From an uncultured Eubacteriales bacterium (lineage in GTDB: Bacteria > Bacillota > Clostridia > Peptostreptococcales > Anaerovoracaceae): DNA of 64,000 bases. The notes beneath the pieces were generated by a model. The model searched no databases. It had not been told where the DNA came from and saw nothing but the letters and a program-made list of their open reading frames with translations. The position numbers and the translations under genes are program-made. Positions 1 through 64,000 of this stretch are shown here, piece by piece (the stretch's first letter is position 1; each line of letters opens with the position of its first letter). The DNA lies in NCBI GenBank assembly GCA_902786855.1, contig CADAEH010000012.1, forward strand, positions 472 to 64,471, read 5' to 3'.

Positions 1-268
1 GATAATATGTATTAAACAAATCGACTTTTAAGTTGTCTGTCTCCCACTTTTGCTTTATATTATCCAAAAGCCGACATAGTTCCAGATATGTGATTTCATA
101 ATCTCCAATCGGTCCTTTATCCTCATAGACAACCTGCTGACTGCTTTGTTCTTCTTCCTCTTCCTGATTGGCTATCTTTTCTTGGAATGCCTTACCGAGC
201 TTAGATGCAGTCCCTAAATTTATATCCGATATAATTGATCCTATATCAAGTAGATTTTTGTTATCCAT
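1..268 (-). CDS. hypothetical protein, N-terminal fragment (gene runs off the left edge)
   Basis: ATG at 268 with GGAG about 9 nt upstream, 4 nt after the stop of the TerB-like gene. I translated the frame by hand and it stays open to position 1 (MDNKNLLDIGSIISDINLG...EEEEEQ...). It is absent from the ORF track because it is truncated. Confidence 0.6.
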   Translation of the reverse strand, partial: MDNKNLLDIGSIISDINLGTASKLGKAFQEKIANQEEEEEQSSQQVVYEDKGPIGDYEITYLELCRLLDNIKQKWETDNLKVDLFNTYY

Positions 269-272
269 TAAA

Positions 273-704
273 TCACTCCAATTCCAGTAAAGATGCTCCG
301 GTTTTCAGCCAGTCTATTCCTCTCTTGATCCATGATTCAATCTCATCTATTTCGGATGGATCAACTCCAAGTTCGTCTCCTATGGCAATGATTTCTTCCC
401 GTTCGGCATTACTGTAATCATCATCGAGCCAGCACATATACAATGCTTGCATAAGAAACAGCATCTTTTCTTGCTTAGTAACAAACTGGATTGATAGCGG
501 GTACTCGTTTTCTGCTTGCCATATTTCGGTGTATGAAGCACCAACAATTTCCGCCATCCTATAGATATATCCTTCTTCGGCTGAAGTTTTGTTTTTATCA
601 CTTTCTGCGATACGGATCAACCCTCTTAAATAGTTTATTCGTGATTCCTCTGTCTTTATCACGTCTCTGATTTCAAGCAGTTTTTCTTGTTTGATCTGTT
701 CCAT
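273..704 (-). CDS. TerB-like (tellurite-resistance TerB / DjlA-N type) helical domain protein
   Basis: 143-aa ORF with a GAGGA RBS. It has two TerB-style halves with acidic helices (YLRGLIRIAESDKN..AEEGYIYRMAEIVG and LYMCWLDDDYSNAEREEIIAIGDELGVDPSEIDEI). Motifs read by eye only. Confidence 0.55.
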   Translation of the reverse strand: MEQIKQEKLLEIRDVIKTEESRINYLRGLIRIAESDKNKTSAEEGYIYRMAEIVGASYTEIWQAENEYPLSIQFVTKQEKMLFLMQALYMCWLDDDYSNAEREEIIAIGDELGVDPSEIDEIESWIKRGIDWLKTGASLLELE

Positions 705-719
705 ATTATCCTCTGCGTT

Positions 720-1889
720 TTATGCAATCACCAGGAGTGCTCCGTCCTCTGTTTCGACAAAGTTTTCCTCAGAAGATGTCAGTTTGCCCAAATACTGATC
801 AAAATTCAAATACTCCATTTCAGGTATTTTGTCTGTAAGCAGATTGCTGAACATCATATTATCCAATTGCAGTCTCGAGGATAAAACTGTTGAATCAAGA
901 ATATCTTTTTGCTGTTTAAGAGTTAGATCCATGTATTCTAATGTCAGGGCTGTTTCAAGCCTTGATTGGAAGCTTTCTTCACCTATATCTGCTATCACCT
1001 TGATCCAGGAATTATATGCTGCTGGTAATTCACCCTTTTCATATAGATATCTTACCGAATAAAACTGCACTTCTTGTGCAAATGGATTTGTCAGTCCGAA
1101 AATGATATTACATGCAAGTTCATCGTCAACATTGCCGGCCTGAAAATCAATCCTTACGCGCTCCAGAAACGGCTGCATTTTATTCAAATGCTCTGGTATT
1201 TGATGCATTGTCGATGGTCTCTGCTCAAGATTTTGTAAAGTCTGCATATCTGTTCTGATCTGATTATAATAACCATCGAACTGCTGACGGTAATCGTTCA
1301 TCAGGTTCCATCCGATCTTCTGATCCAATGCAGATATTTGCTTTGAAATATCCGATAATGTGCTCAACACTTTCGTAAATCCAGCAATTGATATTCCAAT
1401 ATTCAATATCCCGAAAGCGCAGTTAAGCCAGGTAATAGCTTGCAGACCATTTACCATATTATTTAACTGATTTATCTGCTGAAGACTTATATCAGCTTTA
1501 TCATTTAGTATACTAACACTTTGATTCACGTCATAGAGTTCAGTCATCATCGATGACATTCCCTGCTTAATCTCAAGTGTATCCGCGTGGATAAGATCGA
1601 GATCCTTAATTATCTCCACGCCTTGCTTCTTTAGAACTTTGAGGCTTCTATTTGCTTTATTCACACCTTTCTGAATAAAAACAGACTGGACATTATTTCC
1701 AAGAGAAGATATTAAAGTCAGCGGGCCCAAAGGACTGCCTTGACTAGTTGCCTGAGCGACGGGCTTAACAAGTTCAACTAGTCTTCCATCTGGATATCGC
1801 ACTCCACCGCTGCTGATTACTGCTTCACCGGCTTTAACAAGCCTCATAGCCTTCTTTGATAGTTTAAATGCAAGTACTATATCAGCCAT
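720..1889 (-). CDS. hypothetical protein, coiled-coil rich with one central hydrophobic segment
   Basis: 389-aa ORF with an AGGAGA RBS; the start lies 12 nt after the upstream stop. Q/N/L-rich heptad-like stretches flank the hydrophobic segment ITWLNCAFGILNIGISIAGF. No family recognised. Confidence 0.7.
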   Translation of the reverse strand: MADIVLAFKLSKKAMRLVKAGEAVISSGGVRYPDGRLVELVKPVAQATSQGSPLGPLTLISSLGNNVQSVFIQKGVNKANRSLKVLKKQGVEIIKDLDLIHADTLEIKQGMSSMMTELYDVNQSVSILNDKADISLQQINQLNNMVNGLQAITWLNCAFGILNIGISIAGFTKVLSTLSDISKQISALDQKIGWNLMNDYRQQFDGYYNQIRTDMQTLQNLEQRPSTMHQIPEHLNKMQPFLERVRIDFQAGNVDDELACNIIFGLTNPFAQEVQFYSVRYLYEKGELPAAYNSWIKVIADIGEESFQSRLETALTLEYMDLTLKQQKDILDSTVLSSRLQLDNMMFSNLLTDKIPEMEYLNFDQYLGKLTSSEENFVETEDGALLVIA

Positions 1890-1901
1890 TTTTTAGTTCT
1901 C

Positions 1902-2525
1902 CTAATTTATTTCCTTGATCTCACAATAACGAATATAAGTAGAAAGCAATATATACTTAAAATAATAATCAATCACTTCAGTAGAAAAAGGCTTATGGTC
2001 TTTGTAAAATGTACTCCATCCATTCTTCTCCCATTCTTCACTCAGGCGCTTTAAAGTAATCTTGCGATTCAAGATAAATGCAATCGCTTCAGGTGAAATC
2101 TCTGCAGTTACATAACGCACATTTTTCTCTTTGCCGCTATTCAAAATATTAGTGATGATGCGTAAATAGTATACTAGTATTTCAAAAACTTTTTCATACG
2201 AAAAAGGGATCTCTCTCTTCGAACCACTATTGAGAGAAAAAACATCCTCTACCCTGCTCTTGATATTGCTCATGATGGAGTCCATGGCTTTATCAAACTT
2301 ATTATTCTTCGCAAGATGATCCTTACTTATATAGCACCTCAAGGTAGACAAAAGTAAACTGTCATAACTCCTGTAACCACTTCCATGTGTAGCGTTGCAC
2401 ATTGTGGTTATAAGATCATTTTTATCAATTGTTATGTTGCTCCCCGGGATAGTGAATTCTTCTATTTCTTTTTCACGGGAAAGGATGTAGCTGCAGTATT
2501 CTTCAAATATCATATCTTGACCCAT
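1902..2525 (-). CDS. hypothetical protein (first gene of the TerB cassette)
   Basis: 207-aa ORF in AT-rich sequence. A long-loop hairpin lies upstream (end of the lipoprotein gene) and the next gene starts 12 nt downstream. No motif recognised. Confidence 0.65.
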   Translation of the reverse strand: MGQDMIFEEYCSYILSREKEIEEFTIPGSNITIDKNDLITTMCNATHGSGYRSYDSLLLSTLRCYISKDHLAKNNKFDKAMDSIMSNIKSRVEDVFSLNSGSKREIPFSYEKVFEILVYYLRIITNILNSGKEKNVRYVTAEISPEAIAFILNRKITLKRLSEEWEKNGWSTFYKDHKPFSTEVIDYYFKYILLSTYIRYCEIKEIN

Positions 2526-2718
2526 ACCATCCTATTTTCAATGTCATACACAATTATTATAACATTGTTCAAACGTCGGGCGTAGCAATTATGTCATATC
2601 AAATAACCGAAAGTCATATTATAAAACACGGGAGGCGGCTGCCAATCAAATTGCGACCTCAATTGATATCGGTTGCCGTCTCCCACATATTCTTGATTTA
2701 TGCTAGTTAAAACTTCTT

Positions 2719-3522
2719 TTAGTCGATTTTTGTTAATGCTTCGATTATCGCTGCTTCCAACTCTTTCTGCTGTGTAGCTGTAAGGCTGTCTGATGTTCTT
2801 ACAATGCATGTACCGATTACTTCATGTGAACCTGATGCTGTAATTGTTCCGTCAAAACCCGCAAGATATTCTTCTCTTTTTATCGCCTCTTCCGCGGTCT
2901 TATAGACTTCTATACTACCACCGCCATCGGTCCCGGCCTCGATGATATCGTTGTCCATATACGAATGATCAACAAGCGGACTTGAGAAGTATACCTGAGC
3001 TGTGTAGCCTCCATCCTTGTGCAGGTTTCCATTTGGATCGTGATCCTCTGTCGCAGCGGCAATTCCATCAACATCTTTCACCGTCTTCAAACACTTGATT
3101 ACGTATGCTTCCTCCGGTGCATTTACTAGCTCATACTGCTTTATGCTGTCAGATAAAGCTTTTGTTGCATCCTTCAATGACTGCAACTGATCTACATATG
3201 TAGTTTTCTTCAGTTCCTCTGTTGCTGCATTGATTTCATCTACGCTCTTTGGCTCCTTCGGAGCATCAAATTCGATTGCATTCGCATCAGAGATAGCGGT
3301 CTGCAGTGCAGGTTTTAGTGTATCGTCAAGAGCAGGCCTCTCATCATCTACAACCGCCTGTGCCGCCTCAACATCAGCATCACGTTCCTCAAGTTCTGCC
3401 TGGATCCTGACTATCTCAGCATTGAATGCTTCCTCAGCAGCCACTTCTTCTTCTGATTTTGCGCAGCTAACCAAAGCCAACATAAGTATAAACGCTATCG
3501 TAACCGCTATGACTTTCTTCAT
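2719..3522 (-). CDS. lipoprotein, unknown function
   Basis: Signal peptide plus lipobox (MKKVIAVTIAFILMLALVSC). This is followed by an acidic helical linker and a conserved-looking C-terminal domain (DPNGNLHKDGGYTAQVYF...GTDGGGSIEVY). Confidence 0.75.
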   Translation of the reverse strand: MKKVIAVTIAFILMLALVSCAKSEEEVAAEEAFNAEIVRIQAELEERDADVEAAQAVVDDERPALDDTLKPALQTAISDANAIEFDAPKEPKSVDEINAATEELKKTTYVDQLQSLKDATKALSDSIKQYELVNAPEEAYVIKCLKTVKDVDGIAAATEDHDPNGNLHKDGGYTAQVYFSSPLVDHSYMDNDIIEAGTDGGGSIEVYKTAEEAIKREEYLAGFDGTITASGSHEVIGTCIVRTSDSLTATQQKELEAAIIEALTKID

Positions 3523-3563
3523 TATATGTACCTCCAGTTTTACAGATTATTTCGAGAGCCATT

Positions 3564-3971
3564 TCATTCATCAAGACATATTTTCTCGAACATTTTATCA
3601 AGCAGATCATTCTTAACTTCCGCATCAGCAGATATCTCGTCAATAAACAGCAACATACTGGCTACCGAGATTTGCTCGTCAATTAAGGCTCGTTCTTCCT
3701 GCAATTCTTCTAGTCGTGCTCTAAGTAAAGTCTCGTTCATTCTATCCACCTTCTCTAGCACAAACACTATGCTTTCAACAGGTATTCCGATCCTCCTTAG
3801 CAAAAGTATTCTCTTGGCCCTTCTGACAGCCTCGTCATCATACAGCCACTCTTTTCTGCCCCCAGAATTGCGTACTGTCGGATGCAACAGTCCTTTTCTG
3901 TCGTAATATCTTAATGCATTCACTGTAATTCCTGTGATTTCAGTGACTTCCCGGATCGTATTCAGTGACAT
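3564..3971 (-). CDS. MerR-family transcriptional regulator
   Basis: N-terminal MerR HTH (IREVTEITGITVNALRYYDRKGLL). I prefer the ATG at 3971, which has an AAGAGAGG RBS; the track ORF starts at 3998. Confidence 0.8.
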   Translation of the reverse strand: MSLNTIREVTEITGITVNALRYYDRKGLLHPTVRNSGGRKEWLYDDEAVRRAKRILLLRRIGIPVESIVFVLEKVDRMNETLLRARLEELQEERALIDEQISVASMLLFIDEISADAEVKNDLLDKMFEKICLDE

Positions 3972-4344
3972 TGCATACCTCTCTTTCCAACTATACATCT
4001 CGTTGTTACGACGAGGTCAATGCCATATTTGAAACACTCTAATTGTTTGTAATTACCCCTCCCTTCTTCACAGCTCCTCGTCATAAGAACGTGTTCCTAT
4101 AACAGGCGCTGTAATTTCTGCGAATTCTTTCATTGCAAAAGGAAAACAGTAGGCATGACGTCTTATGTCATTACCCACTGTTTCTATGGTAGTGAAGGCT
4201 ATACTTGAACCAGCGGTAGACACGTCTTATAGGATCCCTATAACGCATATTCGCTATGGAAAAAGGCTTTTTATTCTCTTTTTCTTGGCATCAAGTGATG
4301 ATTTAGCCCAAGTTTTTTAACGGTTGTTTATCGGGACGATTCAA

Positions 4345-4385
4345 TAAAAAACTGATGTAGATACCTTACAGAGCATCTGCACCAG
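4345..4385 (-). terminator. rho-independent terminator after the macrodomain gene
   Basis: On the minus strand, CUGGUGCAGAU - 12-nt loop - AUCUACAUCAG (two G-U pairs) is followed by a U7 tract. It lies 33 nt past the stop at 4418. Confidence 0.6.
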
Positions 4386-4417
4386 TTTGGGTGTCTAGCG
4401 AAATCCGCGACGTACTG

Positions 4418-5215
4418 TCATTTATCTTTTCCTTTGTCATCTTCTTTAACTAGTTCCACAACAGCTTTTTTCAAAGCATTTCCTAGGATTTCATCAAGAC
4501 CGTTATTTTGAGCAATCTTCTTTCCTACTTCCAAGATTCCATCCAGATTTTGCGGATTGTTAAGGAATACCATGGCTTTCTCCATAGCATAGTCCCCCCA
4601 TTTCTGAGCGATATCGGCTCCTTGCTCCAGTATTTTTTCCCCTAAAGGCTTTACTCTCTCATTTTTTCCTAGCACATATGCCTGATCTATCATTTCAGTC
4701 ATTTCTATACCCATCTGCCTGATTCTGTCTGTAGCTCGCATACCATACACGACCAAAAAAACTTTAGTAAGAGTATTTGTAGCAACATAATTCTTAATGC
4801 TTTCAAATGCAATTTTCAGAGCAGAATCAAGGTTGAAGTGGTTATTTCCTGCAGCCAAAAGCGGAATAGCAATAGATTCACACCCCATTATATCCGCTAG
4901 TTTTAACGAAGAAAGATAAGCTGAGCTAAGTTTGCCATATTCGCCGCTTTTGCCGCCTTTCCACTTAGGGGTGACTGCATGTATTATATATTTTGCGTCC
5001 AAATTGAAGCCCAGGGTAGGAACTGCAGTACCTACTCTCACATAATGGTAGCGTTTCAAACTTTCCTTGCAGGCTTTGGTCAGTTTTCTTCGTCCAGCTC
5101 TTTCAAAGATTGCTTTTGATGTACCATGTCCTTCCTCAAGCAGTGGGTTGGCAGGAAGAACGATAGCATCCACTTCCATATTGCAGATATCATTTCTAAT
5201 TACTTCAAATTCCAT
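4418..5215 (-). CDS. macrodomain protein with about 95-aa helical C-terminal extension
   Basis: Divergent macro motifs: DAIVLPANPLL..GHGTSKAIFERAG, later SIAIPLLAAGNNHF. GGAAGGAAG RBS. Confidence 0.6.
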   Translation of the reverse strand: MEFEVIRNDICNMEVDAIVLPANPLLEEGHGTSKAIFERAGRRKLTKACKESLKRYHYVRVGTAVPTLGFNLDAKYIIHAVTPKWKGGKSGEYGKLSSAYLSSLKLADIMGCESIAIPLLAAGNNHFNLDSALKIAFESIKNYVATNTLTKVFLVVYGMRATDRIRQMGIEMTEMIDQAYVLGKNERVKPLGEKILEQGADIAQKWGDYAMEKAMVFLNNPQNLDGILEVGKKIAQNNGLDEILGNALKKAVVELVKEDDKGKDK

Positions 5216-5257
5216 ATGATGTACTTCCTTCCATATCGACGAATGTAATCCATTAAC

Positions 5258-6922
5258 TCATTTCAATCTTCTCGCTATATCATAGATATCCTGCTTCATC
5301 TCATAGAACCCAATCACCGGCATTCCACCACCCATGTTAGTCCTCATAGCAAACTCAAGATCTACGAAGTTGGTCTGATAAAAAGCTGAGATCTCAGGGC
5401 CTTTTAGTGTCGCGCTGTATGCATCGATGGCATCATGATATTGAGGTATCATTTTAAGCATTCCGGTATTCATTTTCCACTCTGGAATTACCGGAAGATT
5501 TAATGCATCAATGTATTCAAGTTTACCTTTTTTTGCATCTGAATTCCAGTTTCTGAATTCCTCTCTAAGGATCATAAGAATCCTTCCAAGCTTGTTCTTA
5601 CCATCCCACTTTCTAGTGTCATAAACTCTTTCGTCATCTGGAGCAAGACCTATTCCCCACACTTTGTCATATGGAGAACATTCAGCCAAGACAGCATTGC
5701 CTGTAGACAGCAGTTCTTTCATAAGATTAGGATTCTGCACGAATTTTGCTTTGACACCACGCCTAACTATAGTAGAGCTTATTCTGGTCCATAGCTTGTC
5801 ATCGAAGTTATCAAAATGTGTTCGTCCAATTTTCTTTGCTTCAGCAGGATCCTCTGTTTTCATTACCTGATCCGCAAGATCATATTGTCTGAATATCATG
5901 AGTTTGTGATACATCATAAATTGCTCGACAGAAACGAAATGCTGCCCTGCATACTCGAAATCAGCTCTATACCAATTACTCAGGCAACCATATTCATCGT
6001 ACTCATGCCAAAATCCAATGAATTCAGGATGCTTCGCTTTCCTCTTTTCCAATTCTCCCTCTTTTGCATAGAAGTCGCCAAAGTTTCTGGCAAATTCATC
6101 ATAGTTGTAAGTCTTTCCCGGCTTTGTAAGTATTGCAAAATCGATGCTCTTAAATAGAGCATCCACATTTTCTCCATCAAGTCTGAAGTTCTTTATAACA
6201 TCATAGAAGATATCAGACACTATCGCAGCATCATTATTAAAAGCACCACATCCGAAAGCTCCCAGGACCAGGCGCTTGTATCCATTAACAGCAGCTGCTA
6301 CCAGGATCCCTTCAATACGGTGATACATCATCTTTCTGTATTTCACCTTATCGTAGCTGACACCAAGATCAAGTATAGGTGCAGCACAGGTAATTACAGA
6401 TACAACCGTGGTGTGATCCAGATAGTTGTAGTCAGCATCCTTAAAAATCTCTACTTTTGGAATGATGATTACTGCATCAGACCCTTTCCTTGTATGAAGG
6501 CTTCTGTTGTATTCATAATACCAGGAGGAATCCTCACTCTCTAATGCTATAAGCAGAGTGCTCTGTCTGCACAGATCTTCTTCCTGAGCTTTGGCTCCGC
6601 GCCTTACGCCGCCTCCAATATGCACGGGATTAGCCAGGTTAAGCACCAGAACTTCATCATCTGGTTTTTTTTCGGCTATTTCCCTTGCCAGGGTAAATGA
6701 ATCTGTATTGACAACTGAATAGCTGCATCTACCTTCAAGGTGCGGATGGTCAAATTCTTTGGAGTTACGAAAGCCTTCCAGGACTCTTGGTTCGTACACC
6801 TCCGCAATGAGCATTTGTTCCAGATCCAGTTTGAGATTGACTCTTCCTGATTCATGCTCATAGTATCCACGTTCGCAAACATCCAAGGTATCCTGTAGTA
6901 TGTCAATATTATGGTTTCTCAT
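5258..6922 (-). CDS. fusion of a bacterial PARG-like macrodomain (TIGR02452/DUF2263 type) and a NADAR (YbiA/DUF1768) domain
   Basis: The N-terminal half carries the PARG signature GGG-X7-QEE (IGGGVRRGAKAQEEDLCRQS). The C-terminal half carries NADAR-type motifs (FWHEYDEYGCLSNWY..FVSVEQFMMYHK..KVWGIGL). I chose the ATG at 6922; the track start at 6952 is a TTG. Confidence 0.7.
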   Translation of the reverse strand: MRNHNIDILQDTLDVCERGYYEHESGRVNLKLDLEQMLIAEVYEPRVLEGFRNSKEFDHPHLEGRCSYSVVNTDSFTLAREIAEKKPDDEVLVLNLANPVHIGGGVRRGAKAQEEDLCRQSTLLIALESEDSSWYYEYNRSLHTRKGSDAVIIIPKVEIFKDADYNYLDHTTVVSVITCAAPILDLGVSYDKVKYRKMMYHRIEGILVAAAVNGYKRLVLGAFGCGAFNNDAAIVSDIFYDVIKNFRLDGENVDALFKSIDFAILTKPGKTYNYDEFARNFGDFYAKEGELEKRKAKHPEFIGFWHEYDEYGCLSNWYRADFEYAGQHFVSVEQFMMYHKLMIFRQYDLADQVMKTEDPAEAKKIGRTHFDNFDDKLWTRISSTIVRRGVKAKFVQNPNLMKELLSTGNAVLAECSPYDKVWGIGLAPDDERVYDTRKWDGKNKLGRILMILREEFRNWNSDAKKGKLEYIDALNLPVIPEWKMNTGMLKMIPQYHDAIDAYSATLKGPEISAFYQTNFVDLEFAMRTNMGGGMPVIGFYEMKQDIYDIARRLK

Positions 6923-7017
6923 TATTAACACCCGTCTTTTCTTAACACACAAGACTATTCTTTGTAGTTTAATATTCTACACTATTGCTCATTGTTTTTA
7001 TCGTCTAATTTCCCCTA

Positions 7018-7323
7018 TTAAAAATCATCATCACAGTTATAGCAATGATTCCCGTCGGTATCTCCGCTGGCGCAGTATGGGCATTCTTCATCAGTATAGC
7101 TCATATGGTGACCTGAACCTGTGGACATGCCGGATTCTGCGGCGCTTCCGTAGAGCATGGCTATATTGATTCCTATACCCACGATAATGGCAATCAGGCC
7201 TCCCACTATACTGCCTGACTTGATCATACCGATGCCGATCACGATCCCTGCAATGGCAGGCAGCAGGAAACCTACAAAGCCTATTGCCAGTATTATTGCT
7301 ATTGATCCCAGAATGTACTTCAT
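7018..7323 (-). CDS. small membrane protein with C-terminal zinc-ribbon
   Basis: Start at the internal ATG 7323 (GAGG RBS). Two or three Gly/Ile-rich TM helices are followed by an acidic tail with CPYC-x9-CYNC. Confidence 0.6.
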   Translation of the reverse strand: MKYILGSIAIILAIGFVGFLLPAIAGIVIGIGMIKSGSIVGGLIAIIVGIGINIAMLYGSAAESGMSTGSGHHMSYTDEECPYCASGDTDGNHCYNCDDDF

Positions 7324-7462
7324 ATCAATACCTCGCCATTCAGCAGAGTTTTCTGCCTGAGATAAATATACTCTTTGTCTTTTGTATTCAACGTTCTGTT
7401 GTCTATAGTCTATCGGACCATATGTCCCGAAAAAACGACTTTCGCCGCATAGGAACCGCACG

Positions 7463-7485
7463 AAAAACGCCCTCTTCCGAGGGCG
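7463..7485 (-). terminator. rho-independent terminator closing the orphan gene pair
   Basis: On the minus strand, CGCCCUC-GGAA-GAGGGCG is followed by U5. It lies 26 nt past the stop at 7511. Confidence 0.65.
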
Positions 7486-7510
7486 CTCAGTAGAGTGTCT
7501 TATCCAGTGC

Positions 7511-8725
7511 TTAGTCCTTTTCGCTGAAAAATCTTTTGATAACGTTGATCATTAATTCGCATTTATTATGGGTATACATCGAAAAAAGGCCATGCTTATT
7601 AGCCAGAAAACCCATATATAAAGAGTTGAGGGGCTGTTCCTCGTCCTTGGTCAATTGATAGAGCAGGCCGTTATCATAGTATTGGTTATGGAGATAGACC
7701 AGAGGGATGCAGCGTAATTCTCCCTGCATATTGCTGATGATGTCATCCTCGATATGTCTCTTAAGCTCTTCTGCATTGGTTGGATCAGGGCGCGGGACAT
7801 CTGCTATCGGTTCATTTTTCAGATTCTTATTGATCATCATTGCATTATATGATGCCTGTATGACAGGATGCAGTTTGTCCCATTCCTCTTCATTCATGCC
7901 AATGAGCTTATACCCTATGATCTTGTCCCGCTTATCCTCTTCGATATCCGGGTCTATATCACTGTTTCTTATAGGCTTCAGATGTGATTCGGTCCACCTC
8001 TTCAGCTCTACTGCTATACTCTTTCCCGATTTTTCATCATGCAAAAGTACGTCTACCGGTTTCCTCCCGGTCATAGTCTTATCTTCAGTTGAGACCATTA
8101 TTGTCAACGGAATAACATCGCCTCTGTTCTCTTCAGAATAGCTCTCTTCGTATTTTCGTTTCCCTTTCTCTTTTTTGGATAAGTACTCAGAATATTTTAA
8201 ATAGTCTCTCCTGAATGATTCGAATCCAATAGCTTCACAATATTCTTTATCATTGAGAATGTCGGTGAACTGCCTCCATTCGTCTTCATCTCTCCACTGA
8301 AAAGAGTCGGCCTTTTTCCATAGATATTTGAGCCTTTTTATTATTGCTCCATAATATTTCTTACTTTTTCCTGTATTACGTTTCCTGAGTTCCTTACGAA
8401 TATATTCGTTACACTTATTTACAGTCTCCCAGTCAACGATCCCATAGATTTCTTCAGGAATTGCTACAGTTGCTTTCTCAGCCAGTTTTTTCTGGTGCAA
8501 GAGTTCAAGCGCGGCTTTATAAACGTATAACTTTGGATGCCACAGCAGCTCTGCAAAGTCAACAAAAGATATCCAATCCGACTTAGTACTCTCACACACC
8601 CCTTCTTTATGGTAACACTCACATAGCTGGGTCCTTTTGTAGAACTCTTCTATGCTGATATTCTCCTGGTTTTCATACATGCAGTCACATTTTTTGCCTG
8701 CGCAATCCCACTGTTTTTCACACAT
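7511..8725 (-). CDS. hypothetical protein with Cys-rich N-terminus (orphan Y)
   Basis: 404-aa ORF with a GAGGAG RBS, 11 nt after the upstream stop. Seven Cys fall in the first 44 aa (CEKQWDCAGKKCDCM...CECYHKEGVC), followed by a K/E-rich middle. No family recognised. Confidence 0.75.
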   Translation of the reverse strand: MCEKQWDCAGKKCDCMYENQENISIEEFYKRTQLCECYHKEGVCESTKSDWISFVDFAELLWHPKLYVYKAALELLHQKKLAEKATVAIPEEIYGIVDWETVNKCNEYIRKELRKRNTGKSKKYYGAIIKRLKYLWKKADSFQWRDEDEWRQFTDILNDKEYCEAIGFESFRRDYLKYSEYLSKKEKGKRKYEESYSEENRGDVIPLTIMVSTEDKTMTGRKPVDVLLHDEKSGKSIAVELKRWTESHLKPIRNSDIDPDIEEDKRDKIIGYKLIGMNEEEWDKLHPVIQASYNAMMINKNLKNEPIADVPRPDPTNAEELKRHIEDDIISNMQGELRCIPLVYLHNQYYDNGLLYQLTKDEEQPLNSLYMGFLANKHGLFSMYTHNKCELMINVIKRFFSEKD

Positions 8726-8736
8726 GGTGTTCTCCT

Positions 8737-9789
8737 CTAATGCGTTGATGCGTATCTGTCACAATACTTTTGCTGGATAAGGAATGTATTCCGTTCCGTC
8801 TTATTTGAATGCAGGAAAAATGCTGCATCCAGGACCGGGATCACATCTGAATGGCCGTATTTACTAACAAATTCTCTCACCGGAACTCTGAGCAAGCTAT
8901 TTTCCACAGAAACTTCCTCAGGCAGAGATCCGTTCTCCAGCACTGCATCGAATACTTTGCGCATGAACTCGTTCCTGAACTTTGTCTCCCAAGGTAGTGT
9001 GGCATCGCTATACGACAGTTTTGACATATGTGCAGCCAGGCAGTTATCCGAAGGCCTGCCCGCAAGGTTGAACGACCCGTCAGCATCAAGCACCATCTGT
9101 TCTTCATCGAACTCCATGCCAATATATTCACTATACCTGTCATTTTCCCATTTATACGGATCGCCCTTGCCGCTTATGAATGCCTCGTCTGAATTAATAA
9201 TCACAAGCGTATCATATATCCTGAACGCATTGTCGAGAGCTATCGATCCCCCTGATTCATATGCCGCATTAAACGCCGTGGTGCATTCTCCGAAGTATGG
9301 TACAAACCTGATCTTTTCAAGTTTCTCACCGTATTGCAGTCTAAAGCCATAGAGCATGCGTCTTATGGTATCGCCCTTCTCTGCTTCTTCTTCGGTTATA
9401 TCAGCGCTGCTGAATTTCAGCGGACCGCAATTGATCACTATTTCATCATTAAATGTCGAACTAAGCAGCAGTTCGAATACCTTCGGATTATTCGTATAAA
9501 AGCTCGTATCCATCCAGATTTTTATAGTATCAAGAGTCTCATCTGATACAGCTTTATTATCTCGAACAGCGAGCATGAACTCTTTGTAACTCACCTTATG
9601 AGTACTCCTGACCAGTCGCTCCAGAAGTCTCTTATCGTTGCAATGAAGAAACACCTGCATATTACTGTGCTTCTCTACCTGCACAGAAAGCTCATCGATT
9701 CTTTCGGTCTTCCTGTACCACGAAATATCTGACATCAGTTTTCTCAATGCCACATACTGATCCAGATCCAAAGTATCGCATAATGTCAT
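8737..9789 (-). CDS. hypothetical protein (orphan X)
   Basis: 350-aa ORF with an AGAGGAA RBS, 19 nt after the CPBP stop. No motif recognised. Confidence 0.75.
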   Translation of the reverse strand: MTLCDTLDLDQYVALRKLMSDISWYRKTERIDELSVQVEKHSNMQVFLHCNDKRLLERLVRSTHKVSYKEFMLAVRDNKAVSDETLDTIKIWMDTSFYTNNPKVFELLLSSTFNDEIVINCGPLKFSSADITEEEAEKGDTIRRMLYGFRLQYGEKLEKIRFVPYFGECTTAFNAAYESGGSIALDNAFRIYDTLVIINSDEAFISGKGDPYKWENDRYSEYIGMEFDEEQMVLDADGSFNLAGRPSDNCLAAHMSKLSYSDATLPWETKFRNEFMRKVFDAVLENGSLPEEVSVENSLLRVPVREFVSKYGHSDVIPVLDAAFFLHSNKTERNTFLIQQKYCDRYASTH

Positions 9790-9808
9790 ATCAATTCCTC
9801 TATTCTAT

Positions 9809-10777
9809 CTATTCTGCGCTCAGTTCCGTATCCGATGCTTCAGTCAATTCTACGTTCGGTTCCATATCTGATGCTTCAGCCAATTCTGCGCCTGGTCCTG
9901 CATCCTTGTCCTTGTTCCACTTCTTATCCCAGACCTCCATGATCTCGTCATAGTGCTCAGGTTTCATCAGGCGAAGTGCCCAGATCGCGCCGAAAGCTCC
10001 GGCCACGATGGTGATCCAGTCTCCGATGCCCATACCTGTCATGAGGCCGCCGTTGTCATACAGATCGACACGTATCATTTCGAAAAAGTCCACACTCCAG
10101 TGACCCAGAATCGTCGGCCACAGGTTTCCTGTGCGCAGGTAGACCGCGCCGAACAGCATTCCTACTCCGATGGCATAGATCGACTGGATGACGACTGACA
10201 TCGGGTCTCCGCCTACCAATATGTTCGTAAGGTGTATGAGGCCGAACACAATCGAGGAAAGCCAGAATATGACTTTGATCTTGTCTTTTGACTTGATCTT
10301 CCTCATATAGTTGGCAATGCCCAGTCCGCGCATCATCACCTCTTCGCCGAATCCCGGAGCTGCTGCTCTCAGTAAAGCGATGAACACGCCGCCTGTGCCG
10401 AGTGTTATCCAGCTGACTATGCTGCCGACATAGTGGATCACGAGGAACGGCAAAAGCATCAGCAGACCTTCCTTGAGTCTGTCTTTCTGAAGGCACCCGT
10501 TGAAATCAGGTCTGAACCACAGCTTGAACAGCCAGGCAGCGATGAGTACTGAAACTGCCACTCCGACTCCGCTGCAGATCTCGGCTGCTTTTCCCATGAC
10601 TATCGTTTCGACTGCATAGCCCGGGATGAATCTGCTGATCATCTTATCCAGGCCGGCGCCCAGAGTCTCCTCGAATATAGAAACGTAAAAAATCAGCAAA
10701 AAATAGCTTATTATCGTGTGATCAAGTATACGGTGGTTTCTCTTATTCATTCTCCTGATCAGCTCCTTTTGTGACAT
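9809..10777 (-). CDS. CPBP-family intramembrane metalloprotease (CAAX/Abi, PF02517 type)
   Basis: Multi-TM protein with the family motifs GFGEEVMMRGL, FGLIHL and HWSVDF. It ends in a repeated acidic tail (ELAEASDMEPNVELTEASDTELSAE). Confidence 0.8.
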   Translation of the reverse strand: MSQKELIRRMNKRNHRILDHTIISYFLLIFYVSIFEETLGAGLDKMISRFIPGYAVETIVMGKAAEICSGVGVAVSVLIAAWLFKLWFRPDFNGCLQKDRLKEGLLMLLPFLVIHYVGSIVSWITLGTGGVFIALLRAAAPGFGEEVMMRGLGIANYMRKIKSKDKIKVIFWLSSIVFGLIHLTNILVGGDPMSVVIQSIYAIGVGMLFGAVYLRTGNLWPTILGHWSVDFFEMIRVDLYDNGGLMTGMGIGDWITIVAGAFGAIWALRLMKPEHYDEIMEVWDKKWNKDKDAGPGAELAEASDMEPNVELTEASDTELSAE

Positions 10778-10865
10778 ACTCCCACCACTTATAGAAGTGA
10801 GGCTTCTCGCTCAAGACAATTATATTTTTTCTTTCAAAACTATACCACTCATTACATTTACATGC

Positions 10866-10923
10866 AAAAAACCGCGGGAACCCGGGGAGGAGATGTATCT
10901 ATTTATATTCCCGGGCTCCCGCG
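10866..10923 (-). terminator. long-stem terminator after the 27-aa peptide gene
   Basis: On the minus strand, GCGGGAGCCCGGG - about 23-nt loop - CCCGGGUUCCCGC is followed by a U6 tract. Confidence 0.55.
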
Positions 10924-10941
10924 TTTCAAGGGATGCCTATT

Positions 10942-11025
10942 TTAGAGTCCGCCGTAGAAGAATACTGCTGCAAACACGGCCAGTACTATTGCGATATGCT
11001 TCATCATGAATTTTGTCTTAACCAT
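10942..11025 (-). CDS. 27-aa hydrophobic peptide (below the ORF-track cutoff)
   Basis: My hand translation gives MVKTKFMMKHIAIVLAVFAAVFFYGGL, with an AAGGAGGGG RBS 5-6 nt upstream. It starts 17 nt after the stop of the preceding small ORF, and a strong terminator follows. Confidence 0.45.
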   Translation of the reverse strand: MVKTKFMMKHIAIVLAVFAAVFFYGGL

Positions 11026-11042
11026 TCTGACCCCTCCTTTAC

Positions 11043-11252
11043 TTACGCGGCTTCGATCATCTGGCTGCCGATCAGGCTCCAGCCGCCATTCTGCATCTCA
11101 GCAGATCCGCAGTTTTCGATACTGTTTCCGATACTGTCAGGAGTCCTGAGTTCAATGCTGTCTCCGTTTTCCCGGTAAAGCATCTGTTCCGGCAGTTCGG
11201 TTGATAATGCTCTGAATATGTCCATAAGATAATCAATATTTACTTTATCCAT
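11043..11252 (-). CDS. small acidic hypothetical protein
   Basis: 69 aa from the ATG at 11252 (the track ORF starts at a GTG at 11264). No motif recognised. It sits between the WYL regulator and the hydrophobic peptide. Confidence 0.45.
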   Translation of the reverse strand: MDKVNIDYLMDIFRALSTELPEQMLYRENGDSIELRTPDSIGNSIENCGSAEMQNGGWSLIGSQMIEAA

Positions 11253-11392
11253 TTCCTGTACCACCTTTCAGATCCGCATGCTTTTACACTTCACGTTCTC
11301 TGCATGCTATTATCAGCGCCTCCGTCATTCATGTTCTATCTGATGTATAGATTGTAACAACTCGCATGTCCAGAAAAACTCCTTCGCGAACA

Positions 11393-11411
11393 AATTTTCG
11401 ATTCGAAAATT
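11393..11411. promoter_or_regulatory. perfect 9-1-9 palindrome, candidate operator
   Basis: AATTTTCGA-T-TCGAAAATT lies in the 306-bp gap between the WYL regulator and the small-ORF pair, about 140 nt upstream of the ATG at 11252. Confidence 0.3.
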
Positions 11412-11495
11412 GACGATTAAAGAACCCCTTTTTCAGGCTGAATTTACGAATTTCCATGCGTGAGAGCCAAAAATACCCAACGAAACAGCAGGCAC

Positions 11496-11529
11496 AAAAA
11501 TAGCGGCACCGCTTATACCTGATGCCGCT
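11496..11529 (-). terminator. terminator after the WYL regulator gene
   Basis: On the minus strand, AGCGGCA - 14-nt loop - UGCCGCU is followed by AUUUUU. Confidence 0.55.
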
Positions 11530-11570
11530 GGTTCTATCTTTTTCAGTGAGATCTGCTGTTTTGGTCTGGT

Positions 11571-12572
11571 TCACTCCATGCCATACTGCTCTGAGAGCTG
11601 CTTTACCATGTTCTTCATCTGCCCGACCACTTTGTCCGGGCCGACTATCCTGACGCTGCCGCCGAGCGAGACGATCCAGCCGAGGAAATGGCTGCTCACT
11701 GCCACCGTGACAACGGTCTGGAAATGGTTCTCGCCTGAAGGTGCTATTATGATGTCCTTGCCAAAGCGGTCGATCATCACTCCGACCATGTAATTCTCGC
11801 ACTCGAGTGTGACCCTGGTCTCTTCACCGGCATACATGCCGAAGAGTGACTTGGTGTAATCAGCAAGGTTGAACCGTTTAAATGCCTCCTTGCCTTCTCT
11901 CGGCTCGTCGAGTATGCTGATCTCTTTCATTTTGTCCACGCGGTAGTGCGTGACATTGTCATGCTTTGAGTCATAGACGACCAGATAATACATCTCGTCA
12001 TCCCACATCAGTGCCCATGGGCTCCGCTGATACCACATGCCGTCATATCTTGGCTTGAGTTTCTTCTCGAGATTCCAGTCATAGTATCTGAACTTGATCT
12101 GCCGGTCGGAGTTGATGGCCGCGTGCAGCTTGTCGACATTGTAATAGATGCTCTCGTTCATCGTTTTGACGCGGCCCGCGATCAGCACCTGCCTGTGCAG
12201 CTGCGAAGCGTCATGATTGCTGGCAAGGGATTCTATCTTCCTGATCAGCTCGCGTGACTTGTGTTCACTGATGAATTTTGACGACTGGACGGAATCGACG
12301 AGCAGCTTCAGCTCGGCCAGCTCAAAGTCCCTGCTGCCGAGAAAGTAATAATAGTTGCGGCCGTCCTGCGATGTCAGGATATCCAGACCGTATTTCTTCA
12401 GCTCGGCAATATCCTGATACAGAGTCTTGCGGTCTGCGTTGACGCCGTGCTCCGCAAGTTTCCGGATGATCTCGGGCATAGTAAGATAGTGGTTATCATC
12501 TGTCTCTTCCGAGAAGATCTTCACCAGATAAAGCATCTTGAGTTTCTGATTGTCACCCTTACGCTCAGCCAT
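11571..12572 (-). CDS. WYL-domain transcriptional regulator (HTH - WYL - C-terminal domain)
   Basis: N-terminal wHTH (LTMPEIIRKLAEHGVNADRKTLYQDIAELKKYGLDI), a central WYL-type region (IKFRYYDWN...SPWALMWDDEMYYLVVY), and a WCX-like C-terminus. Confidence 0.75.
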   Translation of the reverse strand: MAERKGDNQKLKMLYLVKIFSEETDDNHYLTMPEIIRKLAEHGVNADRKTLYQDIAELKKYGLDILTSQDGRNYYYFLGSRDFELAELKLLVDSVQSSKFISEHKSRELIRKIESLASNHDASQLHRQVLIAGRVKTMNESIYYNVDKLHAAINSDRQIKFRYYDWNLEKKLKPRYDGMWYQRSPWALMWDDEMYYLVVYDSKHDNVTHYRVDKMKEISILDEPREGKEAFKRFNLADYTKSLFGMYAGEETRVTLECENYMVGVMIDRFGKDIIIAPSGENHFQTVVTVAVSSHFLGWIVSLGGSVRIVGPDKVVGQMKNMVKQLSEQYGME

Positions 12573-12703
12573 AAATGTCCCTTTTCACTTTGATTCAATG
12601 CAGGCGCTTTCTATTGCACTGCGCCTTACTTGAGCACGAGCAGGCTGTTGTCAGCCTCTCTGTTTTATTTAAACACAAGCGGGCCGTCATCAGCCTCTCT
12701 GTT

Positions 12704-13285
12704 TTATTTAAGCACGAGCGGACTGTCAGCTGCCCCCTCCTGGATCTTTTTTACTTCCTGGAAAACTGCCTCGTAGTCCTCGACTGCCTGATCATTCGAT
12801 GGGTCGACCTGGACATCAGAAGGATACTCAGCTATATACACCTTGCCGTTCTTCTCGCCGATGACATTGTAGCTCGGCAGCACTTCGTAACTCGTATCAC
12901 CTGCATCGAATGCGAGGATGGAAACGAGTCTGCCGCCGTAGTCTGCATCACGGGAAGCAACGTTGTAGATGGTGATCGATGTGTTGCTGTCGACCTCGTA
13001 ATCCCAGCTGCTGCCGTGAGTCAGGGTGATCGTAAAATAATCGGTGTCGATCGCCTTCTCAGCTCCGCCGCCCGCGAGCATCAGGTTGGAAGCAATATTG
13101 TATTCTTCAGATCCTGTTGTTTCAGGCGCCTGCTCTTCAGTCTGTTCCGTCTGCTCTGTCTGCTCTTCAGTCTGGACCTCCGGCTCTGCTTCAGGTTCAG
13201 GCTCAGATCCCGACCCGCATGCTGTAAAAGCCAGAACGAGCATGATGCTCATCAGCAGTGCTATCATCTTTTTTGTCATAGTCAT
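12704..13285 (-). CDS. lipoprotein with EPE-rich linker
   Basis: Preferred start is MTMTKKMIALLMSIMLVLAFTAC (ATG at 13285; the track start is 13372). A signal peptide and Cys are followed by GSGSEPEPEAEPEVQTEEQ. Confidence 0.7.
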   Translation of the reverse strand: MTMTKKMIALLMSIMLVLAFTACGSGSEPEPEAEPEVQTEEQTEQTEQTEEQAPETTGSEEYNIASNLMLAGGGAEKAIDTDYFTITLTHGSSWDYEVDSNTSITIYNVASRDADYGGRLVSILAFDAGDTSYEVLPSYNVIGEKNGKVYIAEYPSDVQVDPSNDQAVEDYEAVFQEVKKIQEGAADSPLVLK

Positions 13286-13499
13286 TTCATTATGTGCGAT
13301 CCGATCGCCGCAGATCAAAGCCTTGAGTCTGAGTACTCTACACCGCAGATTGAATGCCTTGAGTCTGAACACTCTGCGCGCCGGATCTTTCCTTTCTCCC
13401 AGTCTGGCCGGGTATGTGTAAAAAGCCGCATGTTTTCTGAGTGAGAAAATGCCCCATTCATTCTCTTACTAATAATACCACAAGTCTCTGCAGGATCCG

Positions 13500-14084
13500 C
13501 TACAGCGTTACTTTAAACAACCCGTGGCGGTTACAGTATGCGAGTATCTCCCCGTGCCCGTGGCGGAAGAATCTGCATTCCGCATCCCCCTCCGGATAAA
13601 GCTTGACTGTCTCGATGCGGTCACCGGTCCGGTAAACAATAAAGCTAATATGATGCTCTTTTGTCATCGGGTGATCAACGGAAACGTATAGTTCACCTTC
13701 GATGGATTCCAGCTTGATATCATGCTCGTCGTCCGGTTCCTCGGCTTCGAGTGCCGGAAGTGAGATGCCGCAGCAGCTTATCGCCGCATCTCCTGCAGAC
13801 TGTATCACATTCCCGCATACAGGGCAGACATACAGCCTTGATCTTCTCATATTAGAAGCAGCATTCTTGTTGATTATCTGCTCGCCCGCAAAAAGTTCTC
13901 CAACGGAAAGCCTGAAGGCATTTGCGATCGGCTCTATGAGGCTTATATCCGGAAGCCCGCGTCCGGTTTCCCACTTGGAGACTGCTTTGTCAGTGACGCC
14001 GATCTTTTCAGCAAGCTCGGCCTGAGTCATTTTGTTTTTCTCGCGAAAAGCCTTGATGGTTTCGCCTTTTATATACTGATTCAT
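13500..14084 (-). CDS. XRE-type HTH fused to a complete desulfoferrodoxin (Dx + SOR centre II) module
   Basis: HTH: MTQAELAEKIGVTDKAVSKWETG. Desulforedoxin-like site: YVCPVCGN...ISCCG. SOR site motifs: DHPMTKEHHI and YCNRHGLF. Start taken at the ATG at 14084. Confidence 0.7.
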   Translation of the reverse strand: MNQYIKGETIKAFREKNKMTQAELAEKIGVTDKAVSKWETGRGLPDISLIEPIANAFRLSVGELFAGEQIINKNAASNMRRSRLYVCPVCGNVIQSAGDAAISCCGISLPALEAEEPDDEHDIKLESIEGELYVSVDHPMTKEHHISFIVYRTGDRIETVKLYPEGDAECRFFRHGHGEILAYCNRHGLFKVTL

Positions 14085-14650
14085 GGTTATTTCCTCCTTC
14101 TGCCCGAGGATACCATGCTGCATTTTGCCCGTCCACCTACGCAGAGTAGAGTGCTATTTTAATTTAACTTCCGGAATACAGTTTTCAGAATCTTAGTTTT
14201 ATTGCGCGGCGGCGGATGCATTTGCGGATCAGCTATTTCAAATAGATCTTTAGGTGTTGTAAAAGGGAGTTTTTGTGAAAAGTGTCATTTTTTTATGTAA
14301 AAGCCCCGTTTTCGTTACCCTAATTTGAGCACTTTTCTATTTTTCCCAATTGCTAGGGTATTTATTGCTCAATTCACTATTGTACGCTTGTTTGTTAAAA
14401 GAGACCTGCAAGACCTGAATTCCTTGATTTTTAAGGATTTCAATGATTTTGCCTCTTCACATATGCTTTCAGCGATTTGGAATATATCATGTTTCAATCA
14501 TGAAAACGGCAAGCAGAAGAGAATTTGGATAACATAATTGAGCATTTCTGCCTAATTAGTGACACTAATTCAAAAAAGTCCTTCTGCCTAATAGTTGGCA
14601 ATGAAAGTAGCGTTTTCTCTCCGTCCGCTTTTAATTCGTGTTCATAAGAC

Positions 14651-14736
14651 ATTTAGTTTTATCACATGGTGACAGGATTTCTTGTCATCAATAAGATATT
14701 TAGTTTGTCACATGGTGACAGGATTTCTTGTTATCA
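14651..14736. repeat. two direct copies of a 39-40-bp element (period 47 bp) with internal palindromes
   Basis: ATTTAGTTT(TA/G)TCACATGGTGACAGGATTTCTTGT(C/T)ATCA occurs at 14651-14690 and 14698-14736. Each copy holds TCAC-ATG-GTGA and TGACA-N8-TGTCA. They lie just 3' of the EamA stop. Confidence 0.7.
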
Positions 14737-14754
14737 TGCATATTGCAGTTATCA

Positions 14755-15660
14755 TCATGAGGCAGCTGGGTTGCTTTTCTTCATGTTCATCACGGCTATG
14801 GAGATGAGTACCAGGGCGATGCCGGCGATCTTGGCCACCCCAAGGCTCTGGCTGAATACGACAAGTCCTATGATCGCGGCTACTACGGTTTCGACGGATG
14901 CGAGGACTGGGATCCTTGAGGTCTCGGTGATCTTGCTGATGCCGGCGTAGTACACGATGTAACCCATTGCTGACGGGACGATCCCGAATCCGATGAACAG
15001 GAGCAGGATCTTAAGCGAAAAAGCTGTCCCTATCCCGTTCCACGGCCTGATAAGGAAGAAGAGCAGCAGCGCACCGAATGCCTGCCCGTAAAACGCCGCG
15101 GTGAACGGATTTTCTTCATCGGCACCGGTCCTCGAGAGGATCGGCAGCAAAGCATAGGTGAATCCCGCGAGGATGCCGGTGATGATGCCAAAACCGGAAA
15201 TCCTCATGTCTGAAAAGTCTCCGCCGGTGACGGTGAGTATGCAGCCGGCGATGTTGATGATGATGGCAATGATCTTGTTGCGCGTCAGCGGTTCATGGAA
15301 AAAGATCTTGGAGATCAGGGCCACGTAGACCGGGGAAGTGTACAGGAATACGGCTGCCGTCGCCATGCCGCCCTGCTCTATCGCATTCATATAGCAGATA
15401 TTGTAGAAAGCCTGAGATATGAATCCCACCAGCATGCATGAGATGAGACCTTTCCTGCTAACGCGGAAGAGGCTCGTCCCTTTGCCCTTGGCCAGGAGTA
15501 TCAGAGCCAGCATCATGGTCGCTGAAAGCAGCCTGAAAAATGCAACCGGAGCGGCTGCAAGTCCGCAATTCGAGAGCATCGTCGCGAAGAACCCGATCGT
15601 GCCCCACAGTGACCCCGCGGCCAGAACCATTAAGTACCCTTTATTTTGTTCACTGTTCAT
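14755..15660 (-). CDS. EamA/DMT-superfamily transporter
   Basis: 301 aa with about 10 TM segments and a duplicated EamA-like architecture. Confidence 0.75.
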   Translation of the reverse strand: MNSEQNKGYLMVLAAGSLWGTIGFFATMLSNCGLAAAPVAFFRLLSATMMLALILLAKGKGTSLFRVSRKGLISCMLVGFISQAFYNICYMNAIEQGGMATAAVFLYTSPVYVALISKIFFHEPLTRNKIIAIIINIAGCILTVTGGDFSDMRISGFGIITGILAGFTYALLPILSRTGADEENPFTAAFYGQAFGALLLFFLIRPWNGIGTAFSLKILLLFIGFGIVPSAMGYIVYYAGISKITETSRIPVLASVETVVAAIIGLVVFSQSLGVAKIAGIALVLISIAVMNMKKSNPAAS

Positions 15661-15823
15661 CTTGAATCTCTATTATCTCTTTTCCCAATCAAAGTAAAAC
15701 TTATCTTTTTCATATGCAGATCGGGCCTGATCGTGTCTGTGCTTTGCCCACCTGCTCCCATCACTACGCTTCCCATCACTACGCTCACTGGTGTAGTTGA
15801 ACCTGGTTGTGCTCGCCTGATTC

Positions 15824-17461
15824 TTATCTGCCTTCTCTTTTCCGTTCGAGGACGTATCTGTACCATGCGGCGAACTCGGCTCCGAGTCTCTCAACGAGTT
15901 CTTCTGCTTCTTTTGGCTTAGCGGCTGCAGCGTACAGGCACTGCTGCGCGATCTGGTACCTTCGGGCTACTGACAGGCGCGAGATCTCCTCGTCTGTATA
16001 CTTGGCGAGGTCTGCCATTTCTTCCTGCGCGCGGAAGAATCTGATAAATGCATCTGCTGTATCGCGCCCGACGATCGGCTCGATCAGTGCAAAATCGTTG
16101 CCCGAGCTGTCGAGGATACGTGATGCCATCTCCCAGCGGCGCGGGTCGGCATACCCTTCCGTGCCTGTGTAGGCAGTCCTGAGATAGAGGTCGTTGTTGG
16201 CGAGGAATTCCATGACATATGGATTGATCCTCTTCCTGACCGCCCACGGCATCCAGTTTTCGACAGTTGTCCTGATATAGATATGGGCGAATCTGCCGAA
16301 GAGCGGTTCCGCAAGATCGTGGGCAACACTTGACTCGGCGCGGTCATTTCCGGCCGCGACGATACGGGCGTTTTCCGGGAGCGGCCAGCGGTTGTTGACA
16401 AAGCGCTCCAATACGATCTTGAAAATGACGGCCTGGGTCTGCTTGGTAGCATTGGTCAGTTCGTCGAAAAACAGTATATGCAGCTCGCCGTCTTCGCACA
16501 GGCGCTCTAGCTTTACGAGCCATACAGGCTTGATGTCTATGATCTCATCGGTGGCCTCATTGTAGACCGCGCGGCCGTTGATCGTTTCAGGAGTCTCATT
16601 GACGAGCTCGATATCGAGCACTTTCGGGTCGATCTCCTTGACACGGTCGCTCTTTCCGTCACCGGTCAGGCCGTGGATGAATACAGGGATATTCGCTTTG
16701 ACAAAAGCTCTGATCATGTCGAGCTCGTCGTGCTCCTCTATATGATAAGAAGTGCCGAAACTGCCGGAAGCGATCTCTTCATCATCCTCTGCGAGCAGCT
16801 CATCAATGAAAACCTCTGTGAGATATGCACTGGCATCCGCGCGGTCCATCCCTGCAAAAAGAGCTTTGCCGCTGATGAGCAGCTTGTTGATCTCATCATA
16901 GTACCAGCGGACAGGCTTCACCTCGATGAAGATCTCCTCACTTGCTGTGACCGCGCTGCCGTCGGAAAGCTGCACATATCCGTTGACCGTTTCCTCGGTA
17001 ACAGGGACTCTGACGATCTGCTTGGCACCGAGCCTGTAGACATCCCGTTTTGCCCCGCATACCGTGTAGCTCGTCCCGGTCTTCCTGAGAGTGCCTTCCT
17101 GATACTGCTTTTCAGCCATTTCCCGCATCGACGGGTCAAGGATCACAGATGGAAAAGTCCCCAGTTCAACCGTTAAGATATCTCCCATCTCACGCGGGTG
17201 GCTGAGCTGTTTTTCATCGCCGGGCTCCATCAGGATAGCCGGTCTCACTGCACAGTTCACGCTCTTGTGATCACGGCCGAATCTGTCGACACAGTCTTCA
17301 CCCGCAAGAAAGTAATTGACACTTTTATCGCTGAGCGTGAATCCGTCATCAGGTATCGTAGCCAGGACCAGGTCGCTCGCCTGCACCGCTGTTCCGACTG
17401 TACGGAAGACCGGAAGCGGGTTCTCAAACAGCTGCTTATGTGATAAGAAAATCGATTTCAT
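15824..17461 (-). CDS. MoxR-like AAA+ ATPase (AAA_5 type) with about 260-aa uncharacterised N-terminal domain
   Basis: Walker A: IHGLTGDGKSD. Walker B and sensor: ILFFDELTNATKQTQAVIFKIVLERF...RIVAAGN. GAGGAG RBS. The start overlaps the upstream gene by 26 nt. Confidence 0.7.
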   Translation of the reverse strand: MKSIFLSHKQLFENPLPVFRTVGTAVQASDLVLATIPDDGFTLSDKSVNYFLAGEDCVDRFGRDHKSVNCAVRPAILMEPGDEKQLSHPREMGDILTVELGTFPSVILDPSMREMAEKQYQEGTLRKTGTSYTVCGAKRDVYRLGAKQIVRVPVTEETVNGYVQLSDGSAVTASEEIFIEVKPVRWYYDEINKLLISGKALFAGMDRADASAYLTEVFIDELLAEDDEEIASGSFGTSYHIEEHDELDMIRAFVKANIPVFIHGLTGDGKSDRVKEIDPKVLDIELVNETPETINGRAVYNEATDEIIDIKPVWLVKLERLCEDGELHILFFDELTNATKQTQAVIFKIVLERFVNNRWPLPENARIVAAGNDRAESSVAHDLAEPLFGRFAHIYIRTTVENWMPWAVRKRINPYVMEFLANNDLYLRTAYTGTEGYADPRRWEMASRILDSSGNDFALIEPIVGRDTADAFIRFFRAQEEMADLAKYTDEEISRLSVARRYQIAQQCLYAAAAKPKEAEELVERLGAEFAAWYRYVLERKREGR

Positions 17462-18524
17462 GTCCTTTTATCTCCTCAGGTTTTTTAACGTATAAGACTC
17501 TCCCGCCGGGCGGGTTGACCGGTGTATCGCTGTACACGAGCCAGATCGCATCGCACCGTGTTTCCGGCATCTCTGCGTATCCGTCCGTGAATATTATCTT
17601 GGTCTCTGCATCGCCGGTAAAGGCTCTCACAGCGGTCTCGAAATTCGTACCACCCGCGCCTTTCAGCTCCAGTGACGCGATGTCTTTTTCAGAATTGATC
17701 TCCTGAAATCCGTAGAACTCGGTGTCAAAGCATCCGACTTTGACCACAGCATCCTCTCTCAGCAGTTCCTTGACTCCTCTGACAAAAGCCCTCAGCAGGT
17801 CCTCGTCGATCGATGCGCTTGTATCAAGGAGTATCTCGGCGTGCGGCACGGGATAAGGCTTGAACTGCTCTTTGAGTATGCCATCCTTGATCTTGTCTCC
17901 CGGGAACCAGTCATAGTCAAGCTGCAGGCTCGGCTCGAGCAGATCCGCCAGGCCGGCTACTGCTTTGGCAAGACCGGGGTCTTCGATATCGCGGTCCTGC
18001 GCGCCAGGGAGTCCTCCTGCCTGCTTGTTCAGATCCTCTCTCTGATACAGCAGCAGGACATCGACTTCTTCGGTCGGCTCGCCTGACTGCTCCTCTGACT
18101 CTTTCAGATCAGGATCATCTCTTTCAGCCTTCTCGTAGAGTATATCATATACTTCCTCAGCGCTTTTGCCCTCTGCATCCCTGCACCTGAAAACGTTGAC
18201 CGGCGGCTCGAATCCGTCAGCTATAAGCAGCTCATTGATCACAGCCGCGCAGGCAAGATCCCAGATCCGTCTGTCCCGCTCTCTTCTCCTCTGCTGGTGA
18301 GCCAGCTGGATATGCATGAGCTGCTGCGCGATCAGATAAGCCTGGACGTCAGCAGGGAGCAGATCCATCTTGCGGCTGTTGTAATAGACGACTTTGCCGT
18401 TGTAGCCGGTAGGATCCACGCCGGGCACATTTTTGAACTCCACGACGTTCATCAGGTCGCGCCATTCAGGGCACTTATCCAATATATTCATTTGTGTCTC
18501 ATGCAGGTCAAAAATGAATTCCAT
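17436..18524 (-). CDS. putative metallopeptidase (DUF2201_N-like) + VWA-like domain protein
   Basis: An HxxxxH-containing helix (QQLMHIQLAHQQRR) in the N-terminal half, and a VWA-like beta-alpha region starting ILLDTSASIDEDLL in the C-terminal half. The ATG directly abuts the TGA of the AEC transporter gene. Confidence 0.6.
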   Translation of the reverse strand: MEFIFDLHETQMNILDKCPEWRDLMNVVEFKNVPGVDPTGYNGKVVYYNSRKMDLLPADVQAYLIAQQLMHIQLAHQQRRRERDRRIWDLACAAVINELLIADGFEPPVNVFRCRDAEGKSAEEVYDILYEKAERDDPDLKESEEQSGEPTEEVDVLLLYQREDLNKQAGGLPGAQDRDIEDPGLAKAVAGLADLLEPSLQLDYDWFPGDKIKDGILKEQFKPYPVPHAEILLDTSASIDEDLLRAFVRGVKELLREDAVVKVGCFDTEFYGFQEINSEKDIASLELKGAGGTNFETAVRAFTGDAETKIIFTDGYAEMPETRCDAIWLVYSDTPVNPPGGRVLYVKKPEEIKGHEIDFLIT

Positions 18525-19466
18525 TCAGTATATACCCAGGGTCTTGAATATGAACAGCCACAGGAAAAGCGTGATGCATGACAGCGGGGTCGAGATCATA
18601 ACAGCGCTCCCTGCGATCTCCCCGTCGCTGTCCATCGCAACGGCCATAGGAAATGACGACACGGCTGTCGGAGATGCCATCATTATCAGCAGGGTCACGA
18701 ACTCGGCGCCCCTGAATCCCATCAGGGCTGCGATCGGAAGTCCGATCATCGGGACGATGACCAGCCTTCCCAGTACACATATCATTATACTCCTACCTCT
18801 GGATGTTATCACAGAAGGATCAAAAGATACGCCAAGCATAATAAGTGCCATCGGCATCGTGGCTTCAGACATGCCTTCGATCACGCCTGCCGCGATCCCC
18901 GGGATCTTTATCCCGGTCAGACAGACTACAAGGCCGGCCGCAGCGCCTATGATCAGAGGGTTCCTGAGCACTTTGAGCGCCACAGTCCCGATATCTGCTT
19001 TGCCGCCCCTGAAGTGTTCCAGAAGTATGACGGCGATAAAGTTGAAACACGGGACAACGAATGTGACCATCATCGCTGCAGTCGGGAGACCCGGCTTCCC
19101 GAAAATATTCTGAACGATCATGATCCCCATCAGGACAAAATTGCTCCTGTAGATGGCATGGATCATGGCCCCGCGTGAAGCGTCATTATCCTCTATGCGG
19201 ACGATCACAAAAGAGATCACCAGCACAGATATAACAATGAAAGAGATCGCGAATACTACCAGCTTAGCGTTGAACACGACCGACAGGTCCGCGTTGTAAA
19301 TATTTCCGAACAAAAGAACAGGATAGAAGAAAGTAAAAAGGATCCTGTTCATTCGCTTATTTTCTTGGCTGTTCATCATGCCGGTCCTCCTGATCATCAC
19401 ACCGATCACGATGTAGATAAACAGCGGGAGGACAGCATTGAGACATATCCTCAGATTTTCAATCAA
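18525..19466 (-). CDS. AEC (auxin efflux carrier) family transporter
   Basis: 313 aa and polytopic, with an N-terminus typical of the family (LNAVLPLFIYIVIGVMIRR). Confidence 0.65.
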   Translation of the reverse strand: MIENLRICLNAVLPLFIYIVIGVMIRRTGMMNSQENKRMNRILFTFFYPVLLFGNIYNADLSVVFNAKLVVFAISFIVISVLVISFVIVRIEDNDASRGAMIHAIYRSNFVLMGIMIVQNIFGKPGLPTAAMMVTFVVPCFNFIAVILLEHFRGGKADIGTVALKVLRNPLIIGAAAGLVVCLTGIKIPGIAAGVIEGMSEATMPMALIMLGVSFDPSVITSRGRSIMICVLGRLVIVPMIGLPIAALMGFRGAEFVTLLIMMASPTAVSSFPMAVAMDSDGEIAGSAVMISTPLSCITLFLWLFIFKTLGIY

Positions 19467-19572
19467 TTTTCCACCAGAAGTCCCTTCATTACCTTTTATC
19501 CCGAAATGCGTTTTACCTCACGGTCCATACAGTTCAAATCATGCCCTTCCTCATTGTCAGTGAGTTTTGAAC

Positions 19573-20613
19573 TTACCAGATGCCCATAATGCGCTGCATG
19601 ATAAGGCTGACAACGATTATGCCTGCCCAGCAGCACGCGCCCAGCACGATAGGCTTTCCGCCTGACTTTATGAGCTTGACCATATTACTGTTGAGACCGA
19701 TGGCCGCCATAGCCATGACGATGCAGAACTTGCTGAGTTCTTTTACCGGCGCGAATACGCCTGAAGGCACACCCATGCGCACTGCGATCGTTGTCACGAT
19801 CGATGCGAGGACGAAATACAGGATGAACATCGGAAACGACCTCTTCAGGCTGAATCCTGAGGTGTTCCCCTGATCAGCCTTCCTGCTGCGGATCAGCGCC
19901 AGCACAAGAGTGATCGGTATGATCGCGAGTGTCCTTGTCAGCTTGACTGTCACTGCAGTATCGAGTGTCTGTGTGCCGAGTGACCACATGCTGTCCCAGG
20001 TAGAGGCTGCCGCCGTCACTGATGAAGTATCATTGATCGCCGTTCCCGCAAATATACCGAATGACTCTCCGCCTGTGGTATCAAATCCGATCGCGCTGCC
20101 CATTGCCGGGAAGATGATCGCCGCCAGCACATTGAAGAAGAATATGACGGATATCGCCTGTGCTACCTCGCTGTCGTCAGCATCTATGACCGGCGCTGTT
20201 GCCGCAATAGCAGAACCTCCGCAGATCGAAGAGCCGACGCCTATCAGGGTAGATATGTTGCCCGGAATGTTCATGGCCTTGTGAAGCACCCACGCTATGA
20301 GCAGAGAAGTGCATATAGTACTTACGATTATTGGAAGCGACTGCCTGCCTGTCCTGAGGATCACGTTCAGATCCATACCAAAACCAAGCAGGACTACCGC
20401 CGCCTGCAGGACGTACTTCGATGTGAATTTTATCCCCGGCGAAGCTTTTCCGTGATCAGTCCAGAACATGGCTATCACCATGCCTGCCAGTATTGCAATT
20501 ATAGGTCCCCCTATGACAGGAAACATCTTTCCAACCAGCCATGCCGGTATCGCGATCAGCAGACATATCAGCATACCGCGGCCTTTTACCTTAAAGAAAT
20601 CGTTCATAACCAA
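19573..20613 (-). CDS. YeiH/UPF0324 family membrane protein (putative sulfate exporter family)
   Basis: 346 aa with about 10 TM segments. Overall pattern of the YeiH family (KYVLQAAVVLLGF...GSSICGGSAIAA). Confidence 0.6.
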   Translation of the reverse strand: MVMNDFFKVKGRGMLICLLIAIPAWLVGKMFPVIGGPIIAILAGMVIAMFWTDHGKASPGIKFTSKYVLQAAVVLLGFGMDLNVILRTGRQSLPIIVSTICTSLLIAWVLHKAMNIPGNISTLIGVGSSICGGSAIAATAPVIDADDSEVAQAISVIFFFNVLAAIIFPAMGSAIGFDTTGGESFGIFAGTAINDTSSVTAAASTWDSMWSLGTQTLDTAVTVKLTRTLAIIPITLVLALIRSRKADQGNTSGFSLKRSFPMFILYFVLASIVTTIAVRMGVPSGVFAPVKELSKFCIVMAMAAIGLNSNMVKLIKSGGKPIVLGACCWAGIIVVSLIMQRIMGIW

Positions 20614-20670
20614 TACCTTTTATATCTTTGATCTGTCTGTGCCCCCATTACGCTCCGGGTTCTGAGGACT

Positions 20671-20744
20671 TTAATGTATAACTATTCCGGTTTCAGGACC
20701 CTTAATGCATAACTATTCTCAAAACTCTTAATGCATAACTGTTC
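20671..20744. repeat. three direct 17-bp boxes TTAATG(T/C)ATAACT(A/G)TTC upstream of the YeiH-like gene
   Basis: Copies at 20671-20687, 20702-20718 and 20728-20744, between the MerR stop (20750) and the YeiH start (20613). Candidate operator or UP sites. Confidence 0.6.
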
Positions 20745-20749
20745 GGCTA

Positions 20750-21964
20750 CTAAGATCTTACCGACATGATATGTCTGTAGATCGCTTCGCCCTTCTCCGT
20801 ATTGAACTCCTGCAGGGTCGCAAGGAGCGCTTCTGCTGCTTCCTCTGCCCGCTCTCCGCACTGCAAGGCTTCCGGCGCCATAGTGAGCCACAGACACCTG
20901 AGCGAGTCTTTGAGAACACGCATCTCAGGGTCTGCATTGTCACTGCCTGTAGGATCAGCCGCTCCGGTTCCGGAGAGTTCCCTGCTATCCTGACATTTGC
21001 CGTCATTACTGAAGAACTCCCTGCTCTTCTGGCAGGCGTTGATCTTTGCTATAAGATCGGACTTCTGACCGGCTTCGCTTCCGAGGAACATGCGCAGATA
21101 TATCGCGATGTCTTCATCCTCCGGCAAGATCCCCTTCGCGGCATCCGCGCATATCGAAGCAGCTCTTTTTAGAGCGCACTTTCGGTAGACCTTTTCCAGT
21201 TTTGCCGGAACGCCGGCACACTGGTCCAGGAAACGGTACAGCTTGCCGACATAAGACTTGCCGTAATTACGGTTATATTCTTTTCGCTTTAGAGCGACAA
21301 ATTCATCCAGAGTCTGGTCTGACACGCGGATCATGTGCGCGCCGGCCTCTGCTGTAAAATCAGGCTGCATTATGAGCTCGACAAAAGAGTCGATATCATC
21401 CTGTGCCGCATTTCTTACAGCACGATCGTAGATCCGCAGGGCAGCTATGCTCTGGTCGAGCGGGATGCCTGCGTCCATTCTTCTCTTGACCAGCTTCATG
21501 ACCGACAGGTCCTCTTCAGTAAAGGCTTCACGTTGCCTTTTCCTTGCCGCAGAGATGAGTCCCGCCTCTGAGAGCGTGGCTATCTGATGCCTGTCAAGTC
21601 CTGACAAGCGCACGGCATCGTCTGTGGTCAGCACTCTTGGGTCCGTGCTGTCATCCACTTTGTGGATCGCATCCAGCAAAGCCATCTCAGGCGGGCGGCG
21701 GAGCGTATCGGTATCGAGCAGATCGCGGATCACGCTAATAGGATAATACCGCTCCTTCTGGAGCATGTGGATCATTCTTACCGTCTCGATACAGGCAGGA
21801 TCATACCAGGACATGTTCCTGCCGGTTTTTACGACAGGCCTGATCAGACCCTCGCGTATATAATACTTGAGAGTCGTGATATTAGTATCAGTTTGTTTTG
21901 CCAGTTCGCCGATCTTGATGAGCCCTTCTGTAGAAGCACGAGGCTCACGGCTGTTTTCATTCAT
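20750..21964 (-). CDS. MerR-family regulator with long C-terminal domain
   Basis: HTH: IKIGELAKQTDTNITTLKYYIREGLI. It has a 300-aa helical C-terminal extension. Confidence 0.75.
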   Translation of the reverse strand: MNENSREPRASTEGLIKIGELAKQTDTNITTLKYYIREGLIRPVVKTGRNMSWYDPACIETVRMIHMLQKERYYPISVIRDLLDTDTLRRPPEMALLDAIHKVDDSTDPRVLTTDDAVRLSGLDRHQIATLSEAGLISAARKRQREAFTEEDLSVMKLVKRRMDAGIPLDQSIAALRIYDRAVRNAAQDDIDSFVELIMQPDFTAEAGAHMIRVSDQTLDEFVALKRKEYNRNYGKSYVGKLYRFLDQCAGVPAKLEKVYRKCALKRAASICADAAKGILPEDEDIAIYLRMFLGSEAGQKSDLIAKINACQKSREFFSNDGKCQDSRELSGTGAADPTGSDNADPEMRVLKDSLRCLWLTMAPEALQCGERAEEAAEALLATLQEFNTEKGEAIYRHIMSVRS

Positions 21965-22029
21965 TGTACAATCTCCTCAGCGCAAGGAGAGCGGCCCTTT
22001 TTAAGCTGGACCGCTCCCCGTTAAGCTGT

Positions 22030-23241
22030 CTATTCACAGTCTATCACAATTTTGATGACATCAGGCGGATTTTTCAAGGCGAGCTCCAGAGCTTCCTTGT
22101 AATCATCCAGCTTGAAGTGGTGTGTGACGAAACCGTCGACACTGTATTTGCCGTCTCTTATCCACTCCTGAACAAGGTCGAATGTGTAAAGCTTGCGGCC
22201 TTCCCATTCTTCCATGCCGTGAGCATCGACTCCGACCAGAGTGAGTTCCTGCCACCATACAGGGGTCTCATCGAAGTTGATCGGACGCATGTGGTGGCCG
22301 ATCTTGACCAGAGTGCCTCTGGCTTTCAGCAGTCTGACGCCCGTAGTGTTCGACCAGTCTCCGCCGATGCAGTCATAGATCCTGTCAAAACCGCCGAAGA
22401 AGTATTTATTACCTCTCATTCCGGTATACACTTCGCTTCCGCCGGTCGCCTCAGATGCCGCTTCATAGATCTCGCCTTTCAGCACATGATCAGCACCGAG
22501 CTTGAGAGCGAATTCCTGTTTTGACTGGACCCGTTCAAGCACCCAGACCTCGCAGTCCGGTTCAACGACCTTGATCGCCTGCACGATGCCGAGGCCGATG
22601 GTCCCGCATCCCATGACTAGGATCTTTTCGCCTTTTTTCGGAGGCGCGCAGAGGACTGCGTGAACAGATACGCAGGAAGGCTCTATCATGACAGCCTGCT
22701 CATCGGTTATCTCATCATAAACATGTGCAAGACCTTTTGCAGGATAGATGAAAGTGTCGCTCCATCCCGCGCCGGTCATCAGTTCTCCGTATGGTGCTGG
22801 AGTCCCGAAGTTGGTACAGAAATTATAGTCACCGCTCTCGCAGTACGCGCAGCGCCTGCGGATGCCCTTGGTGTCACAGCCTGCCATGTAGGCGCGGATC
22901 GTAACACGGTCGCCGACCTTGAAGTCAGTCACTCCGCTCCCGACCTCAGTTACTACGCCGACATTTTCGTGGCCGAGGAAAGTCCTTTGGGTGCCCGGGA
23001 TCGGCTCGAGCGCTGAGGTCAGGCCAGTCGTCGCTTTATAAAAACTTATATCCGTGCCGCAGAGGCCGCAGGCGATATTCCTGACCCTTACCCAGTCGTC
23101 TGCAGGGAGAGCAGGTTCAGGCAGCCCGGTCTCATATTTTACCGCATTGATCCCGGTGGACAGCAGCTTTTTGGCACGGCCTGCGGCCGCCTTGGTAGCA
23201 AGGATCCGCGGTATGTCCCTATCAAAAAATACTGTTTTCAT
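22030..23241 (-). CDS. zinc-dependent alcohol/polyol dehydrogenase (MDR family)
   Basis: CGLCGTDISFYK, GHENVGVVTEVG, a structural-zinc Cys cluster (CAYCESGDYNFC), and the Rossmann motif VMGCGTIGLG. Confidence 0.8.
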   Translation of the reverse strand: MKTVFFDRDIPRILATKAAAGRAKKLLSTGINAVKYETGLPEPALPADDWVRVRNIACGLCGTDISFYKATTGLTSALEPIPGTQRTFLGHENVGVVTEVGSGVTDFKVGDRVTIRAYMAGCDTKGIRRRCAYCESGDYNFCTNFGTPAPYGELMTGAGWSDTFIYPAKGLAHVYDEITDEQAVMIEPSCVSVHAVLCAPPKKGEKILVMGCGTIGLGIVQAIKVVEPDCEVWVLERVQSKQEFALKLGADHVLKGEIYEAASEATGGSEVYTGMRGNKYFFGGFDRIYDCIGGDWSNTTGVRLLKARGTLVKIGHHMRPINFDETPVWWQELTLVGVDAHGMEEWEGRKLYTFDLVQEWIRDGKYSVDGFVTHHFKLDDYKEALELALKNPPDVIKIVIDCE

Positions 23242-23254
23242 ATCTCCCTCCGTA

Positions 23255-24043
23255 TCAGGTCAGCATATCCTGCAGGACAGCCATATAGTCATTCAGATAT
23301 AACGCGTATTCCGGACTTCCCACTGTTTCAACATAGTGCTTTTCCGTTGCCTCCACGAATTCGACTTCCTTGCCGAGCACTTTAAGTGCGCCTTCAAGCG
23401 AAAAGAAGTGGAAAAGCACGAAAGGCGTGCGACGCTTGTATACGCCGTGGCCGGATTTGGATTTTCCTGCCTTGATCCTGAGATAGCAAGCTATGTAATC
23501 CGGGATATCGTTATGCTCTACTATGAACTGATATATGCGGTCCGGCTGTCTTTCGCAGAATTCACGCATATCCGGGTCTCCGAGCTTGTTGTACTGGCTC
23601 AGAGCCCTGGTGATCATGTAGAGCGAGCATTTTACCTTGAGGGCCTTTTCCCCTTCATCCTTGAGCTTGTCGTTAGGCTTTGTCATGATCATCAGCCCGA
23701 GCAGGAGCTGCAGGAATTTCGGAAGGATCTTAAGGTTTCCTTTTATTCTCGGCATAGCAAGTCCGCCCTTGAGCAAAGCCAGCATCTTGCTGACGGATGA
23801 GAATGTCAGGGCCAGATCCGGTTTTTCCGCCGGACCTTCGACGACCTTCAGCTTACCGTTGTCAAAAATCATATGACAACACAGCAGTTCTCCGTCATTC
23901 TTTGCTCCAAACTGGATCACACCTGAGAAGTTGTGGAATTTCTTTTTCAGGTTGTAATCATCGTCGATCAGGACCTGCATTGTCGGAAACGCCGCGTTAA
24001 AGAACAGTCTCGCAGCCATTATTTCCTGTGAGGTTGCAGCCAT
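23255..24043 (-). CDS. hypothetical protein in the transketolase operon
   Basis: 262-aa ORF packed between the transketolase C-subunit gene (12-nt gap) and the dehydrogenase gene (13-nt gap). No confident motif recognised. Confidence 0.65.
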   Translation of the reverse strand: MAATSQEIMAARLFFNAAFPTMQVLIDDDYNLKKKFHNFSGVIQFGAKNDGELLCCHMIFDNGKLKVVEGPAEKPDLALTFSSVSKMLALLKGGLAMPRIKGNLKILPKFLQLLLGLMIMTKPNDKLKDEGEKALKVKCSLYMITRALSQYNKLGDPDMREFCERQPDRIYQFIVEHNDIPDYIACYLRIKAGKSKSGHGVYKRRTPFVLFHFFSLEGALKVLGKEVEFVEATEKHYVETVGSPEYALYLNDYMAVLQDMLT

Positions 24044-24055
24044 ATGATCACCCCC

Positions 24056-25069
24056 CTATTCATCTTCCCAGCTCTCGTCTTCTTCGAATTCAAGGCCCAT
24101 CATCTCACGGACTTTGTCTACGATACCGTTGGAGTCAAAACCGTAGTAAGCATACAGGTCCTCTGCATATCCGATCTCAGAGAAGACGTCCATCATACCG
24201 TGCTTTCTGAATATGCAGCCTTTTCCTGATTCAGCTATTACTGAGCCGACTGCGTCTCCGAGCCCGCCGTAGATGTTGTGCTCTTCGACCGTGAGTATCC
24301 TTCTTGTATCCATGACTGCCTGTACGATCGCTTCGCGGTCGATCGGCTTGATGGTATGCATGTTGATGACACGGACACTGAGGCCGTCATTTTCCGCAAG
24401 TGTCTTGGCGGCATTCATGGCCTGCAGCACTGCGATGCCGCAGCAGATGATGGTAAAGTCAGTGCCCTCTCTCATGGTGATGGCCTTGCCGACTTCGTAT
24501 TCATAGTCATCGCTCTCATAGCATGGCGGCTCGAATCCTCTTCCGATACGTACATAGACCGGTCCCGGGATGTCGATGCAGGCCTGGACGGCTTTGCTGG
24601 TCTCGATACCGTCAGCCGGGCAGATCACTGTCATATTAGGTATAGCGCGCATGATGGCAAAGTCCTCGGTGCAGTGGTGTGTTGTCCCCGCGTGCCCGAA
24701 GGAGATGCCTGCGTGGGTGGCGATGATCTTGACCGGCAGGTTCTGATAAGCTATATCAGTCCTGACCTGCTCGCCGGCACGCATCGTCGCGAAGATCGCC
24801 ATGGTGGAAACGAACGGGATCAGGCCGCCCTTGGCAAGTCCCGCAGCGATGCCCATCATGTTTTGCTCGGCAATACCGACATTGTAGAAACGGTCAGGGT
24901 ACTTGTCTGCGAAGAATTTGATCGCGGTAGTTTTCTCGAGGTCGGCCGTCATTCCGACGATCTTGTCGTTGGTTTCAGCCAGATATGCAAGAGTACGTCC
25001 GTAGATCTCTCTTGCTGTCATGGTAGCGCCGTCATAGGCGTTCCAGTTGGTTCCGGTAATAACTGCCAT
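24056..25069 (-). CDS. transketolase, C-terminal (pyrimidine-binding) subunit
   Basis: YNVGIAEQNMMGIAAGLA, and ...HGMMDVFSEIG near the end. It starts 1 nt after the N-subunit stop. Confidence 0.85.
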   Translation of the reverse strand: MAVITGTNWNAYDGATMTAREIYGRTLAYLAETNDKIVGMTADLEKTTAIKFFADKYPDRFYNVGIAEQNMMGIAAGLAKGGLIPFVSTMAIFATMRAGEQVRTDIAYQNLPVKIIATHAGISFGHAGTTHHCTEDFAIMRAIPNMTVICPADGIETSKAVQACIDIPGPVYVRIGRGFEPPCYESDDYEYEVGKAITMREGTDFTIICCGIAVLQAMNAAKTLAENDGLSVRVINMHTIKPIDREAIVQAVMDTRRILTVEEHNIYGGLGDAVGSVIAESGKGCIFRKHGMMDVFSEIGYAEDLYAYYGFDSNGIVDKVREMMGLEFEEDESWEDE

Positions 25070-25070
25070 T

Positions 25071-25907
25071 CTACTCGCCTCCCTTCATGATCTCTTCCTT
25101 TGCTTTCTCGCAAACTGCAGAGTCAGCGGAAGCATAGTGGTAAACAACGTTATTTTCCATGAAACCGACGCCTTTGCCCTTGACCGTGTTGGCAAGGATC
25201 AGTACAGGCACATCGGTCGCTGCCCAGGCGGTCGTCAAAGCATCATCGACCGCATCGAGATCATGGCCGTCGATATCCAGGACATTCCAGCCAAAAGATC
25301 TCCACTTGTCAGCGAAAGGCTCGAGTGCCATTACCTGCTCGGTCGTACCGTCGATCATGAATTTATTGCGGTCCACGATCCCGATAACATTTCCGAGTTT
25401 AAAATGAGCGGCGGACATTGCTGCTTCCCATACGCTTCCTTCGCAGCATTCACCGTCGCCCATCAGGCATACTGTTTTCCAGTCTTTTTTCAGTTGTCTT
25501 GCAGCCAGACCGAGGCCGACCGCCATCGAAAGGCCGTGTCCGAGGCTCCCTGCAGAAGCATCGCAGCCTATTATCTTCTTGCTGTCCGGATGCATCGCAA
25601 ACGGGCTCCTGAAGTGGTTGAATGACTTCAGTTCCTCCTCAGGGAAGTAACCTCTTTTGGCCAGTGTTGGGATATAACCCGCAGCGGCATGTCCCTTTGA
25701 CAGGATGAAACGATCTCTGTCTTCCATATCCGGATCCTTCGGATCAATGTTCAGATGTTTGAAATACAGCATTGTCAGGATCTCAACAATGCTAAGTGAG
25801 CCTCCGATATGAGCGCCGCCCGACCAAAGCATCACATCAACGATGGACATGCGGAGCTCTTTTGCAATTTGTTTATATTTCCGCTTTTCTTCTGCCGTGA
25901 GTGCCAT
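25071..25907 (-). CDS. transketolase, N-terminal (TPP-binding) subunit
   Basis: GGHIGGSLS, SKGHAA, GSLGHGLS and MGDGECCEGSVWEA motifs. Confidence 0.85.
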   Translation of the reverse strand: MALTAEEKRKYKQIAKELRMSIVDVMLWSGGAHIGGSLSIVEILTMLYFKHLNIDPKDPDMEDRDRFILSKGHAAAGYIPTLAKRGYFPEEELKSFNHFRSPFAMHPDSKKIIGCDASAGSLGHGLSMAVGLGLAARQLKKDWKTVCLMGDGECCEGSVWEAAMSAAHFKLGNVIGIVDRNKFMIDGTTEQVMALEPFADKWRSFGWNVLDIDGHDLDAVDDALTTAWAATDVPVLILANTVKGKGVGFMENNVVYHYASADSAVCEKAKEEIMKGGE

Positions 25908-25960
25908 TGTCTCTCCTCCTTTTCTGAAAAATTGATCAATGAATAATATCTATTTTTCTC

Positions 25961-26066
25961 CCGTCCCTCAGTGAAAACCCTGCACTTTTTTGCTACTAGT
26001 CACCTTAGTGAAAATGATGCTCTTTTTCGCTGTCAGTCACCTCCGTAAAACTGCTCTTTAAAATGG
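25961..26066. repeat. about three degenerate 32-37-bp direct repeats upstream of the transketolase operon
   Basis: Units start at about 25961, 25998 and 26035 and share AGTCACCT(T/C)(A/C)GT(G/A)AAA...CTCTTT. They lie 54-160 nt upstream of the ATG at 25907. Confidence 0.5.
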
Positions 26067-26287
26067 TTATTGTTACGCTATCTTACCCTATCCTGTTGAT
26101 AATCAGATCTGCAGAAAATAGATAGTGCTACTCTCTACTTTCTGATTTCATGATAGAAATTTCTTGTACGTTTGTCAATACAAACCAGCCACACAGAGTA
26201 ACTTCAATCAGAAAGCACAAGATGATACAAGGTTTCAAACGACTATTAAAGCAATTAAAGAACGCTGACTGTAATGCCAGCGCCTTT

Positions 26288-26833
26288 CTACAGTTCCAAT
26301 CGCATGTATACGAGTTCCTGGAATCCGTTTATTCGTGATCTGAAGCCAAGGGGATTGCGGCCGAATTCTTCAAATCCTGCACTTTTGTACATGGCAATGG
26401 CTCTTTCGTTAGAGGCTGTGACATTGAGTTCCAGCTGCAAGTACCCTGCTTCCTTTGCGCATTGGATGCAGGCTTCGGTAAGAGCTTTGCCCAGCCCGAT
26501 GCCCCAGTATTCCTTCAGAATGCTTATGCCGAATTCCGCGCGATGTTTTACTTTGTGCTTTGTCCCGACGGCCTCGATCCCAGCCGTGCCCGCTACCTTT
26601 CCATCAATAAAGGCTACTATCTCTATTTCGTTGGGGCTGTCGGTCTTCTCCTTCAGGAACTCTGCTTCCTGCTCAGGGTCAAAACTGTTTTCATCGGGAT
26701 ATGACAGGAGATAGTCTGTTTCGGCGTGGGTCTGGTTGAAGTTCTCGAAAACGGCTGACCCGTCAGCTGCGTCACCGTTGCGGAGCAAGGCTACTTTTCC
26801 ATTTTTCAAAGTGACTGCTTTGCTAAAAAACAT
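26288..26833 (-). CDS. GNAT-family N-acetyltransferase
   Basis: 181 aa with a motif A-like segment (KEYWGIGLGKALTEACIQCAKEAG..LELNVTASNERAIAMYKSAGF). Confidence 0.8.
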   Translation of the reverse strand: MFFSKAVTLKNGKVALLRNGDAADGSAVFENFNQTHAETDYLLSYPDENSFDPEQEAEFLKEKTDSPNEIEIVAFIDGKVAGTAGIEAVGTKHKVKHRAEFGISILKEYWGIGLGKALTEACIQCAKEAGYLQLELNVTASNERAIAMYKSAGFEEFGRNPLGFRSRINGFQELVYMRLEL

Positions 26834-26935
26834 CAGTTTTACTCCTTAAGTTTCCGATCATGCCTCAAGTCCCGGCTGCTATTGAGCTGCATTGTCCGTA
26901 TTCTTCATTGCCGTTGTACTATGTGTACGATATGG

Positions 26936-28570
26936 TCAGGCTTCTTCATTGCCGTTGTACTGTATGCACAGCATGGTCAGGTCGTCAAAACGCTCAGCTT
27001 CCCGAACAAATCCATCGACGCTGGTGCGGATGTTTCTAAGTATCTGTTCCGGACATGCATCAGGCTCGATGTTGAGTGCATCGATCATCCTGTCCATTCC
27101 GAACATATTGTTATCCTTATCCGTTGCTTCAGGCACCCCGTCTGTATAAAGGAACAGTTTGTCGCCTTTGTAAAGCTGCAGTTCCTGGTCTTCGTATATC
27201 ATTCCATCCATGCCGCCGAGAACGAATCCGTGCTTGTCCTTCAGGATCACGAAAGCTGTACCATCGCGGTATACTGCCGGATACTCGTGACCCGCGTTGG
27301 CGAACACAAGGTGACCGGTGGAAAGCTCAAGGATGCCGAGCCATACTGTTACGAACATCTCTGCCCGGTTGTTTTCGCTGAGATAGTCATTCACATAGCT
27401 CAGGATCTCTGCAGGCGTGCCGCCGCCCTTTGTCCTGCTGGTGAGCACCAGATTGGAGACCATCATGAACAGAGCGCCCGGTATGCCCTTGCCTGATACG
27501 TCTGCCATGACCAGCGCCAGATGGTCATCGTCAATGAAGAAGAAATTATAAAAGTCTCCGCCGACACCCCTGGCAGGGTCCATGGATGCGTAGATATCGA
27601 ATTCATTGCGATCAGGGAATGCCGGGAAGGTATCCGGCAAAGCATCTTTCTGTATATTTGAAGCGATCGCGAGTTCTGCAGAGACTCTCTCCTTCTCTGC
27701 TGTTATGGCAGTCAGATTGTCTATGTAGTTCAGCATATCCGCTTCCATGGAATCTATGGAGCGGGCAAGATCGAGGAGCTCGTCATAGCTGCTGATGTCT
27801 CCAAGCGGCTCGCCCTTCGTGTATTCCTTCGCAAAACGGGTCGCTTCTTTTGAGACCTTTTCAACAGGATCGATGATCGATTTTCTCAGGAATCTGGATG
27901 CCAGGAAAGTGATTATTATTGTCATGAAAACAACTTCCATGATGATCGACCACAGGTACGGTCTGAAAGCATCAGACATCTCTCTGATAGGTCTCTGCAC
28001 GCATAAAAGGGCGGTTACCTCTCCTCCGGCATCCTTTACAGGAACAATGGTCGTGATATGAGGGTGCGAGCCATCTCCCGGTTTCAGGCGGAAAACAGTC
28101 TCGAATTCAGTCTGCTGCTCATAGAGCGATCTGTATTTTGCCCGATACTCTTCGTTAGTTGTATTACGCTGATATCCGATCTCCCATTCCTTATAGTTTG
28201 AATTGTCTACTTTGTTGTTGATGGAATTGAAGACTGACGTGAACCTTGCATAATCGGTCCTGTCGACCTTGATGACATAGATCAGGGAAACGTTCAGCTT
28301 CTCGCAGGAAATATCGAGCATCCTTTTGGTATCAGCGTATTCATCCATCTCTTCACCGGCAAGATACTGGTCGATATGATCGCCGTTGACGAACATCGCA
28401 GCCTCATCGGCCATATGGTGGGTAATGGTCGTGTACTCATACTTGAAAGCGCTGGTAATGCTGTTGTAACCGATAATGCTTACAATAACAGCGGCCAGCA
28501 GCATCATAGCGATCAGGCCGCTGATCACATTTACCCTCATATTGGAACGCAGCTTTCTCAATTTTTTCAT
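26936..28570 (-). CDS. membrane sensor PP2C/SpoIIE-family serine phosphatase (extracytoplasmic sensor - TM - HAMP - PP2C)
   Basis: An N-terminal TM, a roughly 190-aa periplasmic-type domain, a second TM, then a HAMP-like linker. The PP2C motifs are GGDFYNFF, VMADVSGKGIPGALFM and LFLYTDGVPEA. Confidence 0.8.
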   Translation of the reverse strand: MKKLRKLRSNMRVNVISGLIAMMLLAAVIVSIIGYNSITSAFKYEYTTITHHMADEAAMFVNGDHIDQYLAGEEMDEYADTKRMLDISCEKLNVSLIYVIKVDRTDYARFTSVFNSINNKVDNSNYKEWEIGYQRNTTNEEYRAKYRSLYEQQTEFETVFRLKPGDGSHPHITTIVPVKDAGGEVTALLCVQRPIREMSDAFRPYLWSIIMEVVFMTIIITFLASRFLRKSIIDPVEKVSKEATRFAKEYTKGEPLGDISSYDELLDLARSIDSMEADMLNYIDNLTAITAEKERVSAELAIASNIQKDALPDTFPAFPDRNEFDIYASMDPARGVGGDFYNFFFIDDDHLALVMADVSGKGIPGALFMMVSNLVLTSRTKGGGTPAEILSYVNDYLSENNRAEMFVTVWLGILELSTGHLVFANAGHEYPAVYRDGTAFVILKDKHGFVLGGMDGMIYEDQELQLYKGDKLFLYTDGVPEATDKDNNMFGMDRMIDALNIEPDACPEQILRNIRTSVDGFVREAERFDDLTMLCIQYNGNEEA

Positions 28571-28813
28571 ACTAATCTCACCGTTCCGCTACCTGTACTC
28601 GATCCAGTTAATTTAATACGCATCTACTCACGACGCGGTTTTGGGGCAGATCCGCCCCAGTCAGCTGTTTTTGATTTATGACTCGGACCGCACACGTGGT
28701 TTGCCGTGAATCCGTCCATATTATATCATAGAAACCCGGTATCTCAGAATCCCGTCCGGGATATCTCCCTCCGGCTGCGGGCAAAAGTCCGGGCTCTGTA
28801 TCTGCAGGCAGGA

Positions 28814-29230
28814 TCAGGCTGAAAGGTCTCCTGCCCTGATCAGGCTGCGGATGATCAGAAGATATGCCGAGATCCCGATAAGCGGCACAAGCAAAAATGA
28901 GCTTGGTGTGACTGTGTATACGATCGCACAGGTCGCATACATGTAATATACGGTGACGATGGCCATGATCACAGCCATGATCTTGTCCGGGACTGTCATC
29001 TGCTGTTTCTTTCTGATCAGCCGATACAGTGCCCACACGCAAAGCACCAGTGCCGCAGCCGCAGCTATGTATTTGATGGTCTCAGCAGGATAATTCTCCC
29101 TGAGCTTGTTCCCGTTGAAGTTGAGCCACCTGACAAAACCAAGCCTTTTGTCGGCATAGTTCTTTGTCACATATGCTCCGAGCAGAGAAGCCAGAGCTAA
29201 AACATCCAATATTATATATTTCTTTTTCAT
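28814..29230 (-). CDS. small membrane protein, unknown function
   Basis: Start taken at MKKKYIILDVLALASLLGAYV (29230; the track start is 29311). Four predicted TM segments. Confidence 0.55.
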   Translation of the reverse strand: MKKKYIILDVLALASLLGAYVTKNYADKRLGFVRWLNFNGNKLRENYPAETIKYIAAAAALVLCVWALYRLIRKKQQMTVPDKIMAVIMAIVTVYYMYATCAIVYTVTPSSFLLVPLIGISAYLLIIRSLIRAGDLSA

Positions 29231-29336
29231 CTTTCTGTTATTGATTCTTGTGTGGTCTCTGGTTCTGACCCCTGGGCAGAGCGGTTGACCTTTTTCCTGC
29301 TCCTGCTGCACCGGGGACTGTTTCCTTTTTTCAATG

Positions 29337-29369
29337 AAAATGCGCTGCCGTAATTATACAACAGCGCAT
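29337..29369 (-). terminator. terminator after the rhodanese lipoprotein gene
   Basis: On the minus strand, AUGCGCUG - 14-nt loop - CAGCGCAU is followed by UUUUCAUU. Confidence 0.55.
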
Positions 29370-29439
29370 GTTCTAGGTGCATTTATTACCGTTGACAGAA
29401 ATACTCTGCGAGTGCCTTTCCTGTCTCGAGCCGACAGAA

Positions 29440-30525
29440 TTACTCTGTAACTGCCTTTCCGGTTTCGAGCTGGCCGACTGTAGTATGAACGCAATCATCG
29501 CTTGCAGGGTCACCGACCTGTACCGGATAATCATCGTGCATCAGCCACTCATACCAACCGCCGTCAAATACAGCAATGTTGTCATAGCCATTCTCATACA
29601 GTACGAGGAATGGAGGGCATGCTCTCCAGCCTGTTCCGCAGTAGAATGCGAGGAAGTTGTCGAGTGTGAAGTCACAATCAGCCCAGACTTCCTTGAGTCC
29701 TTCGAGATCCTTGACAGTTCCATCCGGGTTGGTGAAGTCAGCTACGTCAGCAGCAGACTGAGCACCCTTGCCCCATACAGCGCCTTCAGGCTCACCGGCT
29801 TTGTCCATGTAGCCATATCCGCTGGTCTTGCCGAGCCACTCATCCTCAGAACGGATGCTGACGAGCTTGAAGTTCTCGTCATTAGCGACTCTGTCCTTAG
29901 CGTCTTCGATGGATACCCAGTATTCAGGGTGTGCAGGTACATCAGTTCCGAAGTCTGCAGCTGCTTCAGGAGCTGCAACTTCCTCTTTGTCGAGTTCATA
30001 TCCTGCTGCTGTCCATGCTTCTTTGCCGCCATTGAGGATCTTGACATCTTCAACACCACACCAGATGTATCCATAAGCCTGACGTGCTGTTCCGCTGATA
30101 TCATCGCCGTACAGGATTACCTTGGTGTCCTTGGTGATGCCGTGTCCGAGCAGATAGTCCCTGACAGCATCTGCGGCGAGGAGGTTGTAAGCACCCTCTT
30201 CACTGCCTGTAGCATCCTCTACTTCCTGGATGGATACATAGGTAGCACCCGGAAGGTGTCCTTCATTGTAACCATCGCTTGGATCTGTAGGATAAGCGAC
30301 TTCTGCTAAGACGTAGTTCTCATAGCCTTCCTGTGATCCGTCTATTACGCTCTTGACCCAGTCAGGAGTTACATAAACAGTTCTCTGCTCAACCGGTGCA
30401 GCTTCTGTTGCTTCAGTTTCAGGTTCAGCTTCAGGTTCAGCTTCCTGAGAAGATGAGCCGCAGCTTACGCAGAACGCCAAAGCCAGTGCCAGGCACATCA
30501 TAAGAGCAAACAATTTCTTCTTCAT
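29440..30525 (-). CDS. secreted/lipoprotein tandem-rhodanese sulfurtransferase
   Basis: A signal peptide with Cys (ALAFCVSCGSS), an EPE linker, then two rhodanese-like halves. The second half has the active-site loop FYCGTGWRACPP. Confidence 0.75.
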   Translation of the reverse strand: MKKKLFALMMCLALALAFCVSCGSSSQEAEPEAEPETEATEAAPVEQRTVYVTPDWVKSVIDGSQEGYENYVLAEVAYPTDPSDGYNEGHLPGATYVSIQEVEDATGSEEGAYNLLAADAVRDYLLGHGITKDTKVILYGDDISGTARQAYGYIWCGVEDVKILNGGKEAWTAAGYELDKEEVAAPEAAADFGTDVPAHPEYWVSIEDAKDRVANDENFKLVSIRSEDEWLGKTSGYGYMDKAGEPEGAVWGKGAQSAADVADFTNPDGTVKDLEGLKEVWADCDFTLDNFLAFYCGTGWRACPPFLVLYENGYDNIAVFDGGWYEWLMHDDYPVQVGDPASDDCVHTTVGQLETGKAVTE

Positions 30526-30679
30526 ATTTACCTCTTTTCTTCTTATAAAAGAATCCCCTCTGTCTTACATAATCAGACTTTATTAGAGTACAAAAAAATG
30601 GTTAACAGTGTCAACCATTTATCTTTGCTATTGATATTTGCTATCGAGTATGAATTTCAGTCAGTTATTTCTATAGTTC

Positions 30680-30958
30680 TTACCTTTCGTCTTTATACAC
30701 AAAATTCGTTGTGCCGCCGCACGATCTGCACTTAAAGGATCTGTACGCAAAATCTTCCCCGCATCCGCCGAAACCTGACTGGAGATCGTCAGAACCGCAG
30801 AAAGCACACTTCCTGTCAGCTTTCCCGTCACGGTCGTCAACAGACATACTGCGGCCGTAGTTCGGTAGTTTTCTCAGATCCAGTCTGCCCTTGCCGCTGA
30901 AAGTGAGATCGACCCTTCTGGCGTCATCTTCGTTCATTACCCATTTTCCGTCAGCCAT
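30680..30958 (-). CDS. small zinc-ribbon protein
   Basis: 92 aa with CAFC...C...CRSC. The ATG overlaps the stop region of the upstream GNAT-like gene by 8 nt. Confidence 0.55.
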   Translation of the reverse strand: MADGKWVMNEDDARRVDLTFSGKGRLDLRKLPNYGRSMSVDDRDGKADRKCAFCGSDDLQSGFGGCGEDFAYRSFKCRSCGGTTNFVYKDER

Positions 30959-31547
30959 TATGCCTCCTGTATATATCTGCTGCGTCTGTCCGGATGCCCA
31001 TCAGGAAATAGTGGTTATCGCCAAAATCGAAAGTCCCTATGGTCTCCATATGCGCCTTGTTGTTGTGAGCATTCTCGGACCTCTTGTTGATCTGATTGAC
31101 GAATGTCAGCATGAGCGGGAATCTGTCCCTGAACTGCTCCAGGCTTGCGAAAAACAGATCCTCAAAAGCTCCTGTTCCGCGGATCGACCTGTCCACGCAC
31201 ATCGGGCCATACTGATAGGTATCACTTAATGCGATTTTCTTACCCCCGAACTCGTAATCCGGGATGATATCGATCATGTGCCTGAAAAGCGGCCATGCCG
31301 ACCAGAATTCCCATGGTGCAGCGAAGCAGAATCCCAGGACCCGGTCCGGACCGTCATCCACCGGCTCAGCGATGATAGTCACCCCATTCTCCTTCGTGAT
31401 CAGTTCTGCCAGCTGCTCATCTGTTATAGCTGTCGTCACGAATCCGTCAGGACGGTCTTCGTCCGAGATAGTATCGCGATGGTATTTTCTGAGAAGGGCC
31501 TTTACGCCTTCCATGTCTTCAAGTCCTGCAAGCCTTACCTGTGTCAT
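30951..31547 (-). CDS. GNAT-like acetyltransferase (tentative)
   Basis: Start taken at MTQVRLAGLEDMEGV (31547; the track start is 31709). GNAT-like core: VLGFCFAA...GPMCVDRSIRGTGAFEDLF. Confidence 0.5.
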   Translation of the reverse strand: MTQVRLAGLEDMEGVKALLRKYHRDTISDEDRPDGFVTTAITDEQLAELITKENGVTIIAEPVDDGPDRVLGFCFAAPWEFWSAWPLFRHMIDIIPDYEFGGKKIALSDTYQYGPMCVDRSIRGTGAFEDLFFASLEQFRDRFPLMLTFVNQINKRSENAHNNKAHMETIGTFDFGDNHYFLMGIRTDAADIYRRHNG

Positions 31548-32089
31548 GTCTCTTCCTCCTGTCAGCCCCGGTCGTTGTAAAAAGTATAACACAGTTCCTT
31601 TCAACATTCTTGCATGAGAACTGCGGATCCGTGTCTTCATTGCTGATCCCGAAAGCAGTTGAACAGGCAGCCCTTTCCGAAATAAATCCGAATACGGCTG
31701 CCTGCCCATCTCTTGTCATACCCCTTTTGTTATATTGAAATACCCTTTTCAACCGTTTATCAGCTATTTCACAACAGCCTTGCATAGACTCCTTCCGTAA
31801 CTGATCTTAAGAACTGCTTGTTACAAAAGGTCTGAATATATTTGAAGTCACAGCGTTTCTCCCTGCTGCCAATGTTGCGGTGCGCAAGCATTACGCACCG
31901 CGGATTACCGGCAGTACCGGAAGTAAAAACATGGCAGCAACCGCATCAGGCCATGGTCGTGTGAGGGGGCACTCTTTTGCGTACCTGATTCGGTATGGAT
32001 CTACTGATAGTTCTCTGACCTGATGTCAATTTCAGATTATCACCATTTACCTACTGTATCAATCGGTGTATAGTTCTGTTCCAGTCATC

Positions 32090-32200
32090 TTGCAAAAGGT
32101 CCGTCTTCCTGTTCTTTTGTCAAACTCGGAAAATATCAATTTTCGGCACTTTAGATTTTTTAGAGTAAAAGGAGATAGAGCATCGACGGACCTTTTGCAA
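32090..32200. repeat. perfect 16-bp inverted repeat flanking a 79-bp AT-rich segment
   Basis: TTGCAAAAGGTCCGTC at 32090-32105 and GACGGACCTTTTGCAA at 32185-32200. The right arm starts 9 nt past the opine-dehydrogenase stop. The interior holds a second near-palindrome, CGGAAAATATCAATTTTCGG. Confidence 0.8.
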
Positions 32201-32208
32201 CGGGCAAC

Positions 32209-33447
32209 CTATATAAGATAGAACTCTTTCAGATCATCCATGTTCGAGATCCCATAATCGGACAGATACAGTTTGTCATTGACAAGTGCTATATTGTCAT
32301 ACCAGTCAATGAGCATTTCTATGTCAGGCATAGCCACTCCGGCGATGTCCCCTATCTGCTTGATCACAAACAGACCATAGGGGAAATCTGCCGTGAAGTA
32401 ACGCGAGTGCAGATCAGGTATGAATCCGGGAGAGTCCGCACGGCTATCGCACTCATCGCATCTTCCCCTGATTTTTTCAAGAGTCGTCCGCCATTCTGAC
32501 CTTCTCCGGGCATGCTGCTCTATGTGCAGCCATCTCTGCATCCTGTCTTTTCTGAACCCGGGCAGGCCACGGCCTTTTGATCTGAAAGCATCAGAGCGAA
32601 CAGACGGCGTGGCCAGTCCGTGAAGGGATTCTTCCGTACGTATGGCATGAGTCAACTCTTCTGCAGTATCTGCATTATAGAATTCCCGCTCGGAAACTAC
32701 ATATTCAAGTCCAAAACCCGGCAGCGCCCGGCATATCTCCTGTATCTCATCATCGCACGCCAGAAGCAGCTCAGAAGAAGCATCATCCCAGTCTTCATAA
32801 AACAGAGGCAGTGAATCGTATGTCACTCCGGGCTCATAATCTCTGAATATAGTCATGAGCCTTGTCGTATGCAGGATAGGGTTAGATGGTGTCAGAGTCA
32901 GTGCCATGAATCCCGGCAGTCTGACACAGGGGATATCATATATGCTCTCTATCAATGCGGCGCATGCTTCTGTATGACTCGATGGAAGAGCAGCCACATA
33001 CAGCTCGCTTTTATATCCTGAACAGCATACTGTTTTGCCTCTCTCGATCAGCCTCGCTATAGCCGGCACCCGGTCTATCCCGAAGAAAACATTGCCTCTC
33101 TCTATGCAGTCCCTGAATGCGAGTTCAAAGCCCCCGTTGCCGGGAACAAAACCTATGACAGTGTCCCGGTCTGTATTTTCATATATGACCTGGGCGAGCG
33201 GTATCATCATGGTAGGGGGCATGGTTATCATGATCATATCTGCATCATGAAAGGCTTTATTAGGGTTGCTCGTCGCAAACTCGATATCCCCTTCATGGAT
33301 GACAGCGCCTGACTTATCCACTATGGTCAGATGCTTTGCAAAATGGTCCGGATTCGAAGTGAAAAGCCTGACAGAATGCCCTTTTTCCGCGCAGTGGACG
33401 GCAAACTGTGTCCCTATGTTTCCACCGCCTACTACTGTTATGTTCAT
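32209..33447 (-). CDS. NAD(P)-dependent opine (octopine/nopaline-type) dehydrogenase family protein
   Basis: Rossmann N-terminus MNITVVGGGNIGTQFA and the C-terminal family motif SRYFTADFPYGL. It carries an unusual Arg/Cys-rich insert of roughly 55 aa (RSKGRGLPGFRKDRMQRWLHIEQHARRRSEWRTTLEKIRGRCDECDSR). Confidence 0.65.
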   Translation of the reverse strand: MNITVVGGGNIGTQFAVHCAEKGHSVRLFTSNPDHFAKHLTIVDKSGAVIHEGDIEFATSNPNKAFHDADMIMITMPPTMMIPLAQVIYENTDRDTVIGFVPGNGGFELAFRDCIERGNVFFGIDRVPAIARLIERGKTVCCSGYKSELYVAALPSSHTEACAALIESIYDIPCVRLPGFMALTLTPSNPILHTTRLMTIFRDYEPGVTYDSLPLFYEDWDDASSELLLACDDEIQEICRALPGFGLEYVVSEREFYNADTAEELTHAIRTEESLHGLATPSVRSDAFRSKGRGLPGFRKDRMQRWLHIEQHARRRSEWRTTLEKIRGRCDECDSRADSPGFIPDLHSRYFTADFPYGLFVIKQIGDIAGVAMPDIEMLIDWYDNIALVNDKLYLSDYGISNMDDLKEFYLI

Positions 33448-33632
33448 GATTATACTCCTTATTGACTGTTATCTGTACAATTATTTGTACATTATACACG
33501 TTTGTTGGCGAAAAATATGAACATTTTATGAATTGTGGTCAAATAATTTCAAACAAAAGGCACAGCCGCTTTGGGCTGTGCCTGTGTATGATCGGGATCT
33601 GTCATAATCATCCGGGCGGTGAGTTAACTGAG

Positions 33633-34757
33633 TTATCTGAGCTTTTCGCTTTCTGTCTCTTCATCGGCATCCCATGCACCGAGAGCTTTGCTCAGGTGCA
33701 CTATGAAGTCCTGCACATTGGTGACAATGCCTTTTGCGCTCAGACTTCCTCTGTCAGCGAGCTTGTTGATGGTGAACTCAGATATATCGACACAGTAGAA
33801 ATGCACCGGTCTGATCGTGCCGTCTTCAAGGACACGGTACGAAGGAGTCATGTTCCCGACAGCGATGGAATGCAGCATGGTAGCCATGCAGATCACTGTC
33901 GTAGCTGACCTTACCTCATCTCTCATCCTGTCCTGGGCCTCGTAGACGTCTCCGTAAACTTCCGGCAGAGGTCCGTCATCACGGATCGATCCGCCGAGGA
34001 CATACGGCACATTGTTCTTCTCACATGCATACATGATGCCGTCTGTGAGATTCTCCTTTTCGAGAAAATCCCTGATGCTCCCGTGATATCTGACGCGGTT
34101 GATGGTCTCGAGGTGGTTGTAGTGTCCGTTATGCACGCTCTCCTGAGTATAGATGTTTTGCCCGAGAGCGGTCTTGAGATAGGCGCCCTCCAGATCATGA
34201 GTTGCGAGCGCATTTCCGGCAAGCAGCGCATGGACGTATCCCTTGTTGATTATCCCGGCAAAAGCTTTACGCGCGTCATGGTCGAACGAGAACGCCGGTC
34301 CCATGACCCATACGATCTTGCCGTGGTCCTTTTCATATCTGAGGATCTCGTAGAGCTCATCATAGTCTACCGAGAATGCTGTCTCCCTTGTTCTCGAAGT
34401 CCTGAATGCAAAAGTATCTCTCTGCTCTGCTTCTCCACCGGTAAAACCGTGAGGATACACAAATATCCCGTCTTCGCAGTTTTCAGTCCTGCCGACAGCG
34501 ACCGGATCGCCCTTCTTCAGGTTGCGGAATTCCAGTACCTCGACCTTTCCGTCTTTGAGCACGGGCACGCAGTCCATCCTGCTCTCCTCTGCAAGCAGCC
34601 ACTCCCCGTTGACCTTGAAGTATTCGGGGAATATGCTCATCGCATGGAAATTGACAGGAGCTACTCCGTCAAAAGGAGCTCCCTCGAACTTCGCATCCGG
34701 TGCTTCTCTGAACTGCTTTTGCTCAAAATCAGGCGCGGTGTATTCGTATACTTTCAT
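33633..34757 (-). CDS. DHS-like NAD-binding fold enzyme, possibly TIGR00300 / LOR-SDH (archaeal-type ornithine cyclodeaminase-like) family
   Basis: 374 aa. The segments IVWVMGPAFSFDHDARKAFAGIINKGYVHALLAGNALATHDLEGA and NVPYVLGGSIRDDGPLPEV resemble that family from memory only. The family call is tentative. Confidence 0.35.
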   Translation of the reverse strand: MKVYEYTAPDFEQKQFREAPDAKFEGAPFDGVAPVNFHAMSIFPEYFKVNGEWLLAEESRMDCVPVLKDGKVEVLEFRNLKKGDPVAVGRTENCEDGIFVYPHGFTGGEAEQRDTFAFRTSRTRETAFSVDYDELYEILRYEKDHGKIVWVMGPAFSFDHDARKAFAGIINKGYVHALLAGNALATHDLEGAYLKTALGQNIYTQESVHNGHYNHLETINRVRYHGSIRDFLEKENLTDGIMYACEKNNVPYVLGGSIRDDGPLPEVYGDVYEAQDRMRDEVRSATTVICMATMLHSIAVGNMTPSYRVLEDGTIRPVHFYCVDISEFTINKLADRGSLSAKGIVTNVQDFIVHLSKALGAWDADEETESEKLR

Positions 34758-34858
34758 TCAGATACCTCCTCACTCGGTTAAGATCTATTTCATTACATGT
34801 CATGATATGTCTTGTGCTGCACAGCTTCTTCACGGGGGTTGTCCGTCCGGTCACGCGA

Positions 34859-35038
34859 TCACACGATCTCGTACTGCAGAAACTCGCTTTTGAGTCTCGT
34901 ACCTTCGCCGGTCCCTTCCGGCAGAAGCGCGCGCGCAATGAAAACAGGCTCTTCCTCCCTGTCTGTATCCGTCCTCTTCAGCCATGCATAGTCACCGTCG
35001 ATGCGGTCAACGATATAATATTTCGTTTCCATATCCAT
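34859..35038 (-). CDS. DUF3006-like small protein (59 aa, below the track cutoff)
   Basis: My hand translation gives MDMETKYYIVDRIDGDYAWLKRTDTDREEEPVFIARALLPEGTGEGTRLKSEFLQYEIV. The ATG lies 7 nt after the stop of the DUF218 gene. The pattern IVDRIEG-x-A-x-L...LP.ga.EGd is typical of DUF3006. Confidence 0.5.
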   Translation of the reverse strand: MDMETKYYIVDRIDGDYAWLKRTDTDREEEPVFIARALLPEGTGEGTRLKSEFLQYEIV

Positions 35039-35045
35039 TCTCCTG

Positions 35046-35738
35046 CTAATTCACATGCGTTACTGTTCCGTCACCGTCTACAGGGATCTCATCGCCGAGA
35101 AATGTCGGCTCCGGCTTCATCTTTCCCTTGACCAGATCCTTGCACCTTGCAAGCACTTCCCTTGCTTCCCGGAAGTATCTTCCCTCGTGTTTCTCCTGGT
35201 TCGACGCAACGCCTCTGGCTGTGATCCCCAGATCGCCGGAGATCTTCAGTGCTCTGAAAAGATGATACTTTTGCGTAACTACGATCATTCGGTCAGCCCT
35301 GAAAACAGCTTTTGCCCGGTATATTGAGTCATATGTTGAAAAGCCGGCAAAGTCCAGAAAGATATCTTCCGGCGGAACACCCTGCTTCAGGGTATATGCC
35401 AGCATGCAGTCGGGCTCACTGTAATACTTCTCGCTGTTGTCCCCGCTGAGAAGCAGCTTTGGGGCAACCCCTTGCCGATACAAAGCAATCGCCGTATCGA
35501 GCCTTTCCCTGAGCATGGGCGACGGCTCATTGTTTTCCCAGACCGCACACCCAAGCACCAGTATGCATTGCGGATCGATTTCCCTGCAAGCTTCTATGGC
35601 TGCCGGATCGACACCATCGCCCCTGTCCATACCGACTATATACTTTGAAGTTGTCATGGTCACAAATCCGCTCATACCGAAAACCAGCAATATTGCTGCC
35701 GCTATTATGATCGTCAGGGCTCTTAAGATTCTTCTCAT
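35046..35738 (-). CDS. DUF218 (SanA/YdcF-type) membrane-anchored protein
   Basis: An N-terminal TM, then CILVLGCAVWENNEPSPMLRERLDTAIALYRQGVAPKLLLSGDN. Confidence 0.75.
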   Translation of the reverse strand: MRRILRALTIIIAAAILLVFGMSGFVTMTTSKYIVGMDRGDGVDPAAIEACREIDPQCILVLGCAVWENNEPSPMLRERLDTAIALYRQGVAPKLLLSGDNSEKYYSEPDCMLAYTLKQGVPPEDIFLDFAGFSTYDSIYRAKAVFRADRMIVVTQKYHLFRALKISGDLGITARGVASNQEKHEGRYFREAREVLARCKDLVKGKMKPEPTFLGDEIPVDGDGTVTHVN

Positions 35739-36034
35739 CTGGTTCCTGTTTACACAATAATCGCATCACAGTATTATTCTTTTCTTTTGTCTTCTGTGTG
35801 CAGGGCATTCTTATGCCTCATATCGTAGTTTACCATAGAGCGAAGTTTTTTTCACCCGAGGGCGCTGCAGAGAACTTTCATATGACAGATTCAATGGGAT
35901 TTTGCATTGTTTAAGTTTCAGTTAAGGTCCCGGCGTTATCTTTTGATTGTCAACAAAGACTAAGTTTTTCTTCATAAAACTAAATAGAATAACTCTATTT
36001 AACACTTCATAACAACTCCATATAAATCCTAAAG

Positions 36035-36073
36035 CAACAGCATGAAGACCATCTCGATTCTTCATGGCTGTTG
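36035..36073 (-). terminator. hairpin downstream of the giant adhesin gene
   Basis: A 14-bp stem (CAACAGCATGAAGA / TCTTCATG(G)CTGTTG with one bulge) lies 86 nt past the stop. The trailing sequence is only moderately U-rich. Confidence 0.4.
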
Positions 36074-36158
36074 TCGTTATACCAGTGTTCAGTTCACGAT
36101 TGTGTTATTCGCAAAGTATGAATGATCATGCGCATTCTCCGGCTGCGGGTTTGAATGT

Positions 36159-39100
36159 TTACTCGTGATCGCCTGTTTCATTGCGCTTTCTGCGGTAGAT
36201 GAATGCGCTTGCAAGGGCTCCTGATGACAGCATCAGGAGTGCGATCCACAGTCCGATGTAATTGCTGTCACCTGTCCTAGTTCCTCTGGACGGTTTGTCC
36301 GGATCGTCCGATTTCTTCGGATCACCCGGATCTTTCGGATCACCAGGGCCAGTTTCTTCTTTCCACTGTGCGGTAAATGTGTGATCCTCTGTCACTGTGT
36401 ACTTGTCGCCCGGCTGGTATTCTGAACCCTTCCAGTAGCTGAATTCATAACCTTTTCTGGTCGGAGCTGCGTGGATGTCGATGACTGTTCCGTATGGATA
36501 CATCTCAACAATGTTACTACCGCTTCCGTTGTACTCACCGCCGTTCAGGTTGTAGGTGATAGTGAACGTTTTGTCATATATGGTCGGTATGTACTTGTTG
36601 GTAACATTCATACCGTCTATCGCAGTGGTGTAGCCCTCGACATGATCCTCGAGCAAAGTATACTGGATCTCTTCACCGTCGCGATACTTCTGTACGCCAG
36701 TAAATAACCATCTCCAGTCAGCCGCCTCTGTCACAGTCCTGGATTCGACTTCATTGCTGCCGTCCATAAGGTGGACCGTGATGCTCCGCGGTCTCTTGCC
36801 TGCAGCATCGTTGTTGTCATCCCATGTCTTGGCACCGCTGATATCGACGGTCTCAGGTTCGTGCCTGTTGGTTATATTGAAGCCGTCAACACTTGCTTCG
36901 TAGCCTTCCGGTACATCTTCCCTGACAGAGTACTCGATCTCTTTTCCATTTTTGTACTTCTGCCATTTGCCGAAATCCCATTTCCATTCATCATCCGCTG
37001 TGACAGTCTTTGACTGGACCTCTTCTTCAGCTTTATCATCTTCATCTTTTCTATAGAGATGAACTGTGATGCTTTCCGGTCTGATCCTGTCATTGTCATC
37101 CGCATCCTCCCAGAACTTCTCGCCTGCGATAGGGATCATCTCAGGCTGATGTACTTTCGTCAGGATGTACGTTGTGTCCTGAATGCCGATGGTATCCAGT
37201 GATTCATAGCCAGGCACCGGATCATCAGTGACTGTATACTTGATCTTCGTGCCCCTCTTCATTGCCGGCAGATCGCTGAAGGTGCCGATCCAGTCATCAT
37301 CTGCTGTAAGTGTGATCTTCCTGCCGCGATACTCTCCGTCTTCAAGCAGTCTTACTTCGATCGACTTAGGGCGTATCCTGTCATTATCAAGCTTGTCGAT
37401 CCAGAGATTGCCGACAGTTACCTGGGTCTTGCCCGGTGTATATGAGTTGGTAACAGTAAAGCCCTTCTCAGCATCACCGGTGACTTTATACGTGTAGTCA
37501 GTGGCGGTGTCCTCAACTACTGTGTACTGGATAGGCTCTCCGCCCTCGTTCACAGGGACGTCTTTGAACGTGCACTCCCATTCGTCTGCAGCTGTAATGG
37601 TCTGATCACCGTATTCTTCGCCGTTTCCGAACAGATGGACATGTACGCTGCCAGGGCGCTTGCCGTCCTGATCATCGGCATCATCCCAGATCTTGTTGAC
37701 TCTTATATCGGTAGTCTTTCTGTCGTGAAGATTGAATATGAAGAATATGCCTCCGGCTGCATCTTCAAAACTGTTGCGTATTACATGCGACTCGTATCCT
37801 TCGATCGGGTCGACTTCTCTGACAGTATATTTGATCAGTTTCTTTCCATCCGAACCCTGGTCAGCAGTCATTGCATCAAGGTCTTCAAATATGCCGCCCC
37901 AGTCATTTTCCTTATTCAGCACCAGAGTGTTTCCGGTTCCGGTGATATCTCCAGGTTCATCTCCCTGTGTGCACAGCTCAACTGTTACAGATTCAGGTCG
38001 CATGCCGTCAGCGTCAAAATCGTCGCCCCACTTCTTGTATACATATACCTGAGTTTTACCCGGATCATACTTATTAGTCACTACAAAGCCTGCTTCTGCA
38101 TTTCCTTCGATCCTGGTCGTGAAATCTTCCACAGGATCTTCAGCGATGTTATAGACTATCTCGCTGCCGGTTTCCTCATCATATTTTGGCAGATGAGTGA
38201 ATTCCCACTTCCAGCCATCATCATATGTAACTGTTTTGCTGCCGGCTTCATTCCCGTCAGCAAGAAGAGTGATGTTTATTTCGTTAGGAATTCTCTGATC
38301 CCTGTCATCCATCCGGCCATTCTGGTCTGTCCAGATCTTTTCGACTTTGATCTTGATGTATTCGTTGGTATGGGTATGAGTGTTAGTGATCGTAAAGTTG
38401 TTCGAGCCTTCGCCGTCTCTGCTGATATCGTATGCGTAAGTAGTACGGCCGCTGGTGCCTGTGATGACATCAGTCAGTTCTTCCTCGACAGTATAGGTGA
38501 TCTCTTTATCATACTTATTGAACTTATCGAGTTTACTGAATGTATACATCCAGTCGTTAGAGGCGCTCAGTGTTACCGGTTCGCCGATCTCACTGCCGTC
38601 TGCGAGCAGCTTGACTGTGACCGAAGCCGGCCTGATGCCATCCCTGTTATCCTCATCATCCCATACCTTGTGGACCGTGACCTGCGTCTTGCCAGGCTTA
38701 TATGTGTTGACGATGGTGAAGCCTCCCGCTGCATCTCCGGTGATCTCGGTAATATAATTCTCTACCTCGTCTTCGGTGATCGTGTATGTGATCTCCCTGC
38801 CGTTTTCATACTTCGGAAGACCTGTGAATCTGCACACCCATTGCGATCCTTCATCAGCAGTTGCTGTCTGCACCTCTTTGCCGTCTGCCTTCAGGTGCAC
38901 AGTAACACTGGTCGGGCGATCCGATTCAGGATTGCTCTTATGTTTCCACTCCTTGTTTACGACGATCTTGATCTTCTCAGGTGTATGAGTGTTTCTGATC
39001 ACGAATCCCGCGGATGCATTGCCTTCCACTTTGTCCTCATATGAGCCCGGTCCGTCATGCCCGGTTATCACAGAATCATGCGCTTCTTCAACCGTGTAGG

Positions 39101-42100
39101 AAATTTTCTCTCCGCCTTTGGTCATGTCAAGGTCTGTGAATGAGCCTTCCCAGTTGTTCTTTTCAGACAAAACTAAGGTCTTGCCGGTCTCAGCATCATC
39201 GGCAAGCAGATTGACTGTTACTGAGCCAGGGCGTATTCCGTCCTGATCGTCCTCATCAGCCCACACCTTGCGCACATTGACCTGTGTCTTGCCAGGTGTG
39301 TATCTATTGCTGATCTCGCAGCTTATTGACCCGTCATCCTTATGTGATACCTCACCGACAGTGGTCTCATAATTATCTACCGCATCTTCGCTGACGGTGT
39401 AGCTGATCTCCTTTCCGTCTATGGACTTAGGCAGATCTTCAAATGTGCAGCGCTGCGTATCAGTGCCGGTATCCCTGGAGATCTCGGCCGTTATCTCATT
39501 GCCCTGCTCATCCTTAGCTGCCTCGCCGTCGGCAAACAGCCTGATAGTGATCTTGTCAGGACGTGCGTCTGTATTATTTTCATCGCTCCAGGTCTTGGTG
39601 ACATCGACCTTTATCTTATCTTCCGGAGCAGATTCATAAGTGTTGGATACCGTAAATCCTTCAGATGCGCTGCCGGACACCTTGCTCTTGTACTTACCGT
39701 CTCCACCGTCCCCGGAAATGATATCCGTCTCTTCTTCTCTTACAGAGTAATCGATGGTGTCTGTTCCCTTTACCGGGTCAAGGTCGGCAAAAGATCCGCT
39801 CCAGTTGTTGCTTCCCGACAGGGTCAGCTTCTTATCTGTATCCTCACCGTCGGCAACGAGGATCACATTTACGGAGTTAGGACGTACGCCTGCCTTGTCA
39901 TTTTCATCGACCCAGATCTTGTTGACATTTATGCGGATCCTGCCCGGAGCATATGTATTGACTACCGTGAAGCCTCCTGCAGCATCGCCTGTGATCTCAG
40001 TCTTGTAGTCTGCTACCTTGTCTTCAGTAACGGTATAGGTGATCTCTTTGCCCTTCTCAAATTTTGGCTGATCTTCAAAAGTGCATTCCCAGCTGCCAGC
40101 GGAGATCTCTTTCTGATCGACCTCTTTGCCGTTAGCCTTCAGATGAACGGTCACTGAATCAGGGCGGGCATCTTCATTGTCGCCTTGCCATTCTTTGCTG
40201 ACCCTGATATTGATCTTTTCAGGCTCGTGCGTATTGGTCAGATCGTAGCTGCCCTCCTGAGATGAATCTGTATACCCTTCCGGTACATCGACTTCACTGA
40301 CGCTGTATTTAATCTCTTTTCCGTTCTCATCCTTCTCAGGAAGATTGCTGAACGTCCATTTCCAGCCCGCTGCCGCAGATGTTTCCGCAACGCGCTCTTT
40401 ATCACCATTCATAGCCGGCTCTCCGTCAGCCATGAGTCTGACCGTTATCTTCTCAGGGCGTATGCCGTCCCGGTCATTATCGTCATCCCATGTCTTCCTG
40501 CCTGAGACTGTTGTCGTACCTTCCTTGTCTTCATGCCAGACATTGGTAATATCGTAGCCGTTTATATCTGAGGTGTATTTATCCTTATTCTCAAAGTCTT
40601 CAGGATATTCTTCTGATACTGTGTATTCCGCATCTTCGTCAGCGTTTTCATCAAGGCTGATCTCCCACGTCCATTCGTCCGAGCCTCCGAAGTCTGATTT
40701 CTTCAGTTCTACAGGTGAGCCTTCGATATCCTTTCCTTCAGAATCCTTGACATGGATCGTGATGCTGTCCGGACGTTTTTCTTCAGTATCGCCTTCCCAG
40801 ATCTTGCTTCCTCTTATGGTGTTGTCATCATCGCTGTCGATCTTGATCTTGATGTTGATGACATTGGCCATCAGTCTCCACATGTCAAGGATGCTGCCCC
40901 AGCCAAAATCATTGATGTCGTCCATGGTTATCGTCTGGGCTTTTTCCTTGGCAACACCCTTGAGTGTATCGAAGTCGATCAGGTCTTCCGGATCAGTGAT
41001 GCCGCCGATAGTAGGTATCGCTTTGGTCGGGATACTGATGAAGTTCTGCAGCGGATTATATGAAACAGGAATATCAAATCCTGTCAGATACTTGATGATC
41101 TGACGGATGATCTCGCTGCCGAGCTCTGCGCCCTTGAATTCAAGAGGGATGCCAAAAGCATACTTGCTGACTACATAGTCAGTTCTCCAGTTCTTGTCCT
41201 TGTTCTCTTCGTCTTTGCTTACCTTCTCTATGGCCATCATGAGAGGGCTTACAGAATCGAGTATGCTGAGATCGATCCCGAGAGTCAGCTGACTGATGAT
41301 GTCTACAGGATTCTTTCCTCCGTCAAGAAGGATATCGATCACGTGCGGCACTGAGAATACAGGGAACTCATAGTCCTTCAGCTCGCCGACATCGACACCC
41401 ATGTCCTGAGCCTTCTCCATCGCTTTAGGGTTAGGCTTGAACATCAGAACCACCCATACATTTTCCAGAAGGTCCTTATCATCAGCCCCGAGCTTGAGCC
41501 AGCGCTTGATCAGGTCGATCTCGAGGATCGCCTTGTTGGTGATCCTGACCTTTTTGCCGCCGTCGGACTCTTCGTATTCGACCATGTAACGTGTGACGTG
41601 GGCTCCTTCACTCTCGCCTGTCAGAGTCGAATCGTACGCCTTTACATGATATGAAACGCGGTTGGCCTCATTGATCTTTTCTTTTTTGTCCTCGTCGCTT
41701 AAGTCCTTATATTCCTGATCATTTTTGTCATATACGATGCGCTGTTCAGGCTCATAAGCAATATTGAGCTGCTCCATCAGCTTGTCGTAGAGATCATCCT
41801 TGGTGGCATTGAGTTTCTTGAGCAGTGCTTCGTAATTCGTATTGGCCGCATCCTTGATGTCATCAGGCAGGCATTCGAAATACTCGCTCTCCTTGAACTG
41901 ATCGATCCACTGTGTATACTCGTTCTGGCCTGCATCGATCTTGTCCTTCAGACCATTCATGAATTCAGCGATAGCGCTCTCTTCTTTCAGCTCACGGACG
42001 CGGTATGTTATGGTTTCCTCTTCGCCGTTCTTCTTTTTAGCCTTTTCAGGCAAAATGACGCTTGCCTTGTAACTGTCATCATTAGTAAGACTGACTATCT

Positions 42101-45100
42101 TGACTTTCTCCCACTTGTCCTTGTTGTCATCGCCTTTTGTCTTCTTCTGGATGATGACTCCTATGCTTTCAGGCTTATCCTTTTTCTCGAGATCGATTTC
42201 CCATTCCTTCTCTATCTCGAGAGTAAATGCATTGAGCTTATTGGTGATCACGAAACTGCCTTCGTCACCCATGCCCTCGTATGTAACGTCAAACGAGGCA
42301 TCCGTGTCTTCTCCGCTGTCATCTTTGACTGAGAAAACAGCAGAGTTCTTGTCCGCACCGTCAGCAGCATCGCTGTCGCCGGCATCATAAATGACCTTGC
42401 CGTCTTTATCCAGCTCGCGGACACGGTAAGTGCTCATGTCAGCATCTTCACCTATAAAGGTGCCGAACACGGTTTTCCAGTTGTTTTCCTTGCTGAGAGT
42501 CTCCGGCTCACCGACATTCTCCCAGCTGTCCCCGCTCTTGTGCTGCAGTACGACTTTGACACTTTCCGGCTTGAGTTTATCAAGCTCCTTGCCGTCCTTG
42601 TCCTGCCATTTCTTCTCAACGGAGAGATATCCTCTCTGCTTGTTGTTGATTATGAAGTCGCCGTTCTCGTCTCTTTCATATGACACTTCGAACGAGGTCT
42701 TTTCAAAAGTATTGTCGTCGATCTTGAATGATGCTCTGAATACCGGCTTCTCATGACCTGTATTATCCTCATCATCCGGTGCGAGCATGATCTTATAACT
42801 ATCAGGCGGCGCTGTATCAAAGTATGTAATGTAACGATATAATGCACCGTGTTCTGTGAAGTGGGTCACATATTCTCTGACTCTATAGTCTTCCGCTTTG
42901 AGCTCATCGGTTAACGGGATCTCAGGAAAACTGTTTTCCCATGAGTCAAGATGTGTCAGCCTCAGTCTGTTTCCGACCCTCTCCCATGTGACATTACCCG
43001 ATTTGTCTTCCACCTTATGCTGGAGCACTGCGTACACAAAATCCACGCGGTCCGGCCACTGGCTGTCCTCAGGGAATTCCCAGTTTTTCCTGACCTTGAA
43101 GAAGAGTCCCGTTCTCTTATTGGTTATGACCGTATGATGAGTCTTTTCATCTGCAGCATAGCTGACATCGTATGAGTACGCGTTGGTTTTCTCGTTTTCA
43201 GTTACTGTATACCTTGCTTTGTTGTGCTTATCTCCGTAATAGTGGACAGGTATCTGCTCACCCTGATCAAATACAGTATGTCCGTTACTGCTTTCCTCAC
43301 GGATCACAAAATTCCTGCCTGCTTCTATAACAGGGGCGAAGTCTGCCTTCCAGTTATTGGATGCGTTCAGCTCTATGGTTTGATGATGACTCAGGGAACC
43401 GGTTCCATCGTCCCCATACAGCCCAACCTTCACAGATTCCGGAGTGGCTGTGTCTGCATTACCTTTATAATCTTCCCACTTGATCTCAGCAGAGAATACC
43501 GTGCCGGCTTTGTTGGTGATTTTGACCAGACCGTCATCGGACATCGCGCCATAGGTGACAATGTATTCGATATCCAACGGTTTAAAATCTATTATCACCT
43601 GCAGCGTAGCCGTTGGATCTTTGCCATCACTGTCTTTATCGGTTTTATCAAGTACTAAATTGTCATCTTTGTCCAGCTCACGGATACGGTAATCAGTGGC
43701 ATTGGCCGCACCGAGATCTATCACCGGCTTGAAGTTCTCTTTCCAGGCGTTATTTTCACTGAGTTCGACAGTCTCTATTGTCTTCCAGGAGCCATCGCCT
43801 TGTTTCTTCTGCAGGACGGCCTTCACGATATCCGGTCTGTAAAAATCATCTCCGCCGTCATCCCAGATTTTCTGAACTGTAAAGACCTTTGATTTGATAT
43901 TGGTAAGAGTCAGTTCAGCGCTTCCATTTCTGACCGCTGCAAGCGCATTTTCATAATCCTCATCGCTGAGACCGGAATCCTCTTTACTGAGCAGGTCAAG
44001 CTTCGCCCTTGAGAATTCTCCGACAGGCAGGCTGATACTTACTTCTTTTCCGCTTGCATCACGGCCTGAGAGCACCCAGCCGCCATTCATGTATCCGTCC
44101 TTATGATCCTCCCGGATCTCAAGCACAGATTCTTCAGTGATCGTTAACGTATCTGACCAGCTGTTCTGAGGGGAAACGGTAAAGCTGTCGCTGATGCATT
44201 TGCCTTCCGGATCTCTGGTCATCTGCAGATTGTAGTCGAGCTTAAGGGACTCCGGAGCATCTGCTCCATCCGGCCATACTTTCCTGATCTTCAGATCACA
44301 TGTTTTGAGCCATCTTGCATACAGAGTCATGCTGCTCTTATTGACCGGAAGGTTGAAATTGAATAAATTGATACATTCTTTCTCCATGTACCATCCATCG
44401 AACAGGTATCCTTCTGCCACCGGTTCAGCTGGCTCTTCGATAGGCTGCCCGCCCGTGGTCTGTATGTCAGCCGGCGCCACGCCGTGTCCCTGAACATCAA
44501 AATGGACCGTGCAGTTGCCCGGCTCTATTTTTGCATATGCATTTTCCCTGCATCTGTCAGCACGTTTATCGGGATCACCGTGCTGCTCGACACCAAGCTC
44601 CTGGACTCCTTCGTTGGACAGTTTTCCGTAGGTCACCTTAGCAGTGTCATACAGGGTTATACTGGCCTTTCCGCCGGCGTCATCTCCGTGCCCGATAGCC
44701 TGGGCGGAGTTCATTCCTGCTGTTGCAGTGACAACGCCTCCGTTTATGATCACAGTTCCACCTGCCGCGCTGTCGCCGCCGCCTATACCGGCGCCGCCCC
44801 ACTGGCCTTTCTCAAACAGTGGTGCTATGAGAGCAGCTAAGATAGCCCCGTACTTGCCGGCCTCACCCGGGCTGTATACAGGAAGACCGGGATTAGGTAA
44901 ATTCTGTTTTATACTGTAAAAATCAAGGCTTTCGAGGTAAGACTTTTTGAGGCCGCCGCCCATAGCCAGTACAAGTCCGTCATTGATCGTTACTTTGCCG
45001 CCTCTGCCTTCTTCTCCCCCGCCGATCCCGGCTCCTTTGCCATATGACAATGCATAGACAATGCCGTTGTTGATAGTGACGTCTTCATTCGATGCATATT

Positions 45101-46880
45101 TTCCGCCGCCTATACCGGATCCTGAAGCACCGATCGCCTTGACTATGCCGCCATTTATTGTGATTTTAGGGCCCTTGATCCTGTATCCGCCGCCTATCGC
45201 AGCGCCCCATGCATCCCCTCCTGCAACAGCGGTCACATATCCGCGATTGATCGTGATATCACCCGGAGTTGCCCTCAGTGTATGGGACCACCCTCCTCCG
45301 GTACCTATAGCAGCTGCATAAACTTCCTCAGGAAACCCCTGGCCTTTGTGTCCTGCATATTCCACCTTTGCATAAACGGTGCCGTTGTTGATCGTAATAT
45401 TGCCGTTGGCCTGTCCGTTAGCACCGCCGATCGCTGCATCATGGTGCATACCACCGCCGGCAATGATTATGCCGCCGTTGATCGTGATGTCTCCGCACTT
45501 GTTCTCACCGAAATCATTGTCGCCGCCTATACCGGCATGCTGCATCTCAATTTCTTCTCCGTCTAACTTAAACTGAGGCTCAGGCTGACATATGAGTTCT
45601 CCGGTCTGGTTCTTCTGCCCATAGATCGTCAGAGATGCGCCTTCGCGAACACTGATTCCCTGCAGATACTCTGCTTTAACGCCGTCACAGATGATAATGT
45701 GCGTATTTCCTGCACTAACTACACCACGGTCCCGGCAATATACATCTTGATCTATTACGTACCAGCCTCCTGACAAATAGACATAATTGGAGTTTGTGAT
45801 ACGTCTAAAATTATGGCACTCTCTTGTTCGCCCGTTTTCATCAACGTATTCAATTACATCGCCGTACTGATCGCATGAGACCTCTATCTCATATGTGACA
45901 CCATCGGCTGTGACATAGAGCGTCTCTTTGCTGTCGAAGAAATCAGTCACCCGGACCATCCTGGCCCCGGTGATATCGTTAACATACGGCACGATCAGAT
46001 CCGGATCGCTGGAACTGACCTCAGTGACATCTTTCACTTCCACTTCCAGCTGAGCGCCTTCCAGGATATACCTGAGATAGCATTCGCCTTCATTTATGTT
46101 GTCTGGCGTGAACTGATAACTGACCCTTTCATATTCAAACACTACTGTATAGTAGGAGAATCCGGCTGTCTCAGCCACTACTGTATCGCCTTTCTTGTCT
46201 GTCTCGGCATCGAGTCTCTCGGCCGTCAGCTCGTTCCCCTTACTGCTCTCGGCGATGTGATAGATCTCCGCCTCGAGGTTAGGATTGGACGCATGGACGG
46301 TCTCAAAAGACACCTCAACCTTCCGGCCTTCAGCCGGCTGGATCTCACGTCCTTCTGCATCGAGGATCTTGATATCGAAAGTATATGAAAGCGCGATATT
46401 CTTATCCTCAGACTGTTCATCTTCCATAACCGCATCGACTTTTTTCTGTTCTTTTCTGCTGAGCTTTTTCACGCTGAGGACAGCATCTTCAGGGAAAACA
46501 CCTTCATCTGCCCTGACAGTAACGACAACGTCATCCACCTTTTCTGACATCACAAAACCGCCGGCATTACCGGATGTTCCAGGAGCTGTTGTCTCCGCAG
46601 CTTCAGCGGCCTCCGGATCGGATATGTCTGAGTCATCAGCATCAGACTCTTCCAGATCTGCATCGGTTACCTCACTCGCGCCATTATCGTCAGGCCCTTC
46701 TGCCTGCCCGGCATCTGCAGTCTCTTTTGCATCTGCAATATCGGAAGCCTGCGTCTGCATCTGCGTATCCGGTGCTGTATCGATCCCGGCTGTCGCAAAT
46801 ACATTGAGCGGCATCATGGTGATCGTCAGCATCACCGACAATACCATTGTAAATACCTTTGATGTCATCTTATATCTCAT
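36159..46880 (-). CDS. giant (3573 aa) cell-surface adhesin: signal peptide, acidic region, Gly-rich beta-helix-like region, Listeria-Bacteroides (Flg_new) repeats, SpaA/Cna-B-like domains, 14 canonical Cna-B repeats, C-terminal wall-sorting-type signal
   Basis: Signal peptide: MTSKVFTMVLSVMLTITMMPLNVFA. ITINGG..A.GG..GAGIGGG repeats are encoded at about 44650-45580. The motif W.D..D..G.RP.S(V/I)TV.L.ADG occurs 14 times across about 36590-40830. Flg_new motifs are present (GYLFDGWY; GYEFSYWKG...FTAQW). The C-terminus TRTGD + IGLWIALLMLSSGALASAFIY + RRKRNE is sortase-signal-like. Confidence 0.9.
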   Translation of the reverse strand: MRYKMTSKVFTMVLSVMLTITMMPLNVFATAGIDTAPDTQMQTQASDIADAKETADAGQAEGPDDNGASEVTDADLEESDADDSDISDPEAAEAAETTAPGTSGNAGGFVMSEKVDDVVVTVRADEGVFPEDAVLSVKKLSRKEQKKVDAVMEDEQSEDKNIALSYTFDIKILDAEGREIQPAEGRKVEVSFETVHASNPNLEAEIYHIAESSKGNELTAERLDAETDKKGDTVVAETAGFSYYTVVFEYERVSYQFTPDNINEGECYLRYILEGAQLEVEVKDVTEVSSSDPDLIVPYVNDITGARMVRVTDFFDSKETLYVTADGVTYEIEVSCDQYGDVIEYVDENGRTRECHNFRRITNSNYVYLSGGWYVIDQDVYCRDRGVVSAGNTHIIICDGVKAEYLQGISVREGASLTIYGQKNQTGELICQPEPQFKLDGEEIEMQHAGIGGDNDFGENKCGDITINGGIIIAGGGMHHDAAIGGANGQANGNITINNGTVYAKVEYAGHKGQGFPEEVYAAAIGTGGGWSHTLRATPGDITINRGYVTAVAGGDAWGAAIGGGYRIKGPKITINGGIVKAIGASGSGIGGGKYASNEDVTINNGIVYALSYGKGAGIGGGEEGRGGKVTINDGLVLAMGGGLKKSYLESLDFYSIKQNLPNPGLPVYSPGEAGKYGAILAALIAPLFEKGQWGGAGIGGGDSAAGGTVIINGGVVTATAGMNSAQAIGHGDDAGGKASITLYDTAKVTYGKLSNEGVQELGVEQHGDPDKRADRCRENAYAKIEPGNCTVHFDVQGHGVAPADIQTTGGQPIEEPAEPVAEGYLFDGWYMEKECINLFNFNLPVNKSSMTLYARWLKTCDLKIRKVWPDGADAPESLKLDYNLQMTRDPEGKCISDSFTVSPQNSWSDTLTITEESVLEIREDHKDGYMNGGWVLSGRDASGKEVSISLPVGEFSRAKLDLLSKEDSGLSDEDYENALAAVRNGSAELTLTNIKSKVFTVQKIWDDGGDDFYRPDIVKAVLQKKQGDGSWKTIETVELSENNAWKENFKPVIDLGAANATDYRIRELDKDDNLVLDKTDKDSDGKDPTATLQVIIDFKPLDIEYIVTYGAMSDDGLVKITNKAGTVFSAEIKWEDYKGNADTATPESVKVGLYGDDGTGSLSHHQTIELNASNNWKADFAPVIEAGRNFVIREESSNGHTVFDQGEQIPVHYYGDKHNKARYTVTENEKTNAYSYDVSYAADEKTHHTVITNKRTGLFFKVRKNWEFPEDSQWPDRVDFVYAVLQHKVEDKSGNVTWERVGNRLRLTHLDSWENSFPEIPLTDELKAEDYRVREYVTHFTEHGALYRYITYFDTAPPDSYKIMLAPDDEDNTGHEKPVFRASFKIDDNTFEKTSFEVSYERDENGDFIINNKQRGYLSVEKKWQDKDGKELDKLKPESVKVVLQHKSGDSWENVGEPETLSKENNWKTVFGTFIGEDADMSTYRVRELDKDGKVIYDAGDSDAADGADKNSAVFSVKDDSGEDTDASFDVTYEGMGDEGSFVITNKLNAFTLEIEKEWEIDLEKKDKPESIGVIIQKKTKGDDNKDKWEKVKIVSLTNDDSYKASVILPEKAKKKNGEEETITYRVRELKEESAIAEFMNGLKDKIDAGQNEYTQWIDQFKESEYFECLPDDIKDAANTNYEALLKKLNATKDDLYDKLMEQLNIAYEPEQRIVYDKNDQEYKDLSDEDKKEKINEANRVSYHVKAYDSTLTGESEGAHVTRYMVEYEESDGGKKVRITNKAILEIDLIKRWLKLGADDKDLLENVWVVLMFKPNPKAMEKAQDMGVDVGELKDYEFPVFSVPHVIDILLDGGKNPVDIISQLTLGIDLSILDSVSPLMMAIEKVSKDEENKDKNWRTDYVVSKYAFGIPLEFKGAELGSEIIRQIIKYLTGFDIPVSYNPLQNFISIPTKAIPTIGGITDPEDLIDFDTLKGVAKEKAQTITMDDINDFGWGSILDMWRLMANVINIKIKIDSDDDNTIRGSKIWEGDTEEKRPDSITIHVKDSEGKDIEGSPVELKKSDFGGSDEWTWEISLDENADEDAEYTVSEEYPEDFENKDKYTSDINGYDITNVWHEDKEGTTTVSGRKTWDDDNDRDGIRPEKITVRLMADGEPAMNGDKERVAETSAAAGWKWTFSNLPEKDENGKEIKYSVSEVDVPEGYTDSSQEGSYDLTNTHEPEKINIRVSKEWQGDNEDARPDSVTVHLKANGKEVDQKEISAGSWECTFEDQPKFEKGKEITYTVTEDKVADYKTEITGDAAGGFTVVNTYAPGRIRINVNKIWVDENDKAGVRPNSVNVILVADGEDTDKKLTLSGSNNWSGSFADLDPVKGTDTIDYSVREEETDIISGDGGDGKYKSKVSGSASEGFTVSNTYESAPEDKIKVDVTKTWSDENNTDARPDKITIRLFADGEAAKDEQGNEITAEISRDTGTDTQRCTFEDLPKSIDGKEISYTVSEDAVDNYETTVGEVSHKDDGSISCEISNRYTPGKTQVNVRKVWADEDDQDGIRPGSVTVNLLADDAETGKTLVLSEKNNWEGSFTDLDMTKGGEKISYTVEEAHDSVITGHDGPGSYEDKVEGNASAGFVIRNTHTPEKIKIVVNKEWKHKSNPESDRPTSVTVHLKADGKEVQTATADEGSQWVCRFTGLPKYENGREITYTITEDEVENYITEITGDAAGGFTIVNTYKPGKTQVTVHKVWDDEDNRDGIRPASVTVKLLADGSEIGEPVTLSASNDWMYTFSKLDKFNKYDKEITYTVEEELTDVITGTSGRTTYAYDISRDGEGSNNFTITNTHTHTNEYIKIKVEKIWTDQNGRMDDRDQRIPNEINITLLADGNEAGSKTVTYDDGWKWEFTHLPKYDEETGSEIVYNIAEDPVEDFTTRIEGNAEAGFVVTNKYDPGKTQVYVYKKWGDDFDADGMRPESVTVELCTQGDEPGDITGTGNTLVLNKENDWGGIFEDLDAMTADQGSDGKKLIKYTVREVDPIEGYESHVIRNSFEDAAGGIFFIFNLHDRKTTDIRVNKIWDDADDQDGKRPGSVHVHLFGNGEEYGDQTITAADEWECTFKDVPVNEGGEPIQYTVVEDTATDYTYKVTGDAEKGFTVTNSYTPGKTQVTVGNLWIDKLDNDRIRPKSIEVRLLEDGEYRGRKITLTADDDWIGTFSDLPAMKRGTKIKYTVTDDPVPGYESLDTIGIQDTTYILTKVHQPEMIPIAGEKFWEDADDNDRIRPESITVHLYRKDEDDKAEEEVQSKTVTADDEWKWDFGKWQKYKNGKEIEYSVREDVPEGYEASVDGFNITNRHEPETVDISGAKTWDDNNDAAGKRPRSITVHLMDGSNEVESRTVTEAADWRWLFTGVQKYRDGEEIQYTLLEDHVEGYTTAIDGMNVTNKYIPTIYDKTFTITYNLNGGEYNGSGSNIVEMYPYGTVIDIHAAPTRKGYEFSYWKGSEYQPGDKYTVTEDHTFTAQWKEETGPGDPKDPGDPKKSDDPDKPSRGTRTGDSNYIGLWIALLMLSSGALASAFIYRRKRNETGDHE

Positions 46881-46990
46881 AAAAACGTCTCCAAAAAGCT
46901 CGTTATAATATTTGTCAGAAAAATGGTCATATTACGTTTAATATATCATATTTTTATTCCTTAATGATAAACTGCTCTGCATTTTTACAG

Positions 46991-47114
46991 CACAATTTAC
47001 AAAAGAACATCGCAGCTTATCTGCATTTCGATTTGCAAAGGTCATCACAGCTTTTCCCGTGCATTTCGCAAAAGATCTCCGCAACTTTCCCGTGCAATTC
47101 GCAAAGGATTTCCG
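46991..47114. repeat. 3-4 degenerate 33-36-bp direct repeats
   Basis: Units share C(A)GCTTTTCCCGTGCA(T/A)TTCGCAAA(A/G)GAT. They lie 110-235 nt upstream of the adhesin ATG (46880). Confidence 0.6.
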
Positions 47115-47239
47115 CGTTTTTGCCCAGATCACACAATAAAAAAAGGCTATCACAGTTAAGGATCAAATGTGACAACCATAATAATGTATAGCCCTGCTAA
47201 TTGATACTTTATGAATTGCAGATCAGGGTTTTTCTGTTT

Positions 47240-47900
47240 TATATGACGTTTTGGGCTTTTTCCCTGATTCGTCATATAGGATCTCAGAAATGCTCCCGTT
47301 TTATATGACGTTTTGAGGCTTTTTTCCTGATTCGTCATATAGGATCTCAGAAATGCTCCCGTTTCATATGACGTTTTGGGCTTTTTCCCTGATTCGTCAT
47401 ATAGGATCTCAGAAATGCTCCCGTTTTATATGACGTTTTGAGGCTTTTTCCAATAAAGTCATATAATGCGGACCTTTTTCCATGTTTTTATATGACTTTT
47501 TGAAGCTTTTCCCAATAAAGTCATATAACGCGGACCTTTTTCCATGTTTTTATATGACTTTTTGAGGCTTTTTCCCAATAAAGTCATATAACGCGGGCCT
47601 TTTTTCAGGTCTTTATATGACGTATCGAAGCTTTTCCCAATAAAGTCATATAATGCGGACCTTTTTCCAAGTTTTTATATGACTTTTTGAAGCTTTTCCC
47701 AATAAAGTCATATAAATTGAACTCTTTCTCGTGTTTTTATATGACGTATCGAAGCTTTTCCCAATAAAGTCATATAAATTGAACTCTTTCTCGGGTTCTT
47801 ATATGACGTATCGAAGACTTCTCGCTTAAAGTCATATGAAACAAGATCTTTATCGGGTTCTTATATGACGTATCGAAGACTTCTCGCTTAAAGTCATATG
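47240..47900. repeat. 11 tandem 62-63-bp units, each with an 8-bp inverted repeat TATATGAC-N23-GTCATATA
   Basis: Left arms start at 47240, 47302, 47365, 47427, 47489, 47551, 47614, 47676, 47738, 47800 and 47862. Units fall into about four sub-families by block. 62 is not a multiple of 3, so the array is non-coding. Confidence 0.9.
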
Positions 47901-48010
47901 AAATGGTAGGGCATATGGAACGACAAGTCATCTGGAAGGGTAAGTCATCTGGTACGGTGAGTCATATGAATTGTAAATCATATTGAACGGCAATCTATGT
48001 GTTTCATATT

Positions 48011-48076
48011 TGAGATGTCATCTTGACCTGTTTGAGATGTCATCTTGACCTGTTTGAGATGTCATCTTGACCTGCT
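48011..48076. repeat. three tandem 22-bp repeats TGAGATGTCATCTTGACCTGTT
   Basis: Copies at 48011-48032, 48033-48054 and 48055-48076; the last has one mismatch. Each contains GTCA-TCT-TGAC. The array ends 10 nt before the LtrA stop codon. Confidence 0.9.
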
Positions 48077-48086
48077 GCATGGCTGT

Positions 48087-49235
48087 TCAGCAGATATGCT
48101 CTGATGCTTTGTATTTCTTCTGTGCTCTGTACAGTACCAGTACTATGCTCCATACATATACTGCTGTAACGAATATATTGACCATCATGTTTTGCCTGAA
48201 CGCCATCATCAGAGCGGCAAATACTGCGGCGGAGGCAAGCATCTTCAGAATGAATGCTGCATCAGGTGCGCATGTGTTCTTCGCGTATCCGCCGGTGCAG
48301 AACAGAAATGCAAAATAAGCGATTATCGAAACCGTGATGAATATGATCTTAGGCATCAGTGCCACTTCAGGCTCGCGCATGAACTCAAGAGCGACCGTGA
48401 TGCAGCCGAGCGCAAAAATAATGAATATGTGGATGATCATGTACAGCATGCCGCTGTCTTCTTTCTCACGGTCGAGCAAGTGATCATATATTATCTCGTA
48501 CGAAACGAAGAGTCCTGCGACGATCAGAAAGCCCATCAGCGAAAAATATATGACATTCCAGTCAAAGCTTCCATCACCGACAAAATATGCGGAGATAACG
48601 ATTATCATCTCGCCGAACGTGAACACAACGTAAAGCATCGCCCGCTCTGTCAGATGCATGAAGTCGATGATATTGGCAGGGCTCTTGCTCCTGCCTGCGA
48701 CCGTCAGAATAATACCGGCAAAAACAGCTGCAAAGGATACAGGTGCAACGGCTGCCTGCGGGAGGAATGACGCTGATAAAGCTATCGCTGCTTCTATGAA
48801 GAGGATCGCTGCCATGCGTTTTATAAGGACCCTGTTCCAGACATCAGCCTGGTGATTCCGGAGCTCTATCACATACTGGAGCCCGATGTTAACGAGTATC
48901 AGTGCCCAGGCAACATGGTACTGCATCTGATAGGCCGCCCAGTCGAGCCTGGTGCTTTCGCCGATAAAGTACATCAGGTACATGTTGACCAGCAGAAAAA
49001 CATGATCGCGCACCCCGTTACGCCCGAACATGTTGATATAGAATGTCGTGAAGTTCCAGATCTGTATTATCGAAAGCGTGCACAGAATATATGCCACAAA
49101 TGCATCCGCAGAGACAAAGCCATTCTCAAAATGACTGAGAATGGCATTGTTGCGGCCCACCATGTATACGAATACCAGATCGTATATCAGTTCGAGATAT
49201 TCGACTTTCTTTTCTTCATCCTGCAGTGCAAACAT
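48087..49235 (-). CDS. LtrA (low temperature requirement A) family membrane protein
   Basis: The N-terminal family motif VEYLELIYDLVFVYMVG is followed by about 10 TM segments. Confidence 0.6.
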   Translation of the reverse strand: MFALQDEEKKVEYLELIYDLVFVYMVGRNNAILSHFENGFVSADAFVAYILCTLSIIQIWNFTTFYINMFGRNGVRDHVFLLVNMYLMYFIGESTRLDWAAYQMQYHVAWALILVNIGLQYVIELRNHQADVWNRVLIKRMAAILFIEAAIALSASFLPQAAVAPVSFAAVFAGIILTVAGRSKSPANIIDFMHLTERAMLYVVFTFGEMIIVISAYFVGDGSFDWNVIYFSLMGFLIVAGLFVSYEIIYDHLLDREKEDSGMLYMIIHIFIIFALGCITVALEFMREPEVALMPKIIFITVSIIAYFAFLFCTGGYAKNTCAPDAAFILKMLASAAVFAALMMAFRQNMMVNIFVTAVYVWSIVLVLYRAQKKYKASEHIC

Positions 49236-49300
49236 TTTCTACCTCTCGATGCCGGCCGTGTTCTGTGATTTGACTGCCTCCGGATACCGGCCGTGCTCTT

Positions 49301-52102
49301 TTATCTGACTTTCAGTGATTTTGTTCTGCTCCGGATCCCGATATAGCGCTTGCCGCCCTTTGTCTTGTATGGTCTGACGGCTATATAGTAGCGCTTTCCT
49401 TTTTCGAGACCCTTTATCGTATAACCTTTCTTATTCCTGCCTTTGACCGTTATGATCCTGGCGTCTTTCAGGTCCTTATTCCCGGAAATGAGTATCTGAT
49501 ATCCGCTTGCACCCTTTGACTTCTTCCAGGCAGCCCTGATCGATGCTTTGCGGGCTTTGAAGCGTAGCTTCTTCAGGTCACGGAAGAAACAGTATCTGAT
49601 CCCGGAATACTTGCCCGGCTTTTTATTGCTGTCAACAGTGGCAGCGCGGATCTGGTAAAGTCCGCCTTTTTTCATTTTCCCGATCACGGCCGTATTTCCG
49701 GCAGCAGGGATGGTCTTCCACGGACCGGTGCCGGCCTTTCTGTATGCCACCTGATAACCGGCAGCTCCGTCTACAGCACCCAGGATGATCGTCATCTGTT
49801 TTTTCCTGAAGGATGCCTTAGTATCTATGGAAGGTGCATCGAGCTCTTTTGCTGTCTCCTGCGCTGGTGCCGGTGCCGGCCCGGTCTCGTCTCCGGTCAC
49901 GGTTATATTACATGTGGCGGTAAGGGTCACGTTGTCTGTTCCAAATAAAGTGGCAGTGAATGTTACTTCCGTCTTGCCCGGGACAAGGCCTTTTACTATC
50001 CCCTTCTCATCATCGATGACCTGCACCGGTTCTGAATCAGAGAATTCAAAAGAGTAAATGCAGTCCGGCATAGGTCTGTTCTCCGGACGCAAAAACTCAG
50101 GAATAAGCTGCCGTATCTCCCCCACATCAAGTGTCACATCCGGCAAACTGACACTTTCAGGATATGCTGCAGGTGTCAGATCAGGGTCATATACATGGAG
50201 CGTAAATGATTTGCTTACTCCGTTTCTCAGAGTGGCTGTGATAACAGCATCCCCGGTTCCGAGCAGCTCGATATCATCATAGTTGTTGATCTTAGCAACT
50301 GACTCATCAGATGAGGTCCTGGTGATCTTGCCCACTACAGCATCTTCAGGGAGGATCTTCATAGGATTACCATAGAAGCCATCTTTAACAGATGACCACA
50401 CCTCGTTCTTCGCAAAGAATATTTCCTCAGGTGCAGTTACTTCATCCTCACGTGCATAGACAGGGCAAAACGCGGTGTCATCATAAGGTACATATCCCGT
50501 ATGATCAGCCCCGGTCTCCTTTTCTTTCCAGCCCGTGAATACATATCCTTCTTTTTCAGGAGCTTCCGGTTCAAAGTGGAGAGGCGATGACCCTCTTATC
50601 TTTTCTGTATGAAAGACATCGCCGTTTTCATCTTCATACAAAATAGTGAAATGGACCTTCCCGACGGAATCGATATTATTGTTCACCCATTCACGCCGCT
50701 TGATTATCCATGTCCGGAGTTTCTCTGTGTCTCTGTCAAGATCGGCATCCACTTCATCAGATAAGCTCTTCATAAGCTCGTTGTCTGCCGTCCATGATTC
50801 ACGGATCTCATTTATGTACTGATCCATTAGGCCACTCTGGTCTGTGATCTCGCAGAGCTTTTTGTACATTCCGGAATCCGCATCTTTCCATCGTTCTTTA
50901 AGAAGTTCTGCAAAAAGCGGATCTTTTTCCCTGAGCGTGTCAGTCCACTGGAATTCAGTGGTATTGAAGCCCGGGGTATACCCCTCTTCCTCATCAGAAG
51001 CGATCGACCAGGCCAGATCAAAATCCCAGAGGGGACCCATGCACAGTTTTCCCCCCCTGTCCTTGTACATGTAAGTGCTCCCGGTACCATATGCATCTGT
51101 ATTGTAGGCGAACTCCTGCACCCACCAATAGTCCGCGAGAGACCTAAGGTCAATGAGCGAGGCTATCTGTTCATGGATCTCCGGTGTGATCTCCTCGGAT
51201 TTCATGATCAGATCATCAAGGTCCCGTATGTAATCTCTTATATACTCCCGCTGTCTGCGCTGACCTTCTTTCAGGTCTTCACTCTCAAATTCCGGATTTT
51301 TGTTAGTCAGTCTGATCCCGGAATCCGTTCTGAAATGAGTGCTGTCCGGGAGATCCTCGTCCTGAAACACATTGTAGATATCGAGCAGGTATCCGCCGGT
51401 GATCACATCGGTGTCTTTATCGCTTTTCTTAAGCTTTGGGATATTGACCCGGTATTCTCCGATATCTACCAGCTCGGACAGATCATAGCTGCCGAGGTAT
51501 TCCCTGTATGTTTCATCATCTCCGTCAACTCCGATCATGACAAAGTCCGCCGGGACGCTTTGCGGCGTAAATGACAGACCGATCTCATCTCCGAGCCAGG
51601 ATGTGATGCGGTTGCGGAGAAGAGTACTGTCATTCTCATTGGCCATCATAGCCCACTCTGTATCCGCTCCCATGCCGAAAAGATCCACGGCATCGGTGAA
51701 TTTGATCTTGTACGGTTTTTTAAGTGCATCTCCTTCACTCCAGGTAGAGTTTCCTCTGCCGCGGATAAACTTCATCGTGATCAGATCCGCAGGCACAGAA
51801 GCATGAGAGTATTTTCCTGTTTCAGGCAAAACGATCTTAACGCTGCCGATACTCCTGACTGAATGGTCCTTGCTGGTGTTCATGTCCTGAATGGTCCCGT
51901 AAGTGTTGTCCGGATCCGTTGCATTTGCCGCAGCGATATCATCTGCGTTCTCATTGACATAGACGATCACCAGCGGGATCCCGTTCACTGCTTTGAGGGA
52001 CTCAGAAGGATTTTCAGCGGCAAGAGAAATCACCGGCATGATAAAAAGCATCATCAATACCATACATACACGGCGGATCTTTCTCGATATATCCAGTCTC
52101 AT
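49301..52102 (-). CDS. secreted CotH-family kinase-like protein with Flg_new, Big_2-like and two C-terminal FN3-like domains
   Basis: A signal peptide; the CotH motif IRGRGNSTW...LKKPYKIKF; GYVFTGWKEK (Flg_new); Ig-like segments (DAVITATL..., KTEVTFTAT...); and a K/R-rich FN3-like C-terminus (GYQVAYRK..., GYQILISG...). Confidence 0.75.
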   Translation of the reverse strand: MRLDISRKIRRVCMVLMMLFIMPVISLAAENPSESLKAVNGIPLVIVYVNENADDIAAANATDPDNTYGTIQDMNTSKDHSVRSIGSVKIVLPETGKYSHASVPADLITMKFIRGRGNSTWSEGDALKKPYKIKFTDAVDLFGMGADTEWAMMANENDSTLLRNRITSWLGDEIGLSFTPQSVPADFVMIGVDGDDETYREYLGSYDLSELVDIGEYRVNIPKLKKSDKDTDVITGGYLLDIYNVFQDEDLPDSTHFRTDSGIRLTNKNPEFESEDLKEGQRRQREYIRDYIRDLDDLIMKSEEITPEIHEQIASLIDLRSLADYWWVQEFAYNTDAYGTGSTYMYKDRGGKLCMGPLWDFDLAWSIASDEEEGYTPGFNTTEFQWTDTLREKDPLFAELLKERWKDADSGMYKKLCEITDQSGLMDQYINEIRESWTADNELMKSLSDEVDADLDRDTEKLRTWIIKRREWVNNNIDSVGKVHFTILYEDENGDVFHTEKIRGSSPLHFEPEAPEKEGYVFTGWKEKETGADHTGYVPYDDTAFCPVYAREDEVTAPEEIFFAKNEVWSSVKDGFYGNPMKILPEDAVVGKITRTSSDESVAKINNYDDIELLGTGDAVITATLRNGVSKSFTLHVYDPDLTPAAYPESVSLPDVTLDVGEIRQLIPEFLRPENRPMPDCIYSFEFSDSEPVQVIDDEKGIVKGLVPGKTEVTFTATLFGTDNVTLTATCNITVTGDETGPAPAPAQETAKELDAPSIDTKASFRKKQMTIILGAVDGAAGYQVAYRKAGTGPWKTIPAAGNTAVIGKMKKGGLYQIRAATVDSNKKPGKYSGIRYCFFRDLKKLRFKARKASIRAAWKKSKGASGYQILISGNKDLKDARIITVKGRNKKGYTIKGLEKGKRYYIAVRPYKTKGGKRYIGIRSRTKSLKVR

Positions 52103-52139
52103 ATTTTATGTCCTTTCGGGCTGATCTCCTGCGACTGAT

Positions 52140-52796
52140 TCAGTATCCCATTTTTGCCATTATACCATCTGCATCAACACCCGGATGAGTCAGATACAGC
52201 CTGGCTATCTGATTGGTAAGAGCCCTGTCGTACCCGTATTTTGCAGCTATATCATCAGGATTCCTGTTCTTCTGCGTTTCCCGGATCACTGTCTCTATCT
52301 GCATCTTCAAATCGGCCTCGGCTGTTTTCGTAAATCTCCCCACGGGTTTCTGCGGGATGTCGATCCGTGCTACCTCAATATTGCCGTCATTGATATCTGC
52401 AGTTGCCATGGTGATCGCCTGATGAAAACGCCTCGGTCCGCAGCTGCCGGGATTGAGCAGAAGCGTTTTGCCCTGCCTGGCCATCTCATACCTGTGGGAG
52501 TGTCCGAACACTGCAAGATCATACCCGGACAGGTCTCCCGGCAGGTCCTTTTTCTTGTGAGTGATATAGATGCGCAGTCCCTCCAGTTCAAAGTCGAGGA
52601 ACATCGGAATGTGCGGTGCCCAGCCCATGTCATTGTTTCCTCGCACGGCATAGACCGGCGCGATCCGCGCCAGCCTGTCCAGTATCTCCTGCCCGCTTAT
52701 ATCTCCGGCGTGCAGGATCGCCTCACAGCCATCAAGTGCATCTGTTACCTCCGGTCTCAACAGACCGTGTGTATCTGAAATGATCCCGATCTTCAT
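52140..52796 (-). CDS. YfcE/MJ0936-type metallophosphoesterase with about 60-aa C-terminal extension
   Basis: MKIGIISDTHG, HAGDI, VRGNND and FGHSH motifs. Start taken at the ATG at 52796. Confidence 0.75.
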   Translation of the reverse strand: MKIGIISDTHGLLRPEVTDALDGCEAILHAGDISGQEILDRLARIAPVYAVRGNNDMGWAPHIPMFLDFELEGLRIYITHKKKDLPGDLSGYDLAVFGHSHRYEMARQGKTLLLNPGSCGPRRFHQAITMATADINDGNIEVARIDIPQKPVGRFTKTAEADLKMQIETVIRETQKNRNPDDIAAKYGYDRALTNQIARLYLTHPGVDADGIMAKMGY

Positions 52797-52838
52797 ATGC
52801 TTATTCACCTTCTGCAACCTGTTTCCTGCTGAAATATA

Positions 52839-53309
52839 TTAGCCTTTTTCATGATCACCAAAATAGTCTTTCAGTACTTCAATTGCCTGTTCCCTGAGAA
52901 CTCCTGCGGTCACTTCCGGCTGCCAGAACGAATTGTCAAAGACCATCTTACTGCAATTGCACCCGTCGTTGCCCAGTATCTCTTCGAGTTCCGTATTGCT
53001 CGCTCCGTATACCAGTCTGCCCAGTTTTACCCATACCATCGCGCCGCTGCACATAAAGCATGGCTCGCAACTGGAGTACAGTGTGTATTCTCTCAGATCT
53101 GTGATCCCTGTCTCCGCGCAGAAACGCCTGATAAGGCCGGCTTCCGCATGGAATGTCGGGTCATGCATCGTATAGATCTGGTTCTCATTGGTGTATACTA
53201 CTTCGCCATCCTTCACCAGTACCGCTCCGAAAGGCTCGTTACCGTTCCTGACCGCTGCCTTGGACAGTTCTATCGCTTTCTGCATAAAGAATGTGTCTTT
53301 GCTGCACAT
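52839..53309 (-). CDS. CMP/dCMP-type zinc deaminase (guanine/nucleoside deaminase-like)
   Basis: HAE (TFHAEAGLI) and PCxxC (CEPCFMCSGAM) zinc motifs. Start taken at MCSKDTFFMQKAIELS (53309). Confidence 0.75.
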   Translation of the reverse strand: MCSKDTFFMQKAIELSKAAVRNGNEPFGAVLVKDGEVVYTNENQIYTMHDPTFHAEAGLIRRFCAETGITDLREYTLYSSCEPCFMCSGAMVWVKLGRLVYGASNTELEEILGNDGCNCSKMVFDNSFWQPEVTAGVLREQAIEVLKDYFGDHEKG

Positions 53310-53370
53310 AATGGTCACCTCCTGTATCCGGTCCATTATACCATAGAGAGACAGAGACCCCCCTCTCTCC

Positions 53371-54450
53371 TCACAGATCATCATTCATAATAGCTTCAAT
53401 GACGATCTTTCCTACTTCGAAGTTGTTTTTCATAGCTGTAGGAAAGATATCCAGAGATTCAGCGCTGTCATCCGAGGAAATATCGTCTTCCACTTCTTTT
53501 CCCCAGAGGCTTTCAGGCGTTGCATCCAGCATGAATACGTCCATATTTACACTGTCACGGATGATCATGTACCGGTCGAGCATATCGAATGCCTCCACCA
53601 CGTTACTGACAGCGACATCTTCCATTTCTGTAACTGCATATGGATCAGGACAGCCGTATGTTTCTGCTAAAAGGACTGCATTTTTGTGATCGTACATGCC
53701 TTTCCAGTAATTGTCACCGGTTACGGAAGTACCTCTTAACACCATTGGCTCGCGTTCTGCCCATTCCTCTCCGGGAAAAGCGTTTTTCATATGCTGTTTT
53801 GTATTTTCAGTAGTTTCCGGCTTCACGTCCTTGACCAAGTCATAGACACGGTCCGTCAGCTCCGGGTCAAGCATGACAAAAGCAGAATCATCAAACTCGC
53901 TGTCGTGGAACCAGGTTATGTCTGAGGCCTCATCAAGCTCTCGCGGATCTGCATGATGCCCCAGATCAAAGTCAACAGCAGAGGAAATGACATACACATC
54001 GCCCATCACACCGTATTCATAAGCTGATCCGGCACATCCTGTGGAAAGTATGTATGCATCAGAGAAATCAAAACGTTCATCCGACAGCAAAGCGGTTGTA
54101 TTCAGTGTCGAATTGACTTTACCCTCTCCCACCAGGCACAGAGCAATATCATCTTTTACATATATCTTAGTGCCTTCGGTTCCGTTCTCAAGGTCGTACA
54201 CATCGCCGCCTTCGACGTATTCTTCGTAGTAGTACTGCGCCTCTCCTGGGAAGTCGCCTGACATCTCACCGACCTCGAATTTCGGCAGGATCAGTACCTT
54301 GACATGGATCTTGTCATCATTCGCCCTGGAAGAACATGCAGCGAGGGATAATGCGATCAATCCCAGCAGCACAACACACAGGTATTTTTTCCTGACGCAG
54401 TTATTATTGCTCAATTGTCCTACCTCCTGTTTTACCTGATCTTGCTGCAA
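53371..54450 (-). CDS. purine nucleoside permease (NUP family) lipoprotein
   Basis: Lipobox LSLAAC, then IHVKVLILPKFEVGEMSGDFPGEAQYYYEEY, which is typical of PF06516-type proteins as I recall them. Confidence 0.6.
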   Translation of the reverse strand: MQQDQVKQEVGQLSNNNCVRKKYLCVVLLGLIALSLAACSSRANDDKIHVKVLILPKFEVGEMSGDFPGEAQYYYEEYVEGGDVYDLENGTEGTKIYVKDDIALCLVGEGKVNSTLNTTALLSDERFDFSDAYILSTGCAGSAYEYGVMGDVYVISSAVDFDLGHHADPRELDEASDITWFHDSEFDDSAFVMLDPELTDRVYDLVKDVKPETTENTKQHMKNAFPGEEWAEREPMVLRGTSVTGDNYWKGMYDHKNAVLLAETYGCPDPYAVTEMEDVAVSNVVEAFDMLDRYMIIRDSVNMDVFMLDATPESLWGKEVEDDISSDDSAESLDIFPTAMKNNFEVGKIVIEAIMNDDL

Positions 54451-54459
54451 TGAATGCCA

Positions 54460-54921
54460 CTATCGTTCACTTAGCTGACTGCCGGCTTCCGGCATCAGTT
54501 CATCGCTGATGATCCCAAGCATCTCCCTGAATTTATCCACGTCTTCGGGCGCAAACCGATCCTCTATCCTTTCGCATACGAGGTGGATATAATCGAAAAT
54601 GACACCGTATTCTTCCCTGTAACGGTTCGTTGCTTCTATGCGGAATTCTCTCTTGTCAAGATCGTTCCTTTTACGCCTTATATATCCTCTTTCCTCGAGC
54701 TTGTTGAGACGATACGCTGTATTAGGAGCAGACAGTTTTGCATATCTTGAAAACTCAGCTACAGTCGGAGCGCCGAGAGCGATGATGATCTCCATATATA
54801 TCACTTCCTGCAGGCTCAGGTCACCGGGCATACTCCGTCCGCGTTCTTTCAGAGCCCGGTCATACAGCATCAGTTTGAATTTGTCATACATTGTATTGAA
54901 ATGCCGTTCCAGATCACTCAT
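54460..54921 (-). CDS. MarR-family transcriptional regulator
   Basis: 153 aa with a winged HTH (TVAEFSRYAKLSAPNTAYRLNKLEERGYIRRKRNDLDKREFRI). Confidence 0.7.
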   Translation of the reverse strand: MSDLERHFNTMYDKFKLMLYDRALKERGRSMPGDLSLQEVIYMEIIIALGAPTVAEFSRYAKLSAPNTAYRLNKLEERGYIRRKRNDLDKREFRIEATNRYREEYGVIFDYIHLVCERIEDRFAPEDVDKFREMLGIISDELMPEAGSQLSER

Positions 54922-54953
54922 AGTTCGCTCCTGTTCTGAGTTCCTTACTTTTT

Positions 54954-56723
54954 CTATAAATTGTTTTCCTTTTCTTCGTACCTCTTGACCTTTCCTGTTG
55001 TGGTTTTTGACATTTCTTCAGTCTGCAGGAGAAGCCTGTGCACGTGTTTGTATTTTGGCATATTACTGTTTATCCGGTCAATATCCCGCTCTACAGTTTC
55101 ACGGATCTGTTCGCCGGTGACAGCGCCATATTTATCTCTCATAATGTCTTCATCATAGACGATCTTGGCGACAAGCACCTCGTCCCTGTCGTCCGCGCCT
55201 TCACGCCTGACCTCTCCGAATACGATGTTCTCTTTTACGTATGGAAGTTCCGCTATGATCGTTTCGATCTCTTCAGGGTAGACATTCTTGCCGTTCTTGA
55301 GTACGATGACGTTCTTGGACCTTCCTGTAATATGGATATATCCGTGTTTGTCAAGGTATGCCAGGTCGCCGGTATGCAACCAGCCGTCCTTCAGCACTTT
55401 GGCGGTCTCTGCTCTATCCTGATAATACCCCATCATAACGCTCGGGGAACGCACGATGATCTCTCCGACCCCCTCTTCATTCGGGTCGGCGATCTGCACA
55501 TCCATGCCCGGGGTCCCGAGTCCGATTGAGCCAGGAGCACGGTTGAACAGATTCTCAGCTGCTATGACCGGAGCAGATTCTGTCATTCCGTATCCCTGGA
55601 CGACCTCGATGCCCAGATCCTCATATCCGCGGATGACTGCGCTGTCAAGTGCAGAAGCTCCGCTTACGACCATGCGCAGGCTGCCTCCAAGCTCATCCAG
55701 CACATCTTTGAACAGTTTTCTTCTGACATCGATCTTTACTTTTCTGAGCATGCGGGATATCCTGACACCCCTTTCGAATGTCTTCTCCTTGCCTTTCTTG
55801 CGAATGCCCGCCATGATCTTCTTATACATAGCCTCCATCAGAAGCGGCACCCCGATGAATACCGAAACGTGATATTCGACGAAATTCTTCTGCAGGTATT
55901 TGAGTCCGTCACAGAAAACAGTCGTCGCTCCGCATGCATACATAAGAAGCTGCCCTGTTGCTCCGAATGTGTGGTGGAACGGGAGAAGCGCTATGTTCAC
56001 ATCTCCATGTCTTATGTCTTCGACCTGTTTGAGGCTGTAAACGTTGAACATGATGTTTCTCTGATTCAGCATGACAGCCTTCGCCGCGCTTGTCGTACCT
56101 GATGTGAAGATCAGGTTGGAGAGCGCCTCGCGGTTGACCCTGAGCATATCAAAAGCGGTATTGCCGGACGCGATCTGTTCTCTGCCCTTCTCAAGAAGTT
56201 CACGGAAGCTGAGATAATCATCGCCGTCGTCCATGCAAATATATATAGATACCGCTGTCGGCGTTGACATAGGATCTGCGGCCTCTTTCTGAAGCTGTTC
56301 TGCAAGAGATGCGTGTTTCCTGTCGAATATAAGGACATTGCATCCGCTCTTCTGTATGGAAGTCTTGAGTTCAGTGTATGGCAGGCCTTTATCAAGAGGG
56401 ACGCATATACCGAGTCCGCTCATCGCTGCCAGATACGCAAGCTGCCAGTGATAAGAGTTCTCCCCGATGATTGCGATCCTGGCATGGCTGATGCCTATTG
56501 TCATCATGCCTGTGCCCAGCCTGCGGACATCTTCTTTCAGCTCTTTATATGATATGTTTCTGTAAACCGGCTCGGCTTTGCGTCCGGCTGACTTTTCCTT
56601 CAGTATGAATGCTGCATCATCTCCGTAAGACTCAGCTGCATAATCGAGCAGAGCACGTACGTTTTCATGCTCCTCCGCCGGATACACCGGTTTCAGCTGT
56701 TTTACCTGTATATTTTCACTCAT
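54954..56723 (-). CDS. AMP-dependent synthetase/ligase (long-chain acyl-CoA synthetase-like)
   Basis: AMP-binding motifs LIFTSGTTSAAKAVML, GYGMTE, TGDLAYLDKHGYIHITGRSKN and GKVKR. Confidence 0.8.
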   Translation of the reverse strand: MSENIQVKQLKPVYPAEEHENVRALLDYAAESYGDDAAFILKEKSAGRKAEPVYRNISYKELKEDVRRLGTGMMTIGISHARIAIIGENSYHWQLAYLAAMSGLGICVPLDKGLPYTELKTSIQKSGCNVLIFDRKHASLAEQLQKEAADPMSTPTAVSIYICMDDGDDYLSFRELLEKGREQIASGNTAFDMLRVNREALSNLIFTSGTTSAAKAVMLNQRNIMFNVYSLKQVEDIRHGDVNIALLPFHHTFGATGQLLMYACGATTVFCDGLKYLQKNFVEYHVSVFIGVPLLMEAMYKKIMAGIRKKGKEKTFERGVRISRMLRKVKIDVRRKLFKDVLDELGGSLRMVVSGASALDSAVIRGYEDLGIEVVQGYGMTESAPVIAAENLFNRAPGSIGLGTPGMDVQIADPNEEGVGEIIVRSPSVMMGYYQDRAETAKVLKDGWLHTGDLAYLDKHGYIHITGRSKNVIVLKNGKNVYPEEIETIIAELPYVKENIVFGEVRREGADDRDEVLVAKIVYDEDIMRDKYGAVTGEQIRETVERDIDRINSNMPKYKHVHRLLLQTEEMSKTTTGKVKRYEEKENNL

Positions 56724-56829
56724 TGTTGTGTTCCTTTCGTTTCTTTTCAGAGTTTACAGGGAGAGAGTATAATCCTCTCGGATATTTATTTCAATATATT
56801 TAGTTAAATTTTTTGAATTAATTTCAGGC

Positions 56830-56858
56830 AAAAAAACGCCCCGGACTATGCCGGGACG
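56830..56858 (-). terminator. rho-independent terminator after the 270-aa secreted repeat protein gene
   Basis: On the minus strand, CGUCCCGG-CAUAGU-CCGGGGCG is followed by U7. Confidence 0.65.
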
Positions 56859-56923
56859 TTCTGTGGTTTCTTTTGTTTTTGCAATGATGCGGTCAGGAGA
56901 CAGAGAACCGTCCCCTCGTCGCA

Positions 56924-57736
56924 CTATCTGAAGAACTTAAGGAATTTCTTAGCGACCTTTACCTTTTTGTATTTATAGGTGACAGTTCTTGAACTGGTTC
57001 TGGTCTTGCCGTCACTGGATGTATATACTTCAGTCGAATCGGATTGCTTGACGTTTTTCTTCTTATCGTATTTATACTTATATGTAGTTACTGATGTCGC
57101 TTTTCCGGAATCGCTGCCATCGACCCACTCTTCTGTTCTGACTATTTTAGTCGGATTGCCTTTTTTATCATATTTGTAAGAATAATTTGACCAGCTTGAG
57201 TAGGTTTTATCAGTGTATTTTACGAAAGTGATATCACCCTTCTTGTTATACTTATAACTGTTTACCCCATTGCCGTCAGCGAATGTAAATACACTTTCTT
57301 TTTCCTTTCCGTTCTTATAGAACGAAACAGTATAAGTACCTGCCAGTTTATTGTACTGATCGTATTCGTACTGTTTTACCGGCAGACCTTTTTTGTTGTA
57401 TTCATACTTGTATGAATAGGCATAATCAAGTTTTCCGTTTTTATCATAACTTGTACCTGATGTAATATATCCCTTTTTATTGCGGGTATAAACCGTTTTA
57501 CTGCCATCAGAATAAGTTATAGTTTTTGCCAGACCATTTTTAAAATATGTGATATTGGTAGTTGAGGTAGAGCCTATGCTTCCGTCACTGTTCTTATAAG
57601 TAATAGTATTTGATGTAGTGACATACTTTGTTGTCTTGGATGCTGCGCTTGCCTCCTGTGTGAATGCGAACGGGATCGCAAAAACAAGGGCGAATGTGAG
57701 TGCCAGCGACAGATATCGTTTTACATGTCTCTTCAT
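56924..57736 (-). CDS. secreted repeat protein (MORN-variant / YwqK-like repeats)
   Basis: A signal peptide (ALVFAIPFAFTQEASA), then iterated Y.Y.KNG/KKG...Y motifs (YKYEYNKKGLPVKQYEY, YKYNKKGDITFVKY, YKYDKKGNPTKIV). Confidence 0.5.
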   Translation of the reverse strand: MKRHVKRYLSLALTFALVFAIPFAFTQEASAASKTTKYVTTSNTITYKNSDGSIGSTSTTNITYFKNGLAKTITYSDGSKTVYTRNKKGYITSGTSYDKNGKLDYAYSYKYEYNKKGLPVKQYEYDQYNKLAGTYTVSFYKNGKEKESVFTFADGNGVNSYKYNKKGDITFVKYTDKTYSSWSNYSYKYDKKGNPTKIVRTEEWVDGSDSGKATSVTTYKYKYDKKKNVKQSDSTEVYTSSDGKTRTSSRTVTYKYKKVKVAKKFLKFFR

Positions 57737-57917
57737 AAAGTGCCTCCTTTTTTACTCTGAACTACATCAGCCTTGCTTCCATATTAATTTTGCCCGATCC
57801 TGAAGCAAGCTGCCTTTCATATTTTGATTATATTAAGATTTTGAAGTATTTTCAATTATACTGTTATACTGTTGCAATAGGAATAAACGTAAAAGAGGAT
57901 CCGTTCGGATCCTCTTA

Positions 57918-59063
57918 TTACTCATCAGATCTTGTATTTATTTCTACTCCGTTTACACTTACACTCTCGCCTGCAGGTACCAGGATGTATGTCACCCCGT
58001 CTATCTGTTTTGTCTTTATCCTCAGTGCAGTTTCAGGATCTGTTATGATCCTTGTTTCAGGAGTCCTTACCTCAAATGATCTCTTCTGTATAAGATTTCC
58101 AATATTAAATGTTCCTGCTCCGTCAAAACGTTTCTCTACCGTTTCACCGAAATTTCTGATTTTGTCATCGGATATCCCCTTGTCCGACAGGATGTCCTCG
58201 ATGTCCCCGATGTATACTTCAGCTATCTCTGAAGGACTTTCTTCGTGGATCTCTTCTGCCTTTGCTGACAGCTTTGCCTGAAGAGATGTCACGATATCCA
58301 GACTGCAATCCTTTCCGAGGGCTTCTGCAAGAGTAAGGTTGAAGGTTTCTTTCTGGACATCTGCAGCCATAGGAGGATTTTCTATCATAAACAAAGATGT
58401 GATCAGTTCACCATGATTCCCGGACGTGCTCTTTGTATAATACTGGACCTGATAGATATCAGCGCTGCCTTCATCCAACACAGGGAATACAAATCCGACC
58501 GAAGGAGCCCCGAGGATCGTCCCCGTTGAAATGCCTCTGAACTCCTGCTGTCCGGGCTGATATTGAAGGGCAGCTTTAGACGTCTTTACCGGGCATATCG
58601 CACAGATGAAGTATTCGAACTGAGCGTTTGATTCTTCAGACCACTCTTCATTTCTGACTTCTTTTGTTCTGAGATCGTATGTATCCGCCGCAAGGATCAT
58701 CACGTAGCTTTCGCCATCCATATCAAGGGATCCTATGATCCTCTGATACAGCAGATCGCGCATGTTTTCATCTCTCAGCTGAGTGCTTTTGAGTGCCATG
58801 AGGAGTCTGTGTTCATCGCTGTTCCCCACTTTGTCTATCGGGAATTCCAGGGATATCTGATTCCTGCCGGCTTTGCCGGACAGTACCTTTTTAAGGATGG
58901 AAGCATACATTTCGCGTTCTTCCGACTTCATATCGAGCACCGGTATTTCCATCGTTGTGACGATCTCACCGGCGGCATTGACATAGCATCCGTATATACT
59001 CCTGAAATTACTCAGGGTCGTATCTATTCTTTTTCTTATTCTTCTGATTTCTTCAGGTCTCAT
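57918..59063 (-). CDS. DUF4317-family protein
   Basis: Start taken at MRPEEIRRIRKRID (59063). The N-terminal pattern ...IYGCYVN....EI......L....EEREMYASILKKVLSG matches my recollection of DUF4317 proteins of Clostridia. Confidence 0.55.
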   Translation of the reverse strand: MRPEEIRRIRKRIDTTLSNFRSIYGCYVNAAGEIVTTMEIPVLDMKSEEREMYASILKKVLSGKAGRNQISLEFPIDKVGNSDEHRLLMALKSTQLRDENMRDLLYQRIIGSLDMDGESYVMILAADTYDLRTKEVRNEEWSEESNAQFEYFICAICPVKTSKAALQYQPGQQEFRGISTGTILGAPSVGFVFPVLDEGSADIYQVQYYTKSTSGNHGELITSLFMIENPPMAADVQKETFNLTLAEALGKDCSLDIVTSLQAKLSAKAEEIHEESPSEIAEVYIGDIEDILSDKGISDDKIRNFGETVEKRFDGAGTFNIGNLIQKRSFEVRTPETRIITDPETALRIKTKQIDGVTYILVPAGESVSVNGVEINTRSDE

Positions 59064-59248
59064 CGATTCTCCATTCCGGCTGCAAAAAAGCGGCACTATA
59101 TAGTATCCAGTACAGTTTACCATATAGCACCGCTTTGAAATAAGCTTCAATCAGCATTTCCTATGCTGTCATCGTCGTGTTTTCACTTGTTCACAGACAG
59201 GAGACGGAGAACCGTCCCCTGTTTCACTGTTTCATCCTGTCTCCAGTT

Positions 59249-59283
59249 AAAAATAGGGTACTCAACCTCAGTTGAATACCCTA
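59249..59283 (-). terminator. rho-independent terminator after the GG-leader PepSY gene
   Basis: On the minus strand, UAGGGUAUUCAAC-UGAG-GUUGAGUACCCUA is followed by U5. Confidence 0.7.
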
Positions 59284-59316
59284 CAGCTGCAATTATGCTG
59301 AATTCAGTATGTTTTA

Positions 59317-59580
59317 TTAGTCTCTGTCCTTTTCAAAATCGAGGATAGCGCCTGTCTCAGCATCTATATCGAACTCGTACTCAACGCCGCCCTTATAGAA
59401 TTCTACCTCATATACCTTGCGGCCGTTCTCGTAATCCAGCTCGACCTTCTTTACAAGATCTACCTGATCCTTCTTGAGGTTAACATGCTGCAGTGCCTTT
59501 GCAAGTGCTTCATCCTGTGTGAGGGTGCCGCCTACAACATTTTCCATCATCTCATCGCTGATTTTCTTCATATCTGCCAT
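59317..59580 (-). CDS. double-glycine-leader precursor whose mature part is a PepSY domain
   Basis: The leader is MADMKKISDEMMENVVGG, with hydrophobic residues at -4, -7, -12 and -15 and no Sec-type signal. The mature 69 aa are PepSY-like (LTQDEALAKALQHVNLKKDQV...GRKVYEVEFYKGGVEYEFDIDAETGAILDFEKD). A GGGAGGA RBS lies 7 nt upstream. Confidence 0.75.
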   Translation of the reverse strand: MADMKKISDEMMENVVGGTLTQDEALAKALQHVNLKKDQVDLVKKVELDYENGRKVYEVEFYKGGVEYEFDIDAETGAILDFEKDRD

Positions 59581-59650
59581 TGATTTGTCCTCCCTGGTGT
59601 ATTCGTTATATATACATATGTGAATTAGTTCGAATATAAATCCGAATCAT

Positions 59651-59679
59651 ATTGTACCAAAAGCGTTTCAATTGAGCAA
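59651..59679 (-). promoter_or_regulatory. candidate sigma-A promoter for the PepSY precursor gene
   Basis: On the minus strand, TTGCTC - 17 nt - TACAAT with TG at -15/-14 (TGGTACAAT). It lies about 70 nt upstream of the ATG, in the 195-bp gap after the ABC gene. Confidence 0.35.
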
Positions 59680-59775
59680 TTAAATTCTCAATTTGGCTAT
59701 TATAATTTTGCTTTTTTACATGAATTGTCGCTTCTCCGGTCTGAAAGTTAGAGATGGGGGCCTTTCTGAAGACTG

Positions 59776-61959
59776 TCACATGTCCAGTCTCTGCCGGGCG
59801 ATCAGGTCCGCAAAGAATCCGTTCTTTTCGATCAGTTCATCATAAGTGCCTTCTTCGATTATCGTTCCCTGATCCATCACCAGGATGCGGTTGCAGCCTC
59901 GTATGGTCGACAGCCGGTGTGCGATAACGATGCGGGTGCATTTCAGCTCGCCCAGAGCTTCAGCGATCTGCTTCTGGGTGAGATTGTCCAGAGCAGAAGT
60001 AGCCTCATCAAAAATAAGAATATGCGGTTTGATCGCCACAGCCCGGGCGATCATCAGTCTCTGCTTCTGTCCTCCGGATATGCCGCCGTCTCCTTCGGAT
60101 ATCTGTGTCTGCATGCCCATCGGCATATCGCGGATGTCATCCGCGATTCCGGCGATTTCAGCAGCTTCCCATGCATCCTCGAGGCTCATCATTGGATCGG
60201 AAATGGCGATATTGGAGTAAATATCCCCCTGGAAAAGGCTGCCGCTCTGGGTCACGGTACCGATCCGCCGTCTGAGCGAGCGAAGATCCAGACCTGTCAG
60301 ATCTCTGCCGTCATAATAGATCGCACCTATTTCCGGAGTCTCAAAACCAAGCAGCAGACGTATCAGTGTGCTTTTCCCACAGCCGGTGGTACCGACTATA
60401 CCGATATAATCTCCGGCGTTTATCTTCAGATCCATGTCCTTGATAACGTATGGCATATCAGGACTGTAACGGAATGATACATTGGAAAGCTCTATATCCC
60501 CTTTCAGATCAAGTACCATGCTCTTGTTCTCGGAAGACTCCGGCTGAGCTTCGAGGATCGGCTTTGCCATATCAAGTACAGGCCTTATACTTGCGACAGA
60601 CAGACCTACTCCCGCCAGAGATGTAAAGGCTGAAGTCACTGAGCCGAAGGCTGTATTGAATGCTATATATTCTGAAGGCGAGACTCCGCTCCTGGTAGCA
60701 AAGTAGAACAGCATCACCGTTCCGATCAGAGAGACCGCGGTGGTTATAGCCTTACCTGTACGAATAACAGCCGGCGGGTTATACTTGAGCTGCGCTTCAT
60801 CTGCATATACATTTGCCCATTTGGCAAAAGCGCGCTTTTCTGCTCCGGAGAGGCGGATCTTCTGCACACCGTTTATCAGCGACAGACTTACGCTGTCCTC
60901 GTCTGCGCTCTTTTTCAGGATTTTCCTGCTGTGCCGCATCTGTGCCAGACCGGTAATAACGCCTACCAGTGAGCCGGTCAGAATGATCAGCAATGCCGGC
61001 AGCACCAGCGCAGGGGCAAAATGTATGATCTGTGTAATGTACAGCAGTGACAGAAACGCGGAAAGCCCCATAGAGAAAACACCCCCGAGCAGTGTTCCGC
61101 ATATCTGACCTACAGAGTTATACCGGCTCGCAAGCTCACCTGATGTAAAATTCCTGAAGAATCCGGCCGGCAGATTCATGATGCGCATCATCATCGCCGC
61201 GTCCAGTGAAAATGTGGTCTTGATACTGATCCGGTCCATCATCAGCTGGCGCCCGATAAGGATAAGCCGCGAAGTCAGGATAGCTGATATCATAAAGACC
61301 GCAGTTCCGGCAAGCAGGGTCACATTTGAGCTTTCGAGCACAAATCCCGTAATTGCACGTGTGATATCGGTCACCAGCATTCCTATCAGTGTCACCGCCA
61401 GTGACAGGATAAACATCAGAATATAATCTCCCGGTTCCAGACAGTTCTTGAGATATATCATCAGGTCTGGAATATCTATCTTCCGGAGAGGCAGCGGACG
61501 GTAAAAGCATAGAGCGTCCTCAGTCAGCTGCTCTGCAGTCTTTCGGTTGATCCTGATTCTCTCTCCGCTTTTCGGGTCGCGGTAGCTGTACCCATAAAAA
61601 CTGCCGGGCAGCAGAGCGACGGGTGCCCCGCTGTCGCGGAGAAACGCCAGCATCGGTCCCATAGCATCCTTGTACCACCCCTGTTCCAGCCTGACGGCGC
61701 GGCGCATTATTCCATGCGGGCGCAGGCAATACTCCAGCTGCTCGTCCGGATCAGTGACCTCTTCAGGGACATTTGCCGGTTCACAGTGATAGTATTTAAG
61801 GATCTCGTCTATAGCTTCCTTAGCGTATATATGATTATCTTTCAGACGGTCTGCCTGCCGCGATCCCATTACCGTAAAGGCGATGTTAAGCAGAGAGTCG
61901 TCCATGGCTTTCTGATCTGCCAGCTTGCGCTGGGCGATCTGTTCTTCAAACCATCCCAT
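59776..61959 (-). CDS. ABC exporter (TMD-NBD) with Cys-less N-terminal C39-like domain; NHLM/PCAT-partner type
   Basis: A roughly 170-aa N-terminal domain without an obvious catalytic Cys/His pair, and six TM segments. Walker A: GTTGCGKST. Signature: ISGGQKQRL. Walker B: ILIFDEATSALD. Confidence 0.75.
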   Translation of the reverse strand: MGWFEEQIAQRKLADQKAMDDSLLNIAFTVMGSRQADRLKDNHIYAKEAIDEILKYYHCEPANVPEEVTDPDEQLEYCLRPHGIMRRAVRLEQGWYKDAMGPMLAFLRDSGAPVALLPGSFYGYSYRDPKSGERIRINRKTAEQLTEDALCFYRPLPLRKIDIPDLMIYLKNCLEPGDYILMFILSLAVTLIGMLVTDITRAITGFVLESSNVTLLAGTAVFMISAILTSRLILIGRQLMMDRISIKTTFSLDAAMMMRIMNLPAGFFRNFTSGELASRYNSVGQICGTLLGGVFSMGLSAFLSLLYITQIIHFAPALVLPALLIILTGSLVGVITGLAQMRHSRKILKKSADEDSVSLSLINGVQKIRLSGAEKRAFAKWANVYADEAQLKYNPPAVIRTGKAITTAVSLIGTVMLFYFATRSGVSPSEYIAFNTAFGSVTSAFTSLAGVGLSVASIRPVLDMAKPILEAQPESSENKSMVLDLKGDIELSNVSFRYSPDMPYVIKDMDLKINAGDYIGIVGTTGCGKSTLIRLLLGFETPEIGAIYYDGRDLTGLDLRSLRRRIGTVTQSGSLFQGDIYSNIAISDPMMSLEDAWEAAEIAGIADDIRDMPMGMQTQISEGDGGISGGQKQRLMIARAVAIKPHILIFDEATSALDNLTQKQIAEALGELKCTRIVIAHRLSTIRGCNRILVMDQGTIIEEGTYDELIEKNGFFADLIARQRLDM

Positions 61960-61972
61960 AAGCCCCCTCCTT

Positions 61973-64000
61973 TCAATCGCTCGCTATCAGCCGCGCGTAG
62001 GTACCGTTGTTCGCCATGAGCTCTTCATGAGTACCTCGCTCTGCTACCTGTCCGTGATCCAGGACTATGATCTCATCACAATCCCTTATCGTAGACAGAC
62101 GGTGCGCGACAACTATACATGTGATGTTGCGGTCGCTGACCGCTTTTACCAATTCATATTCTGTCCTGGCATCGAGTGCTGAAGTCGCTTCATCCATGAT
62201 AAGGATAGTCGGATCCTGGGCGAGCACACGGGCTATCTCAAGCCTCTGCCGCTGTCCGCCGGAAAAGTCCTTGCCGTTCTCTGCCAGTTTGTAGCGGAAA
62301 CCGCTGCTTCTTGCCATGATATCGTCATAGATCTGTGCATCCCTTGAAGCCAGGATCATTTCAAAATCTTCGATGGATGTGTCCCACATCTTGATGTTGG
62401 CTGCGATGCTGTCATCAAAAAGGATTATTTCCTGGCTGACTACAGCCACTGAGCCGGTCAGTATGCTCCGGTCGATCTCATTCGCCGGTTTTCCGTCAAA
62501 CAGGATCTCTCCGCTCCATGGCTGGTTGATCCCTGAGATCAGTTTAGCGATCGTGGATTTGCCGCATCCGGAAGCCCCCACCAGAGCGATCTTGTCCCCA
62601 GGTTTTATATGCATGGAAAAGTCGCGTATCAGAGGTTCTTCCAGGCGCGAATATCCGAAGGTCACGTTTTTCAGTTCTACCTCACCGGAAAGTTTCTGAT
62701 AGTCCAGACTTTCGTCAAAAGGGGTATCAGAAATTGCAGGATCATCAGGATAAAGCATCACATCTTCTACACGCTCCATGTCGGTACGCATTTCCTGGAT
62801 GCTCTGTCCGGCCTCGATCAATCGCGTCGCCGGTACCATGAAGGAACCCAGAAATCCCTGGAACATCAGTATCGAACCAAGTGAGAATCTTCCCTGCATG
62901 GCAAGGAGTACTCCGAGGATCATCACCAGTGCGTCGGCCACTGTAGAAAGCGCTGCAGGAACAGCCCCGAGATAGCGGTTCAGACGGGCATATCGTACAT
63001 TCTGAGCATTAACAGATGCCTGATATCCGGACCATTTCTGGAAGTAACCGTTTTCCGAACCGCTGGCCTTGATCGTCTCTATCATCTGTATGCAGGAGAT
63101 GGTAGCTGCAGCAAGCTTACCGGTATCACGCATCTGGACACGCGTGATATTGATCCGTTTTGCAGATATTATCTGAGATACCAGAAGGTTGATGACGATC
63201 GTTGCTATACCGATCATTGTCAGCACAACGCTCATGCGCAGCATCAGAACAAGATATACGATCATCATGATCGTGTTCATGACCAGCGGAGCGATAGTAT
63301 TTACAAGTGTTGAAGCGATAGAAGCATTGGTCTCCTGCCGCTGAAGGATATCGCCCGACAGACGCTGGGAGAAGAAATCCATCGGGAGACGCAGTATCTT
63401 CCACATATATTCACTGCTGCCCACGACAGCCATCTTGCCGTTGATCCTGAGTGAGTATATGGCCAGCAGCCAGCCTGCAGCGATCTGCACGGTACCGACC
63501 AAAACCATCAGACCAAGAAACGGATACAGGAGTTCAGTATTTTCCCCTGTCAGCAGATGGTCCATAAAGAAGCGTGAAAAAGCAGGGTTTATTATTCCAA
63601 ACAGACTGCTTGCAAAAGTCGTAAGCATCACAAAGAGCAGTGCATAGCCGGTCCCTTTCATGTGTTTGCCTACAAACTCGAGCACACTTTTCTGCTTTCC
63701 TGAGGCTTCAAAATCCGGACCCGGGGTGATCTGGATGCATATGCCTGTAAAGGCCTGGTCGAGTTCATCCAGTGTGATGCGGAGATCTCCCCTTGCCGGA
63801 TCATTGATATATGCATACTTGCCTCTGAATCCCGTCAGAACTACGAAGTGATTGAAATTCCAGTGCAGTATGCAAGGCAGCACAACATCGCTGCGCAAAG
63901 CATCAGGCTCGCAGCTGAAACCCTGGGCATCAAAGCCATAATTCCTCGCCGCTTTCAGCATGTTTCTGGCATTGGACCCATTTCGTGAGACTCCGCAGTC
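61973..64000 (-). CDS. peptidase-containing ABC transporter (PCAT; C39 peptidase - TMD - NBD), 5' end outside the window
   Basis: The frame stays open upstream of the track Met to position 64000 (..DCGVSRNGSNARNMLKAARNYGF). C39 motifs HWNFNHFVVL and INDPARG are present. Walker A: GASGCGKST. Signature: FSGGQRQRL. Walker B: ILIMDEATSALD. The catalytic Cys region lies off-window. Confidence 0.8.
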   Translation of the reverse strand, partial: DCGVSRNGSNARNMLKAARNYGFDAQGFSCEPDALRSDVVLPCILHWNFNHFVVLTGFRGKYAYINDPARGDLRITLDELDQAFTGICIQITPGPDFEASGKQKSVLEFVGKHMKGTGYALLFVMLTTFASSLFGIINPAFSRFFMDHLLTGENTELLYPFLGLMVLVGTVQIAAGWLLAIYSLRINGKMAVVGSSEYMWKILRLPMDFFSQRLSGDILQRQETNASIASTLVNTIAPLVMNTIMMIVYLVLMLRMSVVLTMIGIATIVINLLVSQIISAKRINITRVQMRDTGKLAAATISCIQMIETIKASGSENGYFQKWSGYQASVNAQNVRYARLNRYLGAVPAALSTVADALVMILGVLLAMQGRFSLGSILMFQGFLGSFMVPATRLIEAGQSIQEMRTDMERVEDVMLYPDDPAISDTPFDESLDYQKLSGEVELKNVTFGYSRLEEPLIRDFSMHIKPGDKIALVGASGCGKSTIAKLISGINQPWSGEILFDGKPANEIDRSILTGSVAVVSQEIILFDDSIAANIKMWDTSIEDFEMILASRDAQIYDDIMARSSGFRYKLAENGKDFSGGQRQRLEIARVLAQDPTILIMDEATSALDARTEYELVKAVSDRNITCIVVAHRLSTIRDCDEIIVLDHGQVAERGTHEELMANNGTYARLIASD

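Follow-up and report, generated by a model that had tools for sequence, protein, structure and literature searches.

Peptidase-containing ABC transporters, or PCATs, are usually viewed, and mined, as exporters of bacteriocins or pheromones. A related arrangement is found in HlyB, which serves the secretion of RTX proteins with a C-terminal signal and carries at its N-terminus a catalytically dead domain of C39 fold, the C39-like domain (CLD), which binds the substrate. The gene considered here is annotated in genomes only as 'PepSY domain-containing protein' or 'YkoI'. Among the closest described systems is PCAT1 of Clostridium thermocellum, a homodimer with two active peptidases, whose substrate CtA consists of a 24-aa double-glycine (GG) leader and a cargo of 66 aa, which passes in unfolded form through the transmembrane cavity, the specificity coming from leader positions -4, -7 and -12 only (PMC6959990). 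In the export of NHLP/Nif11 peptides, a three-gene transporter layout comprises the families TIGR03794, TIGR03796 and TIGR03797 (Haft et al. 2010, PMC2887384), and the cargo genes are often adjacent to it and also scattered elsewhere in the genome (PMC2887384). The precursors of that system consist of a long folded leader, which bears GG close to its C-terminus, and a short modified core. In Synechococcus elongatus, the small GG-motif proteins EbfG1-4 are exported by the C39 peptidase transporter PteB and have a non-antibiotic role in the biofilm matrix (PMC4997328). The PepSY fold itself is represented by CD1622 of C. difficile, YpmB of B. subtilis and the C-terminal domain of YpeB, and ordinary Clostridial PepSY proteins carry 2-11 tandem repeats behind a Sec, lipoprotein or membrane-anchor segment.

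The locus described here lies on a stretch of 64,000 nt (hereafter the window) from an uncultured Eubacteriales bacterium of the Anaerovoracaceae (assembly GCA_902786855.1, contig CADAEH010000012.1), and its features are collected in Table 1. From the combined analysis it probably encodes, in the last gene of a four-gene export cassette, the precursor of a secreted single PepSY domain, which would be exported and cleaved by a PCAT and might have an extracellular binding role. The cassette would run, in order, from a 138-aa HlyD-like accessory protein through a PCAT with a predicted active C39 peptidase and a second ABC half-transporter (ABC2) with a C39-like domain to the PepSY gene behind its GG leader. 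As with PCAT1 and CtA, a Clostridial PCAT is combined with a small, operon-encoded GG-leader cargo, and the sizes of the two cargos are close, namely 66 aa there and 69 aa here; the sequence-only reading had treated PCAT cargos as usually short and this one, by implication, as unusually large, which the comparison with CtA does not bear out (PMC6959990). CtA is not detectably related to the PepSY cargo, being absent from the matches of the PDB sequence search up to an E of 10. Unlike the PCAT1 homodimer, the present exporter pairs a TIGR03796-type with a TIGR03797-type subunit, of which the first has a C39 domain predicted to be active and the second a C39-like domain, and a miniature HlyD-like protein accompanies them. 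The layout is shared with NHLP/Nif11 export, but modification enzymes are absent here, the HlyD component is cut down to 138 aa, and a short leader precedes an exported folded domain. EbfG1-4 resemble the PepSY cargo in small size, GG motif and transporter type, and their role is non-antibiotic, as that of the PepSY cargo may be; they belong to another phylum, and the paper on them reports no known folded domain comparable to PepSY (PMC4997328). Whereas ordinary Clostridial PepSY proteins are anchored repeat proteins, this one consists of one domain behind a GG leader.

Table 1. Features of the PepSY export cassette in the window (coordinates on the 64,000-nt stretch)
Feature	Position	Strand	Remarks
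PCAT of TIGR03796 type, with C39 peptidase, transmembrane and ATPase domains	61973..64000, runs past window end	minus	PF03412, PF00664, PF00005
Second ABC half-transporter (ABC2), 727 aa, TIGR03797 type	59776..61959	minus	TIGR03797
Spacer between ABC2 and PepSY gene, 195 nt	59581..59775	minus	read directly
Weak sigma-70-like site in spacer	59633..59660	minus	9/12 consensus positions
Shine-Dalgarno GGGAGGA	59588..59594	minus	7 nt 5' of ATG
PepSY precursor gene	59317..59580	minus	87 aa, start = MADMKKISDEMMENVVGG
Double-glycine leader (MADMKKISDEMMENVVGG), residues 1-18	59527..59580	minus	TIGR01847 and conserved pattern
Mature cargo, a single PepSY domain, residues 19-87, 69 aa	59320..59526	minus	PF03413, AF2 model
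PepSY gene stop codon	59317..59319	minus	
Intrinsic terminator, 14-bp stem and U-run	59253..59284	minus	starts 33 nt past stop; terminator scan

The 87-aa product had been proposed, from its letters alone, to carry a complete PepSY domain, and the PF03413 profile matches it strongly at 56.4 bits (E 3.7e-15; gathering cutoff 24 bits), over profile positions 2-58 of 60. Since the match starts at residue 20 and extends to residue 81, the PepSY domain begins immediately behind the GG motif. In the AF2 model (pLDDT about 88), an alpha-helix (residues 22-32) is packed on a four-stranded antiparallel sheet (42-51, 54-63, 66-73 and 79-86), as the PepSY fold prescribes, and the best Foldseek matches of this model are 4exr, 2gu3 (YpmB), 9a5z and 5boi (YpeB), with CD1622 also matched. 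The mature domain has a mass of 8.0 kDa, a pI of 4.5 and a GRAVY of -0.73, contains no Cys, and has 18 Asp or Glu among its 69 residues, of which D49, E58, E67, D71, D73 and D85 are invariant in the family. The intact precursor has a mass of 9.96 kDa. The closest ordinary PepSY domains share about 45-55% identity with the mature domain (L043-L084).

The leader had been described as a textbook GG leader, and its hydrophobic positions are indeed V at -4, M at -7, I at -12 and M at -15, with GG at -2/-1, acidic residues in between, no Sec core and no hydrophobic segment (leader GRAVY -0.26); the AF2 model leaves residues 1-17 without order (pLDDT below 50). The bacteriocin leader model TIGR01847 (bacteriocin_sig) scores 15.5 bits on residues 4-18, against a curated cutoff of 15.7, and 11 of 26 family members match it at E up to 0.1, all weakly, as is expected of a model only 15 positions long. 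Matches of TIGR03798 to the leader region are likewise weak (7 of 26 members, best E 0.028), and a search of the family members with TIGR03793, the NHLP precursor model, gave no match. NHLP and Nif11 precursors place GG near the C-terminus of a long NHase- or Nif11-like leader, while here it occupies residues 17-18 of 87. About 140 GG-PepSY homologues were found, and in all 120 that were listed and inspected both G17 and G18 are invariant and the pattern L/I-S/N-D-x-E/M-L/M-E-x-V/I-x-GG is kept. Cleavage is predicted to occur after G18. Homologues with a Sec signal or without the GG motif, which would have spoken against the reading, were not present among these 120.

Outside the GG-PepSY family the usual route to the envelope is a different one. 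When the family profile was compared with 1.84 billion representative sequences, 9,026 matches were obtained at E up to 0.001, and the best 150 of them were all multi-repeat proteins, because summed repeat scores outrank those of single domains. Among these 150, an N-terminal hydrophobic segment is present in 130 and a genuine GG leader in none; thus the GG leader takes the place of the export signal usual in PepSY proteins. The nearest relatives that lack GG contain several PepSY domains and have a Sec or membrane-anchor N-terminus.

The two ABC genes had been read as the NHLM-type pairing of a C39-peptidase transporter with a Cys-less partner, and typing by TIGR03796 and TIGR03797 agrees with this, the second model lying slightly below its cutoff. 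The window end removes the first 50 residues of the PCAT, placing the catalytic Cys about 70 nt beyond it, and the incomplete protein scores 830 bits with TIGR03796. The reverse complement of the window, however, is identical to contig L001 from position 1094 onward (0 mismatches over 14,684 nt), and the full-length protein of 726 aa encoded there reaches 903.6 bits against a cutoff of 853.3. It contains the catalytic motifs QLEALEC28G, NH102FVVL and D118P; hence the Cys on which the earlier claim hinged is present, and Q22 (the oxyanion residue), C28, H102 and D118 occur unchanged in 6 of 6 orthologues, the residues being assigned by motif and not by structural superposition.

ABC2 scores 694.0 bits with TIGR03797, about 2% short of the cutoff of 709.4, covering model positions 10-685 of 686 at about twice the score of the next-best family, and it is treated here as a putative divergent relative of TIGR03797. 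As in that family, it has an ABC permease and ATPase and no active peptidase. Its N-terminal domain of about 170 aa, supposed earlier to be a degenerate Cys-less peptidase domain, is related to C39 at the level of the fold and not of the sequence. Foldseek places its AF2 model (pLDDT 73) closest to the PCAT1 peptidase domain, the HlyB CLD (3zua) and LahT150 (6mpz), each with a probability of 1.0, and matches 8dck as well, while ABC2 shows no match to the Pfam C39 profile PF03412 and hhalign finds no sequence similarity between its N-terminus and the C39 domain (probability 0.1), so that only the structure comparison reveals the relationship. In the family alignment, the catalytic positions show neither a conserved Cys nor a conserved His. 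Judged by the model and at the fold level only, the domain appears to be of C39-like fold and to have lost the catalytic Cys and His. It shares with the HlyB CLD a C39 fold that is catalytically dead and stands at the N-terminal end of an ABC exporter, but differs from it in being paired with a C39 subunit predicted to be active, in a Gram-positive GG-leader system, and in showing no detectable sequence similarity. Just beyond the window, L001 also encodes a single-pass HlyD-like protein of 138 aa, and the four-gene cassette occupies positions 513..5777 of that contig. TIGR03794 scores the 138-aa protein at 23.7 bits (cutoff 156.2; E 1.9e-5) over model positions 1-49 of 421 only, and it is thus, as far as profile scores can tell, a putative reduced HlyD analogue and no member of TIGR03794, whose full length is about 420 aa.

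A candidate promoter of its own had been assigned to the cargo gene, but the site matches 9 of 12 consensus positions, and as one such site is observed where shuffles predict 1.9, its occurrence does not exceed chance. A riboswitch or small RNA in the spacer was rejected, as an Rfam search of the 195 nt gave no match at E up to 1. In a metagenome variant (L004), an IS30-like gene sits inside the spacer. The claim of a clean terminator is well borne out by the hairpin and U-run, since the 77-nt stretch containing them folds at -22.5 kcal/mol (z = -3.5) and none of 200 shuffles folds as well. The DUF4317 gene farther along (57918..59150) was considered as a member of the system and rejected, as it lies 3' of the cargo gene in L001-L005 and L007 only and is absent from that position in the other cassettes.

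The association of the PepSY gene with its exporter was surveyed across genomes, and the outcome was mixed. About 34 intact GG-PepSY genes occur in species-level genomes, nearly all of them of rumen or gut Clostridia, with the leader and GG kept; the intact genes among the species-genome loci L005-L042 carry the GG leader, and protein identity ranges from 61 to 100% across families. The gene lies directly 3' of ABC2 in 11 loci (L001, L005-8, L012, L016, L019, L020, L085 and L143), which supports the expected adjacency to a PCAT, but no PCAT lies within 8 kb of about two thirds of the GG-PepSY genes elsewhere. The exporter of these orphan genes is assumed to be encoded elsewhere in the genome. 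Some orphans adjoin other GG-leader genes, and no conserved partner is found beside them; the neighbours vary and include a surface protein with MBG, Flg_new and LRR domains, an amylase, YfhO, a hybrid kinase and TPR proteins. In the comparison of exporters with cargos, for which 88 loci were sampled, the 11 PepSY-linked exporters form one clade with a bootstrap of 79/100, a moderate support in a tree built on a 175-aa domain. Neither these 11 loci nor the window contain a GG-leader ORF other than the PepSY gene, which, with the single clade, supports the notion of dedicated export. Flanks outside the 11 cassettes are not conserved. Sister exporter clades adjoin genes of GG-leader proteins with LysM, CW_7, SH3 (SH3_3) or Zn-ribbon domains, and as those with LysM, CW_7 and SH3_3 flank them in this way, whole-domain cargo is a trait of the exporter family; among the whole-domain cargo types of related transporters, PepSY stands beside LysM, CW_7 and SH3.

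Several other readings of the same gene have been considered. The mature domain could be a bacteriocin-like competition factor that harms or disarms neighbours, for example by blocking their wall-remodelling enzymes or proteases, and is encoded in an unusual class II locus. Bacteriocin export is the classical task of GG leaders and PCATs, and the leader weakly matches several bacteriocin leader models; in addition, related exporters have polymorphic tandem arrays of cargo genes like those of conflict systems, the cassette is mobile with variable flanks, and its transporter genes have repeatedly been deleted (P0029, P0070, L033, L039). Nevertheless, we regard this as unlikely. Class II bacteriocins are small cationic or amphiphilic peptides accompanied by an immunity gene, while this product is acidic, hydrophilic, Cys-free and globular, unlike the membrane-active members of that class; the 11 cassettes share no small membrane protein resembling an immunity factor, and the strong conservation across families stands against the hypervariability usual in conflict effectors. 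The earlier statement that modification enzymes, an immunity gene and a two-component system are missing nearby holds, none being present or conserved (the two-component system was looked for within about 5 kb in the window).

That last observation bears also on a second alternative, in which the PepSY domain would be a signal, or protein pheromone, for a membrane receptor, like the GG-leader peptides that induce competence or bacteriocins. Streptococcal PCATs export quorum-sensing peptides (10.1101/783472), the leader of one family member weakly matches BlpC, and a hybrid histidine kinase occurs near divergent orphan copies in L038, L040 and L042. We consider a signal highly improbable, as neither a two-component system nor an Rgg regulator is conserved by the 11 cassettes or lies within about 5 kb in the window, known pheromones are far smaller than an 8-kDa folded domain, and the histidine-kinase cluster may reflect generic homology only.

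There is likewise very little likelihood that the product is a secreted binder of Ca2+ or another cation through its carboxylates, after the fashion of lanpepsy, a lanthanide-binding PepSY protein with two such domains (PMC9988556). The best PDB sequence match, 9vy3 (E 9.7e-5), which is a protein of 153 aa with two PepSY domains and 8 entries, and the high content of Asp and Glu, several of them invariant, would suit such a role, but the invariant acidic residues belong to the generic PepSY consensus and make up no special motif, and no metal transporter is linked to the cassette. Moreover, we know of no lanthanide biology in rumen anaerobes. Lastly, that the GG-like N-terminus is a coincidence in a cytoplasmic or non-exported PepSY protein merely adjoining an ABC exporter, as the just sub-cutoff TIGR01847 score and the many homologues away from a PCAT might suggest, is scarcely credible, given that, amid varying flanks, the leader and GG persist in the 120 listed homologues and in about 34 intact genes of species-level genomes, the domain starts exactly behind GG, PepSY is otherwise extracytoplasmic (the signal or anchor segments of 130 of the 150 best-scoring relatives), exporter and cargo co-cluster in one clade, and orphan copies adjoin other GG-leader genes.

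For the preferred reading, a PepSY precursor secreted by its own cassette, the steps can be sketched from homology and gene order. The acidic, disordered leader would become an amphipathic helix, with residues -4, -7 and -12 docking in the groove of the C39 domain. The unfolded 69-aa cargo would enter the transmembrane cavity, as CtA does in PCAT1, and the C39 peptidase would cut after Gly18. ATP binding would then expel the cargo, which, once outside, would fold as an acidic PepSY domain of 8 kDa that begins with TLTQDE. The 66-aa cargo that lies unstructured in the PCAT1 cavity makes such export plausible (PMC6959990). On this basis, export and cleavage of the precursor are strongly inferred. 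What the domain might do outside is a guess, namely that it may bind proteins and inhibit or modulate a cell-wall enzyme or a protease outside the cell; no gene for a target protease or hydrolase lies beside the cassette, and an inhibitor role is for this reason a conjecture.

GG-PepSY is a previously undescribed class of cargo for a known mechanism of secretion, and no paper was found that joins PepSY, LysM, CW_7 or SH3b with double-glycine export. The findings suggest that rumen Clostridia export whole small folded domains through such exporters, besides antimicrobial peptides. More tentatively, and with somewhat more doubt than confidence, a Sec-independent 'GG secretome' may be envisaged in rumen and gut Clostridia, in which a radiating clade of heterodimeric NHLM-type PCATs (active C39, C39-like domain and mini-HlyD) would have sub-clades specialised in PepSY, LysM, CW_7, SH3b, Zn-ribbon-like and Cys-rich cargo, the C39-like domain would select the cargo or leader and co-diversify with it, and the freed domains would act on the walls or wall enzymes of the producer or its competitors. 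As a naturally occurring minimal form of a domain with a poorly defined function, the free 8-kDa PepSY domain could serve as bait for PepSY partners, and the cassette, as a compact natural case of folded-domain secretion by a PCAT, is relevant to the engineered secretion of small proteins. If a conserved, folded and non-antimicrobial PepSY domain is the dedicated cargo of a PCAT, and the sister exporters carry LysM, CW_7 and SH3 domains, then secretome predictions based on signal peptides miss such proteins in abundant rumen Clostridia.

Near the end of the window, a short minus-strand ORF encodes a protein in which a PepSY domain follows a double-glycine (GG) leader. Its ATG, the earliest start codon following an in-frame stop, lies 7 nt 3' of the Shine-Dalgarno sequence GGGAGGA. 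At 56.4 bits (gathering score 24; E 3.7e-15), the Pfam PepSY model PF03413 matches residues 20–81, and since this match starts at residue 20, the domain begins straight after GG. In the leader, V, M, I and M occupy positions -4, -7, -12 and -15, respectively; four of its residues are acidic and it lacks a hydrophobic core, and the 15-position NCBIfam leader model TIGR01847 scores 15.5 bits on residues 4–18 against a cutoff of 15.7. The GG-leader PepSY ORF described in the sequence-only reading is thus confirmed. In an AlphaFold2 model computed from an alignment of 26 family members, residues 1–17 are disordered (pLDDT <50), while residues 19–87 form a helix and four strands (pLDDT ~88), for which Foldseek places only PepSY proteins at the top of its PDB matches (Clostridioides difficile CD1622, 4exr; Bacillus subtilis YpmB, 2gu3 and 9a5z; YpeB, 5boi). 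The mature cargo would comprise 69 aa (8.0 kDa, pI 4.5), is hydrophilic and contains no Cys. The 77-nt stretch with the terminator hairpin has a folding energy of -22.5 kcal/mol (z = -3.5), and no Rfam family was found in the cargo-gene region. The candidate site for the promoter proposed earlier (59633..59660), matching at 9 of 12 positions, does not rise above shuffled sequence, with one site found against 1.9 expected.

Features of the cargo locus and of related loci (L, homologous loci or contigs; P, protein search matches)
Feature	Location	Strand	Remarks
3,573-aa ORF	36159-46880	minus	single ORF
270-aa protein	56924-57736	minus	clear Sec signal peptide MKRHVKRYLSLALTFALVFAIPFAFTQEASA; Y/K/T/G-rich repeats; no Pfam family
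DUF4317 gene	57918-59150	minus	E 1.3e-96; directly downstream of cargo terminator
Terminator hairpin	59253..59284		14 bp and U-run; begins 33 nt past cargo stop codon
GG-PepSY ORF (cargo)	59317..59580	minus	87 residues; N-terminus MADMKKISDEMMENVVGG
ABC2, second ABC subunit	59776..61959	as cargo	727 aa; TIGR03797 694 bits vs cutoff 709.4, by far the closest family
PCAT, ABC subunit with C39 peptidase	61973..>64000	as cargo	PF03412 (C39) and TIGR03796 match; runs past window end
IS30-like (HTH_38) gene	L004:1301-2605		434 aa
mini-HlyD::PepSY fusions	P0029; P0070; L033:7569-8186; L039:~7844-8189		in frame
Surface proteins	L011:3866-7915; L014:3906-7904; L018:244-4395; L041:1788-7865		1,300-2,000 aa; directly 5' of orphan GG-PepSY
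Other GG-leader genes	L011:2791-3306; L013:10350-10550; L026:10498-10698; L028:851-1114, 10480-10680; L040:7349-7645, 8304-8633		within a few kb of orphan GG-PepSY
GG-ORF/exporter loci, examples	L089:10026-10247, 11887-12147; L087:1272-1601; L112:2430-2714; L088:4178-6993; L144:6650-9025		among L087-L164

Searching 5.8 billion proteins by word index yielded 140 homologues of 61–100% identity, nearly all 84–89 aa long. Among the matches listed, GG is present in 120 of 120, with G17 and G18 invariant, and the leader pattern (K/N)-(L/I)-(S/N)-D-x-(E/M)-(L/M)-E-x-(V/I)-x-GG is conserved, so the motif is retained across homologues, as the earlier claim needed. When one genome per species was scanned, 38 species-level genomes (L005–L042) had such genes, nearly all of them MAGs from rumen or gut that belong to Lachnospiraceae, Anaerovoracaceae and Oscillospiraceae/Ruminococcaceae; about 34 have an intact GG leader, and the remainder are truncated copies or deletion fusions. 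The remoter matches (L043 onward; best 150 of 9,026 in a 1.84-billion representative library) contain 3–11 tandem PepSY repeats, and 130 of these 150 have a hydrophobic stretch at the N-terminus (of signal-peptide, lipoprotein or anchor type), while none of the 150 has a true GG leader. Since these relatives depend on Sec or an anchor and lack the GG leader, a single-domain branch of an extracytoplasmic PepSY family appears to have exchanged its export signal for a GG leader. Source annotation calls the GG-PepSY proteins merely 'PepSY domain-containing protein' or 'YkoI', and no NCBIfam model covers them.

Two ABC half-transporter genes lie upstream of the cargo gene on the same strand. From position 1094 on, ENA contig L001 agrees with the reverse complement of the window without a single mismatch in 14,684 nt, and on this contig the PCAT gene is complete, encoding 726 aa that score 903.6 with TIGR03796 against a cutoff of 853.3. 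The catalytic Cys, whose absence beyond the window would have spoken against the sequence-only reading, is present as C28 in the motif Q22...C28 (QLEALECG), accompanied by the histidine of NH102FVVL and by D118P, all invariant in six orthologues. On L001 a fourth gene, encoding a 138-aa single-pass membrane protein (mini-HlyD), precedes PCAT; its first 60 residues match the N-terminus of the NHLM HlyD-like model TIGR03794 (E 1.9e-5, model positions 1–49 of 421), and it is, judging from this match, a drastically shortened accessory protein outside the TIGR03794 family. The N-terminal 170 residues of ABC2 show no sequence similarity to C39 (no Pfam match; hhalign probability 0.1), in agreement with the description of TIGR03797 as lacking a peptidase domain (Haft et al., PMC2887384). 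In an AlphaFold2 model of this domain (pLDDT 73 overall, ~80–87 for residues 45–170), the top Foldseek matches, at probability 1.0, are the PCAT1 peptidase domain, the HlyB C39-like domain (3zua, 8dck), LahT150 (6mpz) and 3b79; no conserved Cys occurs in the would-be catalytic helix, and the His position is also unconserved. The degenerate, Cys-less N-terminal domain proposed earlier for ABC2 thus holds, but at the level of fold only. A C39 fold without Cys and His indicates that the exporter pair combines one C39 domain predicted from its residues to be active with one dead C39-like domain.

The PepSY gene lies directly 3' of ABC2 in nine genome-derived loci (L001, L005–L008, L012, L016, L019, L020), in which mini-HlyD and PCAT precede ABC2 wherever the contig extends far enough. 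Flanks beyond these four genes are unrelated between loci, which is the signature of a self-contained cassette. Neither the 64-kb window nor the cassette loci contain any other ORF with the GG-leader pattern. A reverse survey, in which the ABC2 N-terminal domain was the query on metagenome contigs, gave 80 loci of related exporters, most of them from projects on the ruminant gut. A PepSY gene lies downstream in only two (L085, L143). In 42 there are other ORFs that follow a Shine-Dalgarno sequence and encode an acidic GG leader, frequently more than one in a tandem row. Of 79 such candidate ORFs, Pfam assigned 16 to LysM (best E 5.5e-17), nine to CW_7 (6e-32), two to PepSY (6.6e-14) and one to SH3_3 (3.6e-16), with weak Zn-ribbon-like matches for a few and none for the remaining ORFs. 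In the metagenome loci L087–L164, the mature parts of the GG-leader ORFs are complete domains (LysM, CW_7 x2 or SH3_3), small proteins of Zn-ribbon-like or Cys-rich type, or members of unknown families such as YQVVFSDTGLNRDSWFVSY... and the ~150-aa FSGEVISSGSFASQTGTSLN... family. One candidate (alignment A5) has a match to HTH_26 (E 2.4e-8), a DNA-binding domain of Cro/C1 type. This is odd for a secretion cargo; the leader call may be a false positive, or the protein may be a regulator. A neighbour-joining tree of 88 ABC2 N-terminal domains unites the 11 PepSY-linked exporters in one clade, which contains no other cargo type (bootstrap 79/100), and places exporters linked to LysM/CW_7 and to Cys-rich cargo in other clades. 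Cargo type thus appears to follow exporter lineage, which supports a dedicated pairing of PepSY with its PCAT/ABC2 lineage.

Roughly two in three GG-PepSY genes of the species genomes lack a C39 or ABC pair within 8 kb, and the neighbourhoods of these orphans vary. Several of them lie near other GG-leader genes, which are of LysM type (L013, L026, L028), SH3-like (L028) or of unknown types (L011, L021, L040); this suggests sets of several cargos that a PCAT at another place in the genome would serve. Such placement fits export in trans by a distant PCAT, for which scattered NHLP/N11P precursors provide a precedent (PMC2887384). In four genomes a large surface protein directly precedes the orphan; that of L018 carries MBG_2, Flg_new and BspA-type LRR domains. 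Four independent fusions of mini-HlyD to PepSY, each with a different junction, are deletions that removed both ABC genes. At the P0070 junction, the HlyD-like ...FDNEQIADNV... resembles the leader ...SDEMMENV.... The cassette has evidently often been gained, lost and disrupted. In L004, a metagenome variant whose PepSY protein is identical, the IS30-like gene is inserted between ABC2 and PepSY, in the same spacer as window positions 59581-59775. In the window as a whole, nearly every long ORF is on the minus strand and no tRNA gene was found. The DUF4317 gene keeps its position in L001–L005 and L007 and is missing beside the other PepSY cassettes, and is thus probably unrelated.

The machinery is of the same kind as the 'NHLM' PCAT systems (TIGR03794/6/7); the present form is Gram-positive, and its accessory protein is shortened. 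The size of the PepSY cargo is ordinary for a PCAT, and EbfG1-4/PteB offer a precedent for non-antibiotic GG cargo (PMC4997328). Full-text searches found no description linking PepSY, LysM, CW_7, Cpl-7 or SH3b to double-glycine or PCAT export, and neither PepSY nor LysM is mentioned in a 2026 survey of bacteriocins from rumen isolates.

Our observations concern the domains present, the catalytic residues, conservation of the leader, synteny of the cassette and the co-clustering of exporter and cargo; GG-dependent export of the cargo by the adjacent PCAT we regard as highly probable. Following the work on PCAT1 and LahT (PMC6959990, PMC6363468), the leader helix would dock into the C39 groove via -4, -7 and -12, and the unfolded 69-aa cargo would move into the transmembrane cavity, where it should fit, since the cavity measures ~15,000 cubic angstroms and the 66-aa cargo CtA fills ~9,000. 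Cleavage after GG would be followed by ATP binding, freeing the cargo outside, where it would fold. The dead C39-like domain of ABC2 might help to hold leader or cargo, like the HlyB CLD. Overall, the sequence-only interpretation is supported, with corrections that concern, among others, the promoter, the cargo size and the additional mini-HlyD gene, and with the C39-like domain recognised at fold level only.

By analogy with M4 propeptides, YpeB/SleB and YpmB/MreC, the free PepSY domain might bind and modulate an extracellular protease or wall enzyme, although we propose such an inhibitor or modulator role only tentatively; the peptidoglycan-binding modules that sister exporters would secrete point to the cell wall as its possible site of action. 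What appears to be new is that a complete and well-known folded domain, normally exported via Sec, is the cargo here, and that it seems to be one of a broader group of whole-domain GG cargos of rumen Clostridia.
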